Shown: positions 1-64,000 of the stretch, piece by piece
Position numbering within the stretch: position 1 is the stretch's first letter
Layout: every line of letters starts with the position of its first letter
NCBI GenBank assembly: GCA_973895155.1
Contig: OZ316896.1
Coordinates: 4,006,738 to 4,070,737 of the forward strand
Length of the DNA: 64,000 bases
From: Marsupella aquatica
Taxonomy: Eukaryota; Plantae; Marchantiophyta
Direction: 5' to 3'
Position numbers and translations under genes: made by a program
Notes under the pieces: model-generated
Databases searched by the model: none
What the model was told of the DNA's origin: nothing
Seen by the model: the letters and a program-made list of their open reading frames with translations, nothing else

Positions 1-151
1 AAATAGTTCACACTTTCAAAAACTGAAATACTCTTCACGCTTAGAAAAATTCCGATTTCTAAATGTCACAATAGTAGCTCACAATGATTTTCGATTTCGC
101 CTGACCTCCAATTCGATCCCATCTGTACACTTGTTTCCGTTCTGCTGATAC

Positions 152-365
152 GAAGAGCTCTTTGAGACGTGACACTTTATTTAACACTTCATTTTATCTT
201 GAGTCGTGACACTCTATTCCTGACACTTCGAGCTTATCACCTGAATGGAAACATTCAACTGGAGGGATTGAATGAATGTCAGGACTCAAGAGCTCTTCTT
301 ATTACCCAGATAGAAACTTAAAAAGCGGAGCGATTGAATGAAGTGTCACGACTCAAGAGCTCTTC
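152..365. repeat. Inverted-repeat (hairpin/MITE-like) element built from four copies of the motif GAAGAGCTCTTGAGTCGTGACAC
   Basis: 152-178 gaagagctctttgagacgtgacacttt is nearly the reverse complement of 340-365 gaagtgtcacgactcaagagctcttc. Further copies at 197-213 (direct) and 277-298 (inverted). Confidence 0.7.
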
Positions 366-495
366 ACTCTCGAGGTTTCATTCTTCCTCAGTCACTTCTT
401 CTACATCAAACCTCGTATCGTCAATCTCTCCTCTGTCCATAATTGTCTTGAGATCCTCGTTGGCATCACGATTTCGCCTCATCTAGTAGCTCACA

Positions 496-1385
496 ATGAC
501 GAGTTGGGCACTACCCGGTTGTGTTGATCGTGCGGACGGGAGCTGTGTGTGTGAAGCTCATCATCTCGTCATCTGTCCTATTTGCTGTATGGACTTTGCC
601 TTCTTACGAGTGCCCGCCTGGAGGACGGGAAAGAAAAAGAAAGGAACGGAGGTACACGTAGGAAAGTGGAGAGTCTCTGGTTCGGATGATACCCCACCAG
701 GCAATCTGAAGCTGGAGCAGAAGCCAATCGATTTCAAGTCCTGCGCTTCAATCCTCCCAGTAAGGACGACACTCCAGAAAAGCTTTTCAGTCGAGGCACT
801 ACCAGGCAAGGCTGGCGATTCATCCGTCACTCTAACCAACGCCAGATTCTGGTGTATACTGACGGAGCCTGCTCCAACAATGGCAAGACTGGAGCGGTAG
901 GTGGCTGTGCTTTGGTCTTCAAGGGTGGTGTATCTCCTGATGAGATTAAAAGCGGGAGCGCCTCCTTTCGACTCGAGGACCGCGGTCCGACCGGAATTGT
1001 GTATCCACATACCAGCAATCGTGCTGAGCTGCGGGCTGTCATCGCTGCTCTCCAATTCAAGGAATGGAGCGATGAAGGTTACGATGAGCTGGTTATCGCC
1101 ACTGATTCGGAATATGTGGAAAAGGGCGCCACGGAATGGATTGCACGATGGGGGAAAAGCGGATGGCGAACAAGGGTAAATACAGAAGTTGCAAATTGGG
1201 ATTTGTGGGAGTTGCTCTTTAAGGAAATACAGAAGTGTAAGGAGTGCCCGTGGGGAACCCTTCGTGTGATGTTTTGGCGCATTCCTCGAGGTTTGAACAC
1301 TATAGCAGATCAGGCGGCTAAGGAAGCCGCAGCGACAGGAGAGCCGCGAGACTCATTCGCCCAAATCTGCGGGGTTCTGTGTTAG
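496..1385 (+). pseudogene. Fungal-type RNase HI-like gene with Cys/His-rich N-terminus, split by a frameshift (pseudogene or assembly indel)
   Basis: ORF 496 gives CEAHHLVICPICCMDFAF. A second frame open from 690 reads FNPPSKDDTPEKLF...RFIRHSNQRQILVYTDGACSNNG...TSNRAELRAVIAAL...VIATDSEYV...NWDLWE...FWRIPRGLNTIADQAAK, which holds the RNase HI catalytic D/E/D/D motifs. The frame change lies between about 610 and 740; the few GT-AG pairs I tested did not restore the frame. Confidence 0.8.
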
Positions 1386-1807
1386 GCTCTCGAAAAGTAG
1401 ATTTGCCAGGTAAGGTCGATGAAAGCTCTACTGAACTGAAGGATGTGTAGTTCGCTATAATGCCACCCTTTCTTGTGCTTCGTCGACACCTTCAAAGAAA
1501 AGAGTATGGATGATGTTAATACATCCTGCTGTGTGTTTGCTCTTTGTTAAACAATGTCTGGAGTAGACATGCAGATGAAATATATCAAATGTTAGGATCA
1601 TCATAGAACGCTCCCGCTGCAATGGTAAGTGAACGTGGGGTCACAGTTAGGAGAGAGTTCACTTTAATCGGACAATTTGTTTGTAGAATGCCGTTTTCCG
1701 CTGCATTTCAAAGCTTTCGTCGCAATCTCGAAGCAATATGATGGCCTCTGTGCGTAGCAACCAGCACTTCAAAAATCATTCAGTTGAGCCTTTTTCTGAA
1801 TCTGAGA

Positions 1808-1943
1808 TCTTCGGAATAGATAATATCAACTGCTTTGTGCAGGCACCAGCTTGGCACCAGCTTGGCACCAGCTTGGCACCTGGCGATCTTCAATCTTCGG
1901 AATACATGATATCAATTGGTTTGTGCTGGCACCAGCATGGCAC
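1808..1943. repeat. Short duplication with internal 11-bp GGCACCAGCTT tandem repeats
   Basis: tcttcggaata...tttgtgc.ggcaccagc occurs twice (about 87 bp apart); ggcaccagctt occurs 3 times at 1842-1874. Confidence 0.6.
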
Positions 1944-3110
1944 CTCGCACTTGGTCGCGGTGGAGAAAAATGTGCTGATTTTGGTTTTGTATCTCTCGCG
2001 ATTTTAATAACTGTTGTAAATACTGTACCGATTTTTAGTACTTCGTGAGGACTGGCCAGATAGGTCCTAGTAGATTAGATTCTAGAGAGTAATTTCATCT
2101 TTGTGGAGTGGAAGTAATGTGGTGAAATGGTTGAAGAGATGCAAGTAGGCTATCAGTACCAAAACAATCCAATCTAGTCTTTGATCTCTACATCATGATG
2201 CTGTATGTATCCTGTGATTACACGAGAAATAAACTTGCTTTGGCCAGTTGTAATGTCAATTTTTGAGATTCGCTAGTGCCGCGTTGGAAAATTCATGACA
2301 ACGATCATAAAACTGGATAGTATGCTAGACTTTTGCAAGTGTTTTTCTAGGTCTAATAGTTGTATGGCAAGTCTCAGCGTTAGTCACACTCTTCTACAGA
2401 AGAAGTGGTTGTATTAGATCCACTAGTAACTCCATCAGTTTCGTTGGATTCATTACGTTCATCACTCAATATTTAGGACGGAGCAGTGTGTAAATGATGA
2501 AACCACACAAGAACCATTTGTATAAGAGAACAACGCATCTAATGTTGTCGAATTCCGGATGACGAGACCTATGAATGAAGATCGACGAGGATATCAGGGT
2601 GTCCGTAATCTGTAACGTGAATATATTAATTGCGACGTTTGACGGAACTACTGAATATGATGAGCCCCATGAATAATAACGAGCACGGGTGTGTAACTGG
2701 TCCTGAAATTAGTTTACAGTGAGCACAGTGCGCAGAACTTCAACGCTTGATACAAAATCTAATTCATCATGGTTGGTTCTAAGTGAATAACAATCGGCCA
2801 ATCCAACACTGAGACGACTTATGTAACGATTATGTAACAGCATCAAAGATTCAGAGAGAATTAATGATGATCCTGCCTCCGTGTCCTTTCACTACTACGA
2901 TGCACTCTATAGCCCTCACTCAGACAACTTACCGTCCACTCCTTTTCGTCACTCTCGCAGTCTTACTCTCCCTCTTTTGCCTCGAACGATTGTTTTGGTC
3001 ACTCTCGCAGTCTCACACTCTTTTTACCTCCAATAATCGTTTTGGTCACTCTTCTCGTTGTAGCCACTGCACCTCGGCTGCAAGAATATATTGGCTTCAG
3101 CAATAACTGA

Positions 3111-3915
3111 ATGATGTCAACTGCGGTAGCAGCTGCGGTTCTGTGCACCATTTGCGACTCTACTGGCATGCTCGGTTTCTGTGCACCATTTGCGCCCAGT
3201 GTGGCAGTGTCCGTTACTGCTCGAAATGTGCCAGCGGATCGATTGGCCGACGCACAGCTCCTGTGCAGCTCCTTCGGCAACTTCCGCGTGCCTTCAGGAC
3301 CCGTGTTCCGAAGAGGAATCCTCTTCCCCGCCTGCGGGCACATCCCCACATTCATCTGGGTCAAAATTGAGAGAAGATGTAGTTACGAGCCAAAGCTCAG
3401 CGGACTCCTAGCTGGGACCTGGAGAACCCACAAGCCGTTGGCTTTATTGCCAAGAAAATACTTCGAATAATTGGAAGCTGGCGAATATTATTGTGGTAGC
3501 ACATTGTGATATTTTTCTGAACGACGGATCGCTTCCCAACCGGAGCATGAACAAACCCAAGAGGGGACAGCATGCACACAACACAGGTGGGGAGAACCTG
3601 CTGTCGCATTCTGAATCTAGGGCCTGGACTTATTGATCACTTGTTCGTATGGTCAAATGACTCTAGCCGATTTTCCTCATACCGTGATTACTTCGTGAGC
3701 TCCTACACGAGAGCTTGACCGGAGTGGGAAAGGTTTGATTACTTCGTGAACTCCTACAGGATAGGTTGACCGGAGTCGGAAAGGTGGATGAGCTGCGATG
3801 CCGACCAATTAAGCAATGTCAAGAGCGGACAAGTACATCCCGGTCGACGTGGAAGACTTTCATGAAGTTTTTAGGATGGAGGAGCCGATTGCAATTTCCA
3901 CACTAATAGGGCCTG
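3111..3915 (+). pseudogene. Degenerate MYND-type zinc-finger gene (fungal-like)
   Basis: Across three frames: CTICD...ARF..CAQCGSVRYCSK / CQRIDWPTH / LLCSSFGNFRVPSGPVFRRGILFPACGHIPTFIWVK, the MYND consensus CxxC..CxxCxxxxYCSxxCQxxDWxxHxxxC. A downstream fragment DKYIPVDVEDFHEVFRMEEPIAISTLIG lies at about 3827-3910. Multiple frameshifts and stops. Confidence 0.7.
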
Positions 3916-5545
3916 CTCCTAATTTTCGTGCAGAAATTTCCTCCACACCAAGGAAGGATCGATGACTCCACGGCCGACTACATCAATACGAGAGACGATA
4001 GCATGCGCAACAAAGGCTAAATTCATGGAGGTTGTCATGGACTACGAGTTAAACAGAGGGATCTGTCTTGAATGGACATGTACATTTGTTTGTCATTTAA
4101 GCAACTAAATCCTAGTCAATCTGGGGAGAAAGGAGGGGCAGCTGCTGCAAGGAAAGATTTCTCGGAGTATATTGAATTCAGTCAGCTGATGAGCACTCAT
4201 TGTACAACGTAACTTAGCTAAATATCGTCAACAGGAAGCTCAGCTGCTCATGATTGTAGGCAACTTATGTTTGTACTCACTATTAGATTGTTGCCTCGCG
4301 AACCATAACCGATGGACAGTCACTGTGGATTCATGTTCATCGTCCTGTGCTGATTCCATACTCTGAAGGACACTAAGCGTCATAATTTGAGACCTGGAAA
4401 TCAGTAACACATTTAGGATGTTTTGATGGATTGTACGTCACAGAACAAAAACGAAAATTTTCAAATCCCCAGTGTGTCGAATTCCGGCTGATTTATGTCA
4501 CTTTCCGTTCTGTTCTCAAGAGATGACTCTCGATCTCCCCTGTTTGCAATATTTCTTAAGGAGTAAGATTTCCACCATCTTTACGCTCTCGACAAATATC
4601 GTGAGTATCAGATTTATCCGACAAATTCACCAATTCTACTCTAGATCTTAATACAAAACAAGATCACTCCAATTCCTTTGCACTCCATCAAGGAATACTG
4701 CAACGAACGCGTGACTGGAGTCAATAGGCAAAACTGTGCACATACTTAGAGCTCTCAATAGGCAAAACTATACACATACTACAGTTGCTATAAGGTAGCT
4801 AAGAAGTCGACGAAATGGAGTAGACGTAAACTAGTTCCGCTGCACATGGCAGAATATCAAATCCTCTTCCGCGCGATGTTGTTTAAATCTCAACACTGAT
4901 TGAGCTCCGCACCTCTGCTATTGGACGGCCACTTCCTGACAAAACCTGCGGGCTCAGCGTCCTCACCTTTCAATGCGAGCTCATGCTCACTCGTTTGGAG
5001 TGACGTCTACCGTTGCAATCATTCATGCGCCGGTCTGACTTCACTCAAATATCTCAAGTTCTCTGAAGTGTGAATGCCACTACTGCTTGATGGGTTGCAA
5101 AGGATTAGGAAATTGGTTTCAAACCTTCAGGAACCGGGACATAGAGTCAGAACATCCGTCGAAACATGTGCGCGTAATTGGCAACCTGATGCACATAGTT
5201 GCAGAACGACACAGTAGTTATGAACAAATGCAAGACAGCATATACGAGTGAGTAACGAATCCACAGTCAGCTTTAATTCTCGAGAATAATTGAGAGAACA
5301 TTTCAAATTTATGACTTATTATCTCGATCTGCTCAGATATATAGTTAACTCTTACGGTGGGAGGTAACTGGCTGCATAAAGTTTAGTCCCAGACAGTTCT
5401 ACTGATTGAAGCTGCCTCGCACAAAAACATTCGCCGCCACTTTTGACGAACTCGGCACAATTGTCTCCAAGTAATCCGGATTACAAAACGTATACGAAGG
5501 AGGCTAAAAGATATCGTGGCAAAGACAAGGACAGCTTACGAATAC

Positions 5546-5998
5546 TCAATAGCCTGAGTCCTGGCTCGAGCACTCTTGCTCTTCCGAACTGGAGTAATAT
5601 CTGCCCTGACCACCATTTTGCACGCTCGCTTGCCTCTGGCGACGTCTCTTCCGACTGTTCTTCCTAAGATCCGTTTTGCTCTGAGCCATTCGTTTCTTTA
5701 AATTCGTAACTTCCTGCTGAAGTTTCTGATTTACCTTGCGGAGACCAGCCTGGGTCTGATGCGCTTGAGCATCCTGTTTCTTTAAATTGGACACTTCCTG
5801 CTGAAGCTTCTGATTTCTCTTGCGGAGATCAACCTGGCTCTGAGAAGTTTGTTTCTTCAGGCGTGCGATTTCCTTGTGCAGTTCGCCGTTCTTAGCAAGA
5901 TAATCTTCCTTCTGGTCCAGAACAGCAAAAAATCTTTCCATCGAAACCGTGCCCGTCGCGTGAACGCCAACATGATGCCCCCGCCCCTTGTCACCCAT
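5546..5998 (-). CDS. Hypothetical coiled-coil protein with internal 28-aa repeat
   Basis: 150-aa ATG-started ORF; DLRKRNQKLQQEVSNLKK / GLRKVNQKLQQEVTNLKK repeat (84-bp DNA duplication). No family recognised. Confidence 0.45.
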   Translation of the reverse strand: MGDKGRGHHVGVHATGTVSMERFFAVLDQKEDYLAKNGELHKEIARLKKQTSQSQVDLRKRNQKLQQEVSNLKKQDAQAHQTQAGLRKVNQKLQQEVTNLKKRMAQSKTDLRKNSRKRRRQRQASVQNGGQGRYYSSSEEQECSSQDSGY

Positions 5999-8900
5999 TC
6001 TATCAGAGCTGCTGTTTCACGCGTTCTCAGTCGTGGCCGAAGACCTAGTGCCAAATTAATGCAAGTGCAGGGAAAGCTTCTGCACACAGTAATACCGTCA
6101 ACGACAACACGAAATGGACAGTCGAAACCGGAGGTCAGATCCTAGAGCCAATGGACAGTCCAAACGGAAAATGGAAGGTCGAAATGGACTGTTGCATCTC
6201 GATCCCCATTATTTCACACGACTCAAATTTCTACATTAGAAAACCAACGGAACACTGGCCATCCAGCAGCTTGACATCAATTCTCAACAGTCTAGCGTGA
6301 CTCCCACCGTACCGAGGAATTTTCAAACAAGAGGGCGCCTGTAGTTGAAGACGCACCTACAGAGGGAAGACCAAGAATCTACTACGGCAAAGACTACCAC
6401 ACCGCATTCCGTTGAGAAAGGTCGACAATTTACTTTCCAAATTGAGAAACCAAAGCTCGAGAGGGAAGGAAAGGGAAAAACCAGCTGCTGGCCGCTCACC
6501 TTCTAGCCTACCGTCGCTACGAAGCGCCTATAGATCGTTTCATCTGCTCATGGAGCTTGCAGAAGGTGCTCTGGTACCGACGCCAGCTGAGAGAAAGTGT
6601 AGGGAAGTCCAATTCAAGCTTCAGGTGGATCGGTGGACTGTTCGTTCTGTAGACCGGACTCTACACTTGGCATTCGATAATTCAGTCAATTCAGATGAAA
6701 AATGTTTCATACAATCACCGTCTCTTCCAATCGACAAAATTTCGCATCTAGCGTGACCTCTCCAAATGGTGGGCGTGCCGAAGGAACGATCAATCCACTA
6801 CAGAAGCTCTCAATCGCCCATAATTCAATCTCAGAGGCTCACAGCTGCAGTGGTTGAAAATCTGTCACCTTCGTAATTATAGAAGAGCCGCTACTAGCGT
6901 GGTGCGCGAAGAGGCTTTGGGGCCCACACGACTAAATCAGGAACGGACTGGATTTGATTTCTCTGAAAATCCGCAGTTGAATTCTTAATCGACGGCCCGG
7001 ATTTTCATAGAAACTAACATCGAGTCCTTGCGCGACAGGTGTGGATTGTGAAATATTGAACCGCACAGCTGCACAACGCTCTGTCCTCAACACTATGAGC
7101 AATCTATGAGCAAATCTGATTACATTAGACTTGCACAGCAATTATATTATACTACCAATGCGGTTGCACAAAATATGTTAATGTGAAAAAAAACTCTGTG
7201 AAAGAAAATATACTAAAGTGAGAAAGAAAAGTCAAATGAAAAAAAAATGTCAAGAAAAAAAAAAATCAAGAGTGAGTGAAAGGTATGGCCATGAAATAAA
7301 GATATCAAGGTGAGAAAAAAATGACTAGATGAGAAAAAATTAAGACGTAAAGTTAAGAAAAGATGTTGAGGCAAGCAATGGATGTCAAGGAGAGAAAGAA
7401 CAGGAGAGGTGAGAAGAAATTGGGAAGTAAGCAATACTCAAAGTAACTAGTTGGGAGAAAGCGTTTTTGAGAGAAAATGTTTTCAAGGTGAAAATATTTC
7501 AAAATGAAAGTTTGTTGAAAAGAAAATGTTGTGGTTATGTGAAAATTGCGGGTTAATAGTAGATCAATTAGTTTTGTCAATCAAAACAATTACCAAGAAA
7601 AGAGTTGCTGATTATATGTTTGGACACTTTAGAGTTTTCCATAAATGAACAATGAATAAGGGGGTCATTTCATTTGGTGAACAGTAGGTTTACTCATTAC
7701 ACAGGGTGACTTTGCTTCCTGCAGAACTAAAAAATACACTAGAATATTTTACAGAGCAAAAACCAACCTCGGGAGTGGCAAAGCCTCAGTCACTCTCTTT
7801 TTGACTTGGCACCCAACAACATCGACCCAGGGCATCAATCCAGAAGCAGCAGCAAGGTGGCAGCAGCAACCATTTGCAGAGGCGCAACTTAAGCTTCTAT
7901 AGACCTAGGCAAATGAGTGTGATTAGCCCAGACCATTATTTAGGAAGGCCACTGCCAGCCTCATTGCCCGACCTGATTGTCAAAATAAATACCAGGCAGG
8001 AAAGGAACTGCGTTGACTACTGTAGGTGCCAGTTCACTGGCATGCCAATTACTCGCTGGGGCAAGGCAGGGGTAAGGTTCAAAATCTGTTGGAGTTGTTC
8101 TTCTTTTGACACAAATACCGCCCAAAAGTGGGGTTCACTTAGCAGATCTGACACTTCACACAATTGTGATCATACACTATCTGACATATAAACAAAATTT
8201 GATTGTTGGTTCTATTCAGTAGATTGGGTTTATTCAAAAAATTTGACACTTTTTACAAAATTGACAAAGTGGGTTCTATTCAGAACTTTGGGTTTTATTA
8301 AAGAGATTTGACACAAAAAAATAAATTGTGATCCTCCATTTTTTGACACAGAAAATGTGATAGTCCACTTCTTGCGGGGCTAATTAATGAGCTTCCATAA
8401 ACACTCAGGTTGAGACAAGGTTGAGACACTTACTTACTTGATGGACCCCATGAGTGATCTAGATTTTAGATAGACCTACATAATCCTACCCAAAACCTCA
8501 TAGGGTTGAATGGGGAGAAATGTTTGGTTGGGGGTACATCAAGGAAAATGTATCCGTCAGCACACAATTCCTGTGCTTACAAAATGTTTTGATATAAAGT
8601 ATCCTATGTCAACGAGCTGTAGTAATAACCGGGCTATTTGAGCCCGAACCTGTAATAAAAACATGGAGCTGCGCGACGTCGCCAAATCATGTCCTCGTTT
8701 GGCGCGAAAACACTCGTCATCGTGATCGGATAATGAGCTCGAAAATCTGCTGATTCAGCTGGCTGTGAAGCCTCCAGAGGACCAGAGCAATCTCTCTCCC
8801 GTTCCATGACTTCCATCATTCTCGTGCATTAATTATTACCCATCTGGGCATTCGATTCCGCTCACCTGTACAATCATTTCTCCGAAACGTCTAGAATTGT

Positions 8901-9805
8901 GCTTAATTTTGAGAATGCTTTCAAATTAAAATGTTCCCTCGATCAGAGATGCTTGTATCCCTCTCCCTCACTGTGAAGCGATCAGAAGGTTCGAAGGCTT
9001 CCCTCTCTTGAACCACTTTCCCTTGCATTTCAGGCTTCTGGCGCCGCTCCACTCCTCTTGAAATTTGTTTTTGATGAAGTGCGAGCGTTCTTTCCTAGCT
9101 TTCAACGTTGAAATTGATATTCTGTGCTTTCAGCTGACTATGGAGCCGCCACTCCGATCTCTCTCCCGTTCCATCATTCGTCGTCCATTAACTATTACCC
9201 ATCCGGGCATTCGATTCCGCTCACGTGTGCAATCATTTCTCCGAAACGTCTAGAATTGTGCTCAATTTTGAGAGTGCTTTCAAATATATTCCCTCGATCA
9301 GAGATGCTTGTGTCCCTCTCCCTCTAACTGAAGCGATCAGTAGGTTCGAAGGATTCTCTTCTTGAATCACTTTCCCTTGCATTTCAGCTTCGATCTGGCG
9401 CCGCTCCACTCTTGAATTCTGTTTCTGATGAAGTGCGAGCGTTCATTCCTAGCTTTCAACGTCGAAATCGATATTCTGTGCTTTCACGAACATACGATCC
9501 TCCCTTCTTGAATCCCCTGGCCTTCCCTTGCATTGTAGCTTTCGGTGCCGCTCCACCCTTCTTGAGTTTAGTTTTTGATAAGTGCGAGCGTACATTCCTA
9601 GCTTTCAACGTTGAAATTCATATTCTGCTTTCAGGAACGTAGTGTCCTCTTTGGCGGGCGGATTTGAATGTGAGCTTGGTGAAGGGGTCAGAAGTTCTTG
9701 TCTGAGACACCTCGTGTGACCGTGTCTGCTCGTCCTTCGCAGGCCTGAGCAACATTCCACCTCGAGCTTTTTTTCTCAAAGTGAACACACTCTGAGCGTC
9801 TGAAG

Positions 9806-10471
9806 ATGGCCGCCTCCGAAAACTACCTCGTCCGCATCACTCTCACTCGTGTCAAGTACCCTGTGATCACTCGCACCCTGTCCGTTCCCAAGAACACAAC
9901 ATTTCACAAGTTTCATGAAGCAATACAAATTGCCTTCGGTTGGGCCTGTTGTCACCTATACAAGTTCGAAGTGTTGGAGCCGCGGCCAGCAAGCAGGCAT
10001 CGGACGGACCGCAAGACCGTCATCTCCTTGGAGGAGAGCCCGGAGCTGAACGAGTGGACAGAGCCAGAACCAGAGAAAAGTACTATAGTGACGTTACAAC
10101 GAGTGTGGGAAGATCCTCAATATGCCAGCAAACCGATGGAGTACCTCTACGATTTCGGTGATAATTGGGAACATGCAATTGAGAAGATTGGGACATAAAG
10201 AGGGAATGGGAAGATCAAATGTGTTGCAGGTAAAGGGCATGGCCCTGCGGAGGACTGTGGAGGGATTAGGGGCTGGGAGAATCTCAAGGCTGTGCATAGG
10301 AAAGTGTTGCGTGCAAAGGATCGAGAAGCTGCAATCCAAAGGTTGAACGAGGATGACCAGGTTGTGATAAAATGGTTTCAGAAGCATTGCTCCAATGGTG
10401 ACAGTGCGGGGTTGGATCCCAATATGTGGAGCATGGACAATGTCAACGCTCACTTATCAAGTGTGCTGTGA
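9806..10471 (+). pseudogene. Plasmid pRiA4b ORF-3-like (MM3350-like) protein, copy 1, interrupted by an in-frame TAA at 10196-10198
   Basis: RTLSVPKNTTFHKFHEAIQIAFGWACCHLYKF ... YLYDFGDNWEH. After the stop (GAA in copy 2) the frame continues CVAGKGHGPAEDCGGIRGWENLK...CSNGDSAGLDPNMWSMDNVN to TGA at 10469-10471. Confidence 0.85.
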
Positions 10472-10483
10472 ACACTGTGAGTC

Positions 10484-10631
10484 ACTGTAAATTCAGGCGG
10501 GAGTCCAGTTTGGTTTCAGTAGTTTTTGTAGCGTACACAATTTCGGAGGCAAGTAGCCACTCTAAATTCAGGCGGGAGTCCAATTTGGTTTCAGTAGTTT
10601 TTGTAGCGTACACAATTCCGGAGGCAAGTAG
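10484..10631 (+). repeat. 74-bp tandem repeat x2 just 3' of the pRiA4b-like gene (also at about 14294-14441)
   Basis: cact.taaattcaggcgggagtcca.tttggtttcagtagtttttgtagcgtacacaatt.cggaggcaagtag appears twice. Confidence 0.85.
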
Positions 10632-10811
10632 AGCATACTGTTTATGCAACGTTGAAACAATGTGAACGGGAGGCCGCAACCAGCCGCATTCGAAAGCAAT
10701 CTTAGTCGTGTACTATTCTTGAGTAGGGTCATTTTCAAATTTGCGTTCAGGAGCTCCAAATCGCCGTTGTGAGTGAATCGCTGTTGTGAGTGTGGGAGTT
10801 CTGTTTTGAGT

Positions 10812-10978
10812 TCGAGACTTACGAATCGTGGCGTTTTGGGAAGTGTTTTCAAATTTACTCAACGTGGATATGTTGTCGTGTCGAGACTTACGAATCGTGG
10901 CGTTTTGGGGAGTGCTGTCAAATTTACTCAACATGGAAATGTTGTCGTGTCGAGACTTACGAATCGTGGCGTTCTGGG
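10812..10978 (+). repeat. About 69-bp tandem repeat, ~2.4 copies
   Basis: tcgagacttacgaatcgtggcgtt recurs at about 10812, 10881 and 10950; only one full copy in the second duplication unit (about 14603). Confidence 0.8.
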
Positions 10979-12281
10979 TTAATGTGCATCGAGGGAGAAG
11001 GTTTTGCAAGCTCCTCCTATCGTCGATTTCGTATGGTGAAGAGCGTCATTTCCACAAGGCATGAATTGTTACGTTTTTATTTCAAGATTTGCAATTTTTT
11101 TGTTTGGGTATTCGATAGTGCTGGTCAGGTTGTGGCAATAAGAGGTTCCTCGTTAACCCCTCGTAGAATACTTGGAAGCTGAGGTCATTCAGCGTTGGGA
11201 TAGAGCCGAGCAAAATGCTGACGTGCGTTCGAAACTCTTGCTGCACATCAAAATATGACATGTACTATGATCTACTATATGATTCATCTACTACGTCATT
11301 TCATATTATGATAAACTTTGTTATTTTGGTTTCATTCTATGATAAACCTTGTGATTTTGGTTTTCTATGATAAATTTTGTTATTTTCTTTAAATCAAGAG
11401 TACATCATTCCATACCATGATAAAACCTTGTTAGTTTCTCATTCCATACCATGATAAACGTTGTTAGTTTCTTTAAATAAGGAGTGCATCATTCCATTAC
11501 ATACCATGATAAACCTTTTTAGTTTCTTTAAATAAGGAGTGCATCATTCCATACGTTGATAAGCTTTGTTCTTTTTTTTAAATAAATGAGTGCACATGTA
11601 TAATTAAAATGTACGGCCAAGACATTACTTGATGGACCCCATGAGTGATTCAGATTTTTGACAGACCTTAAATCATCCTACCCATAACCTCACAGGGGTG
11701 TGGTATATGTGTGTGGGTGGGAGTTCTGGAACATATGTGTGGGTGGGAGTTCTGATTACTGGCCCCTGCCACTTTGTGTCCCTCAATTAATCACTTTGTG
11801 GCTCTGATTTAATACTCTCTCCCTCCTAATGTGATTCCCTGTGCCCCTCATGAAGATTGCTGTGGCCCTCCTGAACTATGCTACACTAAATGTATGTCAC
11901 TATTGGGGTGGGGAGAGGCTACAAAGTGTTCTTACTCATTTCATTTCAAGAACCAAAAAAACCTCATATGGTTAATGGGGTTAACTGGGCAGAAAATTTG
12001 GGTTGGGGTGGGTACACCAAGGAAAATGTATTAGTCCTTTGCTTTCGAAAATGTTAGTTGATAGGAAAAAAGTGTCATATGTGAACGAGCTGTAGTACTA
12101 ACCGGGCTATTTGAGCAAGAACCTGTAATGAAAACGTGGAGCTGCGCGATGGCGCCAAATCTTGTCCTCGTTTGCAGCGACAAACACTCGTCGTCGTGAT
12201 CGGATAATGAGCTCGAGACTCTGCTGATTCAGCTGACTGTGGAACGATATCTCGCCCGTTCCATCGTTCGTCTTCCGTTAA

Positions 12282-12875
12282 GGATCGTGGGGTGATTCTT
12301 ATAGTAGCTGGCCTACCAGATCTTGCCACATAAGTAGATTTATATTTGGTAAATTTGCACCGTATTTTTGGGTGTATTTGTACACAGGTATAGGATGACA
12401 AGGCAGCAGGTGCACGTACCTTAACTAATCTCAGCCATTGAAATTGACGGTCAGATATTAGGCACGGGGAGCTTTCGATCTGGTCCATTCGATTGAGTCA
12501 ATCAATGGCCACATTAATTCGATTGAGTCAATCAATGGCCACAATCCTTAATGTATGTTTATGGCCGCCTCCTCCTCCTTAATGGGTATTTGAGCTTCCG
12601 TATGCCTCCCTGTATATGCGGGTCGACATACCGTCGCTCTAATATCCCATTAAGAAGCATGTCGCTCTAATATCCCATTAAGAAGCATGACGAGTAATGG
12701 CCACAATCCTTAATGTATGTTTATGGCCGCCTCCTCCTCCTTAATGGGTATTTGAGCTTCCGTATGCCTCCCTGTATATGTGGGTCGACATACCGTCGCT
12801 CTAATATCCCATTAAGAAGCATGTCGCTCTAATATCCCATTAAGAAGCATGACGAGACCGTAAATATATACATTA
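12282..12875. mobile_element. 594-bp insertion specific to duplication unit 2, flanked by TTAA, containing a tandemly duplicated ~165-bp MITE-like hairpin
   Basis: Unit 1 reads ...cca-ttaa-ctattaccc; unit 2 reads ccg-TTAA-[insert]-TTAA-ttactaccc. 12535-12695 is repeated at 12697-12856. Imperfect ~50-bp TIRs: taatgtatgtttatggcc...cttaatgggtatttgagc versus gctctaatatcccattaag...gaccgtaaatatatacatta. Confidence 0.65.
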
Positions 12876-13612
12876 TTAATTACTACCCATTCGGCCATTC
12901 GATTCCGCTCACCTGTACAATCATATTTACGAATTCCGAAACGTCTAGAATTGTTCTGTTTGAGAATGTTGCGCTCCATTATTTAGAAGCAAGAAACGTG
13001 GCAGGTTTCCAATTTTGCTGAATTTGTTTCCCTCGATCAGTGATGCCTATCCCTCTCCGGCCCTCCCACTGCGAACCGATCAGAAGACTCGAAGGCTCTG
13101 AATCTCCTTCCTTTGCATTCTCTTTTGGCGCCGCTCCACTCTTCTCGAGTTTGGTTTTTGATGAAGTGCGAGGTTTACAGTCCGAGCTTTCAACGTCGAA
13201 ATTGTTACTTTGCTTTCAGGAACATTAGGTACTCCCTTCTTGCATCACCTTCCCCTGCATTGTAGCTTTACATTTGCGCCGGCTCTTCTTCTTGCGTTTA
13301 CATTTTGATGAAGTGCGAGCGTACGTTCCTAGCTTTCAACGTCGAGATTGATATTCTGCTTCCAGGAACGTAGTGTCCTCTTTCGCTGGCGAACTTGGTA
13401 CATTCCTAGCTTTCAACGTCGAAATTTACGTTCTGCTTTCAGGACGTAGTGTCCCCTTTGGCGGGCGAATTTGGATGTGAGCTTGATAAAGGGATCAGAA
13501 GTGCTTGTCCGAGACACCTTCCGTGACCGTGTCTGGTCGTCCTTTGCAGGCCTGATCAAGATTCCGCCTCGAGTGCTTTTTCTCAAGGTGAACAGACTCT
13601 GAGCATCTCAAG

Positions 13613-14272
13613 ATGACCGCCTCCGAAAACTATCTCGTACGCATCACTCTCGCTCGTATCATGAATCCTGCAATCTCTCGCACCCTGTCCGTTCCCAAGA
13701 ACACGACATTTCACAAGTTTCATGAAGCAATACAAATTGCCTTCGATTGGGCCGGTTGTCACCAATACAAGTTCGATGTGCTGGAGCCGTGGCCAGCTAA
13801 TAGCTATCGCACGAATCGCATTACTCTTCTGAGCTTGAAGGAGAGCCCGGAGCTGAACGACTGGACAACACCTGAGAATAGTATCAGAGTGACGTTACAG
13901 CAAGTGTGCGACGATCCTCAATATGCCGGCAGCCGGATGCGGTACTTCTGCGAATTCGCTGACAATTGGGAACATGTGATTGAGAACATTGGGACAGAAA
14001 GCGGGAATGGGAAGATCAAATGTGTTGCCGGTGAAGGGCATGGCCCTGCGGAGGACTGTGGAGGGATGTGGGGCTGGGAGAATCTCAAGTCTGTGTCTAG
14101 GAGAGTGTTGGCGGCAGTGGATCGAAAAGCAGCAATCGAAAGTTTGAACGAGGATGACCGGGGTGTGATAAAATGGTTTCAGAATGATTGCAGCAATGGT
14201 GACAGTGCGGGGTTGGATCCTAATCAGTGGAGCATGGATGATATCAACGCTCTTTTATCAAGTGAACTATGA
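13613..14272 (+). CDS. Plasmid pRiA4b ORF-3-like (MM3350-like) protein, copy 2, open frame (fungal-like)
   Basis: 219-aa ORF with RTLSVP..TFHKFHEAIQIAFDW..CH..KF, DNWEH, CVAGEGHGPAEDCGG..GW and C-terminal CSNGDSAGLDPNQWSMDDIN. Confidence 0.85.
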   Translation: MTASENYLVRITLARIMNPAISRTLSVPKNTTFHKFHEAIQIAFDWAGCHQYKFDVLEPWPANSYRTNRITLLSLKESPELNDWTTPENSIRVTLQQVCDDPQYAGSRMRYFCEFADNWEHVIENIGTESGNGKIKCVAGEGHGPAEDCGGMWGWENLKSVSRRVLAAVDRKAAIESLNEDDRGVIKWFQNDCSNGDSAGLDPNQWSMDDINALLSSEL

Positions 14273-17200
14273 ACACTGTGAACACTGTGAGTCACTCTAA
14301 ATTCAGGCGGGAGTCCAGTTTGGTTTCAGTAGTTTTTGTAGCGTACACAATTTGGGAGGCAAGTAGCCACTCTAAATTCAGGCGGGAGTCCTGTTTGATT
14401 TCAGTAGTTTACGTAGCGTACACAATTTCGGAGGCAAGTAGAATATGCTGCTTATGCAACGTTGAAACAATGTGAACCGGAGGCCGCAACCAGCCGCATT
14501 CGAAGCAATCTTAGCCGTGTACTATTCTTTAGTAGGGTCATTTTCAGATTTCGTTCAGGAGCTCCAAATTGCCGTTGTGAGTGTGTGAGGTCTGTTTTGT
14601 GTTCGAGACTTACGAATCGTGGCGTTTTGGGGATTGTTTTCAAATTTCAAATTTCCTCAACGTGGAAATGTTGTCGTGTTGTTAGTTAATGTCTTGGACA
14701 GCTACTGGGGTTCCGGGTTAATGCGCATCGAGGGAGAAGGTTTTGCAAGCTCCTCCTATCTTGGATTTCGTATGGTGCAGAGCGTCATTTACACAAGGCA
14801 TGAATTGCTATGTCTTTATTTCAAGATTTGCGAATTTTTTGTTTGAGTATTCGAGAGTGCTGGTCAGGTTGGGTCAACAAGGCGCTTTTGTAGTGGCTCG
14901 TTGACCCCGCGTAAAATGCTTAGAAGCTGAGGTCATCCAGGGTTGTGATAGACCTCAGCTAATGGTGACGTGCCTTCGAAACTCTCCCTTGTCTGCGGAT
15001 CTCTCTGAGCTTCGGCTTATTTTGTGAAATATCCGTCTCTGCTTTTGTTTGAGACGAGAAAGCAGAGAAGCAGAGAGAAATTTGAAGGCACGGCTGCAAG
15101 GGCAGGCAAACGCCTTGTAGTTTTTCCTAGCGGCTGACGTAGCCGTACATGGCAATGAGTTGCGGGGCCGGGGACGGGGCCTAGACATTTACTTAAAGCG
15201 CAAGGATCTCAACCACAACGAGTGCCCACCAGATCAAAAATGCGTGTTGTCTTCCCGCCTAGGATGTTGTCGTTGTGCGCCTACTGTAGCCAGCGATCCT
15301 CTGAACACCCATTGCATCAGAGACTTCCGATTATATGGTAGCATTAAAATAGTACCGAGAGTAATTCTCTCAACGTTCTGAATGAAACCGGTTTTGCATG
15401 TGTAGCCAGCCTGACCAAATTCGCAAATGCAAGGGAAGCGTCTAGTGAGGTGGTTAAACTTGTGATCATCATTAGCGTTTCCAGAACTGAAGGTGAATTT
15501 CTGTCACTTTTTCTATCACGTGCTTGTATCTTGAGTTGCAGAATCGTAACGGTTCCTTCCGTAAACGTTTGGTGTTTCCAAAATAAGTCTCGTAGTCCAC
15601 AGGAAGGTATCACACCATTTTAATCGGAGAGCCAAGCCAGTCATAAGCTCACGATGATAGCCGGAGGTACTATCATTTCCGAGTACCTGCAACCTCTTCC
15701 TGTTGCATATCATCTTCCTTCTCCTTCATTACTTCCCTGCTCAAATAAACAGCTACTAGAGCTCCAATGTTCTGCAAGTTCTTTACCTTCGTTGTCCCAG
15801 GAATTGAGGCAACATCCTAACCTGGACATCGGGTCCAAGCGGGGGCAATCTGCCCTGGCATGAAACTCTTTTGTCTGCAGATAGCGGTTCGAGAAAGCTT
15901 TAATCTTTGCCAGATTCTCTGCGTGGAACTTATTGCAAGCCTTGCCAGATACCGGTTTGTAAAATATTAAGCATATAGAGCACAGCTTGTTCAGAATCGA
16001 CAGGTAAAGGTTTCTGCAGGCTAATTTCTGTGCATAGGAAACTGAGGAAACAAAAAAAAGTAAGTAATTGGAATCAGTTTTCTCCGGCTCCCACTCCTTT
16101 CAGTTTTCGAGAAAGGAGAGCCTATAGAGATTTGTCAATGCAGCAGAAGTTTATCAACGATTGACGGCACTCGAACACAATACTGGGCTTAGACTCTCGC
16201 TAACACAATATCCGGTCTGGTCCCTAGATTCTCCTGTCGCTTTTCCATCTACCGCAGTCAATTAAGAAAATGGATCTAAATGAACTGGATGTATTAGTTT
16301 TGAGCAGCCGATTCCAGGCTTTCAGTCAGCAGAATCGTCACATAGTCCTTTACAGGGCCATCTGTCTTCACAAGCAGACTGTAGATGTTTACTACAAAAC
16401 CATGAGACTCGAGATTTAGGCGAAATTGAGTCAATTTTGGCATGAACTTCAGAAGACACAAGGACTTCTCCAATAAGTTATAGTGGCTTCGCTCGGAGTC
16501 GTGCTATCCACATGACGTTGAATCTACGATTCGAACTCTTTGTCCATTCCCAACATAGATTCAGTATTGGTGGCAATCTGTACCTTCTCTCCAAGACCCA
16601 ATATCTAACATCAATCGTTTTGCAACCAGATTGACAATCGGGAGTGTTCTCATTGAAGTTGATCAACCTAGCAGAGAACAACATGAGGTTTTGGTCAACC
16701 TGCTTACGATCTGGAATCTCATGTTGCATTTTGCTAAATGGAACATTCCCTATCCCCAACTTTCTGTTTGAAGTAGTGATCGTTTGCTCATGTCGCTTAT
16801 CAGTTCTTCCTCACTGCCTGTATGTATGGATGTCAAGTTAAAAAGTTAATTGAAAAGACAAGGCTTCCATTGTGTCTCTCTACCAATTTCAAACATGCGT
16901 GAGACATAGACGAAAGAATTTCTCCTACCTCAGTCTCTAGACAAGAACGGTGTCCACGTGACAGCTCTTCCCAAAATTTTATCGTAGTCTTGGAACCCAA
17001 AAGTAGTGCACTACGCTAGTTATATTCGTGTTAGCATCAGTGGAGTTCAGTACTTGACCTATTTCTTGCATATTACTTCTGTACACCAGTAGTTGTTTTT
17101 CACCAATCCAATCGAGCATTCATGTCTCTCTAATCACCTCACAAACCTATATTATTCTTGCATCCGTTCAATGGTCTGGCAAGTAAACTTGAACAACAGC

Positions 17201-17717
17201 GCAACCAGATATCTCCTTTATCTCAAAGTTTGTGGGCTACTGAAGGTGACGCGTTTGCGTTCGTCTTTCGTTTACTTTGTTTTTAACAGCAGAGCAACCC
17301 CAGCCTTTTTTACAGACACCTATAAGACCGATAGCTTTCAATCATTGCCCACACGGATCTGGAAATTTCATTCAATTTTTGCAATTTTGAACAACAGTTC
17401 CATCGGTTAATTTTCTACCGACACGTTCCATCAATCAATGGACATCAATTTAATGCAACAAACTTCTGTACAGGGAGTTGACGCAAATAAAGAAAAACGG
17501 AATGAAAAAGCTCTCTACCTTACGGCAGTAGGCAACCTTTATCCAAGTTAAAAAGCCACATAAGTTGGAAATGCCGTGAAGAATGTCATTACTTTGGGGG
17601 GGGCACTATCTAGACTTCTCCATGTGAAGGGCTCATCAATGAGAGCATCTGGAAAAGATGAAGGGTCAAGCTCCAGAGACCCTGTGTGACATCAATTTTC
17701 AAATACATGATTTCGAA

Positions 17718-19574
17718 CTAATCAGCTCTGCAGTCAGGAGTGGCGGCAGGGTCAAGCTCCATAGATCCAAGTGGAACACCGTGTTCTTCTGTTTGAGAAG
17801 CACCAATTCTATGCTTTGGAATACTGTGAGAAAATTTAACCAGGTCTTCACGCTTAAATGACCTATACGATTCTATTCCGTCTTGTCTGCAGAACACAGT
17901 ATTGAAGCCTTTAACCTTAATCAGCTTCCCAGTTCTCAAACCTTCCTTATCACAAAATTCGCTAAGAATCTCCACCATGTCATACTTGTGTGTACTCCCT
18001 TCTCCTTCAAGTTTGGGACCTCCTGCTGGCCCTATCTCTTGCTCTGGATCTCTATAGACAGACCACACCTGGCCCTTCTTTGGATATACTTTAAGCAGCC
18101 CCGTCTCCACTTGGTCGAGAACAATATGTGAGAAAATTCTGATACTGTCCAGGACATCGGATTTGCCCACTTTAAAATCCCCACAAGTAATTTGAAGGCC
18201 AGTCCTCTTCGTCCATGCGATCTCCTCATCAGTTGCAGAACAAGTGTCCAGCCAATCCAAATGGGCCTTGAAGGGTTTGGTAGTAACCCTCGAGATACGA
18301 GCATAAAACCTCGGCATTCCATCTTGATCATCATAGACTGCCCAAATCTGCCCAGGAAGAATGCCCTTCTCCATTCTGGCAACATCAAAATCGTAAAACT
18401 CAGGGTCGGGAACGGAAATGTCAGAACTAAGATCGGGTACGGGGGAGAAAATCTCTTCTTCTTCAGAAACAGAATCAGGTACGAGTACGGGTAAGGAAAT
18501 CTCTTCTCTTTCAGCTTCCTCGTCACTAAAGTTTGCTCCAACTCCCAGTTTCACACGATCACTACCATCATTCACATTTGGGTTGTCCTTCCCAGAATCG
18601 TCCTTGCGGCGCTGTTTGGCGGGTTCCTTTTCATTCCCCACCACCTCCACCCTAATGAAATATTCAGCACCATCTTTCAATTTGGTTCGCTTGACAAGTC
18701 GAAAGTCTTCCAACTCTGCAGCCACCTGTTTCTGTAATGATTGTATTTTCAAATCATCCTCCTTTGCTTTCCTTTTCATAGCTTTTCTTGCAGACGCATA
18801 CTTCGACGTTGTTGCCCTTCTCTTTTTTTCCAGAACTTCAATCGACCTGGACTTGTCGGCCAGTAGTTTCTGTAATGACTCTATTTCGAGCTCATCTTCC
18901 TCTGCTTTGCTCGTCATAGCTGCTATTGAATATGCGAATCTCGATTCAATCTCCGCAGTTGCTTTCCTCCGTATAGCTTCAATGTTAATATTCTTCTCTC
19001 CCATCTCATCCGTTAACTCCTGTGCTGTCCTCCGTATAGCTTCCATCTCCATAACCTTCTGTCCCATCTCGTGCCTTACTTCCTGTGCTTCTCTCTGCAA
19101 AGCTTGATTCTCTTTCATGACTTTGAACACAATCCCTTTCAGCAGCTCAATTTTCCACTTGTCCACCTCTCCTTTCCTTTGGACAATTTGTGATTCCAAA
19201 CTCTCTCTCAACTGATCCGGTACTAACGCCTGCGCTTTCTTCAGCACCTCAATATGCAAATTCTTCTCCCCCAGATTTATGAGCACGTCCTCTACTCTAG
19301 CTTTTCCAATGCTCCAGTTTTCCGTCCTCTCCATGATCGATTTCAAATGCTGCCTGGCGAGCCGATCATACCGTCTGGGAGTCTCATCTAGCAGCTGTAA
19401 AAGCACGCAAGAGCTCCCCCCTAGCAAGTCCGGATCATCCATGGATGGAGAGAGTCGTGGGAGGAGAACGTCAACTGTGCTTTTCTCAGGCCCTCCTTCC
19501 ACTTTGACATTCACTTGCTTCTCTCGGTCCTCCACCGTTCCCCCATTTGCTTTTGTCGAAGATACATTTGTCAT
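17718..19574 (-). CDS. Coiled-coil protein with C-terminal DUF3444 domain (intronless)
   Basis: 618-aa ORF. C-terminal VPDPEFYDFD...GQIWAVYDDQDGMPRFYARI...CGDFK...FSH...YPKKGQVWSVY...YDMVEILS...FSHSIP...ELDPAATP is the plant DUF3444 signature. N-terminal half is K/E-rich heptad sequence; no J-domain HPD seen. Confidence 0.9.
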   Translation of the reverse strand: MTNVSSTKANGGTVEDREKQVNVKVEGGPEKSTVDVLLPRLSPSMDDPDLLGGSSCVLLQLLDETPRRYDRLARQHLKSIMERTENWSIGKARVEDVLINLGEKNLHIEVLKKAQALVPDQLRESLESQIVQRKGEVDKWKIELLKGIVFKVMKENQALQREAQEVRHEMGQKVMEMEAIRRTAQELTDEMGEKNINIEAIRRKATAEIESRFAYSIAAMTSKAEEDELEIESLQKLLADKSRSIEVLEKKRRATTSKYASARKAMKRKAKEDDLKIQSLQKQVAAELEDFRLVKRTKLKDGAEYFIRVEVVGNEKEPAKQRRKDDSGKDNPNVNDGSDRVKLGVGANFSDEEAEREEISLPVLVPDSVSEEEEIFSPVPDLSSDISVPDPEFYDFDVARMEKGILPGQIWAVYDDQDGMPRFYARISRVTTKPFKAHLDWLDTCSATDEEIAWTKRTGLQITCGDFKVGKSDVLDSIRIFSHIVLDQVETGLLKVYPKKGQVWSVYRDPEQEIGPAGGPKLEGEGSTHKYDMVEILSEFCDKEGLRTGKLIKVKGFNTVFCRQDGIESYRSFKREDLVKFSHSIPKHRIGASQTEEHGVPLGSMELDPAATPDCRAD

Positions 19575-19694
19575 TCAGCGGATCACCTTTGCCAACGCAG
19601 GCACTAGGTTCCTACAGTTGCTGAGAGGCGACAGCTAAATCTTCACGTGAAGCGCCAGAGCTCTCGAGGGAAACAAGCCAACACTCACGATCAC

Positions 19695-20280
19695 AGTTCA
19701 GGATTCGCCAAATCAACAGTTTATTCAAAACCAAACCGTCGTTCTATCCTTAAAAGCTAACAAATGATGACATCAGTCGAACACCAAGCTTGCCCCAACA
19801 CGGTCACGCGACGCCGATTTGCACGATCATCGACAGACTATTCAGGATTTCGTCACCGTTACTGTTCAGCCAAAACTAAGCTGTTCTTCATCCACAGAAA
19901 CTGGGAAACGACGACATCAGTCGAACAGCGAGCTTGCCCCGACACTGTCACGAGACACCGATTTGCACTGTCATCCACAGATATTCAGGATTCGTCACAG
20001 TCACTGTTCAGTCACAACTAAGCTGTTGCTCATCCACAGAAACTGGGAGACGACGACATCAGTCGTACAGCAAGCTTGCCCAAACACGGTCACAGAGCCG
20101 CCGATTGCACTTTCATCGACAGATTATCAGGATTCGTCACCGCAACAGTTTAGGCAAAACTAAGCAGTTCTCCGTTCCACACAGAAACTGGCAAACGACG
20201 ACATCAGTCGACCAGCAAGCTTGCCCCAACACCGCCACAGAGAGACGCCGAATCGATTTTGAACTTTCATCGACAGATTC
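19695..20280. repeat. About 143-bp tandem repeat, ~4 copies, upstream of the DUF3444 gene
   Basis: (a)cgacatcagtcg..cagc.agcttgccc recurs at about 19767, 19911, 20053 and 20197. Confidence 0.85.
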
Positions 20281-20771
20281 AAACGGTAACAGGGCGTTGA
20301 CTGCAACACTTCTTCCTTTTCAGCCTGCGCTTCTCTTCAAACCTTTCCACGCTCTAAAACTCCTCGATCTACCTCGAACCCCACCATCTCACTCGACCCA
20401 AAGAGCTTCTCTTCCCGGGCCACTCAAAATCAAATCAAAACCACAACAACTCATACCTCACTCGTGTTTCAATCAATTCCAATGATTTCGGCAACCTCCC
20501 ACGCTCCAACATCTCTTGGGTACCGTCCCAGACTCCCAGGGTACGACGCTCTATTTAGTGAGGAGCCCAGCACATGGTTTGGACTGAATGAATGATCACT
20601 CTCCAGTCTCCACTCTCCACAGTCCAGAGGTTCCGTGCTTCGAGGCTTTTTTTGCACAGAGCTGGCCCCCCGTCCCCTGCTCCCCGTGCTTGACATGCGC
20701 AATCAAAAAAGCTATGGTGGTCTTTCATCACTATTATTATTAGGGCGTCTCAAAGCCCCCCTTAACAAGAT

Positions 20772-22310
20772 AATGCACTCTATAATGCACTCTCTAAGTC
20801 AAGTATTTGGGGAATTCCCGTAAAAGTTGCACTCTATAAGGAACTCTCTAAGTCAAGTATTTGGGGAATTCCCGTAAAAGTTGCACTCTATAATGCACTC
20901 TCTAAGTCATGTATTAGGGGAATTCCAGTAAAAGTTGTGGAAGCATATTGCTATAAAGAAAGTCTGTGGGCTCAAGACTTGAACCCTAACTTTCCCGGAA
21001 CTGTAGGCAGAAATACAACTCCCATAAAAGTTGTGGAAGCATGTCTAAGTCAAATATTAGAGGATTCACGTAAAAGTTGTGGAAGCTTATCTTAGACTGC
21101 TGTAAAGAAAGTTTGCGGGCTCAAGACTTGACCAGTAACTTTCCCACAAGTGTAGGCATAAATACAACTCCCATAAAAGTTGTTGAAATGTGTCTGAGTC
21201 AAATATTAGGGGAACTCATGTAAAAGTTGTGGAAGCGTAGCTTCAACTGCTGTAAAGAAAGTTTGTGGGCTCAAGACTTTATCCGCAACTGTAGGCAGAA
21301 ATACAACTCCCATAAAAGTTGTGGAAGTATGTCTAAGTTAAATATTAGGGGAACTCCCGTAAAAGTTGTGGAAGCGTATCTTTGACTGCCGTAAAGAAAG
21401 TCTGCGGGCTCAAGACTTGACCCGTAATTTTCCCGCAACTGTAGGTGGAAATCCAACTCTGGTAAAAGTTGTGGAAGCGTATCTTTGACTGCTGTAAAGT
21501 AAGTTTGTGGGCTGAAGACTTGACCCGTAACTTTCCCACAACTGTAGGCAGAAATACAATTCCCATAAAAGTTGTGGAAGCGTGTCTGAGTCAAATATTA
21601 GGGGAACTCCCATAAAAGTTGTGGAAGTCTATCTTTGACTACTGTAAAGGAAGTCTGCGGGCTCAAGACTTGACCCGTAATTTTCCCGAAACTATACGCG
21701 GAAATCCAACTCCCGTAAAAGTTGTGGAAGCGTGTCTGAGTCAAATATTAGGGGAACTCCCGTAAAAGTTGTGGAATTCTATCTTTGACTGCTGTAAAGA
21801 AAGTCTGCGGGCTCAAGACTTGACCCATAACTTTCCCGCAACTATACGCGGAAATCCAACTCTTGTAAAAGTTGTGGAAGCGTGTCTGAGTCAAATATTA
21901 GGGGAACTCCCGTAAAAGTTGTGGAAGTCTATCTTTGACTGCTGTAAAGGAAGTCTGCGGGCTCAAGACTTGACCCGTAATTTTCCCGAAACTATACGCG
22001 GAAATCCAACTCCCGTAAAAGTTGTGGAAGCGTGTCTAAGTCAAATATCAAGGGAACTCACGTAAAAGTTGTGGAAGCGTATCTTTGACTGCTGTAAAGA
22101 AAGTTTGTGGGCTCAAGACTTTACCCATAACTTTCCCGCAACTATAGGCCGAAATCCAACTCCCGTAAAAGTTGTGGAAGCGTGTCTAAGTCAAATATTA
22201 GGGGAACTCCCGTAGAAGTTGTGGAAGCGTATCTTTGACTGCTGTAAAGAAAGTGTGCGGGCTCAAGACTTGACCCATGACTTTCCCACAACTATAGGCG
22301 AAAATCCAGA
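20772..22310. repeat. 150-bp satellite-like tandem array (~10 units); each unit has two copies of CCCGTAAAAGTTGTGGAAG
   Basis: Exact 150-bp period at 21611, 21761, 21911, 22061, 22211; degenerate shorter ~57-bp units at the left edge. Confidence 0.92.
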
Positions 22311-24077
22311 ACTCCGAAAACCAGTGCAACTGAAGGCATGTGGGCATTGTGCCTCACATGGTGATGGTTGCGGCTGGATCAAGCTGCTTATTATTGGAAA
22401 CAAGCAATATTACTTGCCCCAAGTAAGGACATTGAAGCTCATAACTGGTTAAAATTGACCGGTCGTTTTTAGTCTATATTCATATAATTTTCAATGATTT
22501 TCAGAAAAAAATATAGAAATTATTGGAAATTATATGAATATATCAATTACATTTCTATGTAGAAAAAATGTGATATTAAGAAGAATAAATTTTGAAACTA
22601 ATGGTCCATTAAGCACCTTGGAATTGTGTCATAATCAATTTGAAGACCTGCCTAGCTAATTTCTGTATTGTAATTATCTCAGTTTCAGCAAATCGAGAAT
22701 GAAGGGAAAATGAGATATGTTATGAGACAAAGGTGAAACCATAACTCTTTCCTTATGGCGCGGGTCAATGCTACCTCCCCACAATTTTAAAATTACTTAT
22801 CTAGGTATCATCACCAGAGTCACATGATGGACCACAAATCTGTAACTTTTGGTAACGACCCACGCCCAATTGGTCCACCTGAACTTCAAATTTTCTACAA
22901 CCTTTCACTACATTTAGTGATAGGGCATTTCAAACCTCTTGTTTGGCAGAAATCAATTTCAAGTGTCCAGTTTGATGGGTAGGGGATGAAAATGTGTGGA
23001 GTGGACAAAGAGGGCTAGAGTCACTAACTCAGACAGTCAGTGCACTGGCCTCGGCACCAAAATCTGGCCAGTGAGAATGTGTTGCACCTTAACAAAAAGA
23101 CCAAGTCAACTAAACTTTTTTGATGATGTTGACTTGACCCCCGGACTTGTATTGTGACTCATCTCAAACCAAATACACCCTGGGTTAAGTTTGCCCAGAA
23201 GTTGGGTCGAGGATGGAAATTCCGGCAATGGCTGACATAAGTTAAACGTGGAACAAGAGGTGTAAGACACCCTGGCATTACTTTCAAAGTAGTGCTAGCA
23301 ACACTAATTCTCGAGTAAGAAAATCTGCACCAGTTCCCTTGCTGCAGGCTATCCAGGCAACTTTGAGGGGCCAATGCAGGTCAGGACCATCACACCCTCC
23401 CCAAAGAGGAAATGGATTGCAGGGATGGTTGCCATTTTCTTGAGGGGTTATTCCGGGGGTTACCTAAGTAGTGTATTTTTCAAAAACTATAAGCAATCGC
23501 GACCTAATTCAGATACGGTAGTTTCAAAAGAAAATATTCTCTAAATAATACAATTGTAAATTGTGACCTGTTTACTTTATAGTAGAGCAGAAAATATTGA
23601 GGAATGTTCTTTATTTATGTGCTACAAACATCTTCGTTACTTTACTTGCTGTGATTTATAAAACTTGGATCTAAAAAGTATGAAATAACTATTTTGGATT
23701 TTTGGATCACAATATTTTCCAGTGGCTTTAGGAGTTAGGCAACCATTTGGCTATGCATTCTTACAGCTTATGCTTGCAAATTCTGTCAAAGCACGAGAGT
23801 TAGCCGAAAATGTGAACTTAGCATAGGATGTAAAGTTGGAGCAATGCAAGCACATAGATGAGCTTTCTCAGAGTAGGCAACAGGGAAAAAGAATGTCTTT
23901 CAATTGAGTTGGATGTCATATTTGGTGCAAGCTCTGAAATCTCTATTCCGTCACTTCACCCATCATCTCACATAATCAATTCAAATATGCACATAAATGT
24001 ACAGGTGAGAAAATTAGTGACAAAAACTCTGAATAAGTTAGAGATTTTACAATTTTGACCATTCTAGTGATTGTATA

Positions 24078-24778
24078 TGTTAGGTATTTACTCTTGCGTC
24101 TAGGGTTACGACATGTAACCATAGTTAGGCTACCCTTAATCAGAGATGTGGTTAGGTTAACTAAGTTGCACACTATATCCTAAGCGGTGTTTGCTAGGAT
24201 AAGTGAAACTAAAACTCATTATTACAAAACCACTTGAGAGATAAGGAGAACTAAGACTCTTGGGGGGGGGGGGGGTCACTATATGGAGAGCCATACATTG
24301 CATGCAATGTTTTAGGGTTGGACCCCCTAACTTATAAGTGAAAAAAATTAATTTGCAAAACGTTTTCTTTCTTTAAATTTTGTCCATTTTTTACTAAAAA
24401 AACCCCTAAAAACTTTAAAGAAAGTATTTTTTACAATTAATTAGGCTTATGTGTTCTTTAAAGCCGTCCAGTCAATAAAACATAGTCTTTAAAGTCCTAT
24501 GTGTGCTTCCACAAAACTTTGGAAATCTTCTGCCACACACATTCAAATGGGCATACACTTTGTTGCACGTGATGTGCCACTTCCGTGGAAGTGACCCCCC
24601 CGAGCTTAGACTTTGAATACTTGGTACATGGTTGACGGGCTTAGAGTTTAGTAAAGCTCTTTTGTGTGTTCCCGTGTGGCGTAGCCTCAAGAAGGTGAAC
24701 CATGTATCTTTTGCGTTGATCACTTATACGTTGGATGTGTCATGTCCTTACTATTGTGAATGTCGTCTATGCTCAACA
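24078..24778 (+). mobile_element. Solo LTR of the same copia family as 57993-63593, interrupted by a TIR element
   Basis: Starts tgttaggtatttactctt, contains taagttgcacactatatc, ccacttgagagata and gggcttagagtt.agtaaagctct, ends gtctatgctcaaca. Flanks gtata/atata form a 5-bp TSD with one mismatch. Confidence 0.85.
24262..24601. mobile_element. Non-autonomous TIR element (poly-G/poly-C ends) nested in the solo LTR, with ~13-bp target duplication
   Basis: Ends (g)14tcact...agtga(c)7 with about 40 bp of imperfect TIR. Flanks gaactaagactct / gagcttagacttt both match the single LTR site gagcttacactgt. Confidence 0.7.
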
Positions 24779-25520
24779 ATATAGAGTATAATATTTTTTT
24801 GTAACAAAGACAAAATTCGCAACAACAAGCCCATGAACCATCCAATCCACAAGTAGTCGACACAAAAAGATCCTTGGTCAACCTCAATTGAGGCTATGTC
24901 CACGGGAACACATGAGAGCTAAAACTGCACTTTACGCTTGTCGGCCTACCAATTGTCTTTGCAATACAATATCTTCCTATCTCTCAACTGGCTCCATAAC
25001 AATGAGCCTAAATTCCTCCTATCCAAACAAACACCGCTTGTGATATAATGTGCAACTTAGTAAACAACCCTAAAAGAGCGTATGGAGCATTTTAGAGATC
25101 AATGACCTATAAACTCAAAATTTAGTCCATCATTTGGAGGGTAAGAAATTTGAAAATCTCTCATATTGAATTCATTGACCAATGCTTCTCCCCCTAGTTT
25201 CTTTGACCTGTCCAAAGTGATGTGTTGCCATACTAGGTTCAAAATCTCAATCATATCCAAGATCTTGTGAGATGTGGTGTAATCTCTAGAGTAGGTGGGA
25301 TAGAGGTTAGGATACAGATCTTTCTCTTGCCTACCATCCTACCAAATATAGCAGTTAGGGTTGTGAAAATGGAGGCTGACTGCCATTTATATAGCAATAA
25401 GGGCCGAAACAGAAAGCCATCTATCCAAAATCTACTCCTATGTGCTCTTTTCAAAAGTTAGAGGCTCATTTGACACTGCCGCTGAAGATACTCTGATATA
25501 TCCGTGTTCTAAAATAGAGC

Positions 25521-25672
25521 CCTCACCACAGTAGCTCGGGAATCGTGGTGACTGTAGCAGGTGATTTCTTGACCTCACCACAGTAGCTCGGGAACCACGG
25601 TGACTGTAGTAGGTGACTCGACCTCACCACAGTAGCTCGTGAATCGCGGCGACTGCAGTAGGTGATTTCTCG
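25521..25672. repeat. About 51-bp tandem repeat x3 upstream of the trihelix gene
   Basis: cctcaccacagtagctcg.gaa.c..gg.gactg.ag.aggtga at 25521, 25573 and 25622. Confidence 0.85.
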
Positions 25673-26250
25673 AGGGGAGAACGTACCTTTGCTGAGGGTA
25701 ACATTCTCTTTCTCATTTTCTCATGTCGAGGCTTTTAAGCTCGCCCCCTCGACTCCGTTGTTTGCCCACTTCCACCATAGCCATCGTCCTCTCCAAGCTT
25801 TTGTTGTTCCCGCTTCACCTTCTGCCCGTGCGACGAGGGCATTTCGTACCGCTCGATTGATTCGCAGGGACGACTGATTGATTGAGTAGAGGTGATGCCG
25901 AACGTCAATCTCGGAATTCCTTTGGCTGACCACTGCTGTACTGCTGCTGCTGCTGCTGCCGCTGGAGGGACGACGGCCAGGAGGGGCAATTTGGGAGGCA
26001 GGATTTGCCCGGCGGCAACGGAAGACCCTACTGCGGCCTTTTGTTGACGATCATGCACCGGAAATTTTACGGAAATTTTGCGTGAAGATTGGGAGAGAAG
26101 AATCATGAGCTGACTACTGTGTCTAGAGACAGCTCGGAGGAACTTTGGGAGGCAGGATTTGGATTTGCCATCGACATAATACCGTAGTGCAGTCTTTCCG
26201 GTGACGATCACGCACGAGAGGTGTTGGGTGGAGATTCTGAAAGAGGAATC

Positions 26251-27228
26251 ATGATGGCGATGAGCCAAGAGGTGGAGTTGGGAGGGGGGGGAGTGGGGAC
26301 ACCCGGAGTGCCTGTGGCCGCAGCGTCGAGCAGCCCCTCTCTGGTGGCTGAGGGACGAGGAGGGAGCAGTAAACAGAGAGTGAGGCCAGATGCGGCGGCG
26401 GAATGGAGTGAGAGTGCAATCACGGCCTTGCTGGATGCGTTTGGAGAGCGGTATATCGCTTCGCACAGAGGGAACTTGAGAGGGAAGGATTGGGCGGATG
26501 TAACGCGTGCGGTGAATAGCGCTCGGGAGGGAACTATGGGCGGTCTGAAGAGCGTCGAGCAATGCCGGAATAAGATTGACAACTTGAAGAAGCGATTCAA
26601 GCTTGAACGAGAGAAGGGAGTCCCGTCTGCTTGGCAATGGTTTCGGACCTTGGACGCTATCGTAGGTAGGGCTCCCAAGAGAGCTGGGATCGTCCCGGAT
26701 CATGGCGGCGCTGGCGGTGGTCATCCGTGTGATTCCCCCGACGTTAGGTTATCCCTTCCCACCGAGCCGGTGTTGCATCTGCACGCACTCTCGACCCCTT
26801 CTCCCCCTCCCCTCGGTTTAGTACCCCGACCATCAATTCACACTCAAAATGACAGCGATCCGGAGAATGTGGCCGAAACATATTCAAGCCAACGAGATAG
26901 TCACACGGACTTCCCTCCTGGTAAAAGCAATGGCAAGGATGTGACGTCGGAGATGACGAATCCCGATCCGCAAGGTGATGGAGACTTGCCTAGCGGTTCT
27001 GGTAAACCCTTGAACCGGAAGAAACGTAAGAATGTTTGTCATGCAGGGAGAGATGTGGCCGCCAGTATTGCGAGCTTTGCTGTAGTCTTTGAGAAAATAG
27101 AATATGCCAAAATGGCGTTGTTCAAAGAGATGGAGCTGCGGAGGCTTGATTTGCAGTATAAGTTGGCAAAACTTGCACACAACGGCAAGAAAGGCTCGGT
27201 TTCATCTGGTTCTGATCGCGAAAATTAG
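26251..27228 (+). CDS. Trihelix (Myb/SANT-like) transcription factor, SIP1/ASIL-like
   Basis: EWSESAITALLDAFGERY...RGNLRGKDWADV...KSVEQCRNKIDNLKKRFKLER...SAWQWFRTLDAIVG, plus C-terminal coiled coil VAASIASFAVVFEKIEYAKMALFKEMELRRLDL. First ATG at 26251. Confidence 0.92.
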   Translation: MMAMSQEVELGGGGVGTPGVPVAAASSSPSLVAEGRGGSSKQRVRPDAAAEWSESAITALLDAFGERYIASHRGNLRGKDWADVTRAVNSAREGTMGGLKSVEQCRNKIDNLKKRFKLEREKGVPSAWQWFRTLDAIVGRAPKRAGIVPDHGGAGGGHPCDSPDVRLSLPTEPVLHLHALSTPSPPPLGLVPRPSIHTQNDSDPENVAETYSSQRDSHTDFPPGKSNGKDVTSEMTNPDPQGDGDLPSGSGKPLNRKKRKNVCHAGRDVAASIASFAVVFEKIEYAKMALFKEMELRRLDLQYKLAKLAHNGKKGSVSSGSDREN

Positions 27229-27477
27229 GTCGTTGGATTTGAAACCCTGGACCGTCCTTGCGAGGTGTGCTCCGAAACGTGGAAGGAGGACCAATTGCTC
27301 TTGACGCTGTGCTGTCTCTTGCCGCACGTTTGAGTAAATTTCTAGGATGTTGTCCTTCCCTTTCGCAGCACAGAGGCAACAGAGCTCAAAACTGGGTTAA
27401 AACAAAGCTCTAAACGAACCTCAACATATTTTGCAGGTGTGCAGAAATACATATTTCGTCTCCTCCATCTTCTCTTG

Positions 27478-28350
27478 CTAGAGAATATTAGGGATTGGTG
27501 CACTTCAAGGCCGCTTTGGTGTGAAGGCATCGTGTGCCGGCTTGGTAAATGACGTTAAAACATGATGATACTGGGCGTATACTGATGACCGGATTGGGGG
27601 TCAGGACATTGAGGAAGCCCAGAATTTAGTTTCTGAGAAGTACAAGACAAAGAAGTGCAAATTGGTGCAAGATCCTGCAGTTCTTCATACTTGGTCCTCA
27701 TCAGGCTTGTTCGCTTTCTCAGTGAGGCGTTGGCGAGATAATACAGCTGACTTCAAACCCCTTATCCTACATCAAATTTTGAAACTGGGCAGGATACTGT
27801 ATCATCTTCTTGTGAACTGCGAGAATGGTGATGCAGCGAATGAAGTGAACTTTGCATCCTCCATTAAAACAGGTAAAGCAGGACTCCGCGTGGAAGCCGC
27901 CACAATTGATTAGACTCGGCAACTAGATGATAGGTATTTACTTCGGGAAGATTTTAGTATTTGTATGTGCAGGAAAGCTCTTTCATTGTATTCTTCTCAT
28001 ACGATTTTCATTTTATAGGTATTCATAGTAGGATTTTCTTTACCAAATCATCGTAAGTGTTGTCTATACCTCCCGAAGTAATTTATTGCTCTGGTTTTAC
28101 CGACAGGTGCTGCATTCAATGGTTAGAGATTCGAATGGGCGGAAGATGTCTAAATCTCTTGGAATTTGATAGACCCCTGACTTATTATTAGAGGGGCTAT
28201 GCTGAAGGCACTTCACAAAATTCAGGATGCAGAGAATCTAGATCCCAAGCAAGTTGCAAAAGCAAAGGCAGGGCGAAAGGCTGATGGCTGGCATCTTTAA
28301 GGCACTGTCGGTTGTTGGCTTTTTCTAGATATCCACGATAGGACATGAAA
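27478..28350 (+). pseudogene. Valyl-tRNA synthetase gene fragment (degenerate, with one intron remnant)
   Basis: LENIRDWCTSRPLW..GHRVPAW; VQDPAVLHTWSSSGLFAFSV..W.DNTADFK..YPTSNFETGQD; ARMVM; GT..AG intron 27873-28106; HSMVRDSNGRKMSKSLG (KMSKS at 28143-28157) ... NLDPKQVAKAKAG. Many frameshifts and stops. Confidence 0.85.
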
Positions 28351-29953
28351 TACCTATTAAGGCCCTGAGGATGTGCAGTTGCTTGGACAATTTCTTAATA
28401 TAGGTAACATCTAACTTATGTATCTGATCCCCCATCTTTTATGACATTCCAAAGAAATGGAATGTATTGTGGTCGAAGGTCCGTTTCAGTTCATTGTGCT
28501 TGCAGTGAAATGAGCGCTTTGCCAACGCATGGCAGTGAGGAGGCCTCTTCCGGAAGCAAAGGTACTCTCGTTAGAAAACCCAATGATGTAACCTTGTGCT
28601 TACCAAACTTTGGAGCCAACAGCTCACTAAACTACCCAGTTGTTCCCCATCCCCAGCTTTCATTAAGTTGTCCTGCCACTCGCTTAAGATTTGACATTGC
28701 GTACAGCGAACTAGCCTGAGAGATTGACGCCCTAGTTGTTTCCTCTACGAATGTTCGTACCTCGTGTTCATACCCGTTACAAATGTACCAAGTGAAGTTA
28801 CAGTTTCAGGACTCAGATCTATGCTAGAATTGGCCTGGCGGATCGAGTTTCAATGCACCAGCTCAAGGTTTATTCTGGTGAATTCAATGCCAACAAGTCT
28901 AGCGTTGACAGTATTTCAAATGCGGAAGCTGGCAGTCGTGCAGACTTGATGCAGGTCGAGACGAAATGTTTCTTTCGTATATGTTCTTTAATAGGGATAG
29001 TTGTTGTAAAGTATAAGGAGGACCATTTACTCTTGGTCTTTTAGTCGACACATGAAGTACTGCGTTAATTCATTGTTTGTGCAATCCTCGAACATTTTCC
29101 TCGATTTTTGTGAGCTACATATATTCGGGGAATAAGCTCTGGCGGACCGTTTAGCTCTGACAACATGCAGAATGACTACAGCTTAAACCCTAGATTTTGA
29201 TTTGGTGCCCTCCTAAACCCTATCTTGCTAGACCCCCGTTCAGCTGTCAGTGGAATCTCTCTATCCTAGATAAGGCTGTCTCTCAGACAGTAAGCTCGTT
29301 TGAGGCTTCAAAACGATCCGGGGCACCTCGGTGGCTCTGTCAACTACTTCTTTGTGATAAAGTGCTATAAGTAAGCCTGCCTTAGGTGGAGACGGAAACG
29401 AACAACCTAGCATGAAATATGTAAGGATTGCTATGTAGGTTGATCCGTTTTAGGGCTATGTGAGTTCCTCATTCTGGAGCACCAGAGAACAGCTCAAGAG
29501 GAATTGTTTACAATTTTACAAATGTGAAACCGATTACCAACTTTCTTGAAGATTCTCAAACAATTCAAAGAGGGGAGCCGTGCGACTGAAATTTTTTGAC
29601 GCTGGCTTCTTATACAGAGTATCAACATTAGCGTTTAACGGGCTAAGCTGTATCTGGCGAGTAAATTTGGTAATGCCTGCCAGTTTCTTGGTCCCATTCG
29701 TGAATCTGATTGCGTATGTTGACTGTGTGGTTGGTCGCTTCAGTATACTATTTAACGGTTTCGCACAAGTTTAAGGTGAACTTCAAAGAACACAAGTCAG
29801 GATGTTTCGGTTTCAGAGAAAACGACAGTACACCAATCAAGAAAAGGGAGTACAGGAAGCTCGTAGGTGAAACGTAAGAGGGACGCCAAAAGGTTTCCAA
29901 TGTTATGTCTAAGGACTTGTACTGTGGGATCCACACACAGGGAGCGGAAGGTA

Positions 29954-30102
29954 GGCGTTGCAGTTGTCTTCATGAATTGCATTGAGCCAAAGGAGCATAA
30001 TTGTTTACAGCACTGGAAATCAATGGTGAGGGCGTTCCAGTTGTCTTCATGAATTGCATCGAGCCAGAGGAGCACAATTGTTTACAGCATTCTGGAAACC
30101 AA
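29954..30102. repeat. About 77-bp tandem duplication
   Basis: ggcgtt.cagttgtcttcatgaattgcat.gagcca.aggagca.aattgtttacagca appears twice. Confidence 0.8.
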
Positions 30103-31195
30103 TCTTGAACGTACTTGTCGCGCCCCAAACAGAATCTCCAATGAGAAAACTGTGAATATGATCTTCCATACTCTGTACGGGATCAAACTGTGAGCTGGCT
30201 CATTGTGGAATATAGAGCTCTATGTAAACCAAAGTCTGTCTATTTTAGCCAGGACACGTTCGTGCACTCTCACTCAGTGCATTATGTGATATCATTACGC
30301 ATGGTGCTCAATAACCCCAAACGTTTCCATTCATGCTGACTTATCATGGTCAGCTCTCTCCTGTCGAATGAAAGCACTTTCAATGACATGGTGATCACAT
30401 TCCCATAGCCATCGATGCCCTTTGTAGCTCCCAAGGGTCAAACCTAGTTTGAACACTAAATGACCTTGCATTTAAGATTTATCCTCACTGAAATGTGGGC
30501 GCTCTGTGCTAGTTTTCCTTCGAATTCTCTAACTAAGTCGATGGAATGACCAACAAAGCGCTCTGGAACTTCTTGTAAGTATTTCCTTCTTTTCCGAAAC
30601 TAGGTAGGATTATAACCTTCATCTTACTTTGCCTTCCTTTGCGGAAATAGAGTTGGAGTGACTTGGATTGCTGATTCGGGGCATTCTATATATGTGGCAA
30701 TGCGAACTTTCCATCTCCAGTACCAGTGCGTTACTAATACATTTCAGTTGCTGGAATACAAAAGCGGCTCAAATGCATGGCGTCCAATTTATGGAGCACT
30801 TTTTGTTTAAAATGGGGCCCAGTTGGCAATCGAGTGAAGCTTGTGACACCAGTCACAGCCATACTCACAATCGACAAGATGGTTACTATATAATCACCTT
30901 GTGCAGAATACCTGTATCTGCCATTTGTCCATTCCTGAATGTTCCCCAGCAGACAATTGTTGACCACTCAAGTCTGGCACTTGACTGAAGGGTCCCGAGT
31001 CATGCAGCTTTGTAAAGCAACCTCTACAATAATCTGGATTCAAAAGCTGGATCAACTGAGGAATCTACCGATGGCTTCCAGACTTATTCATGGAGACAGG
31101 TGAATCAGCATAAAGATCATATAGATTGATAGTACACTGAACGCAATGCATAAACACGGCAGCAATTAGTTCAACAGTGGAAACGATAGATGGGA

Positions 31196-32591
31196 TCAAC
31201 TCGAGAGATGACTTTCATGCGCCTCATGTGCATTCAGCGCAAATCCCACGGCCTCGTAGGTGTAGACCACAACGATCTCCATGATGATGGCCATGCAGAG
31301 CCAGACCGTGACACTGCCGGACATTAGATTGAAAGCTGGGAGAGTTTCTGAGTCGAACGAGGAGAGGGAGGAGTAGATGATCCGCACGAGGAGGAATGGC
31401 AGAGAGAGGGCAACGGCAAGGAGCAGACTCTTGTCTTCTGGCTCCGCATGGGAGAGATTGCCTGACGAGAGGACTGCCGCGAGGACGATCAGAACGTAGG
31501 CGATTATGAACAGCCCGACGGCTGCCTTGCCCGGTGGGAGGACAGTGTACTTCCCAGTGTTCTGCAGCTGCTCACCCGCCTTCACGCCCCCAGCGATGCC
31601 GATGACGAGTGCCGACCCGATGAGCACCTGAGGAAAATTTTCACTCTGATGAGAGGCTATCCTTGTTATTTGGATGGCAAGATTGAGGAATGATTTGGAT
31701 AAGATCAAATTACACAAGAACTATGCATGTTGGACGGTGGGCAAGATGCAAGTTCTTTGAAGCAACTCACAACTGTCCTGACACCGTCCAACATGCATAG
31801 TTCTTGTCATCCCTCCCCATTTCTTTGTTTCTTCGAGCTTCAGAATCTAACAATTGACATCTTGCTTGGGTTCTGTGAACTATAAGCAATAACAGTAGAT
31901 CGCTAACCCCGAAGACAATTACCCCCTAGGGTATCAATTTCTCTTCCTTTACCAGATTGACTCTTCAACACTATTTCCCCTTCCGACTATTCCTTGGCTA
32001 GGATAGGATTAGCCATAAAGAGATTGTAAATTTTCGTCTCCTAAGCCAAATTCACCACTCACATTTCCTTCCTTCAACTCATTCCACTGATTCGTCTCGA
32101 CAAGGGGGACATTTAAGTGGGTGAAAAATGTGAGGATTGTGGTGTGTTGCGTGCACACCTTGATGTTTGTGTTGTTTCCCCTGAACACTTGACCTTCTGT
32201 CACGGCTGAGGACTGAACAATGTGGGAGTGTAAAATTGACCTGAATGAATTTCAGCACCACTGTAGAGGGCAATGATGGTTGCCCAAGGTTTCGGTTGAT
32301 GCCCATTATGATGCGGTTCAGGAAGGTCAGGGCTGTCATCATGAGAGGACACAGCCCAATGTTCTGAACGATTGCGGAGGCAGTTAAAATATGGATTCTA
32401 ATGTGGTCGCTCATTGTTGCTGCGAGCTCGAGGCAGGAACCGATGATTCGCACCAGGGAGAAGACGATGAGGAAGAACCATCCACTCTTGATGCCGTGGC
32501 GGATGACGAGCAGGACGGCCATGGCTAGAGCTGGCGCGTAGACGACAATCTCGCCAATGGATACACCGTTTCGATAGCTGATAGCAACCAT
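31196..32591 (-). CDS. Multi-pass (about 7 TM) membrane protein resembling the fungal DUF7702 family; 2 exons (32591-32241, 31627-31196), 260 aa
   Basis: Exon 1 MVAISYRNGVSIGEIVVY...RHGIKSGWFFLIVFSLVRIIGS...QNIGLCPL...KFIQ joins in phase 0, through a CAG|GT...CAG| intron of 613 nt, to VLIGSALVIGIAGG...LLAVALSLPFLLVRIIYS...FNLMSGSVTVWLCMAIIMEIVVV. No stops. Confidence 0.85.
31714..31807. repeat. Perfect 26-bp inverted repeat with 42-nt loop inside the intron
   Basis: acaagaactatgcatgttggacggtg (31714-31739) is the exact reverse complement of caccgtccaacatgcatagttcttgt (31782-31807). Confidence 0.9.
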
Positions 32592-34064
32592 CTTGACTTG
32601 ATCACTCTCTCGATATTTTACCGTTGCAATAATGGCCTATCTGCTTGGTCGAGACGGAATCTTGGAGAAATTGGGGTTCGAGGAGGATGTAGAGATGCTG
32701 TTTCCTGACAGTTATCGATGGCTCATTGTGACCTTCATATCGTTTAGTTCTCAAGAAGTCTTGATAACAGACAGACTTTCTGAATGAACCAAATTGTTGG
32801 TTTCTCCAGAATTCATTATTGCACCAACGTCTGTTGTCCTGTCCATGAAACAACATATTATCCCTTCCCAAAGCTCTGCACCAAATCGCTTTCTGATCTC
32901 GTTGATAGCCCTCAAGATGTGTTTGGAGCGAACAGCTTCGTCACAAATAATTGAACGAAGGCATTGCTCTCATTGTCCACTGATCCGAAATGAGACAAGG
33001 GACAGAAGTAGTGGAGAAATTGATTTTGTACAGGACATGAGTTGCTTCCAAAACGGTTAGCATCTGTACATTATGACCCTCCGGCGCTGCAAATAGTGTG
33101 ATGCAATTGTGTGGGTAGGAGGCAATGACTTCTCGAATGATTCAGCACCTACATGGTGAACGGATCACGAGGATGTACATTTCTGTTAATTTACTCGAAC
33201 GCTCTAGTTCATATATAGGTCCATCTAAATCAACCTGGTGCTGGGCTGAACTGAATTCTCGAAATTCAATCATATTTAGTATGCCAGCGTCCGTGAGAGC
33301 AGTCACCAATTGCTCTCATGAATCTCTATATTGGTTCAATGAAAGAAGCAACTAGACGATCACTCCGTTGACTGTCTTGAATTTCTTTCACCCAAGTTAA
33401 AGTGGAAGGATCATCTGAAAAGATCACTACACACAATTGAGAGTGTTTTAGCTGAGTGAAAAGAAAAAAGTGGAAGATGGATTACAAACTTCAAAACCTG
33501 AACGACTCTATCCGATTCCCGTTACATGCGTTCCCTGAGTTGTGCGGCCTGACGGGTGGAGCAGCTCTCACTGATTGCGTTCTCGCAAGGAGGCCAAATA
33601 GACACAATCGAGGCACATTCCCAGCTGCTTTTGCCTGATGGACGATGAAATGGGGCATAATCTCGAAGAAGTACAAAGGAAAGTCATTACTCTAGAGCAA
33701 GTCCAATTCGAAGTGTCAAATTTCAGCCCTTTGGAAAAAAATCCTGTTCAGCACAGAGCGGTCACAATGAAATACTCTCTTCGATAGAGCACTTCACGCC
33801 AATCTGAAACTTGCGAGTGAATCGCATTGTTCTCCAGCTTGAGAATTTCTATCTGTGTTCCTATTTCAGGTCCAAGGATTTCTATTATCCTGAGCACAGG
33901 TTTAGGAATGGGTTTAGGGTTTGAGCTCCACAAGACCTGTGATCTCCATAACTCTCATTATAAAGTGCAGAGCATTAGGAATGGGTTTGAGCTCCACAAA
34001 AGGTGGTGAGTGCTCTACCTTTTATTGGCAAGTGCTCCACCTTTTATGATGAGATAGTGTTCAC

Positions 34065-34278
34065 CACACAACAAGAACGAGAAGTAGCAAGGGAGGGAAT
34101 GGGGCTTTTATATGGGCAGGTGTGGTTTAATAATAATGACAAACAGTGAGTGAATGGGGCCTTTTATATGGGCAGGTGTGGTTTAATAATAATGACAAAC
34201 ACAACAAGAATGAGAACTAGTGAGGGAGGGAATGGGGCTTTTATATGGACAGGTGAGGTTTAATGATAGTGACCAACC
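34065..34278. repeat. Degenerate tandem repeat x3 (gaatggggc.ttttatatgg.caggtg.ggtttaat)
   Basis: Motif at about 34097, 34152 and 34230. Confidence 0.75.
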
Positions 34279-34529
34279 ATACTGATGTCCCTGTTCATAT
34301 TGTCGCCCAAAGTTTGTTTGGACAAGATATTGATTGATTCATGGAACTGGTTTGTTCATGGATTGGATGAGTGGTGGTAAACAGACTTCCTAGCTATTTT
34401 GAGGTTGGCCAAGATTCCCATGGCCAATTTCAGTTTGTCTCTACCCCTTTTTCTTCTTAGTATAGATCGCCAGTACATAGTTTGGCAAAGAATTGCCAAT
34501 GAAAGAAAGGCTCGTGGTGTTTTCTGGCA

Positions 34530-34740
34530 ATTTTCACACAATTAAAGAGTATACTAGCCCAATGCAAGTTTTCACATAATTATGAGTATATTAACCCAAT
34601 GCCTGCTGCCATGTGTCATGGTGTCCTCCCAATTATGAGTATAGTAACCCAGTGCCCACGTGTCATGGTGGTCATGTTGGTGTCCTCCCAATTATGAGTA
34701 TAGTAACCCAGTGCCCACGTGTCATGGTGGTCATGTTGTT
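34530..34740. repeat. Degenerate tandem repeat (aattatgagtata.taaccca.tgcc), ~4 copies
   Basis: Motif at about 34540, 34578, 34631 and 34690. Confidence 0.75.
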
Positions 34741-37700
34741 CTCGGACAATTTTGCACGCAAATATTGATTTACTAGCCCAACCCCAGGCCACATATCACA
34801 GTATTCAATAGTAAATGATATTGAACAAAAATATTGTGGAACATACATGACCAAGCAATCATATGCACGCTGGGAGTCAAAGAATCAATCTGGCAAATGG
34901 ATTTCAAGGAGTTTGTTAATTGTGGAGGAAAACTTTGGCACCTATAGGCCAGTCTCCTATACAAATTGAGAGAGTGAACATTGGCACATTTACGTGCATC
35001 TCGTTGTAAAAACAAATTGTGGATATAATCAAAGTCCCTCCCAAAGAGGCTTCCCACCATAAAGACATTTTGACAAAACTACGAGAAAGAAATAGGAGAT
35101 CGCAATTATAGTGTTGAGATTGAAACCCTCGGTAGAAGGGTTTCTGATGCCATTAGGCCCAGCCATTTACCCAATTGAGCCTTCAACAGAATTACTTCAT
35201 CAAGCAATAAAAAAAGATTAATGCATACTGAGGAAGTGCATGTTTGTCTTAGGATCCACAATTGCAAGAAATTAAATTATCATCTATCATCGACACATTT
35301 AAGCAGGGCTGGGATCAATGCGACTTGCAACATTTTCCATTCAAACCTGGACATGTGCAGAATGATCGACTCCACCATATAGTGTTCAGATTTGTTCTCG
35401 TTGTAATGTAAACTGCGACCAAACGTCTTTGTCGACAATTGCAGTGATTGATCGTCTTTGTCTTATTAGCTGAAGCCGATCAATCACTGCAAGTGTAAAA
35501 AACAAAATTAAACAATTCCTGCGATTGCTCCTCTCAATCTTGTGATCTGGGGTGCCAGAAAATTTAGAGCCGCTCCAATCTCACTAATTGGAACTCTATC
35601 AGAACCTTTCTCCTGACGTTACATACAGCATCAGTGCAGCTCTTTGTATGTGTTATAAAGGCAGGTGAGGTTTGTGAACAGAGAATCCAGATTAGAACAT
35701 GTTTCTCGCAGATCTAAGCTAAATGGACCTGTGAGCAGAGAAACGTCACTAACACCGTAGGAGAATGGTAGATCTTCATGTGGAGACCACACTTCATGCC
35801 CAAAATAACATTTTCACTTGAGCTTTTCATCTTCGCAAACGCGAGCAGTGCTGAGTGAAAGTCATTTGTGAAGTTCAGAGTCCCGATGCGGATGATCATT
35901 CTTCATGCAGTTAATAAATGCATATAAATGTTTTGCCCTGTTTTCCAAGTACAGTATAGTAGTTCCAAGATACTTTGGACAACTGTTTTCTTTTGCTTGC
36001 CGCTTCTCATGCCGGGACTTTGGGTAAAGGTCGTATATATATATAGCATATTCCGTTAAGGAGACAGTCCATTTCTTGCCAATTCTTCGGAAAATGACCC
36101 ACTCGAACCTGTCTCAGAGTTTGTGCCAATGAATAGGGTACTATGCATTATTGAGGCGCGAGACAACTTACGCCTTTACCAAGACATGCAGGTAAACATA
36201 GAGGTAGAAACAAGCTGCTCAAGAGCTTCGAATACAGTTTGCTATTCACGTTGCTATGATAAGTAAAAAAAGAAGCAAGCACCTGAAACATACAGCAGAT
36301 GGAATGAACAAGTAGATTGGTCTTCTTGCTTCAATCAGAACCTTTTAATGTCTTTGTATAAATAAGATCTTACACTTTCCCAGCGACGAGGATTGTTGAC
36401 GTCCACGTCTGAAGAAGAGTGTCGTCCTGAAGAATCTTGTCTTCATGGCTTGGCTTTGTAATCACATGACAGTAAGCGGTCTAATCCTTTGCCGTAGATG
36501 CTTCAAGTTCTCCTGCACCAATGCATCATAGCTTCAGCCTCCCTTTGTGAATAGTGTTCTTGAAAAAATTCGTAAACAATCACGAACACTGTTGCGCAAT
36601 GGAAAGTTGTGTCGTACTTTGCTTAGCGTGACCTTACACTTCTCAGGTGTTGCCAAATTAAAATACACTCATCCCGGAGAAGAATGACGTTCTATGCCTC
36701 GTTATCCATCCCATGATGCTTATCATTTCAAGCCATTTCACTTGCAGATGGTAAGGATTAAGTCATTTGCTGTGAACTTTACCTGTCAACCATCCAATTG
36801 TTCTGTCGTAGACTCAGCATCTGGCCCTTTACTGCTGACGTGAGTCAATATTACTCCATACCATCAAAATTCTTTCAGGAATACTGGCTTCAAGTTCTTG
36901 AGACGATCCTGCTGACCAAGTACAAATCCAAGGAGTTTAATGGGGTAGTTACCTTTTCAATTGAATGTCCTCTAGATGTAAAAGCTGGTAGGCTGGTACA
37001 ACATTATACTCTAGACGAGTATCAACCGCCATCCATTCATTCAGCAATGTCACTGCAACCACTTGGATACTTGCTTGCTCACGCTGCCAAGCTACAGCTT
37101 CTTATACAGTGCTCACTAAGATCCATCTTCTTCAATAGGTATTGCTATCATCTGCTTCAGTTGCCGACGCAGATCATATGTATTATCCAAAAGGTAGGAC
37201 GTCATTTTTTTTAAACTCAGCAAACTGCGACTGACTGTTCAGAACATCCCGTCCTCAAGACGAGCAGCTCTTCACTGATGACGCTACAGATCCATTTTCT
37301 GCAACACGTCCATCCCCTAAGCTCCAACCTCTTGAATGCCTCCCGTCACATCTCTTATCGTGGACTCACTGATATGTTTCCAAATTGCTTTACATTCCTC
37401 ACAACATAATAGTAATGTATCCACTCTTGAAGCAACATAGTGAAAGGTCAAAACCTAGAGAAAACTTTCAATCTCTGAGAGTTCTAGTGTCCAAGCCAGG
37501 CTTCACAGAGGCAGATCTGAATTCCAAACTGACCGAGTACATATATAAGAGAACTGATCCCTTCACCAATCCTTTTCAAAGGGAAATAGTCGTCGGCACC
37601 CATCAACAATGATGATGCTTCCATCCCAGAGAAGGCATCACTAGCTGACACCAGTTTCGGTTGCCTATTGAAGTTAGGACTGAAGCTACAGCCTGCACCC

Positions 37701-37904
37701 GCGAAGCTCTCACGTTTACCCAAACAGAGGACTGAAGCACTTTGGGTCGGTAATGCTGGCAGCTACAAATGTACAACATGGACACTTGATTTGTGAAGCT
37801 GGGCTCCTCCCGGACGTTAAAAGCCAATGTTGACGATTCAGTTCTCCGAAGGAATAAGCCATCCATAGCAAAAGTGCTGCCAAGACTCATAACTGACCCT
37901 GAAG

Positions 37905-39197
37905 TCACACTCCCAGAAAGGGATTCAGGCCGGGCTGAAAAGTAGAAACCGTCCATTTGTATTGACTTGGAACTGGAAGGTCTGGAGATTGACTGACAAC
38001 TGTAGGGCAAGGGAAAGAACTCCACTCATCCTCTTGCAAGTTGTAAGCCAGCATGATGCCACCTACAAATTTTGCAGACGCAAAGAATATGCAGTCACCA
38101 TCGCTAGCGGGGTGTTTTTCCAAGTTGCCGAAGTTGAGGACAGCAGGAGGACCACGGGTCACCTCCAACCATCTTCGAGACATAACATCAATCTTCAGCA
38201 CAACCACATTCTCCACAGAGAAAAAATGATTATACGCCACCATCAGCAAATTTTCATTACAGACGACCAGGTCCACGAGGCCAAACTGGAGCTCTATATC
38301 GATGGGCGGCATTTCGAAAACTTTGAAAGTACTTTCTTCGACAGAGAAGGCCAGGAGCCCACCACCGATCTCGTTGTTGCGTACCACCCGGTAGACAACT
38401 CCATTGAGATACGCGCAGTGGCTAAGAAATACTAAGTTTTCTGATTCATAGAGCTTGTTGCTACTCCATGTACTTGACTTGGAGTCATAGATTTGTGCCA
38501 GGCAGTAGCCAACATCTACGTAGAAAGCTATGACCTTATATGTCTCTGACGCTCTATGGGTCACCAATTTCGCATCAAGGTAATGTAATTTATCGTCAAG
38601 CTCAAGAGAGTACGCAGGGGGTCGAGGTGGCAGTTGCTTGCAGCTCCGGGTCAACATATTTGCCACATAGAGGGTGTATTTGCCTCTCCTAATGTCTCTC
38701 AGGCGAGTCGTTCGTCTAGGCTCCTGGTAGAAATCATCTCTTATCTCAGGAGAAGTGGAGACAAACAAGAGAGCTCCTGCTGTCTGTAGCTTTGATCGTC
38801 TGAACCGGGTGAGCAGATCCTCGGGGAGAAAAGAGAGTAGTGCGATCCGTTGCCAAGAGCGGGATGCCCGGTGGTACATCAAGTACTCTCCCTTGCCGAT
38901 GAAGACAGGGCAGAAGGTCTTCCAAGTGGAGGTGGACCACTCGCCCACCTGCTTCTGGAACGAGCTTGCAAGGGACTTCAATTCGCCATCTTGGCCAGAA
39001 ATTGAGGAGAATCTGGCACGCCATGATTTTGACAAGGCCCGAGCTTTGAAGATGAATGGGAAAGGTACCATTGCTAGAATCCTTGCCACCACATCTTCCG
39101 GTAAATTGATGCCCAACTCCTCTGCCCTCTGTTCAAATTTGTCACTTCGGGAGTCCTCCTCCGCTGGGGTCATGCTCACCTCTTCTCCGCCATCCAT
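37905..39197 (-). CDS. F-box protein with putative beta-propeller (kelch/FBA-like) C-terminus, intronless
   Basis: NLPEDVVARILAMVPFPFIFKARALSKSW F-box; LYVANMLTRSCKQLPPRP, YKVIAF, QIYDSKSSTW, AYLNGVVY, AYNLQEDEWS repeats. ATG at 39197. Confidence 0.9.
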   Translation of the reverse strand: MDGGEEVSMTPAEEDSRSDKFEQRAEELGINLPEDVVARILAMVPFPFIFKARALSKSWRARFSSISGQDGELKSLASSFQKQVGEWSTSTWKTFCPVFIGKGEYLMYHRASRSWQRIALLSFLPEDLLTRFRRSKLQTAGALLFVSTSPEIRDDFYQEPRRTTRLRDIRRGKYTLYVANMLTRSCKQLPPRPPAYSLELDDKLHYLDAKLVTHRASETYKVIAFYVDVGYCLAQIYDSKSSTWSSNKLYESENLVFLSHCAYLNGVVYRVVRNNEIGGGLLAFSVEESTFKVFEMPPIDIELQFGLVDLVVCNENLLMVAYNHFFSVENVVVLKIDVMSRRWLEVTRGPPAVLNFGNLEKHPASDGDCIFFASAKFVGGIMLAYNLQEDEWSSFPCPTVVSQSPDLPVPSQYKWTVSTFQPGLNPFLGV

Positions 39198-42100
39198 TTT
39201 CCCCGAGCTACGGCCCAATATCTTCTGATGGTTGATCGAAACGAACGTTTCAGCTCCCCTCTGAAGTTATCCACTGTTCTCCGGGGTTTGCTCTGTATCC
39301 ACTTCAGAAAACGCCCCAATAAGGAGAATCAGGATTATTGATCTAAGCAGGAATTTAACGAAATCCGATCCAATCCTATCGGCTCTGAGCCGGCCTACTC
39401 ATCAGTTCACTTGTTCGGGGCACACTTCCAAGTGTTGTGATGCTTCCTGACCTTCCGAAGCGGGTGCCTCTTGCCTTCCAGACCTCTTCGACAGCTGCTG
39501 ATGGGTGACCCACGATGATTAAAAGAGCCTTGCTATGGCCTCCTTGCCATGCAATTTGCCTGCACAGATATATTCCGGATCATCAAAAAACTTTAACAAG
39601 ATAGTCCTTTGTGGACCGCTCTAGATTCTAGCGCGGCTGGGCGGGCTGGCTCATCTTAGTGTTTGCAAGTTGAGTCCACCGTGCTTAAGGCATACGTCAA
39701 CTACTCTGACTCCGTCAATCCTTTGTCTACTACTACTCATGTACATGAAGGTGTTTATCCGAAAGAATAAACAACGAATTTTGGGTTAGCTCAAGGAATT
39801 TTCCAGGGTCACAAACATAACTTCATCACAACTTCCCGGAGCTCAGCAGCTCACCTTATTCCCATGGATGCTACCCAAAGCGCGGCCCCACGACAGCAGC
39901 TCAAGAAACAGCTCATCCCGCTCGAGTCCTGCCGAAGATGGCAACCCTTCGCCGTCACTTTCCTACAGTACAGGAGTGTAATCCACTCGAACACTAGGTC
40001 CGGTCCTGTCCTATCTAGAGATCAGCATCGCAACCCATATGCTGCTTCCATGACTTGGCGTACCAGACAGTCACCACTGTAGACTTGGGCCATCGCAGGT
40101 TTTGAAATTGTGCTTCCATGACCTGAGCCTCTCGGAGACTGTGCTCCCGCAATGCGGGGAGATTTGCGAGATTTGCGACTGTGAACGCCATCATGGACTA
40201 AACTGCCCAATGAATTGAGCAATTCATCTATAACGAAGCAATCCTGTGGGTAGCATCTGCCATTCTGCCTTGTTTGACACAATGTCTGCTGGCCGTGTAT
40301 GCCAAAAGAGAACAGTAGCAATAGCACGCTTGGCCATGGAGGTGCATCCGGACACCTGGACCTCTCCAGTGGTTGCGTTAGAATCAAGAGCATGGCGTGG
40401 CCTCGGCTCACGTCGATAGACTTTTGAAGAGAAGAGCCCGCAGGTGATTCCCGTTCTAGCGTATAAAGTCGATACATGTTTGAGTGAAGTAAAAGTGAAA
40501 CCAAAGCTGCCCGTCAAGATTCTTTTCCTCTTCTCCAATTTTTCGACCTGGAGCTTCAACTTTGTGAGCGGTGGATGTCATCCCCCGATGATTTACAGTT
40601 TGTGCGCTCCACAGAAGATATTCATACGCCAGCAGAGGTCCTTTTTATGATAAACTGGACATTTTAGACAGGACCTGTGATTCCACTTATTCGTTATTAG
40701 CTGCTCTGTTTCACAGAACAAAATCCAAAGTAATCCGAGGGCGACCTAATTGTTATCCCAGCAATCAGAACTGTCTACCGTTCCTTGCTGGATCTACAGG
40801 TTTTTGTGGCAAGGTGGATACTTTTAAGGTGTGTTATTGACCTCCAACGGCATGCTGTGAGTTCACAGGAAGGTCTGCCCAGTGACGCAGGATGATGTAT
40901 TGTGGTAACAGAATTGAAAGGTTCTTCCTCGGTCTTGGGTATTGGTAGGGGCTATGACTTGTAGTAACAGCTCCCCAACACAGAATCTTTAGATTGACTC
41001 GGTTTAAACGAAACTTGGAATCAAGCCGTATTACGGGCTAGACGAGGACGAATGTAATAGAGTGAACCATCATTACCAAAGCTTGAAAGGTGCAAATCCA
41101 AGCGAAACACCGACTGCAAAGATACAAAAGTGCAAATCTCATCTAAACATAAACCTGGCGACAAATGGAACAACCGATACTTACAGCTACACCTCAATCT
41201 TCTCTAATTATCATTTCAGAAAAGGCGTTTGGGCACCAGAGTTGAAACTGACCACCCAACGCCAGACGAGATCATTCAAACAAACAACCTCCATAGTACT
41301 TGAGATGGGACTGCCATTTCTAGATAGACCCATTTTTCTCACGCGGTTTGCAAACCTGACAGAACAAACTTCCTTTTTGGGTGGAAGAGAGACAATACAG
41401 CAGCTAGGTGAGCTCAGTTGTGGGAATCTTGTGCAAATTGTCGGTTCGAGTAATGTTTCATCTGAATAACACGATAAGACTGGCCATGCTGACTCCTGAT
41501 ATGAATTAACACGAATCTTCTGTCGTACTCTATATTATACTAGCTTCGGAAAGAAGACCTTTGCATGTCAAGACTTAGTGGCAGTAGGTACTTTGTTGTC
41601 CTAACTCTGGCAAGTCGATTGGGAATTGCTCCTTTCCAATCCTCATGCCTTCGAGGAACGACCCTGATCAAGCTAGTAGGCGGCAGTTTACATCTGGCGC
41701 ACCTATCACATTGTCAATCTTTCCCCGACTGCCATATCTGAAGAAGGTCAACTAGAGTTATGATTCTCACAACCTGTTGAAGACTTCCATTCCCAGGTTG
41801 TGAAGGAGACCGTCCTGCAGTTCTACTCCATTCAGATAAAAAGTACGGAAACCATAACTGATCTAAACATACAAGTTCCAACTGTGCCACATGAGTTCAC
41901 CATGGAACTATTGACTCTGTTTGTCAAGAAATGCTATCTAGTGTTGAAAAATTTCACGTCAGGGCAAAGTGGAACAGTTCCAGAAGGCTCATCCACCATC
42001 AGTATCCCCTGGCCCAAAGGAGTCATTGGCCTCATTAAGCGACTGGAGAAAATCGAGGAGCCTACACTCAGCCAACCCATGCTGCAGACCAGGGTGTCCA

Positions 42101-42623
42101 GATCCTGCTCTCAAGCTTGATGCAACACAAGACCCTACACTTGCCCTGCCCACCGGCATGCTGGAGCATCACCTCAAGAGGAGAAGAGCCCTGACAAAAT
42201 TATCAGATATGAGCTTGGCCCAATTTAAGATAAACTGCTTAGAAGTAGCCCACCTAATCCCTCTTCCCCTTGAACTTGGATGTTAGAAATGGTAAAGATA
42301 CAAATGCATTTGCCTATCCCTGCTTTGCTCAACAGATCCGAAACAAGACATCGACAGAACAGGAGTTCAATTAAAAATAACGAGCCAAACGAGAAGAAAG
42401 CATGCCAAAATGATAATAGCCACTGGTGTGGTCATGGGATTCTTTCTGAATAACCATACAAATAGTTACACAATTTTCAGCAAACGATGGCCCCAGGCAC
42501 TCATTTTTGCTGCCCATGCATCTTTCCTTTCACAAGGCAATCCAATCTACAGAAGCCCTCATCGCCACGGTTCTCCAGGATGGGCTTCATAAAAGGATGA
42601 AAGAGATAGCTGTGGGGTGCAGA

Positions 42624-45600
42624 CTAGTTCTCTTTCTCCAAATCCTGGTTATAAGGCGCAAAGAGAACTGATGAGTTGTGACCGCCAAAGCCAAAGCTGT
42701 TCGACAGGCCAACTTTGACATCTAGTCTCTGCTTCTGTTCCCCAACAACTACGGACATATCCTGCAACCATGACTATCCATTTCAGTATTTCAAAAGCAA
42801 GACCGCTACCTACGTCCAACCACATCCAGCATAATAAGGCTAATGAGTAGGTCCATAACACCCTTTCGACGGATGATTACGAATTCGGCCACGTGAATAA
42901 CGAGCTCCCAGTTAATGAAGCCAATTATCATATATGAAGCTACAAAGAAATGATAAGCATCACTTCATTTCCCAAGCACGTACCACTTCTGATTCTGGAG
43001 AAGAAAGGTTCAAGGTTGGATGGATCCAGCCCGTCCTGATTGCCTGCAAAATCCCAAAACCAAGGACCTCCTCTTAGGTTAGTACATCACAAGAGAACCC
43101 GATGGCCCGTTGAAGAGGACATTGAGCAAATTGATACATGACGCAGAACTGGGAAACGAGTGCAAACCAGACAGCATATTCAATCCAGCAGGAGTTGTCC
43201 CAACAATCAGTACTAAGGACCATCAGATCAATCATGACTATGTCGATGTCCAACTATGATGCTCCACCACTAGTCCAAGCTCTAAGGGTGTCGAGGCTAT
43301 AACAGTTGCTGCACATCAGCCTTGATCGATACCCAGTAAGGCTACAAAACTCACTGCAGGTAAGTACAAAATGACGGTACTTTAAACCAGGTAAGCCAGG
43401 ATTTTAACCAGAATAAAAGCTGTCAAAGTCGACAATAAAGTGAAAAGGCATTCTCAGATGACTACACTACCAAGATTATCAAAAGCATACGACACAGAGG
43501 TGAATCAACTACAAAATCTTCATTAACAATTGTGAAATAAAAATAAAAATTCAAATACAAGCTAAACTCAAGTCCACTACCAATTTCATAGTTCCACATA
43601 CCGCCTGAACGCGAGGTCAAGCCACAGGTGCCTCTTACAGACTCAGGTTTCTAAGTGACTAGACGAGAAAATGAAAAATGATGCCCGCAGAACACAAGCA
43701 CAGTAAACCAGAACAAGATCCAAAATGCAATTCGAGGCGATAATTCGTTGTGCCAAAACTGCCCGAAGTCCACTAGGGGCCATGCTTTCTCAGGATTATT
43801 ACGAGTGGAAAAGGGGGTCGAATCAGAAAGGACACAAAGGAACATCGCTTTCAAAGTCTTCTTGTCCTAGTAGAATGGAGAGACTTTCAACCCCAAATAA
43901 GGAGCACGGTGACAAAAAGTACAACATCGCAAAAGCAAGAGAATGCGAAACAGTGTCCTCATAATCCAAGACACCATCCAGATGGACAGATCAGAACCAG
44001 AGTATGAAAAGTCCTCTATTTTCCATGTCATTTCGTAACCCGTCTACTGGAGTACAGTGGGATACATCCTCATACAGAACAGTAGTGTATCCACTTCGAA
44101 CGTCAGACTAAAGCCAGTGACCACTGCTTAACCATTCCCTTTTCAATATCTTACGCAATCAACGAAGCTTCTTGAATCAAGATTATGAGCTGAGCAGGAG
44201 ACAAAATTCAATCATGTGATACCTGTGGTATCTTAAAACCGTCTAATCCAATGAATTTGAGGAGAATAAGATAAAACACCATAAATAAACCAGACCCAGT
44301 TTCTCTCCAATACCTGGATAGTCGCAATGGCCTCAACACCCCCTGCCGCTCCAAGTAAGTGGCCGATCATTGACTTGGTAGAATTTAATCTCAGCTGCAC
44401 AACAGCGCCGAAACATTGAGGTTTAGAGATAACTTTCCGGACAGTAGACATGACGGAAGGGAAATTCTGTTAAGGCACAACGGCCGGGACATTGAAGCGA
44501 GTTTTACTCTTATAATCGAATTTTCTCAGGTACCTCTGGGTTACCGCCAAAAACTCGCATTAAAGCTTTGTATTCCTGCAAGTCCCCGGCCTTGGTTGAT
44601 GTCGCGTGGGCATTCACATAGTTGACATCTTCTGCTCTGACTCCAGATGAAGCCAAGGCGTTCTCGATGCAGAGTCGAACTCCAGCACCTTCAGTAGACC
44701 AAAGCAATTGAAGTTGATAAAGCTAACTATGAAAAGATGTCTCTGAAAACAGTGATAATAAAACGATTGTTGAGAGAGAAGAATCCTCCATACCATCAGG
44801 ATGAGGTTCAGTCATATGATAAGCATCACAAGTGAAGCTTCCTCCCAGAAATTCGGCGTAGATTTCTGCACCACGAGCCTACGCAGCAGAGTTAAAGTGA
44901 ACGACTCAGCTGGGTGGAAAAACGTGGCAACTTGGGTCTTCAGTATTGTAGAAGGGATCATTACTGATTACATTTTATTCCCTCCAGCTTCAACAATCAA
45001 AGTGCATGCAATTAAGAAAATGATACGAGTCTATACTGGAAGATAACAACTAAAAGGAAATTCACCTTAGCGTGTTCTAACTCTTCCAAGACAAGAACTC
45101 CAGCTCCTTCACCCATTACAAAGCCATCGCGGCCCTGAAAAATATGACATCAATCAGCTTAACAACGAATCCCTCTCCATCAGTTCTCACCAAAATTTGG
45201 TCTCAATTTAAGTACTTCCTACAGAATTATGCCTCAATACAGTGAAGGACGTACAAAAAGGTGAGAGTGACAGAAGCTTCAACTAATCGACATCACAACC
45301 GTCAAGAGCAAAATGAACATGTACGTCTAAGAAGAAAGACGTATCGAGAACAACCTCAGAAACCTACTAAGTGCTTCACCCAAGTGACCAGTAGAGTTAG
45401 AACAAGTGTTTGGAAGATCCAGGAGTTGAAAATCATGACACATACCGAATCCCACGGCCGTGATGCTTTGCTAGGGTCTTTATTTCGCGTGGATAACGCT
45501 CTACACGCAACAAATCCTCCCAAACCTGGAGAAGTACCCAAACACTTTTAGTTCAATGGACGAAGCCATTACGATTAGAGATCAGTACGTCCTAAGACTC

Positions 45601-48209
45601 TTCACATTAGTTGCTAAGCGGAAAATGAGACGAGTGTACCAGAAAAGGCTGACAGAAATTATAGAACAGAACTCCCTTACCAATGGGTATAATTGCTGCA
45701 TCAGAACCACCAGACAGCATCACATCCTACAAGAAAATTAAACACGAACCGCTTGAGAAATGCTGAAACACGAAAGACAACAATACAGGTCGCCAGTATC
45801 CCCCGTGAATTTGAACAACTATAAATCCCACTAAAATCACGAGTGCAGTGACTCCATACGGACGTACACTTCAGTTCAACTAAGAAAAAACTTACAGCTT
45901 CGCCTCTTAGGATGTGATTAGCGGCACTGAGGATGCAGAAATTACTTGTAGCACAAGCTGTGGAGATGGAGTAATTTGGCCCCATCCATCCCTGGAAGAT
46001 ACGAGAGCACAAAGTGTCACGATTGGCTCAAAGGGAGGGTCCACCACGAATTCAACCGTTGCATCGTTAAGTAATTATGAATATCGAGCAAGAGGCTTGA
46101 CTGCCACGAGGATCTCACCAAGTCCATTGCTAACATAGCTGAACCCATATTTGTCGTCGCAAAGGGAACGCAAAATGGATTCATTTTCCTGTAGGACGTC
46201 CTCAGAGCCGCAATGGCGTCATTGAAAACCTGTAAAGGGAAACCAAGACGCGCTTCAGAAAACTTCCTTTCACTTCAGCGCAACCTACAGACCCCAGAAT
46301 TGGAACTACAGAGCGGTCCTCGGGTTCAAATTCTGGCAGTTGCATTTTTTCGTAAAGAAAAGCACCTGCATGCCGCCCATAGCTGACCCAATTAGAATGC
46401 CACATTTTGCCTTGTCTATATCATCAGTGATTCCCGCATCCTTCACAGCCTTCTTCCCGGCTGTAAGAAGATACAGCATAAACTTGTCCATTCGCTTGGC
46501 GAACTTAGGTGCCACCCACCCATCTGATGAAAAGTCCTTGACTTCCCCAGCAATTCTCTACACCGACGAAAATGTGGTCCAAATGACAATTAGTCAAAAT
46601 GCAGAGAACAATACAACGAAGGCCTAATTGGAAAGATTGGCAATACAGCCGCACATGAAGATGAAACTCCATCCAAACCAACGAATTTCTTGTAGGGTCC
46701 TATCTCAAATCTTCAACACCCAGACTGCAGGTCCAAGCTGCATTTCATATCTCACGAAGGACAAATCCAAATTGACTAATGCAAGAAAGAAGACTTGGAT
46801 TAAAATCTCAGCATATGGGAGTTGAGCACTTTGAAAAACAAAATCCACCGCTGCAAGACCCAAACAAATGCTCGTTCACTAGAAAAGAACGAGATTGCGG
46901 CAGAAGAAGTGAGGTTTGGATACGTACTGTGGGGAAGTCCGTGCAATCAAAACCTTCAATCTCACTAACTCCACTTCGTCCCTCCAGAAGATTGTCATAG
47001 AAAGTGTCCGCGTCATGTCCTAAAGGAGTCACCATACCCATACCGGTAACAACGACCCTCCTGTCTTTGGTAGCCACTTTCTTTTTCTCGACTGACTCTC
47101 TAACAGGATGCACAGCAATAGCCCTCACAGACTTTCCTGCAAAACAAGAAGTGGAGCTCAATTCAATATCATAGGTCCCAACTTTACGCTCCAGGAGCAG
47201 TCATTCATGAAATCCTTTCGAACTAACATACAAGCTGAAAAGGTGGGAGAATCTTCCAGCCACAGAAAAATGGCCTCTGTCCAAAAATGTCATTCCTCCC
47301 GTGTCACCCCCTCACCAGAAACGCATACTGCAGAGCTGGCATAGTATCCTTAGGGAAAATGAAGTGCAGCTGCAGGTCGAAAAAAAAATTTGTCACCGGG
47401 GACAAAGACGCCAGTCACCCATGAAGGAGGGCATTCATGAGTTCAACCCGCGCACGTAACAACAGCTCGGTGCCAATCAGTTCTTTCATCCCGTCGTTTA
47501 ACGCAAAGTCAAGAATACATCTTTCCATAGATCTTGCGGGTCTTGTGGATCTCCTTCCACCAGTATCAACTGTGCTCCGAGCCAACTAGGGCAGGAAATC
47601 TGCGCACTACCCACTGGTGATCCGCATTTGTTTACGGCAGAGACCTCTCAAACGCTCCTATCAAACACACGCTCCTACCGTACATGCTGATTGATTCTCA
47701 CCTGCTCCAGCGGCCCCAGCAGCCCTTGGTTTGGTGCCACGCCTGCGAGCAGCTCTTAAGGACTTGGATGATCTCGGGGTGCCGGAAATCCCATCCCAAA
47801 AAAACATGGTTTCACCGAAAATTCCAGCCATACCATCTCCGAAAATTTGAGGCTGTTTGTGATACTCCGGGCATGCCTCCAACGTCAGACATGAACCTAT
47901 TCCATTCAAGCTAGACCCGCAGAATGCCACAAGGTTCCCGTATGACAAGATGTCCGCCGTCTGTTGCCCAGGCCCTCCAGCTGACCCCCCGCCAAGACCA
48001 CCGCCCGTGAAAGGGGACCAGCCATCGCTAGTGAACTGTTTCAAGCGGGCGCTTCTCCTTCTTGATCGCCTCCTCCCTGCCGTCGACGCAGAAGGAGCCG
48101 CGCTCCTCACAGCTGCGTCCTCCCTTGCAAACCCGCCCACTGTGGTCGACAAATATGAGGCTATGAACCATCCACACAAAGGCGCTGCCACTCCCAATGC
48201 CATCGTCAT
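42624..48209 (-). CDS. KASII: 3-oxoacyl-[ACP] synthase II, plastidial (KAS II / FabF), 13 exons
   Basis: GT-AG exons: 48209-47702, 47136-46928, 46557-46366, 46229-46119, 45991-45896, 45726-45681, 45525-45446, 45134-45066, 44878-44794, 44688-44534, 44394-44314, 43043-42984, 42761-42624. Motifs: [13 protein letters not shown] (KASII N-terminus), [20 protein letters not shown] (catalytic Cys), [32 protein letters not shown]. Confidence 0.95.
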
Positions 48210-50819
48210 CTACTGTAATCCAATCGTTTCACTCTGCTTCGTTTTCCCCGCCTGTGTTTTGTGCATTCAAGTCTCTGCAGCAGACAGGCAAGCAGCGAGC
48301 AACCACTGATCAACAGGGATACCAGATTGTTAACAACGACGGAAGAAAATCTTGCAAACAGAGGCACGGATACACCATTCCATTCACAAGTATCACATTA
48401 AACCCCTGGTAGCGACACAGGCATAGAGCCGAATGCACCACGCTAGACGGGGTGACAAGGAGGAAATGCAGGCTCTACATATTAAACGGGATATGCACTT
48501 GTGCACCAACAAGCCACTTCTGTCATATCCGACAACAGGTACGGTACCCTCCCTCTCTCCCTCTATGCAATATGCCAACAACCAGTTGCAATCAACCTCA
48601 TTTCTCTCTCTAACTCGCTCCGTACAATGCAGCAGCCTATGCCAACAACCATGCAATCCAATGGAGCAGTCATGATAAAGCTGACCTCCAACGTGACTAA
48701 CCTCCAACGTGCATCTAGATGGACGTACAGAGGAACACACAGACAGCTCCTGTCAGTGAAGAGAGCGGGAACGAAAAATCCTAATAAGAGAGCATCTATT
48801 TCAGTGCTTTTGTTCTTCTTCCGTGTTCTTTAGCATGAACTGCTCCTCCCCCACTCATGAAATCACACTCCCCCTAGAAGTACCATACGAACAGTACGTG
48901 ACAAAGCCCAGCTACTGCCAGACTCAGATACCGTCTGGAGAGATATTTCCATACCAATGGCGAGCCATTTCCATACCTACTGATCGGGTTTCGCGCTCTC
49001 TGTCACCGGGAGGTGTACAGTGTTCCGAACAACATCATCATTCAATTCACCAGCGCATGCAAGGCGCCCCGAGAGCTCGGAAGGCAGCAGACAGAATGAT
49101 GGACGACGGCGAGTCACCAGCAAGAGGAGACCTACTTCGACTGCTGCCACATGAACAAATCTACACATATTATATTCATATTAATAATCCTGTGGCTAGC
49201 TCCTTGCTGAGACCGACAGAGGGCGGAGACAATCGAGGCAGCAGTGGAGCATTCCAATTCGGTCTCCAAGGACAGTAGGTGCTTGGATGAATCCCCTCGC
49301 AGTCACTCTTTGTCGTAGTACTCTATTTCGTTCTTTCCCAAGCTCATCACCTCCACGTCACGCACCTACATTCCTGCTCCCGACCTCCACCTCCCAATCC
49401 TCACACCCGCTGTCGATCCACCATCGATCGATCGACGAGCTCTCTCATTCCCATCGACGAGCCATGATTTCACTTTCACTTCCTCTCAACCTCGACGACT
49501 GGACTGAGCGCATTTCAACAACTCTTCTTGCGGGGGGAACGAACGCATCCACCGGCCATCGCCGGTCCGACCTCCCTCCGCGTTCTTGACTCCCCTGCAC
49601 GAACTGGCAGTCACCAGTTCCGCCACTTATCCAAACCGGCAACGCCCGGCGGACTCGCGTGTCCATGATTCTGCCACTGCGGTTCGTTCCCCCGCTTGGA
49701 CACCGGGCACGCGCCCCCCCAGGGCACGGAGATTCTTCGTCGAACCGGCAGTAGCCCGTCGCGGCGTGTCACGTACCGGCCATGACTATAATCAGTGTCT
49801 TTCTGACGGGATTCACGAAACGAATGCGAGAGGGTGACCTGTAATGCCTGGCTGACTTGCCCTTGAACCACCGGTCATGCCAGTCGTGACTGTAGCTCCA
49901 GAGGGTGAAACGGAGGGTGCTCCGTTTCGCGCTATGACGGTTGGCTCGGCAACCGGGTAACCAACGACCCTTGTACCACAGCTACGCTAGCCAGTCACAG
50001 TTACCTGGTACTGTAGTGGGAATTAGGCCTGCATAAAATAATGAAATACACAAAGTTGTCACCCAGCATTAAAAATATGGTGCCCCAAAAATGGTAGGCT
50101 GAAAACAAAATGCGTCCAGTGACTGAGAATCATTGGTTGGGAAAACTTTTAATGGCCACCAGTGAAAGTTTGCAAGAAAGTGAGAAATAACTTATTACAG
50201 CTGAGAATAGTGAACCAAATTAGTTCGTGGACCCCTTGGCTAATAAAATCAGGGGGAAAAGTAGATTTGACCCATCTCCATTTCTTATTTCCGGAAATCT
50301 CGTCTGTCCATCATAATGGTCAATCTATGGCTCAAAAGAAAGATCTCAAATAGATCTATGGATGGGTTCTGTCCATTTTGCAAATGGGTTAATATTTTTC
50401 AAATGAAAAATTAAACAAATCCAAGCCTTCTTAGCTGTCAATTTTGTTGATTTTATGATCTTTGTCGTCCATTTTGTAATGCCTCTAGAAATCTTACTCA
50501 TCCATGTTAGAAGGCGATCTAGGGTGCAAAAAAAAGATCTCAATGAGATCTACGACTGGGTATTTTTTATTTTGAGAATGAGTGAATAGTTTTGAGTATA
50601 AAATTCGATGAACTTTCAAGATTCCAGCCATTCCTCTTCCCCAATCCTGGGTTTCTATGTGCTCTTCCCAGCATTAATGGCCGTACAATACGAGAGGTCC
50701 TTGCATACCAGGAGTTGCGGTTTAACAAGGAAGTTATCAAGTTAGTTATTAGTCATTATTTATTATATGAAAAATACTTTTTATAAATCTTTGAATTTAA
50801 GTTTTAAAATTGGAAATGT

Positions 50820-51056
50820 AACTAAAACGGTTACATAGTGACGGTTTTAACCGTCTTGCTCTTTGCATTTCCAATGTTTTTACTTTTCTTTTTATGGCAC
50901 GGCGTCCCAAAATTTGCACCCAAATTGACACAAACACGAATGAAAACTATAAGTTTGATTCACAAAACCGACGAGTCTTGTTTGTTGCGGTTGTTGTTGA
51001 CATGGCACGCTGTGGTGCCAGGAATTTTGGAAGGGACCTCTAGTGGGGTCCGTAAA
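50820..51056. repeat. Dispersed repeat copy, inverted relative to a copy at about 53198-53400
   Basis: ggtgccaggaattttggaagggacctctagtggggtccgta is nearly the reverse complement of tatggaccccactagagatcccttccaaacttccaggcacc; cacaaacacgaatg versus cattcgtgtttgtg. Confidence 0.7.
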
Positions 51057-52750
51057 TACAAGTGTGGTAGGCCCACGAATGCAGTTCATCATGCATATAT
51101 GTGATATTACCAAGGAGCTCTTTGGTCCCCAGAAGATTGAAGGAAACTCTCTCCTATTTTCTACAACTCAGCTATATGCGGTTCCACATGTATGCAATCA
51201 CCTTGCAGATCCCAATGCGAGGCAAGGTGATTCAGTGATTCACAACTAAGCTCGCAACTAAGGGCCACTTTAAATGAGCTTAGCCCCATTTCTGATGTTT
51301 ATCTTTCAGCCTAAAAGTTCACATTGGTTCTCCAAATAAATTGAGGGGGGTGGACCTCAGCCCAATGTAAGCTACCCATTAAGCCTCCATTGTTATCAAT
51401 GACTGAAACGAGAGATCAATTTTGAATGCCAGACAAATTCTATATATTTCTGGCATAAATCACGGACATCACTCCTCCCAAACATAGTTTTTCAATATTT
51501 ATTCATTCAGTTTGTGCTTGGTAATTCATCCACTCTCCCAAGGCCATGGCCTGTAAAACCTTTAGGCTGACCTACTTGGGGATTACAACCCATAACCTAC
51601 TCAAGAGGTCGGTTGTCCTACATCAAAAAAACATTTTGGGTCATTTGGATGCTTATTTTATGCAGAATAGATTAGTGCAAATTTCTGTATTTGTTTGATG
51701 TCTTTTTATGACACTTGATCGATAATGTTCACCTAAAATATTGGATATACAATCACATTGACAAAAGAATATATGCATCTATTGCAAAATGGAGTTTGAT
51801 ATCCAAAACATTTGTCAGTTTGATATACATTTCTTACACTCCCGAATTTGGATATCACATGGATATACCACCCACTTTTGTGATCTACACCAAACCAATA
51901 ACTTAGGCCTAACTCTCTGTAAAGTGAGCTTTTTCTTCTTTTGCCTTGGTTTTCAATGGCCAGCAATTTGCTCAAACGGTTTTTAACTATGCCACCCCAA
52001 AATTGCACAAAATTACTAAGTTGGACCCAAACTAATTTAATTAAGAATTTGCCCCTGTGGAGGTAATTGGACTGCCAAAATAAGCTCAAGTGGTTTAAGG
52101 GGGGGCAACTAGTAATAAAAATAGTTTTGGGGCCAACTTAGTAATACATCCCTCAAAACACATTTGGGGGTTGAGGGATGTCTGGGTTCATTCAAAGTGG
52201 CCATAGGATTGGATGCATGCAGTCCATACAAATGGGGATTAATTTGGTGAATGAAACAAACTCTACCAGAGTTCAGCCTCCAAACCAAATCCAAAGCCCT
52301 GCACAAATAAACGAGCCAAGAGTGGAAACTACTAGCCAGGTTAAATGTTTCTTGTTATTAGCCAGGATGGTGTATGTCACCTTATGTGAAGGAGAAGATG
52401 CTAAAAATATTCTTTATCAACCTTTCCTATGCTAATTTCTCAGCATTAGATCAACGTGGATTTGGGGATAATCGTCGGATTCTGGCTAATGGGGTCTGTG
52501 GCTAGGTGAGAAACTGGTTAATCAAAGGCAAAACTACTGGGAGACTTTTGCCAAAAGTGAGGAAAAGTTTTCAGTAAGATGGAATCTGGTAAATTTTGCC
52601 ACCAAGGATAACACTACAAAGTACCTTACATGGAGCACACAAGTACAAAAAGGAGGACAGAGTCCAGAGAGAGAGGATGCTAACCTAGAAAAAAGCATGA
52701 TGTACAAAATCTAGGACTTAATTTGTGAGCAATTGTGGTGTTAGATTTTG

Positions 52751-54115
52751 GAGGTATATGCTTGATGGGACCCTTGTTAAGTGACAGGCCCCTACTAAAC
52801 CATTGTTACAAACTAGGCCCCCACAAAAATGTTGTTACCAAATAGGCCCCCTGCATAGGTTCAGTACAACATGGTTCTTATTTGATGCCTAAATTAATGC
52901 ATGGTCGACCATACATTTCCCGCCACAATCCATTGCACATTGCATCGCAGTCCACCGCCCGTCTGTCTATGCTTGATTACATAATGGATTATGTCTTCAC
53001 ATGATTATAGAGATTTAAGGGATCCACCACTATAGGATAGTGGGTTCAGACAACATTTAGTCTAAACACTTAGTCCAGTTCTTGCAGTCTAGCAAAAATT
53101 TGCGGTTATGATTGACTTCATGGTGTAGTTGTTTCACACTTAGGCAATTTTTAAAAGTTGTAACAAGGGAAAACAGCCAAGAGTAGAAGATCATTGGTTA
53201 TGGACCCCACTAGAGATCCCTTCCAAACTTCCAGGCACCATAGCACGCCACATCATCCAGATGCGCCGCAAACAGGTACATATTGGTTTACAAAACAAAA
53301 TTTGCTTCAACATTCGTGTTTGTGGCATGATTTTGGTAAAATCAAGGACGCCATGCCGTAAAACTTGATGTAATTTTTTTTTAAACTAACCGTTTTATTT
53401 ACTCTAGGTAACAAAATGTTGAAGTAATCATAGACTCGTAACCGCTTTTTTAACCCTGAATAACCGACTGCCCACCCTCTGGTTCAATTAAGTAATTAAT
53501 TAATTAATTATATATCCTGCACTCGCTTGTCCTCCGGATCACACAGAGGGTATCCTAACAACTTCTGTTTGAACTGCTTTATGCTTCGTTGAGCCCTAGG
53601 CGAGAAAGCACTTGAGTCAATGGCCACAATAGCCATTCAATTCAAAATAGATGGGGGTCCACGAACTAATTCCTTCCATACTTAGACAAATTGTCTTCAT
53701 TCCACACTTGGACAATTTTTAAAAGTTACAATAGGGACCAATGGCCAAATGTAGAGGATTTATTCCATAATTAGATAATAGGACAAAGATAAACATCATG
53801 CAAACCCTGTGCATAGTTTTTGTGAAGCCTAAAGACAAAATTCAAACCTGAAGACATGAATCGTATTGTCTTCACTTAGGAACTTGCAATTCGCTTGATG
53901 GTGTAGTTTGTCATTCACCATGGTTGACTATAAACTTCACAGTAGCTCTTATTGGTGATAATATTAAGCTAAAACTCCGGGTAAAACTCCTTATAGGAAC
54001 TTTACAAGAGCATCTAACACAAAAGTGTATGAGGGGGCCTAGTTTGTAACAAAAATTTCATCAAGGCCTATCACCTAAATTTCTTTTGGCTGGGTTCCCA
54101 TCAAGCATATACCTC
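52751..54115. mobile_element. Non-autonomous Mutator-like element (MULE) with TIRs and perfect 9-bp TSD
   Basis: Left end gaggtatatgcttgatggga...tgttacaaactaggccccc; right end gggggcctagtttgtaaca...tcccatcaagcatatacctc. TSD tagattttg at 52742-52750 and 54116-54124. Confidence 0.9.
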
Positions 54116-57100
54116 TAGATTTTGCCCTCATTTTGCGGACACAGTTATTGTTTCATCCCTTCATAATATATGTACGGGAAATATTGGCCTAGTTTAAGAA
54201 ACAGCGTAGTTATTTCTTTACATACAAACTGTGGGGAAGGGTTTTCTACTCTAATATAAGAGTAGGCTAAAATGTAGCTCTAGGCCAATGAAAAGCGCCA
54301 TTTCACAAACTTTATGAATAGGGTACTGTACTGGCTGGTTAGTAGACAATGTGGCATGTAATGCACATCAAGGTCTTTAGCCTAAGTTTGGGGGGCACAA
54401 TTCCAATTACCAGAAAGTCAACTCTCAGTAAAACTTGAGTGAGTTTTTGAGAGAAACAAAACAAAGTAAGATCCCTGCCAGGATCCCTGAAATTAAGGTC
54501 ATGCAATAGTGAAGTCAAAAGGCCAGAATTTGAGGCCCATACATACTATTCTTTGGCAAAATTTGAGTTGTGGTATTTTTATTTTTGTTTTATGTGGGTA
54601 ACCTTTGTACTTTGAATTACTCTTGAAGTTTGACGGAAATTGCCTAAATAATTTTCTCTTCAAAGTGAGGTTTGTACAGTCTACCATGTCTAAATGCAGG
54701 TTCCCAGGAACACACCCCAAGCATGCAGTTATCCATGCTATGCACTTCATCATAAGTGCATGTAGCGATTCTCCATATGTGCCTGTTGCACTTCCCAATA
54801 ATTATATATGAAATGCTTATGCACTTCCACAGATGTCCTGTCAGGTCATACACATCTATTTCTCATACCCAGAATCCTTGTAGTGCACGATTCAACTAGA
54901 TAAGTGCATGAAACTGCAATGTGTAGTTGTATGCTGCACTTATCAATAAATGCTTCTAACAGATGTGTTGCCCCGTGTGTTGCAATGATGATTAATGCAT
55001 CTATACACATATAGACAGAAAATGCCCTTATATATTTGTTGTTAGTGATGGGAAACGTGCACTTACAGACTGTGCATTTTTTGGTGCATTCACAAAGGAA
55101 TTTGCTGTACTATGGAGGGACTACACAACCACCCTGCAGTTACCCATGGAATGCAATTATACAAATTGCACTCATCCACCCTAGACTTTACTGTAGAAAG
55201 AATTGCCCTAAATCTTACATAACCAATTTTACTCTTTAAAGCCTTAAGTAAGCATGGGAAGTGACCTCTTTGAACAAATTGTTTGGAATGGACAGTCGAA
55301 CTTATTGCTTGGCTAGCAAATTGTGCAGTGTTTCCGTATTCTAGTGGGAGAGTGTTTTTTTTCTATCATTTTCATAAATTTTTAAATTAATATCTACCTA
55401 TATCTATATATTATATGTGTAGTTAATTGGTGTTGGGGAATTAAAGTATACTGACGTGTAGGGTGAGAATCAAAGCTACCATAGATCCCAATGTTTCACA
55501 AGATGTTTGGATGGACTATCAAAACATATAGACCATCCTGAAACATTCTTTACTCTAATAAGAAGACACTTCCTTTGTCTAAAGAACAATTTCTGGTCTC
55601 AAAAGGCGTTTGGTGTTGCAATTATTAGGTCAAATGTGGTGGTTCAGCTTGACTTCAACTTGACCATGCATTTTCGTAAAATACTTTAATTTAATGGAGA
55701 GTTCCTACTGGAGTTCCCACTTTTCTGGGGTTGCCTAGATTGCCACCTTTCATTTGCCAAATATCACTACTCGCCATCATTTTTAGATTAATTATTACGA
55801 TGACATTTTTTGGCCGCGGCCATATTGTCGTCACATTGGAGAATCTCATCACCCCAGGAGCAGGGTTCTAAGGGGGCACTCTAGACATAGGGGAAACCAG
55901 GGTGCGGTGGAACACACATGGAAGGCAAAACCCTGCTCTAGAGGACTAGTAGTGGGTGTGCATGCATCTTATCCAAGGTTGATGGAAACCATCAGATTAT
56001 TAATGTACAATCTAAGAGCCCAGGTCTCTGGGCCATCAGATCTGAGTGCCCAGGTCTCACTGTGTGGAGCCCCCCATCACCTGCAACCTCTTGTACACCT
56101 AAAACTTGGAAAAGATAAAATATGTTACCCCTCTTAATTTGAAATATTTCTTGGAATTTTCCAAATTAAGGCTAAATAAACGCTACTCTTCTTACAAGTC
56201 TCAAGATTGGGATTTGAAGACCCTAATATTGTTCCAGAATGTTTTAGGTCCACACCTCATTCTAGGGTCTTCAAATCCTAGAACAAATTCACCTCCCTTA
56301 GAACGAATAAAATGGCCCTTTGCCTTGTTCCACATGATGTGTCATTTTGGCTGAAGTAAGACCCCTCGAGGTTAGGTGACTTAACAAAAAAATGGCATTG
56401 TTAATCTAAGTATAAAAGTAATGTGACAAGTTGTGATATTCCCCAAAACAGGGTGGCAATCTAGTAAACCTCAATCCACTTTTTATGTCCTCTTTTATTC
56501 TTTTGTAATTGGCCTTGTTAGAGTAGTCACATTATTTAGTAAAATAGGTAAAAGGTTTGAGAAATATGATACCACATCCAAGACCACACCTCATTCTCCA
56601 ACTACGTTCTCTGCCAAAATTTTCAGTTAATTACTTTTTAGCAAACCTAAATATTTAAGTGGGCCAGTAGCCATGCAATAGGGACTGAGCAATCAAGGTG
56701 AGCATGCCAGGGCCGTGTGTGGACCCTCGCCCCTCACCAGAGGTAAAATAAGGAAACCACCGGTACCTGTGAACAAACCCCCCACACCCTTTTCTAAGTT
56801 TTTTCACCACAAAATATTCCCTTGTTACCCTAATATACTAGTTTCTCAATGATGTTTTGGACATTCACGTTATCATAATGACCATTTTGGAAGAATAAAA
56901 TGGTCTTCAAGCATTATCAATGATTTCAACAGTTATAAATGAACTCAGATGCTATTTCAGAACAATGCATCAAAATCAATACCATAGACATTCTAGACAA
57001 TGGAGATGTTAAAAAATGCTGCAAAAAATCTTTATTTAGTGTCCCACTCTTGAAGGAGGGACAAAAACCTTTCACTAATCATAAGCCAATGAAACTAACC

Positions 57101-57992
57101 TACACTGGTCAATCCAATTAGTATTACTCACTCTAATCCAAGAGCAGAGAAGCTTTTGGGCTCTAGTCATGAATTAGTGTGACTTATCCGGTCATAACAC
57201 TATATTACTGTGTGGATGGTTTAGTGCTACTTTGGACTCAAGAGTGGAAATTAAAATAGTTGGGAAATTTTATTTTGAATCGTTTCGATACGGGGTTTGA
57301 TATTAATGTGGACTCAAGATCACTCATCTTTTATGAACACTTGAAAACAAAAGTGGAGAAATACCAGCAAGAATTAGTGTTGAAGATCACACTCACCAAA
57401 ATGAATGTTACTAGCATTAATTCTTACATAACACTATTTGCGGTATATAATTTAGTATATTGACCAGACTTCCTTATTTATTGTAACCCTCCTGGAAAGA
57501 GGGAAAGAAACCTTACTATGCGGCATGAACACAGTGCTTTCTAATCCCTCTAACATTATCTTAGACAGTAATAGCTAAGTGAGGAACATTATAAACTGAC
57601 AGAACCACTGGCAGATCCCACTAGTTTCAAGTAGATCAGGAACCAAATAGCTAGACCATCCTCCTCAGTGAAGCATACTTCTCTACAGGCCACAAAATAT
57701 GCTGCCAGAAGTGATCAGGCACCACCTTCATACCCACTAGAATATATTTTAAAGTTGGTTCATACATCCTTACAAGGATCTATGAACTCTGCACATAGAT
57801 TACAAATATCATCAACATCACAACAAACACAACTCCATTCCTCCAATCCTCAACATTGGAGCTTGATCAATTAAATACAGTCAATTGCCTCTATAGCCTT
57901 CCTCCTAGGATTCCAAGATGGTTTCTGTGCAACTGGCCTCCCGCCTTGCTTCTGACGTACCTTTGGTTCAGGGCTGCCAAGTGTGCTGGTTA

Positions 57993-58431
57993 TGTTGGGT
58001 ATTTACTCTTACGTCTAGGTTAGGTATGACGTGGTTGGTACAACAACGTGGGTTGGTACAACTACGTGGTTAGGTACAACTACGTGATTAGGTACAACTA
58101 TGTGGTTAGGTACAACTACGTGATTAGGTACAACTACGTGATTAGGTACAACTATGTGGTTAGGTACAACTAAGTTGCACACTATATCATAAGAGGCATG
58201 TGTGCTTGGAGAGGTAGAACCAAGGCTCATTGTTATGGAGCCACTTGAGAGATAGGGAGAGCTTACACTGTGGAGACTCGGTATAGCCGATGGGCTTAGA
58301 GTTCAGTAAAGCTCTCTTGTGTGTTCCCGTGGACGTAGCCTCAAGGAGGTGAACCACGTATCTCTTGTGTCGACTATTGTGCGGTGGATGGTTCATGGGC
58401 TTGCCGTTGCGATCATCGTCTATACTCAACA
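57993..58431 (+). repeat. 5' LTR (439 bp) with 18-bp tandem array
   Basis: Differs from the 3' LTR by about 4 substitutions and one extra 18-bp unit (aactacgtg.ttaggtac). Confidence 0.95.
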
Positions 58432-58433
58432 AT

Positions 58434-58445
58434 TGGTATCAGAGC
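58434..58445 (+). other. Primer-binding site (initiator tRNA-Met)
   Basis: tggtatcagagc 2 nt after the 5' LTR, the canonical plant copia PBS. Confidence 0.9.
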
Positions 58446-58869
58446 ATGCTTGGGAGGTGACGTGTGTTCGTGACGGGATTTCATGACGGTTTTTCCAGCG
58501 TTGAGTATTGGTGGATTTTCCAGAGTTCCATCGCATGGAACTTGGAGTTTATGGGCTCAACGGATAGATCAGGGCAAGAGCTTTCTAACGGTGTGAAGAA
58601 ATCGTTGAACGGAGCTCGTGGTGCAGAGAGATCTAAGTTTTCGTCATTCTGGATTTTGTGAAGAAAGTTGGCAATCGACTCGGAGGGAGAAGCGTCAAGT
58701 GTTTTGACTCAACGGAGAGATTGAGGCAAGACGATTGTTTTTGAGTCCGGGATTGGCTCTTTGATGCAAAGAGGAAGGCTAAGCAAAATCAATTACCTTG
58801 TTGGACTTGGTGACGGCACCAAGTGCAATTGATCAACATTCATTGTTGACAAGGTACCATTTTTTTCTT

Positions 58870-59709
58870 GGGGGACCCAAGTATGAAGTGACAAAGTATG
58901 ATGGGCACTCTGACTACTTGCTATGGGAGAAGCAGGTGAAGGGAGTGCTTTATGCATCAGGGATGGGCCAACCGCTGAGCCCTCGTGAAGACGATGTTGA
59001 TGAGAAACAATGGGACCGCATGCAGGAGCAGGGAGTGTGGTGTGTTACACTCTATCTCATGCCTCCCATCATCAAGCAGTTGGGTGCACATAAGGATTGC
59101 ATGTCCTTGTTTGCGGAATTGCAGAGCAAGTATCACCGCAAGGAGTTATCGAACCGGCTCTACACTTCCTACAAACTGATGAGTTTCAGGATGAAGGAAT
59201 CTGGTATGAAGTTGCAAGACCATGTGGATGCTTTCAACGACATGGTCGTTGACTTGGAAAACCTTGGGGAGACTTTGAATGATTAGACGAAGGCTCTGCA
59301 GCTTCTTAGTTCATTGCCTCCATCTTACCAGTCCCTATCACGAGTGTTGTTGCATCGTGATAGGGATACCATTTCATACAATGACGTGGTAAGTTCTCTG
59401 CTTAGTGATGATCTTCAGCAGAAGATGCACATCACGTCACAGCCTTCATCATCTGGTGCTGCCCTCAATGTTAATCGTGGGAGGAGTATGCAGCGACCAA
59501 CTGGGGACCGTAGAACCCAGTTTAGATCTAAATCCAGATCTAAGTCCAAGGGTAAATCCCCTCAGAGGAGGCAGGTGACATGTTGGAAGTGCAACCAAGT
59601 TGGACACTTCAAGCGAGACTGTAAGGGAAAGGCAGCGGAAACTTCATCGGCAAATGTGGCTAGGGCTGATGGAGAAGCTAATTTACTCAATGATGAGTAT
59701 GTTTTATGA
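58870..59709 (+). pseudogene. gag: copia gag, with premature TAG at 59284-59286 and no clear ATG
   Basis: KYEVTKYDGHSDYLLWEKQVK...LENLGETLND*TKALQLLSSLPPSY...CWKCNQVGHFKRDC (CCHC zinc knuckle). Confidence 0.85.
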
Positions 59710-62700
59710 AGCTGGGGGTATGCCCTGTGCACGTCATCTAGGAGAGCAGATGATGTGTGGATTCTTGATTGTGCTTGCTCTTTTCATATTTGTTACATTC
59801 GTGAGTTTTTCAGTTCTTACTCTGTTTCAAACGGTTCAGTTCTGATGGGAAATGATCACTCCTGTCAAATTGAGGGAATTGGGTCTGTGAAGATTCAAAT
59901 GTTTGATGGCGCTGTGCGCACAGTGTCCGGAGTCAAGTATGTACCTGGCATGCGTAAGAATCTGATTTCACTCGATGTGTTGGATTCAAATGGTCATCAA
60001 TGGAGCGTTATTGATGGTGAACTTCAAGTCAGGTCGGGAGAGACAGTGATTTTGAAGGGGAGTAGACAAAAGAATTTGTATGTGTTACAGGGCAATACTG
60101 TATGTGGAGAGGCCAATGTAACCAAGTCTCACGAGGAGATGACTCAACTGTGGCATTCACGGCTAGGCCACATGAGTGAGAAGGGTTTGGCTATCTTACG
60201 GAAGAATGGACTCATTTCTGATTTGCAATCTTGTAAATTAGAGTTTTGTGAGCATTGCATTCTTGGAAAGCAGCATCGTCGTGCTTTTGGTGTTGGAACT
60301 CATCGTTCCAAAGCGGTTCTTGAGTACATACATAGTGACGTGTGGGGTCCATCCCCGACTCCCTCACACTCTGGAAAGTTGTACTATGTATCATTTATTG
60401 ATGATTACTCAAGATTTGTGTGGATTTATTTCATGACGCATAAGTCTGATGTCTTGTCCATTTTTAAGAAGTGGAAGGCCCAGGTGGAGAATCAGACTGG
60501 AAACACGATCAAGTGTTTGGATACAAGGGTGAAGAGTCTGAGGTCAGACAACGGCGGGGAGTACACTTCAATGGAATTTGAAGAGTACTGTTCAGAACAG
60601 GGGATAACTCGCCATCTCACCATAGTTTATACTCCGCAGCAGAATGGTGTCGCTGAGAGGCTCAATCGGACACTGTTGGAGCGGTCACGGAGTATGTTGA
60701 GCCAATCAGGTTTACCACAAGAATTTTGGGCAGAAGCTGTCAATGCCGCAGCTTATTTGGTAAATCTTTCTCCTTCTAGTGCTATCAATTTCAAAACGCC
60801 GTTTGAGATGCGCTATAAGCGGCAAGCAGACTATCATGGCTTGGTAGTTTTTGGAAGTGATGCATATGCTCTCACACCGAAGCAGAATAGGACCAAGTTG
60901 GATCCTACCTCCAGGAAATGTGTTTTTCTTGGGTACCAGAGTGGTGTGAAACCCTATAGGCTATGGGATCCTATTGCCTGTAAGCTCGTTGTCAGTAGGG
61001 ATGTTTCATTCAATGAATCCAGATTATTGAAGGAGGGGGAGAATACTCAGGTCTCCCGTACTGACAAAGGAAAATCTCCTATCCCGGATCTCGTTGAGGG
61101 GGAGATTGGTTATGAGGTGCATGACCGGAGAGAAGGAGTTGCTCCAATTATGGAGCTGGTTCCTGTGCCAGAGGAACCAGAGGAGTTTGTTGATGCTGGT
61201 GAGCAGCAAGTGGATGCTGTTGAGCTTCAAATTGTACCAGCACACGTAGATCAACCGGAGTCATCGGCTAGAAGAACATCTGGTCGCACTGTACGCGCTC
61301 CACCAAGGTATGGACAGTGGGTTGATTCATCTCAACTGCAAGAGGATGATTTTACAACTGATGATGAGGGTGATGCGTTAATTTTGGAAGAAGGGGAACC
61401 TTCTTCATTTCATGAGGCAAGTGCTTCAAAGGAGAAGCAGAAGTGGACTGCAGCAATGCAAACGGAGATGCAGTCACTAAAGGACAACAAAACTTGGGAG
61501 CTTGTTAAGCTGCCTAAGGGTCAGCAAGTGGTGGACAGCAAGTGGATTTACAAGCTGAAGGATAATTCCATAGGAGGTGGATCGAAGGTCTACAAGGCTA
61601 GATTGGTAGCAAAGGGATTCACACAAGAGAAAGGTGTGGATTACAATGAGGTCTTCTCACCAGTTGCTAAGTACTCTACAATACGACTATTGTGTGTACT
61701 TGTTATAATTTTTGGTCTGCTGCTAGATCAGATGGATATTGTCACAGCTTTCCTCTATGGCACATTGGAAGAGGTGATCTTCATGAGACAACCGCTAGGT
61801 TTTGTGAAGAGAGGACAGGAGGAATTGGTTTGCAGATTGCTGAAATCCTTGTATGGGTTGAAGCAGTCACCAAGACAGTGGAACAAGCGGTTTGACGATT
61901 GGATTCGGTCACAAGGTTTTCACAGAAGTGTATTTGACCCTTGTGTGTATTTGAAACCGGTAAAGAATGTTGTCTTTGGGTTCATTGTTTTAGTACTTTA
62001 TGTGGATGATATGCTAATTGTAGCGAAGGATAGGTCTGAGATTGTTAAGCTCAAGGCACTGCTTAGTGCAGAGTTTAAGATGAAGGACTTAGGGCCAGCT
62101 AAGAGGATTTTGGGTATGGAGATCACTAGGGACTTGGAGCCTGGCAAGCTATGGTTGACGCAGAGCAGTTATGCGAGGAAGGTAATTGCAAGGTTCAACA
62201 TGGGGAATAGCAAGCCAGTAAGTACCCCATTGGCTCCACACTTCAAGTTATCATTAGCGTTCTGTCCTACGGATGACACAGAGAAGGGGTTGATGTCAAA
62301 GGTTCTGTATGACAAGGCAGTGGGGAGTCTCATGTATTTGATGACTTGCACTAGACCTGATCTTGCCATGGCTATGGGCAAGGTGAGCAGGTACATGTCG
62401 AATCCAGGGAAGGTACACTGGGAAGCAGTGAAGTGGATTATCAGGTACTTGAAGGGTACCGTGGATCATGGTCTTTTATTTGATGCGAATGCAAAGAATG
62501 CTAAATCATTGATTGGCTATGTTGATTCTGACTATGGACAAGATTTGGACCGAAGGAGATCAACAACAGGATACGTGTTCATACTTGGCGGTGGATGCAT
62601 AAATTGGAGGTCTACTTTGCAGAAGTGTATTGCTCAGTCTACTACAAAAGCGGAGTATGTTGCAGCTGCGGAAGCAGCAAAGGAATCGATTTGGTTGGAT

Positions 62701-62982
62701 AGACTTATCACTGAAATGGGATTGCCACAGGGGAATGTGAAGCTCCATTGTGATAGTCAAAGTGCGCTCCACCTTGCTGTGAACCAGGTGATGGACAGCA
62801 GAGTGAAGCACATTGACGTTAGGTACCATTTTATCAGGCAGGCTGTGTCTGATAATTTGTTTGAGCTAGTCAAGATTGATGGTAAACTCAACCCGGCTGA
62901 CGCATTTACCAAAGTGATTCCTTTGGAGAGTTTCTCTAGACACCGTGACGTATTGCAGGTTTTGCAATTGCATCACAAGTAG
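59710..62982 (+). CDS. pol: copia pol (protease, GAG-pre-integrase, integrase, reverse transcriptase, RNase H), open and in frame with gag
   Basis: WILDCACSFH; LWHSRLGH...CEHC; IHSDVWGP, LRSDNGGEY, QQNGVAER; YKARLVAKGF, SLYGLKQSPRQW, LYVDDML; GYVDSDY, AEYVA, CDSQSA, KHIDVRYHFIR, NPADAFTK. Confidence 0.95.
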   Translation, partial: SWGYALCTSSRRADDVWILDCACSFHICYIREFFSSYSVSNGSVLMGNDHSCQIEGIGSVKIQMFDGAVRTVSGVKYVPGMRKNLISLDVLDSNGHQWSVIDGELQVRSGETVILKGSRQKNLYVLQGNTVCGEANVTKSHEEMTQLWHSRLGHMSEKGLAILRKNGLISDLQSCKLEFCEHCILGKQHRRAFGVGTHRSKAVLEYIHSDVWGPSPTPSHSGKLYYVSFIDDYSRFVWIYFMTHKSDVLSIFKKWKAQVENQTGNTIKCLDTRVKSLRSDNGGEYTSMEFEEYCSEQGITRHLTIVYTPQQNGVAERLNRTLLERSRSMLSQSGLPQEFWAEAVNAAAYLVNLSPSSAINFKTPFEMRYKRQADYHGLVVFGSDAYALTPKQNRTKLDPTSRKCVFLGYQSGVKPYRLWDPIACKLVVSRDVSFNESRLLKEGENTQVSRTDKGKSPIPDLVEGEIGYEVHDRREGVAPIMELVPVPEEPEEFVDAGEQQVDAVELQIVPAHVDQPESSARRTSGRTVRAPPRYGQWVDSSQLQEDDFTTDDEGDALILEEGEPSSFHEASASKEKQKWTAAMQTEMQSLKDNKTWELVKLPKGQQVVDSKWIYKLKDNSIGGGSKVYKARLVAKGFTQEKGVDYNEVFSPVAKYSTIRLLCVLVIIFGLLLDQMDIVTAFLYGTLEEVIFMRQPLGFVKRGQEELVCRLLKSLYGLKQSPRQWNKRFDDWIRSQGFHRSVFDPCVYLKPVKNVVFGFIVLVLYVDDMLIVAKDRSEIVKLKALLSAEFKMKDLGPAKRILGMEITRDLEPGKLWLTQSSYARKVIARFNMGNSKPVSTPLAPHFKLSLAFCPTDDTEKGLMSKVLYDKAVGSLMYLMTCTRPDLAMAMGKVSRYMSNPGKVHWEAVKWIIRYLKGTVDHGLLFDANAKNAKSLIGYVDSDYGQDLDRRRSTTGYVFILGGGCINWRSTLQKCIAQSTTKAEYVAAAEAAKESIWLDRLITEMGLPQGNVKLHCDSQSALHLAVNQVMDSRVKHIDVRYHFIRQAVSDNLFELVKIDGKLNPADAFTKVIPLESFSRHRDVLQVLQLHHK

Positions 62983-63172
62983 AGTTTTCTTAACATTCAT
63001 TGTAATTACTGATATATGCTCTTCCTCATTCCTATGTATTAGGCTACGGCTTAGTTCTGGTTTGCTCTAGTTAGAGAGGGAAACCGGTTTGGTTTTTGTC
63101 CAGAACTTCCCGCTGAGGGATCATATACATTGGCAGTATTACTCTCCCCTAGACCAGAGTCAAGGGGAAGAT

Positions 63173-63593
63173 TGTTGGGTATTTACTCTTACGTCTAGGT
63201 TAGGTATGACGTGGTTGGTACAATAACGTGGGTTGGTACAACTACGTGGTTAGGTACAACTACGTGATTAGGTACAACTATGTGGTTAGGTACAACTACG
63301 TGATTAGGTACAACTATGTGGTTAGGTACAACTAAGTTGCACACTATATCATAAGAGGCATGTGTGCTTGGAGAGGTAGAACCAAGGCTCATTGTTATGG
63401 AGCCACTTGAGAGATAGGGAGAGCTTACACTGTGGAGACTCGGTATAGCCGACGGGCTTAGAGTTCAGTAAAGCTCTCTTGTGTGTTCCCGTGGACGTAG
63501 CCTCAAGGAGGTGAACCACGTATCTCTTGTGTCGACTATTGTGCGTTGGATGGTTCATGGGCTTGCCGTTGCGATCATCGTCTATGCTCAACA
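63173..63593 (+). repeat. 3' LTR (421 bp)
   Basis: Preceded by PPT at 63162-63171, followed by TSD ggtta at 63594-63598. Confidence 0.95.
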
Positions 63594-64000
63594 GGTTAAG
63601 GGTCAGCGTTGGGATGACCATCAGGGCCCCCTGCTTGTGAGGGCCATACAAGGACCTGAGTAAGGGCAAGCATGAGGCAGAGTGGGGCGGGTTCTAGGTG
63701 TAGGCGGCAAGGGCAAGGGCCAGGTGCAAACCAGGGTGAGTGAGTCCTGGGAGGGATTGGGCTTTGGGGGGGGGCGGCTGGCAGCAGGGCGAGGGGGCTT
63801 GATACAGTCAATGATTGATGGGCAGGGCAATTTATGGGCAGGGCAATGTCCCTGCCAAAATGACAATTATGTTTGATCATAACACTTCAGAGAGGAATAT
63901 TTAGAAAGGTCTGGCCAAAGGTTACTATAGTTGTTAGATCGCATAAATTTGTAAACATGAAATCTCATACTAATTGTAATCTAACAATTTCATTTACAAA

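What the first reader, a model, noticed from the sequence alone, without database searches (positions are those of the whole stretch)
496..14272. Candidate fungus-derived gene island (RNase H, MYND finger, pRiA4b-ORF3 x2) inside a land-plant chromosome
Seen: four intronless genes or pseudogenes on the same strand in 14 kb, with no recognisable core plant gene among them, on a contig that otherwise carries clear plant genes (DUF3444, trihelix, KASII, plant copia). Recalled knowledge: each has features I associate with Pezizomycotina families, namely RNase H with an N-terminal CxxHxxxxCxxCC motif and a FWRIPR tail, MYND followed by RxILFP...FIW, and MM3350-like proteins ending NGDxxGLDP.xW. Inference: a block or hotspot of horizontally acquired fungal genes, possibly delivered together by a large fungal mobile element, now duplicating and decaying in the plant.
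Basis: partly seen in the sequence, partly recalled or inferred. Interest (0 to 1): 0.85.

Follow-up and report, generated by a model that had tools for sequence, protein, structure and literature searches.

The report
Old fungal gene cluster in liverworts
A plant chromosome, likely a leafy liverwort's, carries a small cluster of damaged genes, two of whose families have their closest named relatives in the liverwort Calypogeia and then in sac fungi; the same two families appear to be neighbours in Calypogeia too, so they likely came from a fungus together long ago, a new example of a known kind of gene transfer.

Summary
The four reading frames are real and lie on plant DNA, but they are three gene families: the two pRiA4b-ORF3 copies are one tandem duplication. 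All four are damaged (RNase H frameshift; MYND gene with many breaks; pRiA4b copy 1 stop; copy 2 three changes in an almost invariant motif). For RNase H and pRiA4b the best hits are Calypogeia fissa (58-69% identity), then Pezizomycotina; window and Calypogeia copies form one clade in both trees. In C. fissa the two families lie on the same two contigs, 4 and 8 accession numbers apart: the linkage is likely older than this species. Contamination is unlikely: flat depth and a contig bridging into DUF3444 in one run, four holder runs. Against a neat story: AU tests do not prove nesting inside fungi, no fungal locus holds both families (0 of 29), no Starship captain is seen, the MYND gene's origin is untested, and a fifth fungal-family gene (DUF7702) sits outside the island among plant genes. 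Fungus-to-bryophyte transfer is well known. New member of a known kind; interest 0.48.

The parts
496..737 (+). RNase H gene, 5' part: small Cys/His domain (C-x2-H-x4-C-x2-C-x2-D, likely zinc-binding) and linker, ending in a frameshift just after ...EQKPIDF
   Evidence: tblastn of Calypogeia and fungal homologs hits 496-609 in this frame; break seen; motif in 62 of 120 hits; N-terminal block folds with pLDDT 83-90 in a model of homolog P0004
738..1385 (+). RNase H gene, catalytic domain in another frame; D-E-D-D at 861, 1026, 1104, 1308 intact; no ATG in this frame before the catalytic residues
   Evidence: Pfam PF00075; 69% and 65% to C. fissa P0001/P0002; residues; homolog model matches human RNase H1 / E. 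coli RNase HI, E 2e-12
3111..4105 (+). MYND-finger pseudogene with several frameshifts, stops and a small internal repeat; end is approximate; family and origin of the part after the finger not established
   Evidence: no homolog found
8500..11238 (+). Duplicated unit 1 (upstream repeats, pRiA4b gene, 3' flank)
9806..10471 (+). pRiA4b-ORF3 (MM3350-like, PF07929) copy 1, in-frame TAA at 10196-10198
11975..14985 (+). Duplicated unit 2
13613..14272 (+). pRiA4b-ORF3 copy 2, open frame of 219 aa, but Y-C-E-F-A-D where 93-98% of relatives have Y-x-Y-D-x-G-D (three conserved residues replaced)
   Evidence: PDB 2i1s E 4.4e-11
17718..19574 (-). DUF3444 plant gene: the nearest plant anchor, bridged to the 3' flank of unit 2 by one contig (14731-18330) of run X1
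31196..32591 (-). DUF7702 membrane-protein gene, intact, 260 aa, one 613-nt GT-AG intron (exons 32591-32241, 31627-31196); fungal family by recall; outside the island, between trihelix and F-box genes
   Evidence: Pfam PF24800 E 3e-30 and 1e-37 for the two exons; splice check; no homolog search was left for it

Best explanation
This is a cluster of three gene families on plant DNA, likely a leafy liverwort's, that likely entered an ancestor shared with Calypogeia as one piece of ascomycete DNA and has since duplicated and decayed in this genome. Shown: the genes, their breaks, the duplication, their membership of Pezizomycotina-type RNase H and pRiA4b subfamilies, one liverwort clade per family. 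Inferred: direction fungus to plant (from distribution and divergence), a single co-transfer (from the apparent linkage in C. fissa), ordinary illegitimate integration followed by birth-and-death of copies, with no sign of the vehicle left. Function: an intact copy of the RNase H is predicted to cut the RNA strand of RNA:DNA hybrids, with a small Cys/His domain in place of the usual hybrid-binding domain; the allele in the window would make no catalytic domain, while better-kept copies likely exist elsewhere in the genome and in a related organism. MYND and pRiA4b would act as partner or adaptor modules of that accessory system (inferred only from fungal domain fusions).
For: RNase H: of the 120 best of 951 hits, 40 carry a species name: 2 C. 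fissa (ranks 1-2), 38 Pezizomycotina, no other plant. pRiA4b: of 25 of 150 hits looked up, 1 C. fissa (rank 1), 8 ascomycete, 1 bacterial, 15 without species. Liverwort clades SH-aLRT 99 and 100. RNase H identity liverwort-fungi 50% (72 pairs), between fungal classes 52% (226 pairs), to phage/bacterial RNase HI 33%. C. fissa contig 18,966,709: CAM6096832 (pRiA4b) and CAM6096836 (RNase H); contig 9,444,519: CAM6111448 and CAM6111454 (RNase H), CAM6111462 (pRiA4b); with at least 14,630 accessions in that annotation, a distance of 4 or less has a chance under 1 in 1,800 if unlinked. Run X1: the eight listed contigs from RNase H to DUF3444 have depth 14.6-18.7, one bridges 14731-18330; four runs, two studies, two organism labels hold 71-94% of sampled words. 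No GC step at the island. Decay: dN/dS between pRiA4b copies 0.76, p 0.23 against 1; a paralog in X2 keeps the homolog residue at 8 of 14 replaced positions; X3 and X4 contigs over the RNase H break are 4 letters longer than the window. Fungal fusions MYND-RNase H (L012, L013; Atlas cluster of 92 ascomycete proteins), MYND-pRiA4b (11 of 151 hits), and both with one unnamed 200-aa domain.
Against: AU tests do not reject the liverwort clade lying outside all fungal rows (RNase H p 0.46; pRiA4b p 0.72 with that tree scoring 7.8 higher), so nesting and direction are not shown by the trees. None of 29 fungal-type RNase H loci (320 kb in all, several duplicates, many short) holds a pRiA4b gene, so no donor block was found. 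Linkage in C. fissa rests on accession order, not on read DNA, and its two contigs are probably copies of one region (one observation). The MYND gene found no homolog and is not shown to be in the C. fissa cluster. The DUF7702 gene shows that fungal-family genes also occur singly in this window. X1 may be the window's own sample; no listed contig of X2-X4 bridges island and plant gene. MYND fuses with many domains in fungi (recalled; also SET and DUF4470 rows), which weakens the fusion link. The Atlas feature search returned bacterial pRiA4b clusters first.
Confidence: 0.6

Rival explanations
1. Hotspot: the families came from fungi in separate transfers and piled up in one permissive, repeat-rich region early enough to be shared with Calypogeia.
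For: No fungal locus with both families (0 of 29); a separate intact DUF7702 gene 17 kb away among plant genes; bryophytes average 229 transferred families per species, often near LTRs (PMC12513842, section 8 read).
Against: Same strand, no plant gene between; apparent linkage in C. fissa; the same three domains are fused to each other in ascomycetes.
Confidence: 0.25
2. The block is the remnant of a Starship giant transposon that jumped from a fungus into a liverwort.
For: Donor group fits (Starships are Pezizomycotina elements, PMC11162782 passages); cargo would be accessory genes like these; the left edge is outside the window, so a captain could lie upstream.
Against: No DUF3435 among window ORFs scanned; 0 inverted-repeat pairs of 25 nt or more in 1-20000; 0 PRiA4 rows in the readable, cut part of the Starship cargo table; no DUF3435 in 111 ORFs near fungal relatives.
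Confidence: 0.07
3. pRiA4b came straight from a bacterium or virus, and only RNase H from a fungus.
For: PF07929 is mainly prokaryotic; Atlas top three clusters are 94-100% bacterial; AU test cannot place the root.
Against: Best sequence hits after C. fissa are ascomycete (33-42%) and share the C-terminal C-x-N-G-D-x-x-G-L tail that the bacterial-type rows lack; no relative in viral contigs; viral RNase H hits only 29-43% on partial matches.
Confidence: 0.04
4. Assembly artefact: fungal contaminant DNA joined to a plant contig.
For: Field-collected bryophytes carry heavy fungal contamination (PMC11228847 passages); no single contig spans the whole stretch.
Against: Closest relatives are on 9 and 19 Mb contigs of another liverwort; only about 50% identity to any fungus; flat depth and bridging contig in X1; four holder runs; sparse, repeat-rich, pseudogenised layout unlike the gene-dense fungal loci.
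Confidence: 0.02
5. Vertical inheritance from early eukaryotes with loss in other plants.
For: AU tests allow the liverwort clade to be sister to all fungal rows.
Against: Liverwort-fungus divergence equals divergence between Pezizomycotina classes (identity 50% vs 52%, path 1.9 vs 1.8); no other plant among 40 named RNase H hits (only 120 of 951 were listed).
Confidence: 0.02

Closest known systems
Fungus-to-bryophyte horizontal gene transfer (Dong et al. 2025, PMC12513842: RDS1, YANB, EUPF, FB lectin in liverworts; fungal-type terpene synthase cluster of Marchantia, PMC12890914; NAS, PMC12454661)
   Same: Ascomycete-type genes in a bryophyte nuclear genome, short and intron-poor, near LTR elements, later duplicated in tandem.
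   Different: Here different families appear linked and the linkage appears shared between genera; the cited clusters are copies of one family. These families were not found named in the texts read; the paper's HGT tables could not be opened.
Fungi-derived genomic regions in mosses (Sun et al. 2020, doi 10.1111/nph.16776; title seen in reference lists and one sentence in PMC11228847; paper not held)
   Same: Regions of fungal origin in a bryophyte genome.
   Different: Moss, HET-domain genes; here liverwort, RNase H / MYND / pRiA4b.
Type 1 RNase H (PF00075; E. coli RNase HI, human RNase H1)
   Same: Fold and D-E-D-D catalytic set.
   Different: N-terminal Cys/His domain; W-x-I-P-R-x-x-N-x-x-A-D in 111 of 120 hits where canonical RNase H1 has a histidine loop (canonical motif recalled); accessory fungal subfamily, sometimes fused to MYND.
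Starship elements (PMC11162782)
   Same: Pezizomycotina source; accessory cargo.
   Different: No captain, no terminal repeats, no empty site seen.

Membership tests
Type 1 RNase H (PF00075) | Profile match above cut-off and RNase H fold | tested here: met
   80.7 bits vs 25.8; homolog model matches RNase H1 structures
Type 1 RNase H (PF00075) | Four acidic catalytic residues D-E-D-D | tested here: met
Type 1 RNase H (PF00075) | Intact reading frame giving the enzyme | tested here: not met
   Frameshift near 737; identical in runs X1 and X2
Type 1 RNase H (PF00075) | Cleavage of RNA in RNA:DNA hybrids | not testable with these tools
   needs an assay of an intact homolog
pRiA4b-ORF3 / MM3350-like (PF07929) | Profile match | tested here: met
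   83.9 and 100.5 bits vs 26.6; 2i1s
pRiA4b-ORF3 / MM3350-like (PF07929) | Conserved Y-x-Y-D-x-G-D-x-W-x-H motif in an open frame | tested here: not met
   copy 1 keeps the motif but has a stop; copy 2 departs at 4 of 43 conserved columns, three in this motif
MYND finger (PF01753) | C-x2-C ... C-x2-C ... Y-C ... C-Q-x3-W-x2-H-x3-C pattern | tested here: met
   only when read across breaks with X, on a profile of my own; no Pfam hit per frame
Fungus-to-plant horizontal transfer | Closest non-recipient relatives are fungal | tested here: met
   RNase H and pRiA4b; MYND and DUF7702 not shown
Fungus-to-plant horizontal transfer | Supported nesting inside the donor clade | tested here: inconclusive
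   nested in the free trees; AU p 0.46 and 0.72
Fungus-to-plant horizontal transfer | Physical linkage to plant genes, host-like depth | tested here: met
   run X1 only, which may be the window's own sample; homologs on Mb-size C. fissa contigs
Fungus-to-plant horizontal transfer | Absence from most plants | tested here: inconclusive
   no other plant among named hits seen, but 120 of 951 and 25 of 150 only
Starship | DUF3435 captain at the 5' end | tested here: inconclusive
   none in the window; DNA left of position 1 not available
Starship | Terminal direct / inverted repeats and an empty site | tested here: inconclusive
   0 inverted pairs of 25 nt or more; short terminal repeats and empty sites cannot be judged without both ends
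Giant-virus or phage insertion | Close viral relatives or viral hallmark genes | tested here: not met

The most novel reading that the evidence does not exclude
RNase H, MYND and pRiA4b are parts of one uncharacterised ascomycete module that acts on RNA:DNA hybrids (they are fused to each other and to a common unnamed domain in fungi); the whole module crossed into leafy liverworts as one piece, possibly on a Starship, and has been kept linked and functional in several lineages while copies turn over.
Probability: 0.2. Interest if true: 0.78.

Novelty: new member of a known kind. Interest (0 to 1): 0.48.

Why it matters
Most reported fungus-to-bryophyte transfers are listed gene by gene. A multi-family block whose linkage appears to survive in two liverwort genera gives a direct handle on two open questions: whether fungal DNA enters plants in multi-gene pieces, and by what vehicle. 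It also points to an unstudied ascomycete domain set (Cys/His-RNase H, MYND, pRiA4b, an unnamed 200-aa domain). Because the copies in this window are damaged, adaptive value is not shown.

Tried and rejected
MYND homolog search with piece 3111-3467, longer proteins, found nothing at E 10 (weak evidence); the Atlas gave no answer for that piece, so the family of the MYND gene stays open. The place of the four extra letters in the X3/X4 contigs was not seen; that they lie at the RNase H break is an inference. No RNA holder listed: says nothing on expression. Word-index search for pRiA4b found 1 unnamed hit only. Whole-record searches of fungal contigs for PF07929 and DUF3435 were not possible, records not held. 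Viral origin rejected. GC and GC3 do not separate island from host (island genes GC3 0.53-0.58, plant genes 0.46-0.55, DUF7702 0.69). A weak MYND-piece hit in L015 (E 0.017) taken as chance. Coiled-coil ORF 5546-6016 gives only non-specific sub-threshold hits. Tree rows dropped: L008, L025, L104, L118 (in-frame stops); trees used 43 of 120 RNase H hits and 64 of 151 pRiA4b hits, and the 20 'bacterial-type' outgroup rows were chosen by motif (1 of 3 looked up carried a bacterial name). Earlier findings of the scan: none in three look-ups. Literature: ten searches listed no paper on this cluster; Dong et al. supplementary tables were too large to read and may list these families.
Full report
WHAT IS THERE. 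Four intronless + strand genes lie at 496-1385, 3111-~4105, 9806-10471 and 13613-14272. The first is an RNase H (Pfam E 1.6e-22) with all four acidic catalytic residues but a frameshift near 737 that separates a small N-terminal Cys/His domain from the catalytic part, whose frame has no ATG before the active site. The second is a broken MYND-finger gene: no single frame reaches Pfam, but the adjacent pieces at 3191-3267 are the two best places in the window for a MYND profile built from six fetched domains, and the read-through scores 47.8 bits against at most 4.5 in 500 shuffles. The third and fourth are pRiA4b-ORF3 (MM3350-like) genes inside a tandemly duplicated unit, 8500-11238 and 11975-14985. 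Copy 1 has a stop at 10196; copy 2 is open but departs at 4 of 43 conserved columns against 1 of 43 for copy 1 and for Calypogeia P0271; dN/dS between the copies is 0.76, not distinguishable from 1. Plant genes follow from 17.7 kb: DUF3444, trihelix, F-box, KAS, copia. Pfam scans of 10, 12 and 122 window frames found no transposase or DUF3435.

IS IT PLANT DNA. No whole genome is held. Five runs hold the stretch 8500-18400, four of them 71-94% of sampled words, from two studies and two organism labels. In X1, which may be the window's own sample, the eight listed contigs from RNase H to DUF3444 have depths 14.6-18.7 and no differences, and one contig covers 14731-18330, from the 3' flank of the second pRiA4b unit into the DUF3444 domain. 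No listed contig spans the whole stretch, and none of X2-X4 bridges island and plant gene. X3 and X4 (organism B) differ by substitutions and indels; their contigs over the RNase H break are four letters longer than the window (920 over 916, 640 over 636), the amount that would keep the frame open, though the place of the letters was not seen. A diverged RNase H copy in X2 keeps the homolog residue at 8 of 14 replaced positions, so the window's copy is the drifting one. GC shows no step.

RELATIVES. RNase H: 951 hits, 120 listed, 40 with a species name: two Calypogeia fissa proteins first (69%, 65%), then 38 Pezizomycotina at 44-52% (the 24 used in the tree span six classes, assigned from recall). 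pRiA4b: 4,446 hits, 150 listed; of 25 looked up, the first is C. fissa (58%), 8 are ascomycetes, 1 bacterial, 15 have no species. The Atlas feature search gave bacterial clusters first. The host is therefore likely a liverwort related to, but distinct from, C. fissa (inference). In both trees the window and Calypogeia copies, with two or three unnamed sequences, form one clade (SH-aLRT 99 and 100) among fungal rows. The AU tests do not reject placing that clade outside all fungal rows (p 0.46; p 0.72, and that tree scored higher), so the direction rests on distribution and on divergence: liverwort-fungus identity 50% equals the 52% between fungal classes, against 33% to phage and bacterial RNase HI. 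Viral contigs hold only distant RNases H and no pRiA4b relative.

IS IT A BLOCK. The strongest new evidence: in C. fissa the two families share contigs and have close accession numbers: CAM6096832 (pRiA4b) and CAM6096836 (RNase H) on the 18,966,709-base contig; CAM6111448, CAM6111454 (RNase H) and CAM6111462 (pRiA4b) on the 9,444,519-base contig. Accession order is a proxy for gene order, and the two contigs are probably copies of one region, so this is one observation; chance is under 1 in 1,800. In fungi, 0 of 29 loci of this RNase H subfamily (319,599 bases, some duplicates, many short) carry pRiA4b. But the domains meet in fusions: MYND-RNase H in L012 and L013, a MYND neighbour in L002/L003, an Atlas cluster of 92 ascomycete proteins with RNase_H (100%) and zf-MYND (82%), MYND-pRiA4b in 11 of 151 hits by my profile (three of them helped build it; Pfam confirms P0162, weakly P0133, not P0173), and one unnamed 200-aa domain fused to either family (E 3e-20). 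Against a closed island: an intact DUF7702 gene with a 613-nt intron sits at 31196-32591 between plant genes; that this family is fungal is recalled, not tested.

HOW IT MOST LIKELY WORKS. A piece of ascomycete DNA likely integrated in a liverwort ancestor shared with Calypogeia and has since undergone birth-and-death: tandem duplication of pRiA4b here, of RNase H in C. fissa, loss of function of individual copies. An intact RNase H copy is predicted to cleave RNA in RNA:DNA hybrids; a model of the unnamed homolog P0004 (mean pLDDT 87) matches human RNase H1 and E. coli RNase HI and shows a separately folded N-terminal block carrying C, H, C, C, D residues (62 of 120 hits), likely zinc-binding. 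Roles of MYND and pRiA4b are inferred only from the fusions. Confidence 0.6 for co-transfer, about 0.9 for fungal origin of at least RNase H and pRiA4b; hotspot 0.25; Starship 0.07.

COMPARISON WITH WHAT IS KNOWN. Dong et al. 2025 (PMC12513842; passages and section 8 read; main supplements too large) report 229 transferred families per bryophyte species on average, intron-poor and near LTRs, with several fungal genes in liverworts. Passages were read of PMC11228847, PMC12454661, PMC12448838, PMC12890914 and PMC11162782 (supplement searched, cut when stored, 0 PRiA4 rows). Sun et al. 2020 on fungi-derived regions in mosses was seen only as a title and one citing sentence. Ten searches listed no paper on this cluster. 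It works like known fungus-to-bryophyte transfers; it is not shown to be a Starship.

VERDICT. Observation partly confirmed, interpretation partly supported. A real, likely old, decaying fungal-type cluster with apparent linkage across liverwort genera: new member of a known kind, interest 0.48; the bolder reading (a whole fungal module moved and kept) has probability 0.2 and would deserve 0.78.

Noticed in passing
window 31196-32591 (-): Intact DUF7702 membrane-protein gene with one 613-nt GT-AG intron and GC3 0.69, a family recalled as fungal, between the trihelix and F-box genes: a further transfer candidate outside the island.
   Followed up: partly
L012:4870-7116, L013:8813-11251, P0144, P0173, P0178: An unnamed ascomycete domain of about 200 aa (no Pfam; weak ThuA-like leads in the Atlas) is fused to either this RNase H family or pRiA4b; not present in the window.
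   Followed up: partly
window 1072-1250, runs X2-X4: Contigs of a second, diverged RNase H copy exist in the same organisms; in X2 it keeps conserved residues that the window's copy has lost.
   Followed up: partly
window 57993-63593: Copia LTR retrotransposon, LTRs 93% identical over 439 nt, two in-frame stops in gag-pol; related LTR-like pieces near 24146-25065.
   Followed up: no
   Followed up: no
window 5546-6016 (-): 156-codon frame with two 28-aa coiled-coil repeats inside the island; only non-specific hits.
   Followed up: partly
window ~7000-7400 and ~11240-12600: High-copy repeats (summed contig depth many times the background) interrupt the island, one of them between the two duplicated units.
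   Followed up: no
window 19762-22308: Tandem arrays with periods of about 142 and 150 nt upstream of DUF3444.
   Followed up: no
P0122 (C. fissa CAM6096832): This Calypogeia pRiA4b copy has C for the conserved W and ends 19 residues earlier than P0271, a hint of decay there too.
   Followed up: no
window 27569-27910 (+): Weak sub-threshold hit to class I tRNA synthetase (E 6e-4), possibly a gene fragment.
   Followed up: no

What the first reader, a model, noticed from the sequence alone, without database searches (positions are those of the whole stretch)
31196..32591. Intact fungal-like DUF7702 membrane gene with a long intron: possible domesticated HGT gene
Seen: a stop-free 260-aa multi-pass protein split by a canonical 613-nt intron, lying between plant genes. 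Recalled knowledge: YRNGxSIxExxVY...RHG...GWxFL...RIIG and ALSLPFLLVRxIYS closely resemble uncharacterised ascomycete membrane proteins, and ascomycete introns are usually much shorter. Inference: a fungal gene retained in the plant genome, possibly for a transport or stress role. The long intron argues against contamination.
Basis: partly seen in the sequence, partly recalled or inferred. Interest (0 to 1): 0.8.

Follow-up and report, generated by a model that had tools for sequence, protein, structure and literature searches.

The report
Fungal seven-helix membrane gene in liverwort
A plant genome, likely a leafy liverwort's, carries an unbroken, intron-split gene for a predicted seven-helix membrane protein whose known relatives are fungal apart from two copies in the liverwort Calypogeia fissa; it was likely taken from a fungus long ago and may help membranes tolerate toxic lipids, but its expression and function are untested.

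Summary
The gene is real. Two exons (32591-32241, 31627-31196, minus strand) flank a 613-nt GT-AG intron and give 260 stop-free residues covering DUF7702 end to end. The closest relatives are two Calypogeia fissa proteins (67% identity; clade 100/100); next come ascomycete-type proteins (51% or less). DNA runs of three studies carry the locus; the two whose depth was compared hold it near the depth of its plant neighbours. The closest fungal loci are intronless, so the intron was likely gained in the plant. DUF7702 is related to RTA1/Rsb1 lipid exporters, and the C. fissa copy is predicted to have a GPCR-type seven-helix fold. Fungal copies often lie head-to-head with a fungal transcription factor (8 of 15 loci); the window lacks it. 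'Domesticated' is only partly supported: no RNA evidence was obtainable. Substitutions against Calypogeia are conservative, but this copy evolved about 3.5 times faster, lost a conserved 46-residue tail and has pN/pS near 0.44 (not significant). An AU test did not fix the donor clade. Fungus-to-bryophyte transfer is a known, common class. Listings from my paper searches showed nothing on this family, and the scan had not found it on other DNA.

The parts
32241..32591 (-). Exon 1, 117 codons from the ATG; predicted helices 1-3 and start of helix 4; DUF7702 positions 1-106
   Evidence: about 74% identical to C. fissa P0013
31628..32240 (-). 613-nt GT-AG phase-0 intron after codon 117; GC 0.42; likely gained after transfer
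   Evidence: closest fungal loci have one unbroken match across this position; none of 16 split or distant loci had its best single intron here
31714..31807 (.). Perfect 26-nt inverted repeat in a ~94-nt hairpin inside the intron (MITE-like or foldback insert; label recalled)
   Evidence: RNA fold of 31700-31820 -59.8 kcal/mol, z -8.2; arm found nowhere else in the window
31196..31627 (-). Exon 2, 143 codons plus TGA; predicted helices 4-7; DUF7702 positions 117-242; stops about 46 residues earlier than C. fissa
   Evidence: alleles in runs X4/X5 have 4 synonymous and 5 non-synonymous changes and no stop or indel in the coding part
31000..31263 (-). Stretch with a second, ~92% identical copy elsewhere in the genome. 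It holds only the last ~22 codons and the 3' flank; it breaks off at 31263 in X1, X3 and X4 and its X5 piece ends at 31252; no difference is listed at the stop codon
   Evidence: (X1 record 5)

Best explanation
[quoted passage not shown] Shown: the reading frame, the domain, the plant neighbours, the clade with C. fissa, intronless close fungal loci, the RTA1 relation of close fungal homologues, and loss of the tail. Predicted: the seven-helix GPCR/rhodopsin-type fold (model of the C. fissa copy). Inferred: the gene arrived intronless, gained its intron and plant-side control afterwards, and came without the fungal transcription factor that often stands head-to-head with it in fungi. Also inferred: the substrate class (long-chain bases, sterol-like or polyketide antifungals, plant terpenoids), by analogy with the RTA1 family. 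The copy in this window has evolved under weaker constraint than the C. fissa copies.
For: 67% identity over 261 columns to C. fissa CAM6096828.1; a second copy CAM6111472.1 lies on another multi-Mb contig. The three plant rows form a clade at 100/100, sister to two unnamed Logan proteins at 99/96, among Pezizomycotina rows (same grouping). No other row of 158 joined the plant clade (drawn from the best 150 of 1219 hits). Atlas clusters are 100% eukaryotic, commonest Ascomycota or Basidiomycota. RTA1 link: 71 of 123 aligned members hit PF04479 at E up to 0.1, best 2.7e-8. 9 of 12 proteins tested pass its 24-bit cut-off over TM2-7; most were picked because RTA1 was precomputed for them. 16 of 30 Atlas hits are RTA1 clusters, best 0.94. 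AF2 model pLDDT 86.7 with seven long helices; best fold matches are rhodopsins and GPCRs, Z up to 17.0, rmsd 3.5 over 210 residues. Selection: the 80 differences from C. fissa average BLOSUM62 +0.45 against -0.50 +/- 0.19 in neutral simulation (0 of 1000), with 1 hydrophobic-charged swap against 5.7 expected. R48, R93, G130, P194, R199 and E234 are kept. GC3 is 0.69 against intron GC 0.42. Fungal_trans_2 factor on the opposite strand upstream in 8 of 15 fungal loci with at least 1.8 kb of flank. RTA1-family roles in tolerance of lipophilic toxins: PMC11299556, PMC11291775, PMC11791885. For Rsb1, activity depends on a loop after TM5, not on the C terminus (PMC9600344), so loss of the tail need not abolish function.
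Against: The plant proteins themselves and their sister rows P0047/P0100 do not hit RTA1. End branch 0.50 against about 0.14 for C. fissa. The window copy changed 8 of 42 near-invariant columns where C. fissa keeps the consensus, while C. fissa changed 2 of 36 where the window keeps it. Changes are not significantly depleted at conserved columns (Fisher p 0.22; window lineage alone p 0.67). The tail is 11 aa against a fungal median of 70, and only 1 of 206 fungal rows has 15 or fewer. Exon-2 pN/pS is about 0.44, binomial p 0.19. Absence of stops alone is weak evidence (P 0.085 to 0.29 under neutrality, indels not simulated). The AU test does not reject moving the plant rows next to the distant Lipomyces/Thermoascus group (p 0.33), so the donor clade is not fixed. 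Whether RTA1-family proteins are transporters or receptors is itself debated (PMC9600344). The fold match is generic and shows no function. The window's organism is inferred, not identified.
Confidence: 0.5

Rival explanations
1. Same fungal origin, but this copy is a decaying leftover: it was useful in the common ancestor and still is in C. fissa, while in this lineage it lost its tail, relaxed, and is drifting towards a pseudogene.
For: About 3.5-fold longer branch; 8 of 42 near-invariant columns changed and the tail lost; pN/pS about 0.44, not different from neutral; a hairpin insert in the intron and a 3' fragment copy elsewhere.
Against: No stop or frameshift in exon 2 of four runs. The early stop appears shared with a fragment copy about 8% diverged, so the frame stayed open after tail loss. 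Replacements are strongly conservative (both lineages pooled). GC3 0.69 has not decayed to 0.42.
Confidence: 0.25
2. Same origin, but the protein is a GPCR-like sensor rather than an exporter: it senses a lipid or fungal metabolite and signals, in fungi through the adjacent transcription factor and in the liverwort perhaps during fungal colonisation.
For: GPCR/rhodopsin-type fold; conserved amphipathic tail helix in fungi and C. fissa; head-to-head pairing with a fungal factor; a receptor model exists for Rsb1 (PMC9600344); C. fissa hosts an ascomycete inside its rhizoids (10.1101/2025.04.01.646537).
Against: The window copy lacks the tail that such signalling would plausibly use. No solved receptor matches by sequence or stands out by fold. 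The paired factor is absent from the window.
Confidence: 0.15
3. Old vertical inheritance with many losses in plants, or transfer from plant to fungus.
For: The AU test does not establish nesting in one fungal subclade. Homolog lists show only the best 120 of 166 and 260 hits, and the representative hits are unnamed.
Against: The only named non-fungal hits in the three homolog searches are C. fissa. The family has thousands of members in Asco- and Basidiomycota. The plant copies are about 50% identical to one fungal subfamily and about 30% to others.
Confidence: 0.06
4. Fungal contamination or a chimeric assembly.
For: Liverworts carry ascomycete endophytes (PMC7062687). No single Logan contig bridges this gene to a plant gene, and X1 may be the window's own source.
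Against: Depth is near that of the flanking plant contigs in X1 (21.7 against 20.1 and 13.5) and in X3 (about 55 against 54.9 and 54.1). The locus is held in three studies. The intron is host-sized. An orthologue sits on 19-Mb and 9.4-Mb contigs of C. fissa.
Confidence: 0.02

Closest known systems
Calypogeia fissa CAM6096828.1 and CAM6111472.1 ('unnamed protein product')
   Same: DUF7702 over the full length, 67% identity, shared replacements at columns near-invariant in fungi (for example R184 to S, P63 to H), clade support 100/100.
   Different: They keep the 46-aa tail and evolved about 3.5 times more slowly. Their intron position could not be seen (no DNA held).
Pezizomycotina DUF7702 (PF24800) proteins: unnamed soil-metagenome clade; named Claussenomyces, Xylogone, Cudoniella, Phialocephala, Physcia, Xylariales
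   Same: Seven-helix domain and invariant core residues; about 40-51% identity.
   Different: The closest loci are intronless, have a long tail and often lie head-to-head with a Fungal_trans_2 factor. The plant gene has a 613-nt intron, no tail and no such factor in the window.
RTA1-like / lipid-translocating exporter family (PF04479; yeast Rsb1, Rta1, Pug1; Candida Rta3; AcrD)
   Same: Seven transmembrane helices; close fungal homologues pass the RTA1 cut-off over TM2-7; Atlas features put RTA1 clusters next.
   Different: The plant proteins do not hit PF04479. No substrate, localisation or activity is known for any DUF7702 protein in the papers searched.
Fungus-to-bryophyte transferred genes (RDS1, YANB, EUPF, FB lectin, microbial terpene synthases; PMC12513842, PMC12890914)
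   Same: Fungal donor, bryophyte host, stress or defence role proposed.
   Different: Those named in the passages I read are enzymes, lectins or stress proteins; none is an RTA1-like seven-helix protein. The supplementary list of 1,809 families could not be read and may hold this one.

Membership tests
DUF7702 (PF24800) | HMM score above the 27-bit cut-off across the domain | tested here: met
   Exon 1 105.9 bits (1-106), exon 2 126.4 bits (117-242 of 244)
DUF7702 (PF24800) | Family-invariant residues kept | tested here: met
   R48, R93, G130, R199, E234 (100% columns) and P194 kept. One 100% column (R184) is S in both plant lineages; 8 of 42 near-invariant columns changed, mostly conservatively
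RTA1 / lipid-translocating exporter (PF04479) | HMM score above the 24-bit cut-off | tested here: not met
   No RTA1 hit for either exon, P0013, P0124, P0047 or P0100. The spliced window protein was not scanned whole. Nine fungal homologues do pass (24.9-34.1 bits)
RTA1 / lipid-translocating exporter (PF04479) | Seven transmembrane helices | tested here: met
   Seven hydropathy peaks in the window protein; seven long helices in the AF2 model of P0013
RTA1 / lipid-translocating exporter (PF04479) | Export or translocation of lipophilic compounds, or tolerance to them | not testable with these tools
   Needs yeast complementation or a transport assay
G-protein-coupled receptors / rhodopsins | Seven-helix GPCR/rhodopsin topology | tested here: met
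   VIA-align Z 13-17, rmsd 3.5-6.8, at most 12% identity; Foldseek best E 4.5e-3; no single standout
G-protein-coupled receptors / rhodopsins | Sequence kinship to a solved receptor, G-protein coupling or retinal binding | tested here: inconclusive
   The profile of 123 members matched none of 177,635 PDB sequences at E up to 10; coupling and binding untested
Domesticated fungus-to-plant HGT gene | Physically in the plant genome | tested here: met
   Plant neighbours; similar depth in X1 and X3; held in three studies. No single contig bridges to a plant gene
Domesticated fungus-to-plant HGT gene | Nested in a donor clade, with patchy plant distribution | tested here: inconclusive
   Sister to two unnamed rows at 99/96 among fungal rows, but AU p 0.33 for an outside placement; only C. 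fissa named among plants
Domesticated fungus-to-plant HGT gene | Transcribed and spliced | not testable with these tools
   All holders are contig sets and none is on record as RNA
Domesticated fungus-to-plant HGT gene | Purifying selection | tested here: inconclusive
   Conservative replacements, 0 of 1000 neutral runs; pN/pS about 0.44, p 0.19; no depletion at conserved columns

The most novel reading that the evidence does not exclude
Leafy liverworts that house ascomycetes inside their rhizoids took from such a fungus an RTA1-related seven-helix membrane protein, dropped its fungal regulator, gave it a plant intron, and now use it to tolerate or sense fungal lipophilic metabolites during symbiosis. 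It would be the first lipid-translocating-exporter-like gene at work in a plant, and it is testable in the C. fissa model with its existing symbiosis RNA-seq.
Probability: 0.12. Interest if true: 0.72.

Novelty: new member of a known kind. Interest (0 to 1): 0.42.

Why it matters
It adds a cross-genome, intron-gaining fungus-to-liverwort transfer of a membrane protein family with no described function. It also gives DUF7702 its first functional leads: kinship to RTA1, a GPCR-type fold, and a conserved head-to-head pairing with a fungal transcription factor. The orthologue lies in C. fissa, a new laboratory model with public RNA-seq for fungal symbiosis, so expression can be checked at once. 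The class of event is common in bryophytes, and this copy may be relaxing, which limits the interest.

Tried and rejected
No whole genome is held, so copy number and synteny were not testable. No RNA holder was listed; this is no evidence on expression. A search for a third exon carrying the missing tail found nothing in the window. Profile search of PDB sequences: 0 hits. NCBIfam: no family for P0013 or P0055. Pfam scan of 91 short frames between 27 and 49 kb: no fungal partner gene. The Fungal_trans_2 factor is not found in the window by tblastn. Intron mapping allowed one intron per locus, so multi-intron loci (L018, L022, L026) are unresolved; their best guesses fall near codons 104-113. 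L013 gave no intron solution. L041-L043 (24% identity) gave no match to the window protein and were left out of the counts. Some loci are repeats of one sequence (L005/6/8, L011/12, L022/23, L037/38), and short contigs may be transcripts. The conserved-column test and the AU test were negative. A link to the known symbiont Hyaloscypha was considered: no Hyaloscypha protein was listed among the hits, and the sister rows are unnamed. Paper searches: 'DUF7702' anywhere, 0 papers. Searches listed nothing on this gene; RTA1 occurred 0 times in the 20 rows shown of 460 and the 20 of 34. The supplements of PMC12513842 (HGT tables) and of the bioRxiv preprint could not be read and may bear on novelty and expression. 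Window neighbours were not in the collection by exact match, so the host taxon is inferred. No complex was predicted.

Full report
Observation. The gene lies on the minus strand. Exon 1 runs 32591-32241 and exon 2 runs 31627-31196. The exons cover DUF7702 (PF24800) positions 1-106 and 117-242 of 244, far above the cut-off. Seven hydrophobic segments are present. Coding GC3 is 0.69 and intron GC 0.42; six other frames in the window have GC3 0.46-0.55. The intron holds a perfect 26-nt inverted repeat at 31714-31807 (z -8.2).

Setting. The neighbours are plant genes: a Myb/SANT trihelix-type gene, an F-box/KIB1-4 gene, DUF3444, a copia-type pol ('copia' read from domain order, recalled) and a ketoacyl synthase with 11 introns of 105-1270 nt, median 169. 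Five runs of two organism labels and three studies hold the stretch; none is on record as RNA. Depth at the gene is 21.7 in X1 against 20.1 and 13.5 for the flanking plant contigs, and about 55 in X3 against 54.9 and 54.1. No single contig bridges the gene to a plant gene, and X1 may be the window's source. No whole genome was available. The host is inferred to be a liverwort from the next point; it was not identified.

Relatives. The best match is Calypogeia fissa CAM6096828.1, 67% over 261 columns with no gap at the splice junction; a 97%-identical second copy lies on another large contig. Next are unnamed metagenomic proteins at 48-51%, then named Leotiomycetes, Physcia and Xylariales at about 40-47%. 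C. fissa is the only named non-fungus in the three searches, which showed 4 of 4, 120 of 166 and 120 of 260 hits. An index-free search gave 1219 hits; in a tree of 158 rows built from the best 150 (those of 215 aa or more) plus references, nothing else joined the plant rows. In the careful tree of 43 rows the plant clade has 100/100 and is sister to unnamed P0047/P0100 at 99/96 (the same grouping in the 85-row tree). An AU test did not reject placing the plant rows beside the distant Lipomyces/Thermoascus group (p 0.33). The donor subclade is therefore not proven, and no non-fungal outgroup exists in the set. Direction rests on distribution: Atlas clusters hold thousands of Asco- and Basidiomycota members.

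Intron and regulator. Of 43 metagenome loci, 40 matched the window protein. Thirteen of the closest (L001-L012, L036; 40-49%) give one unbroken match across the domain; eight of these lie on contigs of 5.6 kb or more and represent about five distinct sequences. In 16 split or distant loci the clearest introns are 48-54 nt, after codon 49 or 93, and none scored best at codon 117; multi-intron loci are unresolved. The plant intron was thus likely gained after transfer. In 8 of 15 loci with at least 1.8 kb upstream, plus L029, a Fungal_trans_2 factor lies on the opposite strand, across both close and distant DUF7702 groups. This shows that those loci are fungal and suggests an inducible two-gene module (inference). 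The factor is absent from the window.

What the protein is like. The AF2 model of the C. fissa copy (123 rows, pLDDT 86.7) has seven long helices and a low-confidence tail helix. Its fold matches rhodopsins and GPCRs broadly, Z up to 17.0, with no standout; no PDB sequence matches. RTA1 (PF04479) is hit by 71 of 123 members at E up to 0.1. Nine of 12 tested proteins pass its cut-off, most chosen for a precomputed RTA1 label, while the plant copy and the two sister rows do not. Sixteen of 30 Atlas hits are RTA1 clusters. So it is a DUF7702 member and an RTA1 relative, not an RTA1 member. RTA1-family proteins give tolerance to long-chain bases, myriocin, 7-aminocholesterol, saponins and self-made polyketides (PMC11299556, abstract and introduction; PMC11291775 and PMC11791885, passages). 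Transporter versus receptor is debated, and Rsb1 activity is reported not to need the C terminus (PMC9600344, passages).

Is it working? For: the 80 differences from C. fissa average BLOSUM62 +0.45 against -0.50 +/- 0.19 under neutral simulation (0 of 1000 runs; both lineages pooled). Core invariant residues are kept. Exon 2 has no stop or indel in four runs. Against: the end branch is 0.50 against about 0.14. The copy changed 8 of 42 near-invariant columns against 2 of 36 for C. fissa, and changes are not depleted at conserved columns (p 0.22 and 0.67). The tail is 11 residues against 56 in C. fissa and a median of 70 in 206 fungal rows, and no downstream exon encodes it. Exon-2 alleles give 5 non-synonymous changes in 317 sites and 4 synonymous in 112, pN/pS about 0.44, p 0.19; one change rests on a contig of depth 4. 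Exon 1 alleles were not classified. A 92%-identical fragment of the last 22 codons exists elsewhere, with no difference listed at the stop. Expression is untested.

Comparison with what is known. Bryophytes average 229 transferred genes, many of unknown function, and fungal RDS1, YANB, EUPF and FB lectin are named for liverworts (PMC12513842, passages and the HGT section; its tables were too large to read). A review counts about 20 well-supported fungus-to-plant events (PMC12448838, passages). C. fissa hosts Hyaloscypha in its rhizoids and has a long-read genome and symbiosis RNA-seq. I read the first third of that preprint (10.1101/2025.04.01.646537), and a term search of its main text found no 'horizontal' or 'HGT'; supplements were closed. 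PMC7062687 (passages) lists Calypogeia species as ascomycete hosts. PMC12890914 (passages) and PMC3576715 (passages) added nothing on this family. No paper holds the term DUF7702.

Verdict. A real, integrated gene of very likely fungal origin (about 0.9), shared with C. fissa, with a likely gained intron. An RTA1-like membrane-protective role is the best guess (0.5 for the whole statement), ahead of a decaying copy (0.25) and a receptor (0.15). It is a new member of a known kind; interest 0.42.

Noticed in passing
window 690-1385 (+): Stand-alone RNase H frame of 231 aa (PF00075, 80.7 bits; weak match to bacterial RNase HI, below cut-off). It looked fungal-type to me from memory; origin not tested.
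   Followed up: partly
window 13592-14272 (+): Intact pRiA4b ORF-3-like frame of 226 aa (PF07929, 100.3 bits), only 26-28% identical to the listed plasmid proteins. A second likely microbial-derived gene; a fungal origin is recalled, not tested.
   Followed up: partly
L002, L004, L017, L022, L029, L032, L035, L037, L038, upstream of the DUF7702 match: Conserved head-to-head pair of DUF7702 with a Fungal_trans_2 (Zn2Cys6-type) transcription factor across close and distant fungal subfamilies; I did not search for it in print.
   Followed up: partly
window 31714-31807: Perfect 26-nt inverted repeat forming a very stable hairpin inside the intron; X3 shows a second, diverged copy of the adjoining 31626-31712 stretch.
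   Followed up: partly
window 33970-34330: High-copy repeat upstream of the gene (summed depth 10 to 30 times the background, many joints and loose ends), probably a small transposable element.
   Followed up: no
window 43000-48209 (-): Plant beta-ketoacyl-ACP synthase (KAS II-like, label recalled) with 11 GT-AG introns and 558 stop-free codons up to the end of the stretch read.
   Followed up: partly
window 58783-62982 (+): Copia-type retrotransposon gag and pol frames; the pol frame is open for 1090 aa.
   Followed up: no
window 27569-27913 (+): Weak class I tRNA synthetase match (19.2 bits, below cut-off), perhaps a gene fragment.
   Followed up: no
L036 5264-5491 (-): A second, more distant DUF7702 gene begins about 3.6 kb from the first in this fungal locus.
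   Followed up: no
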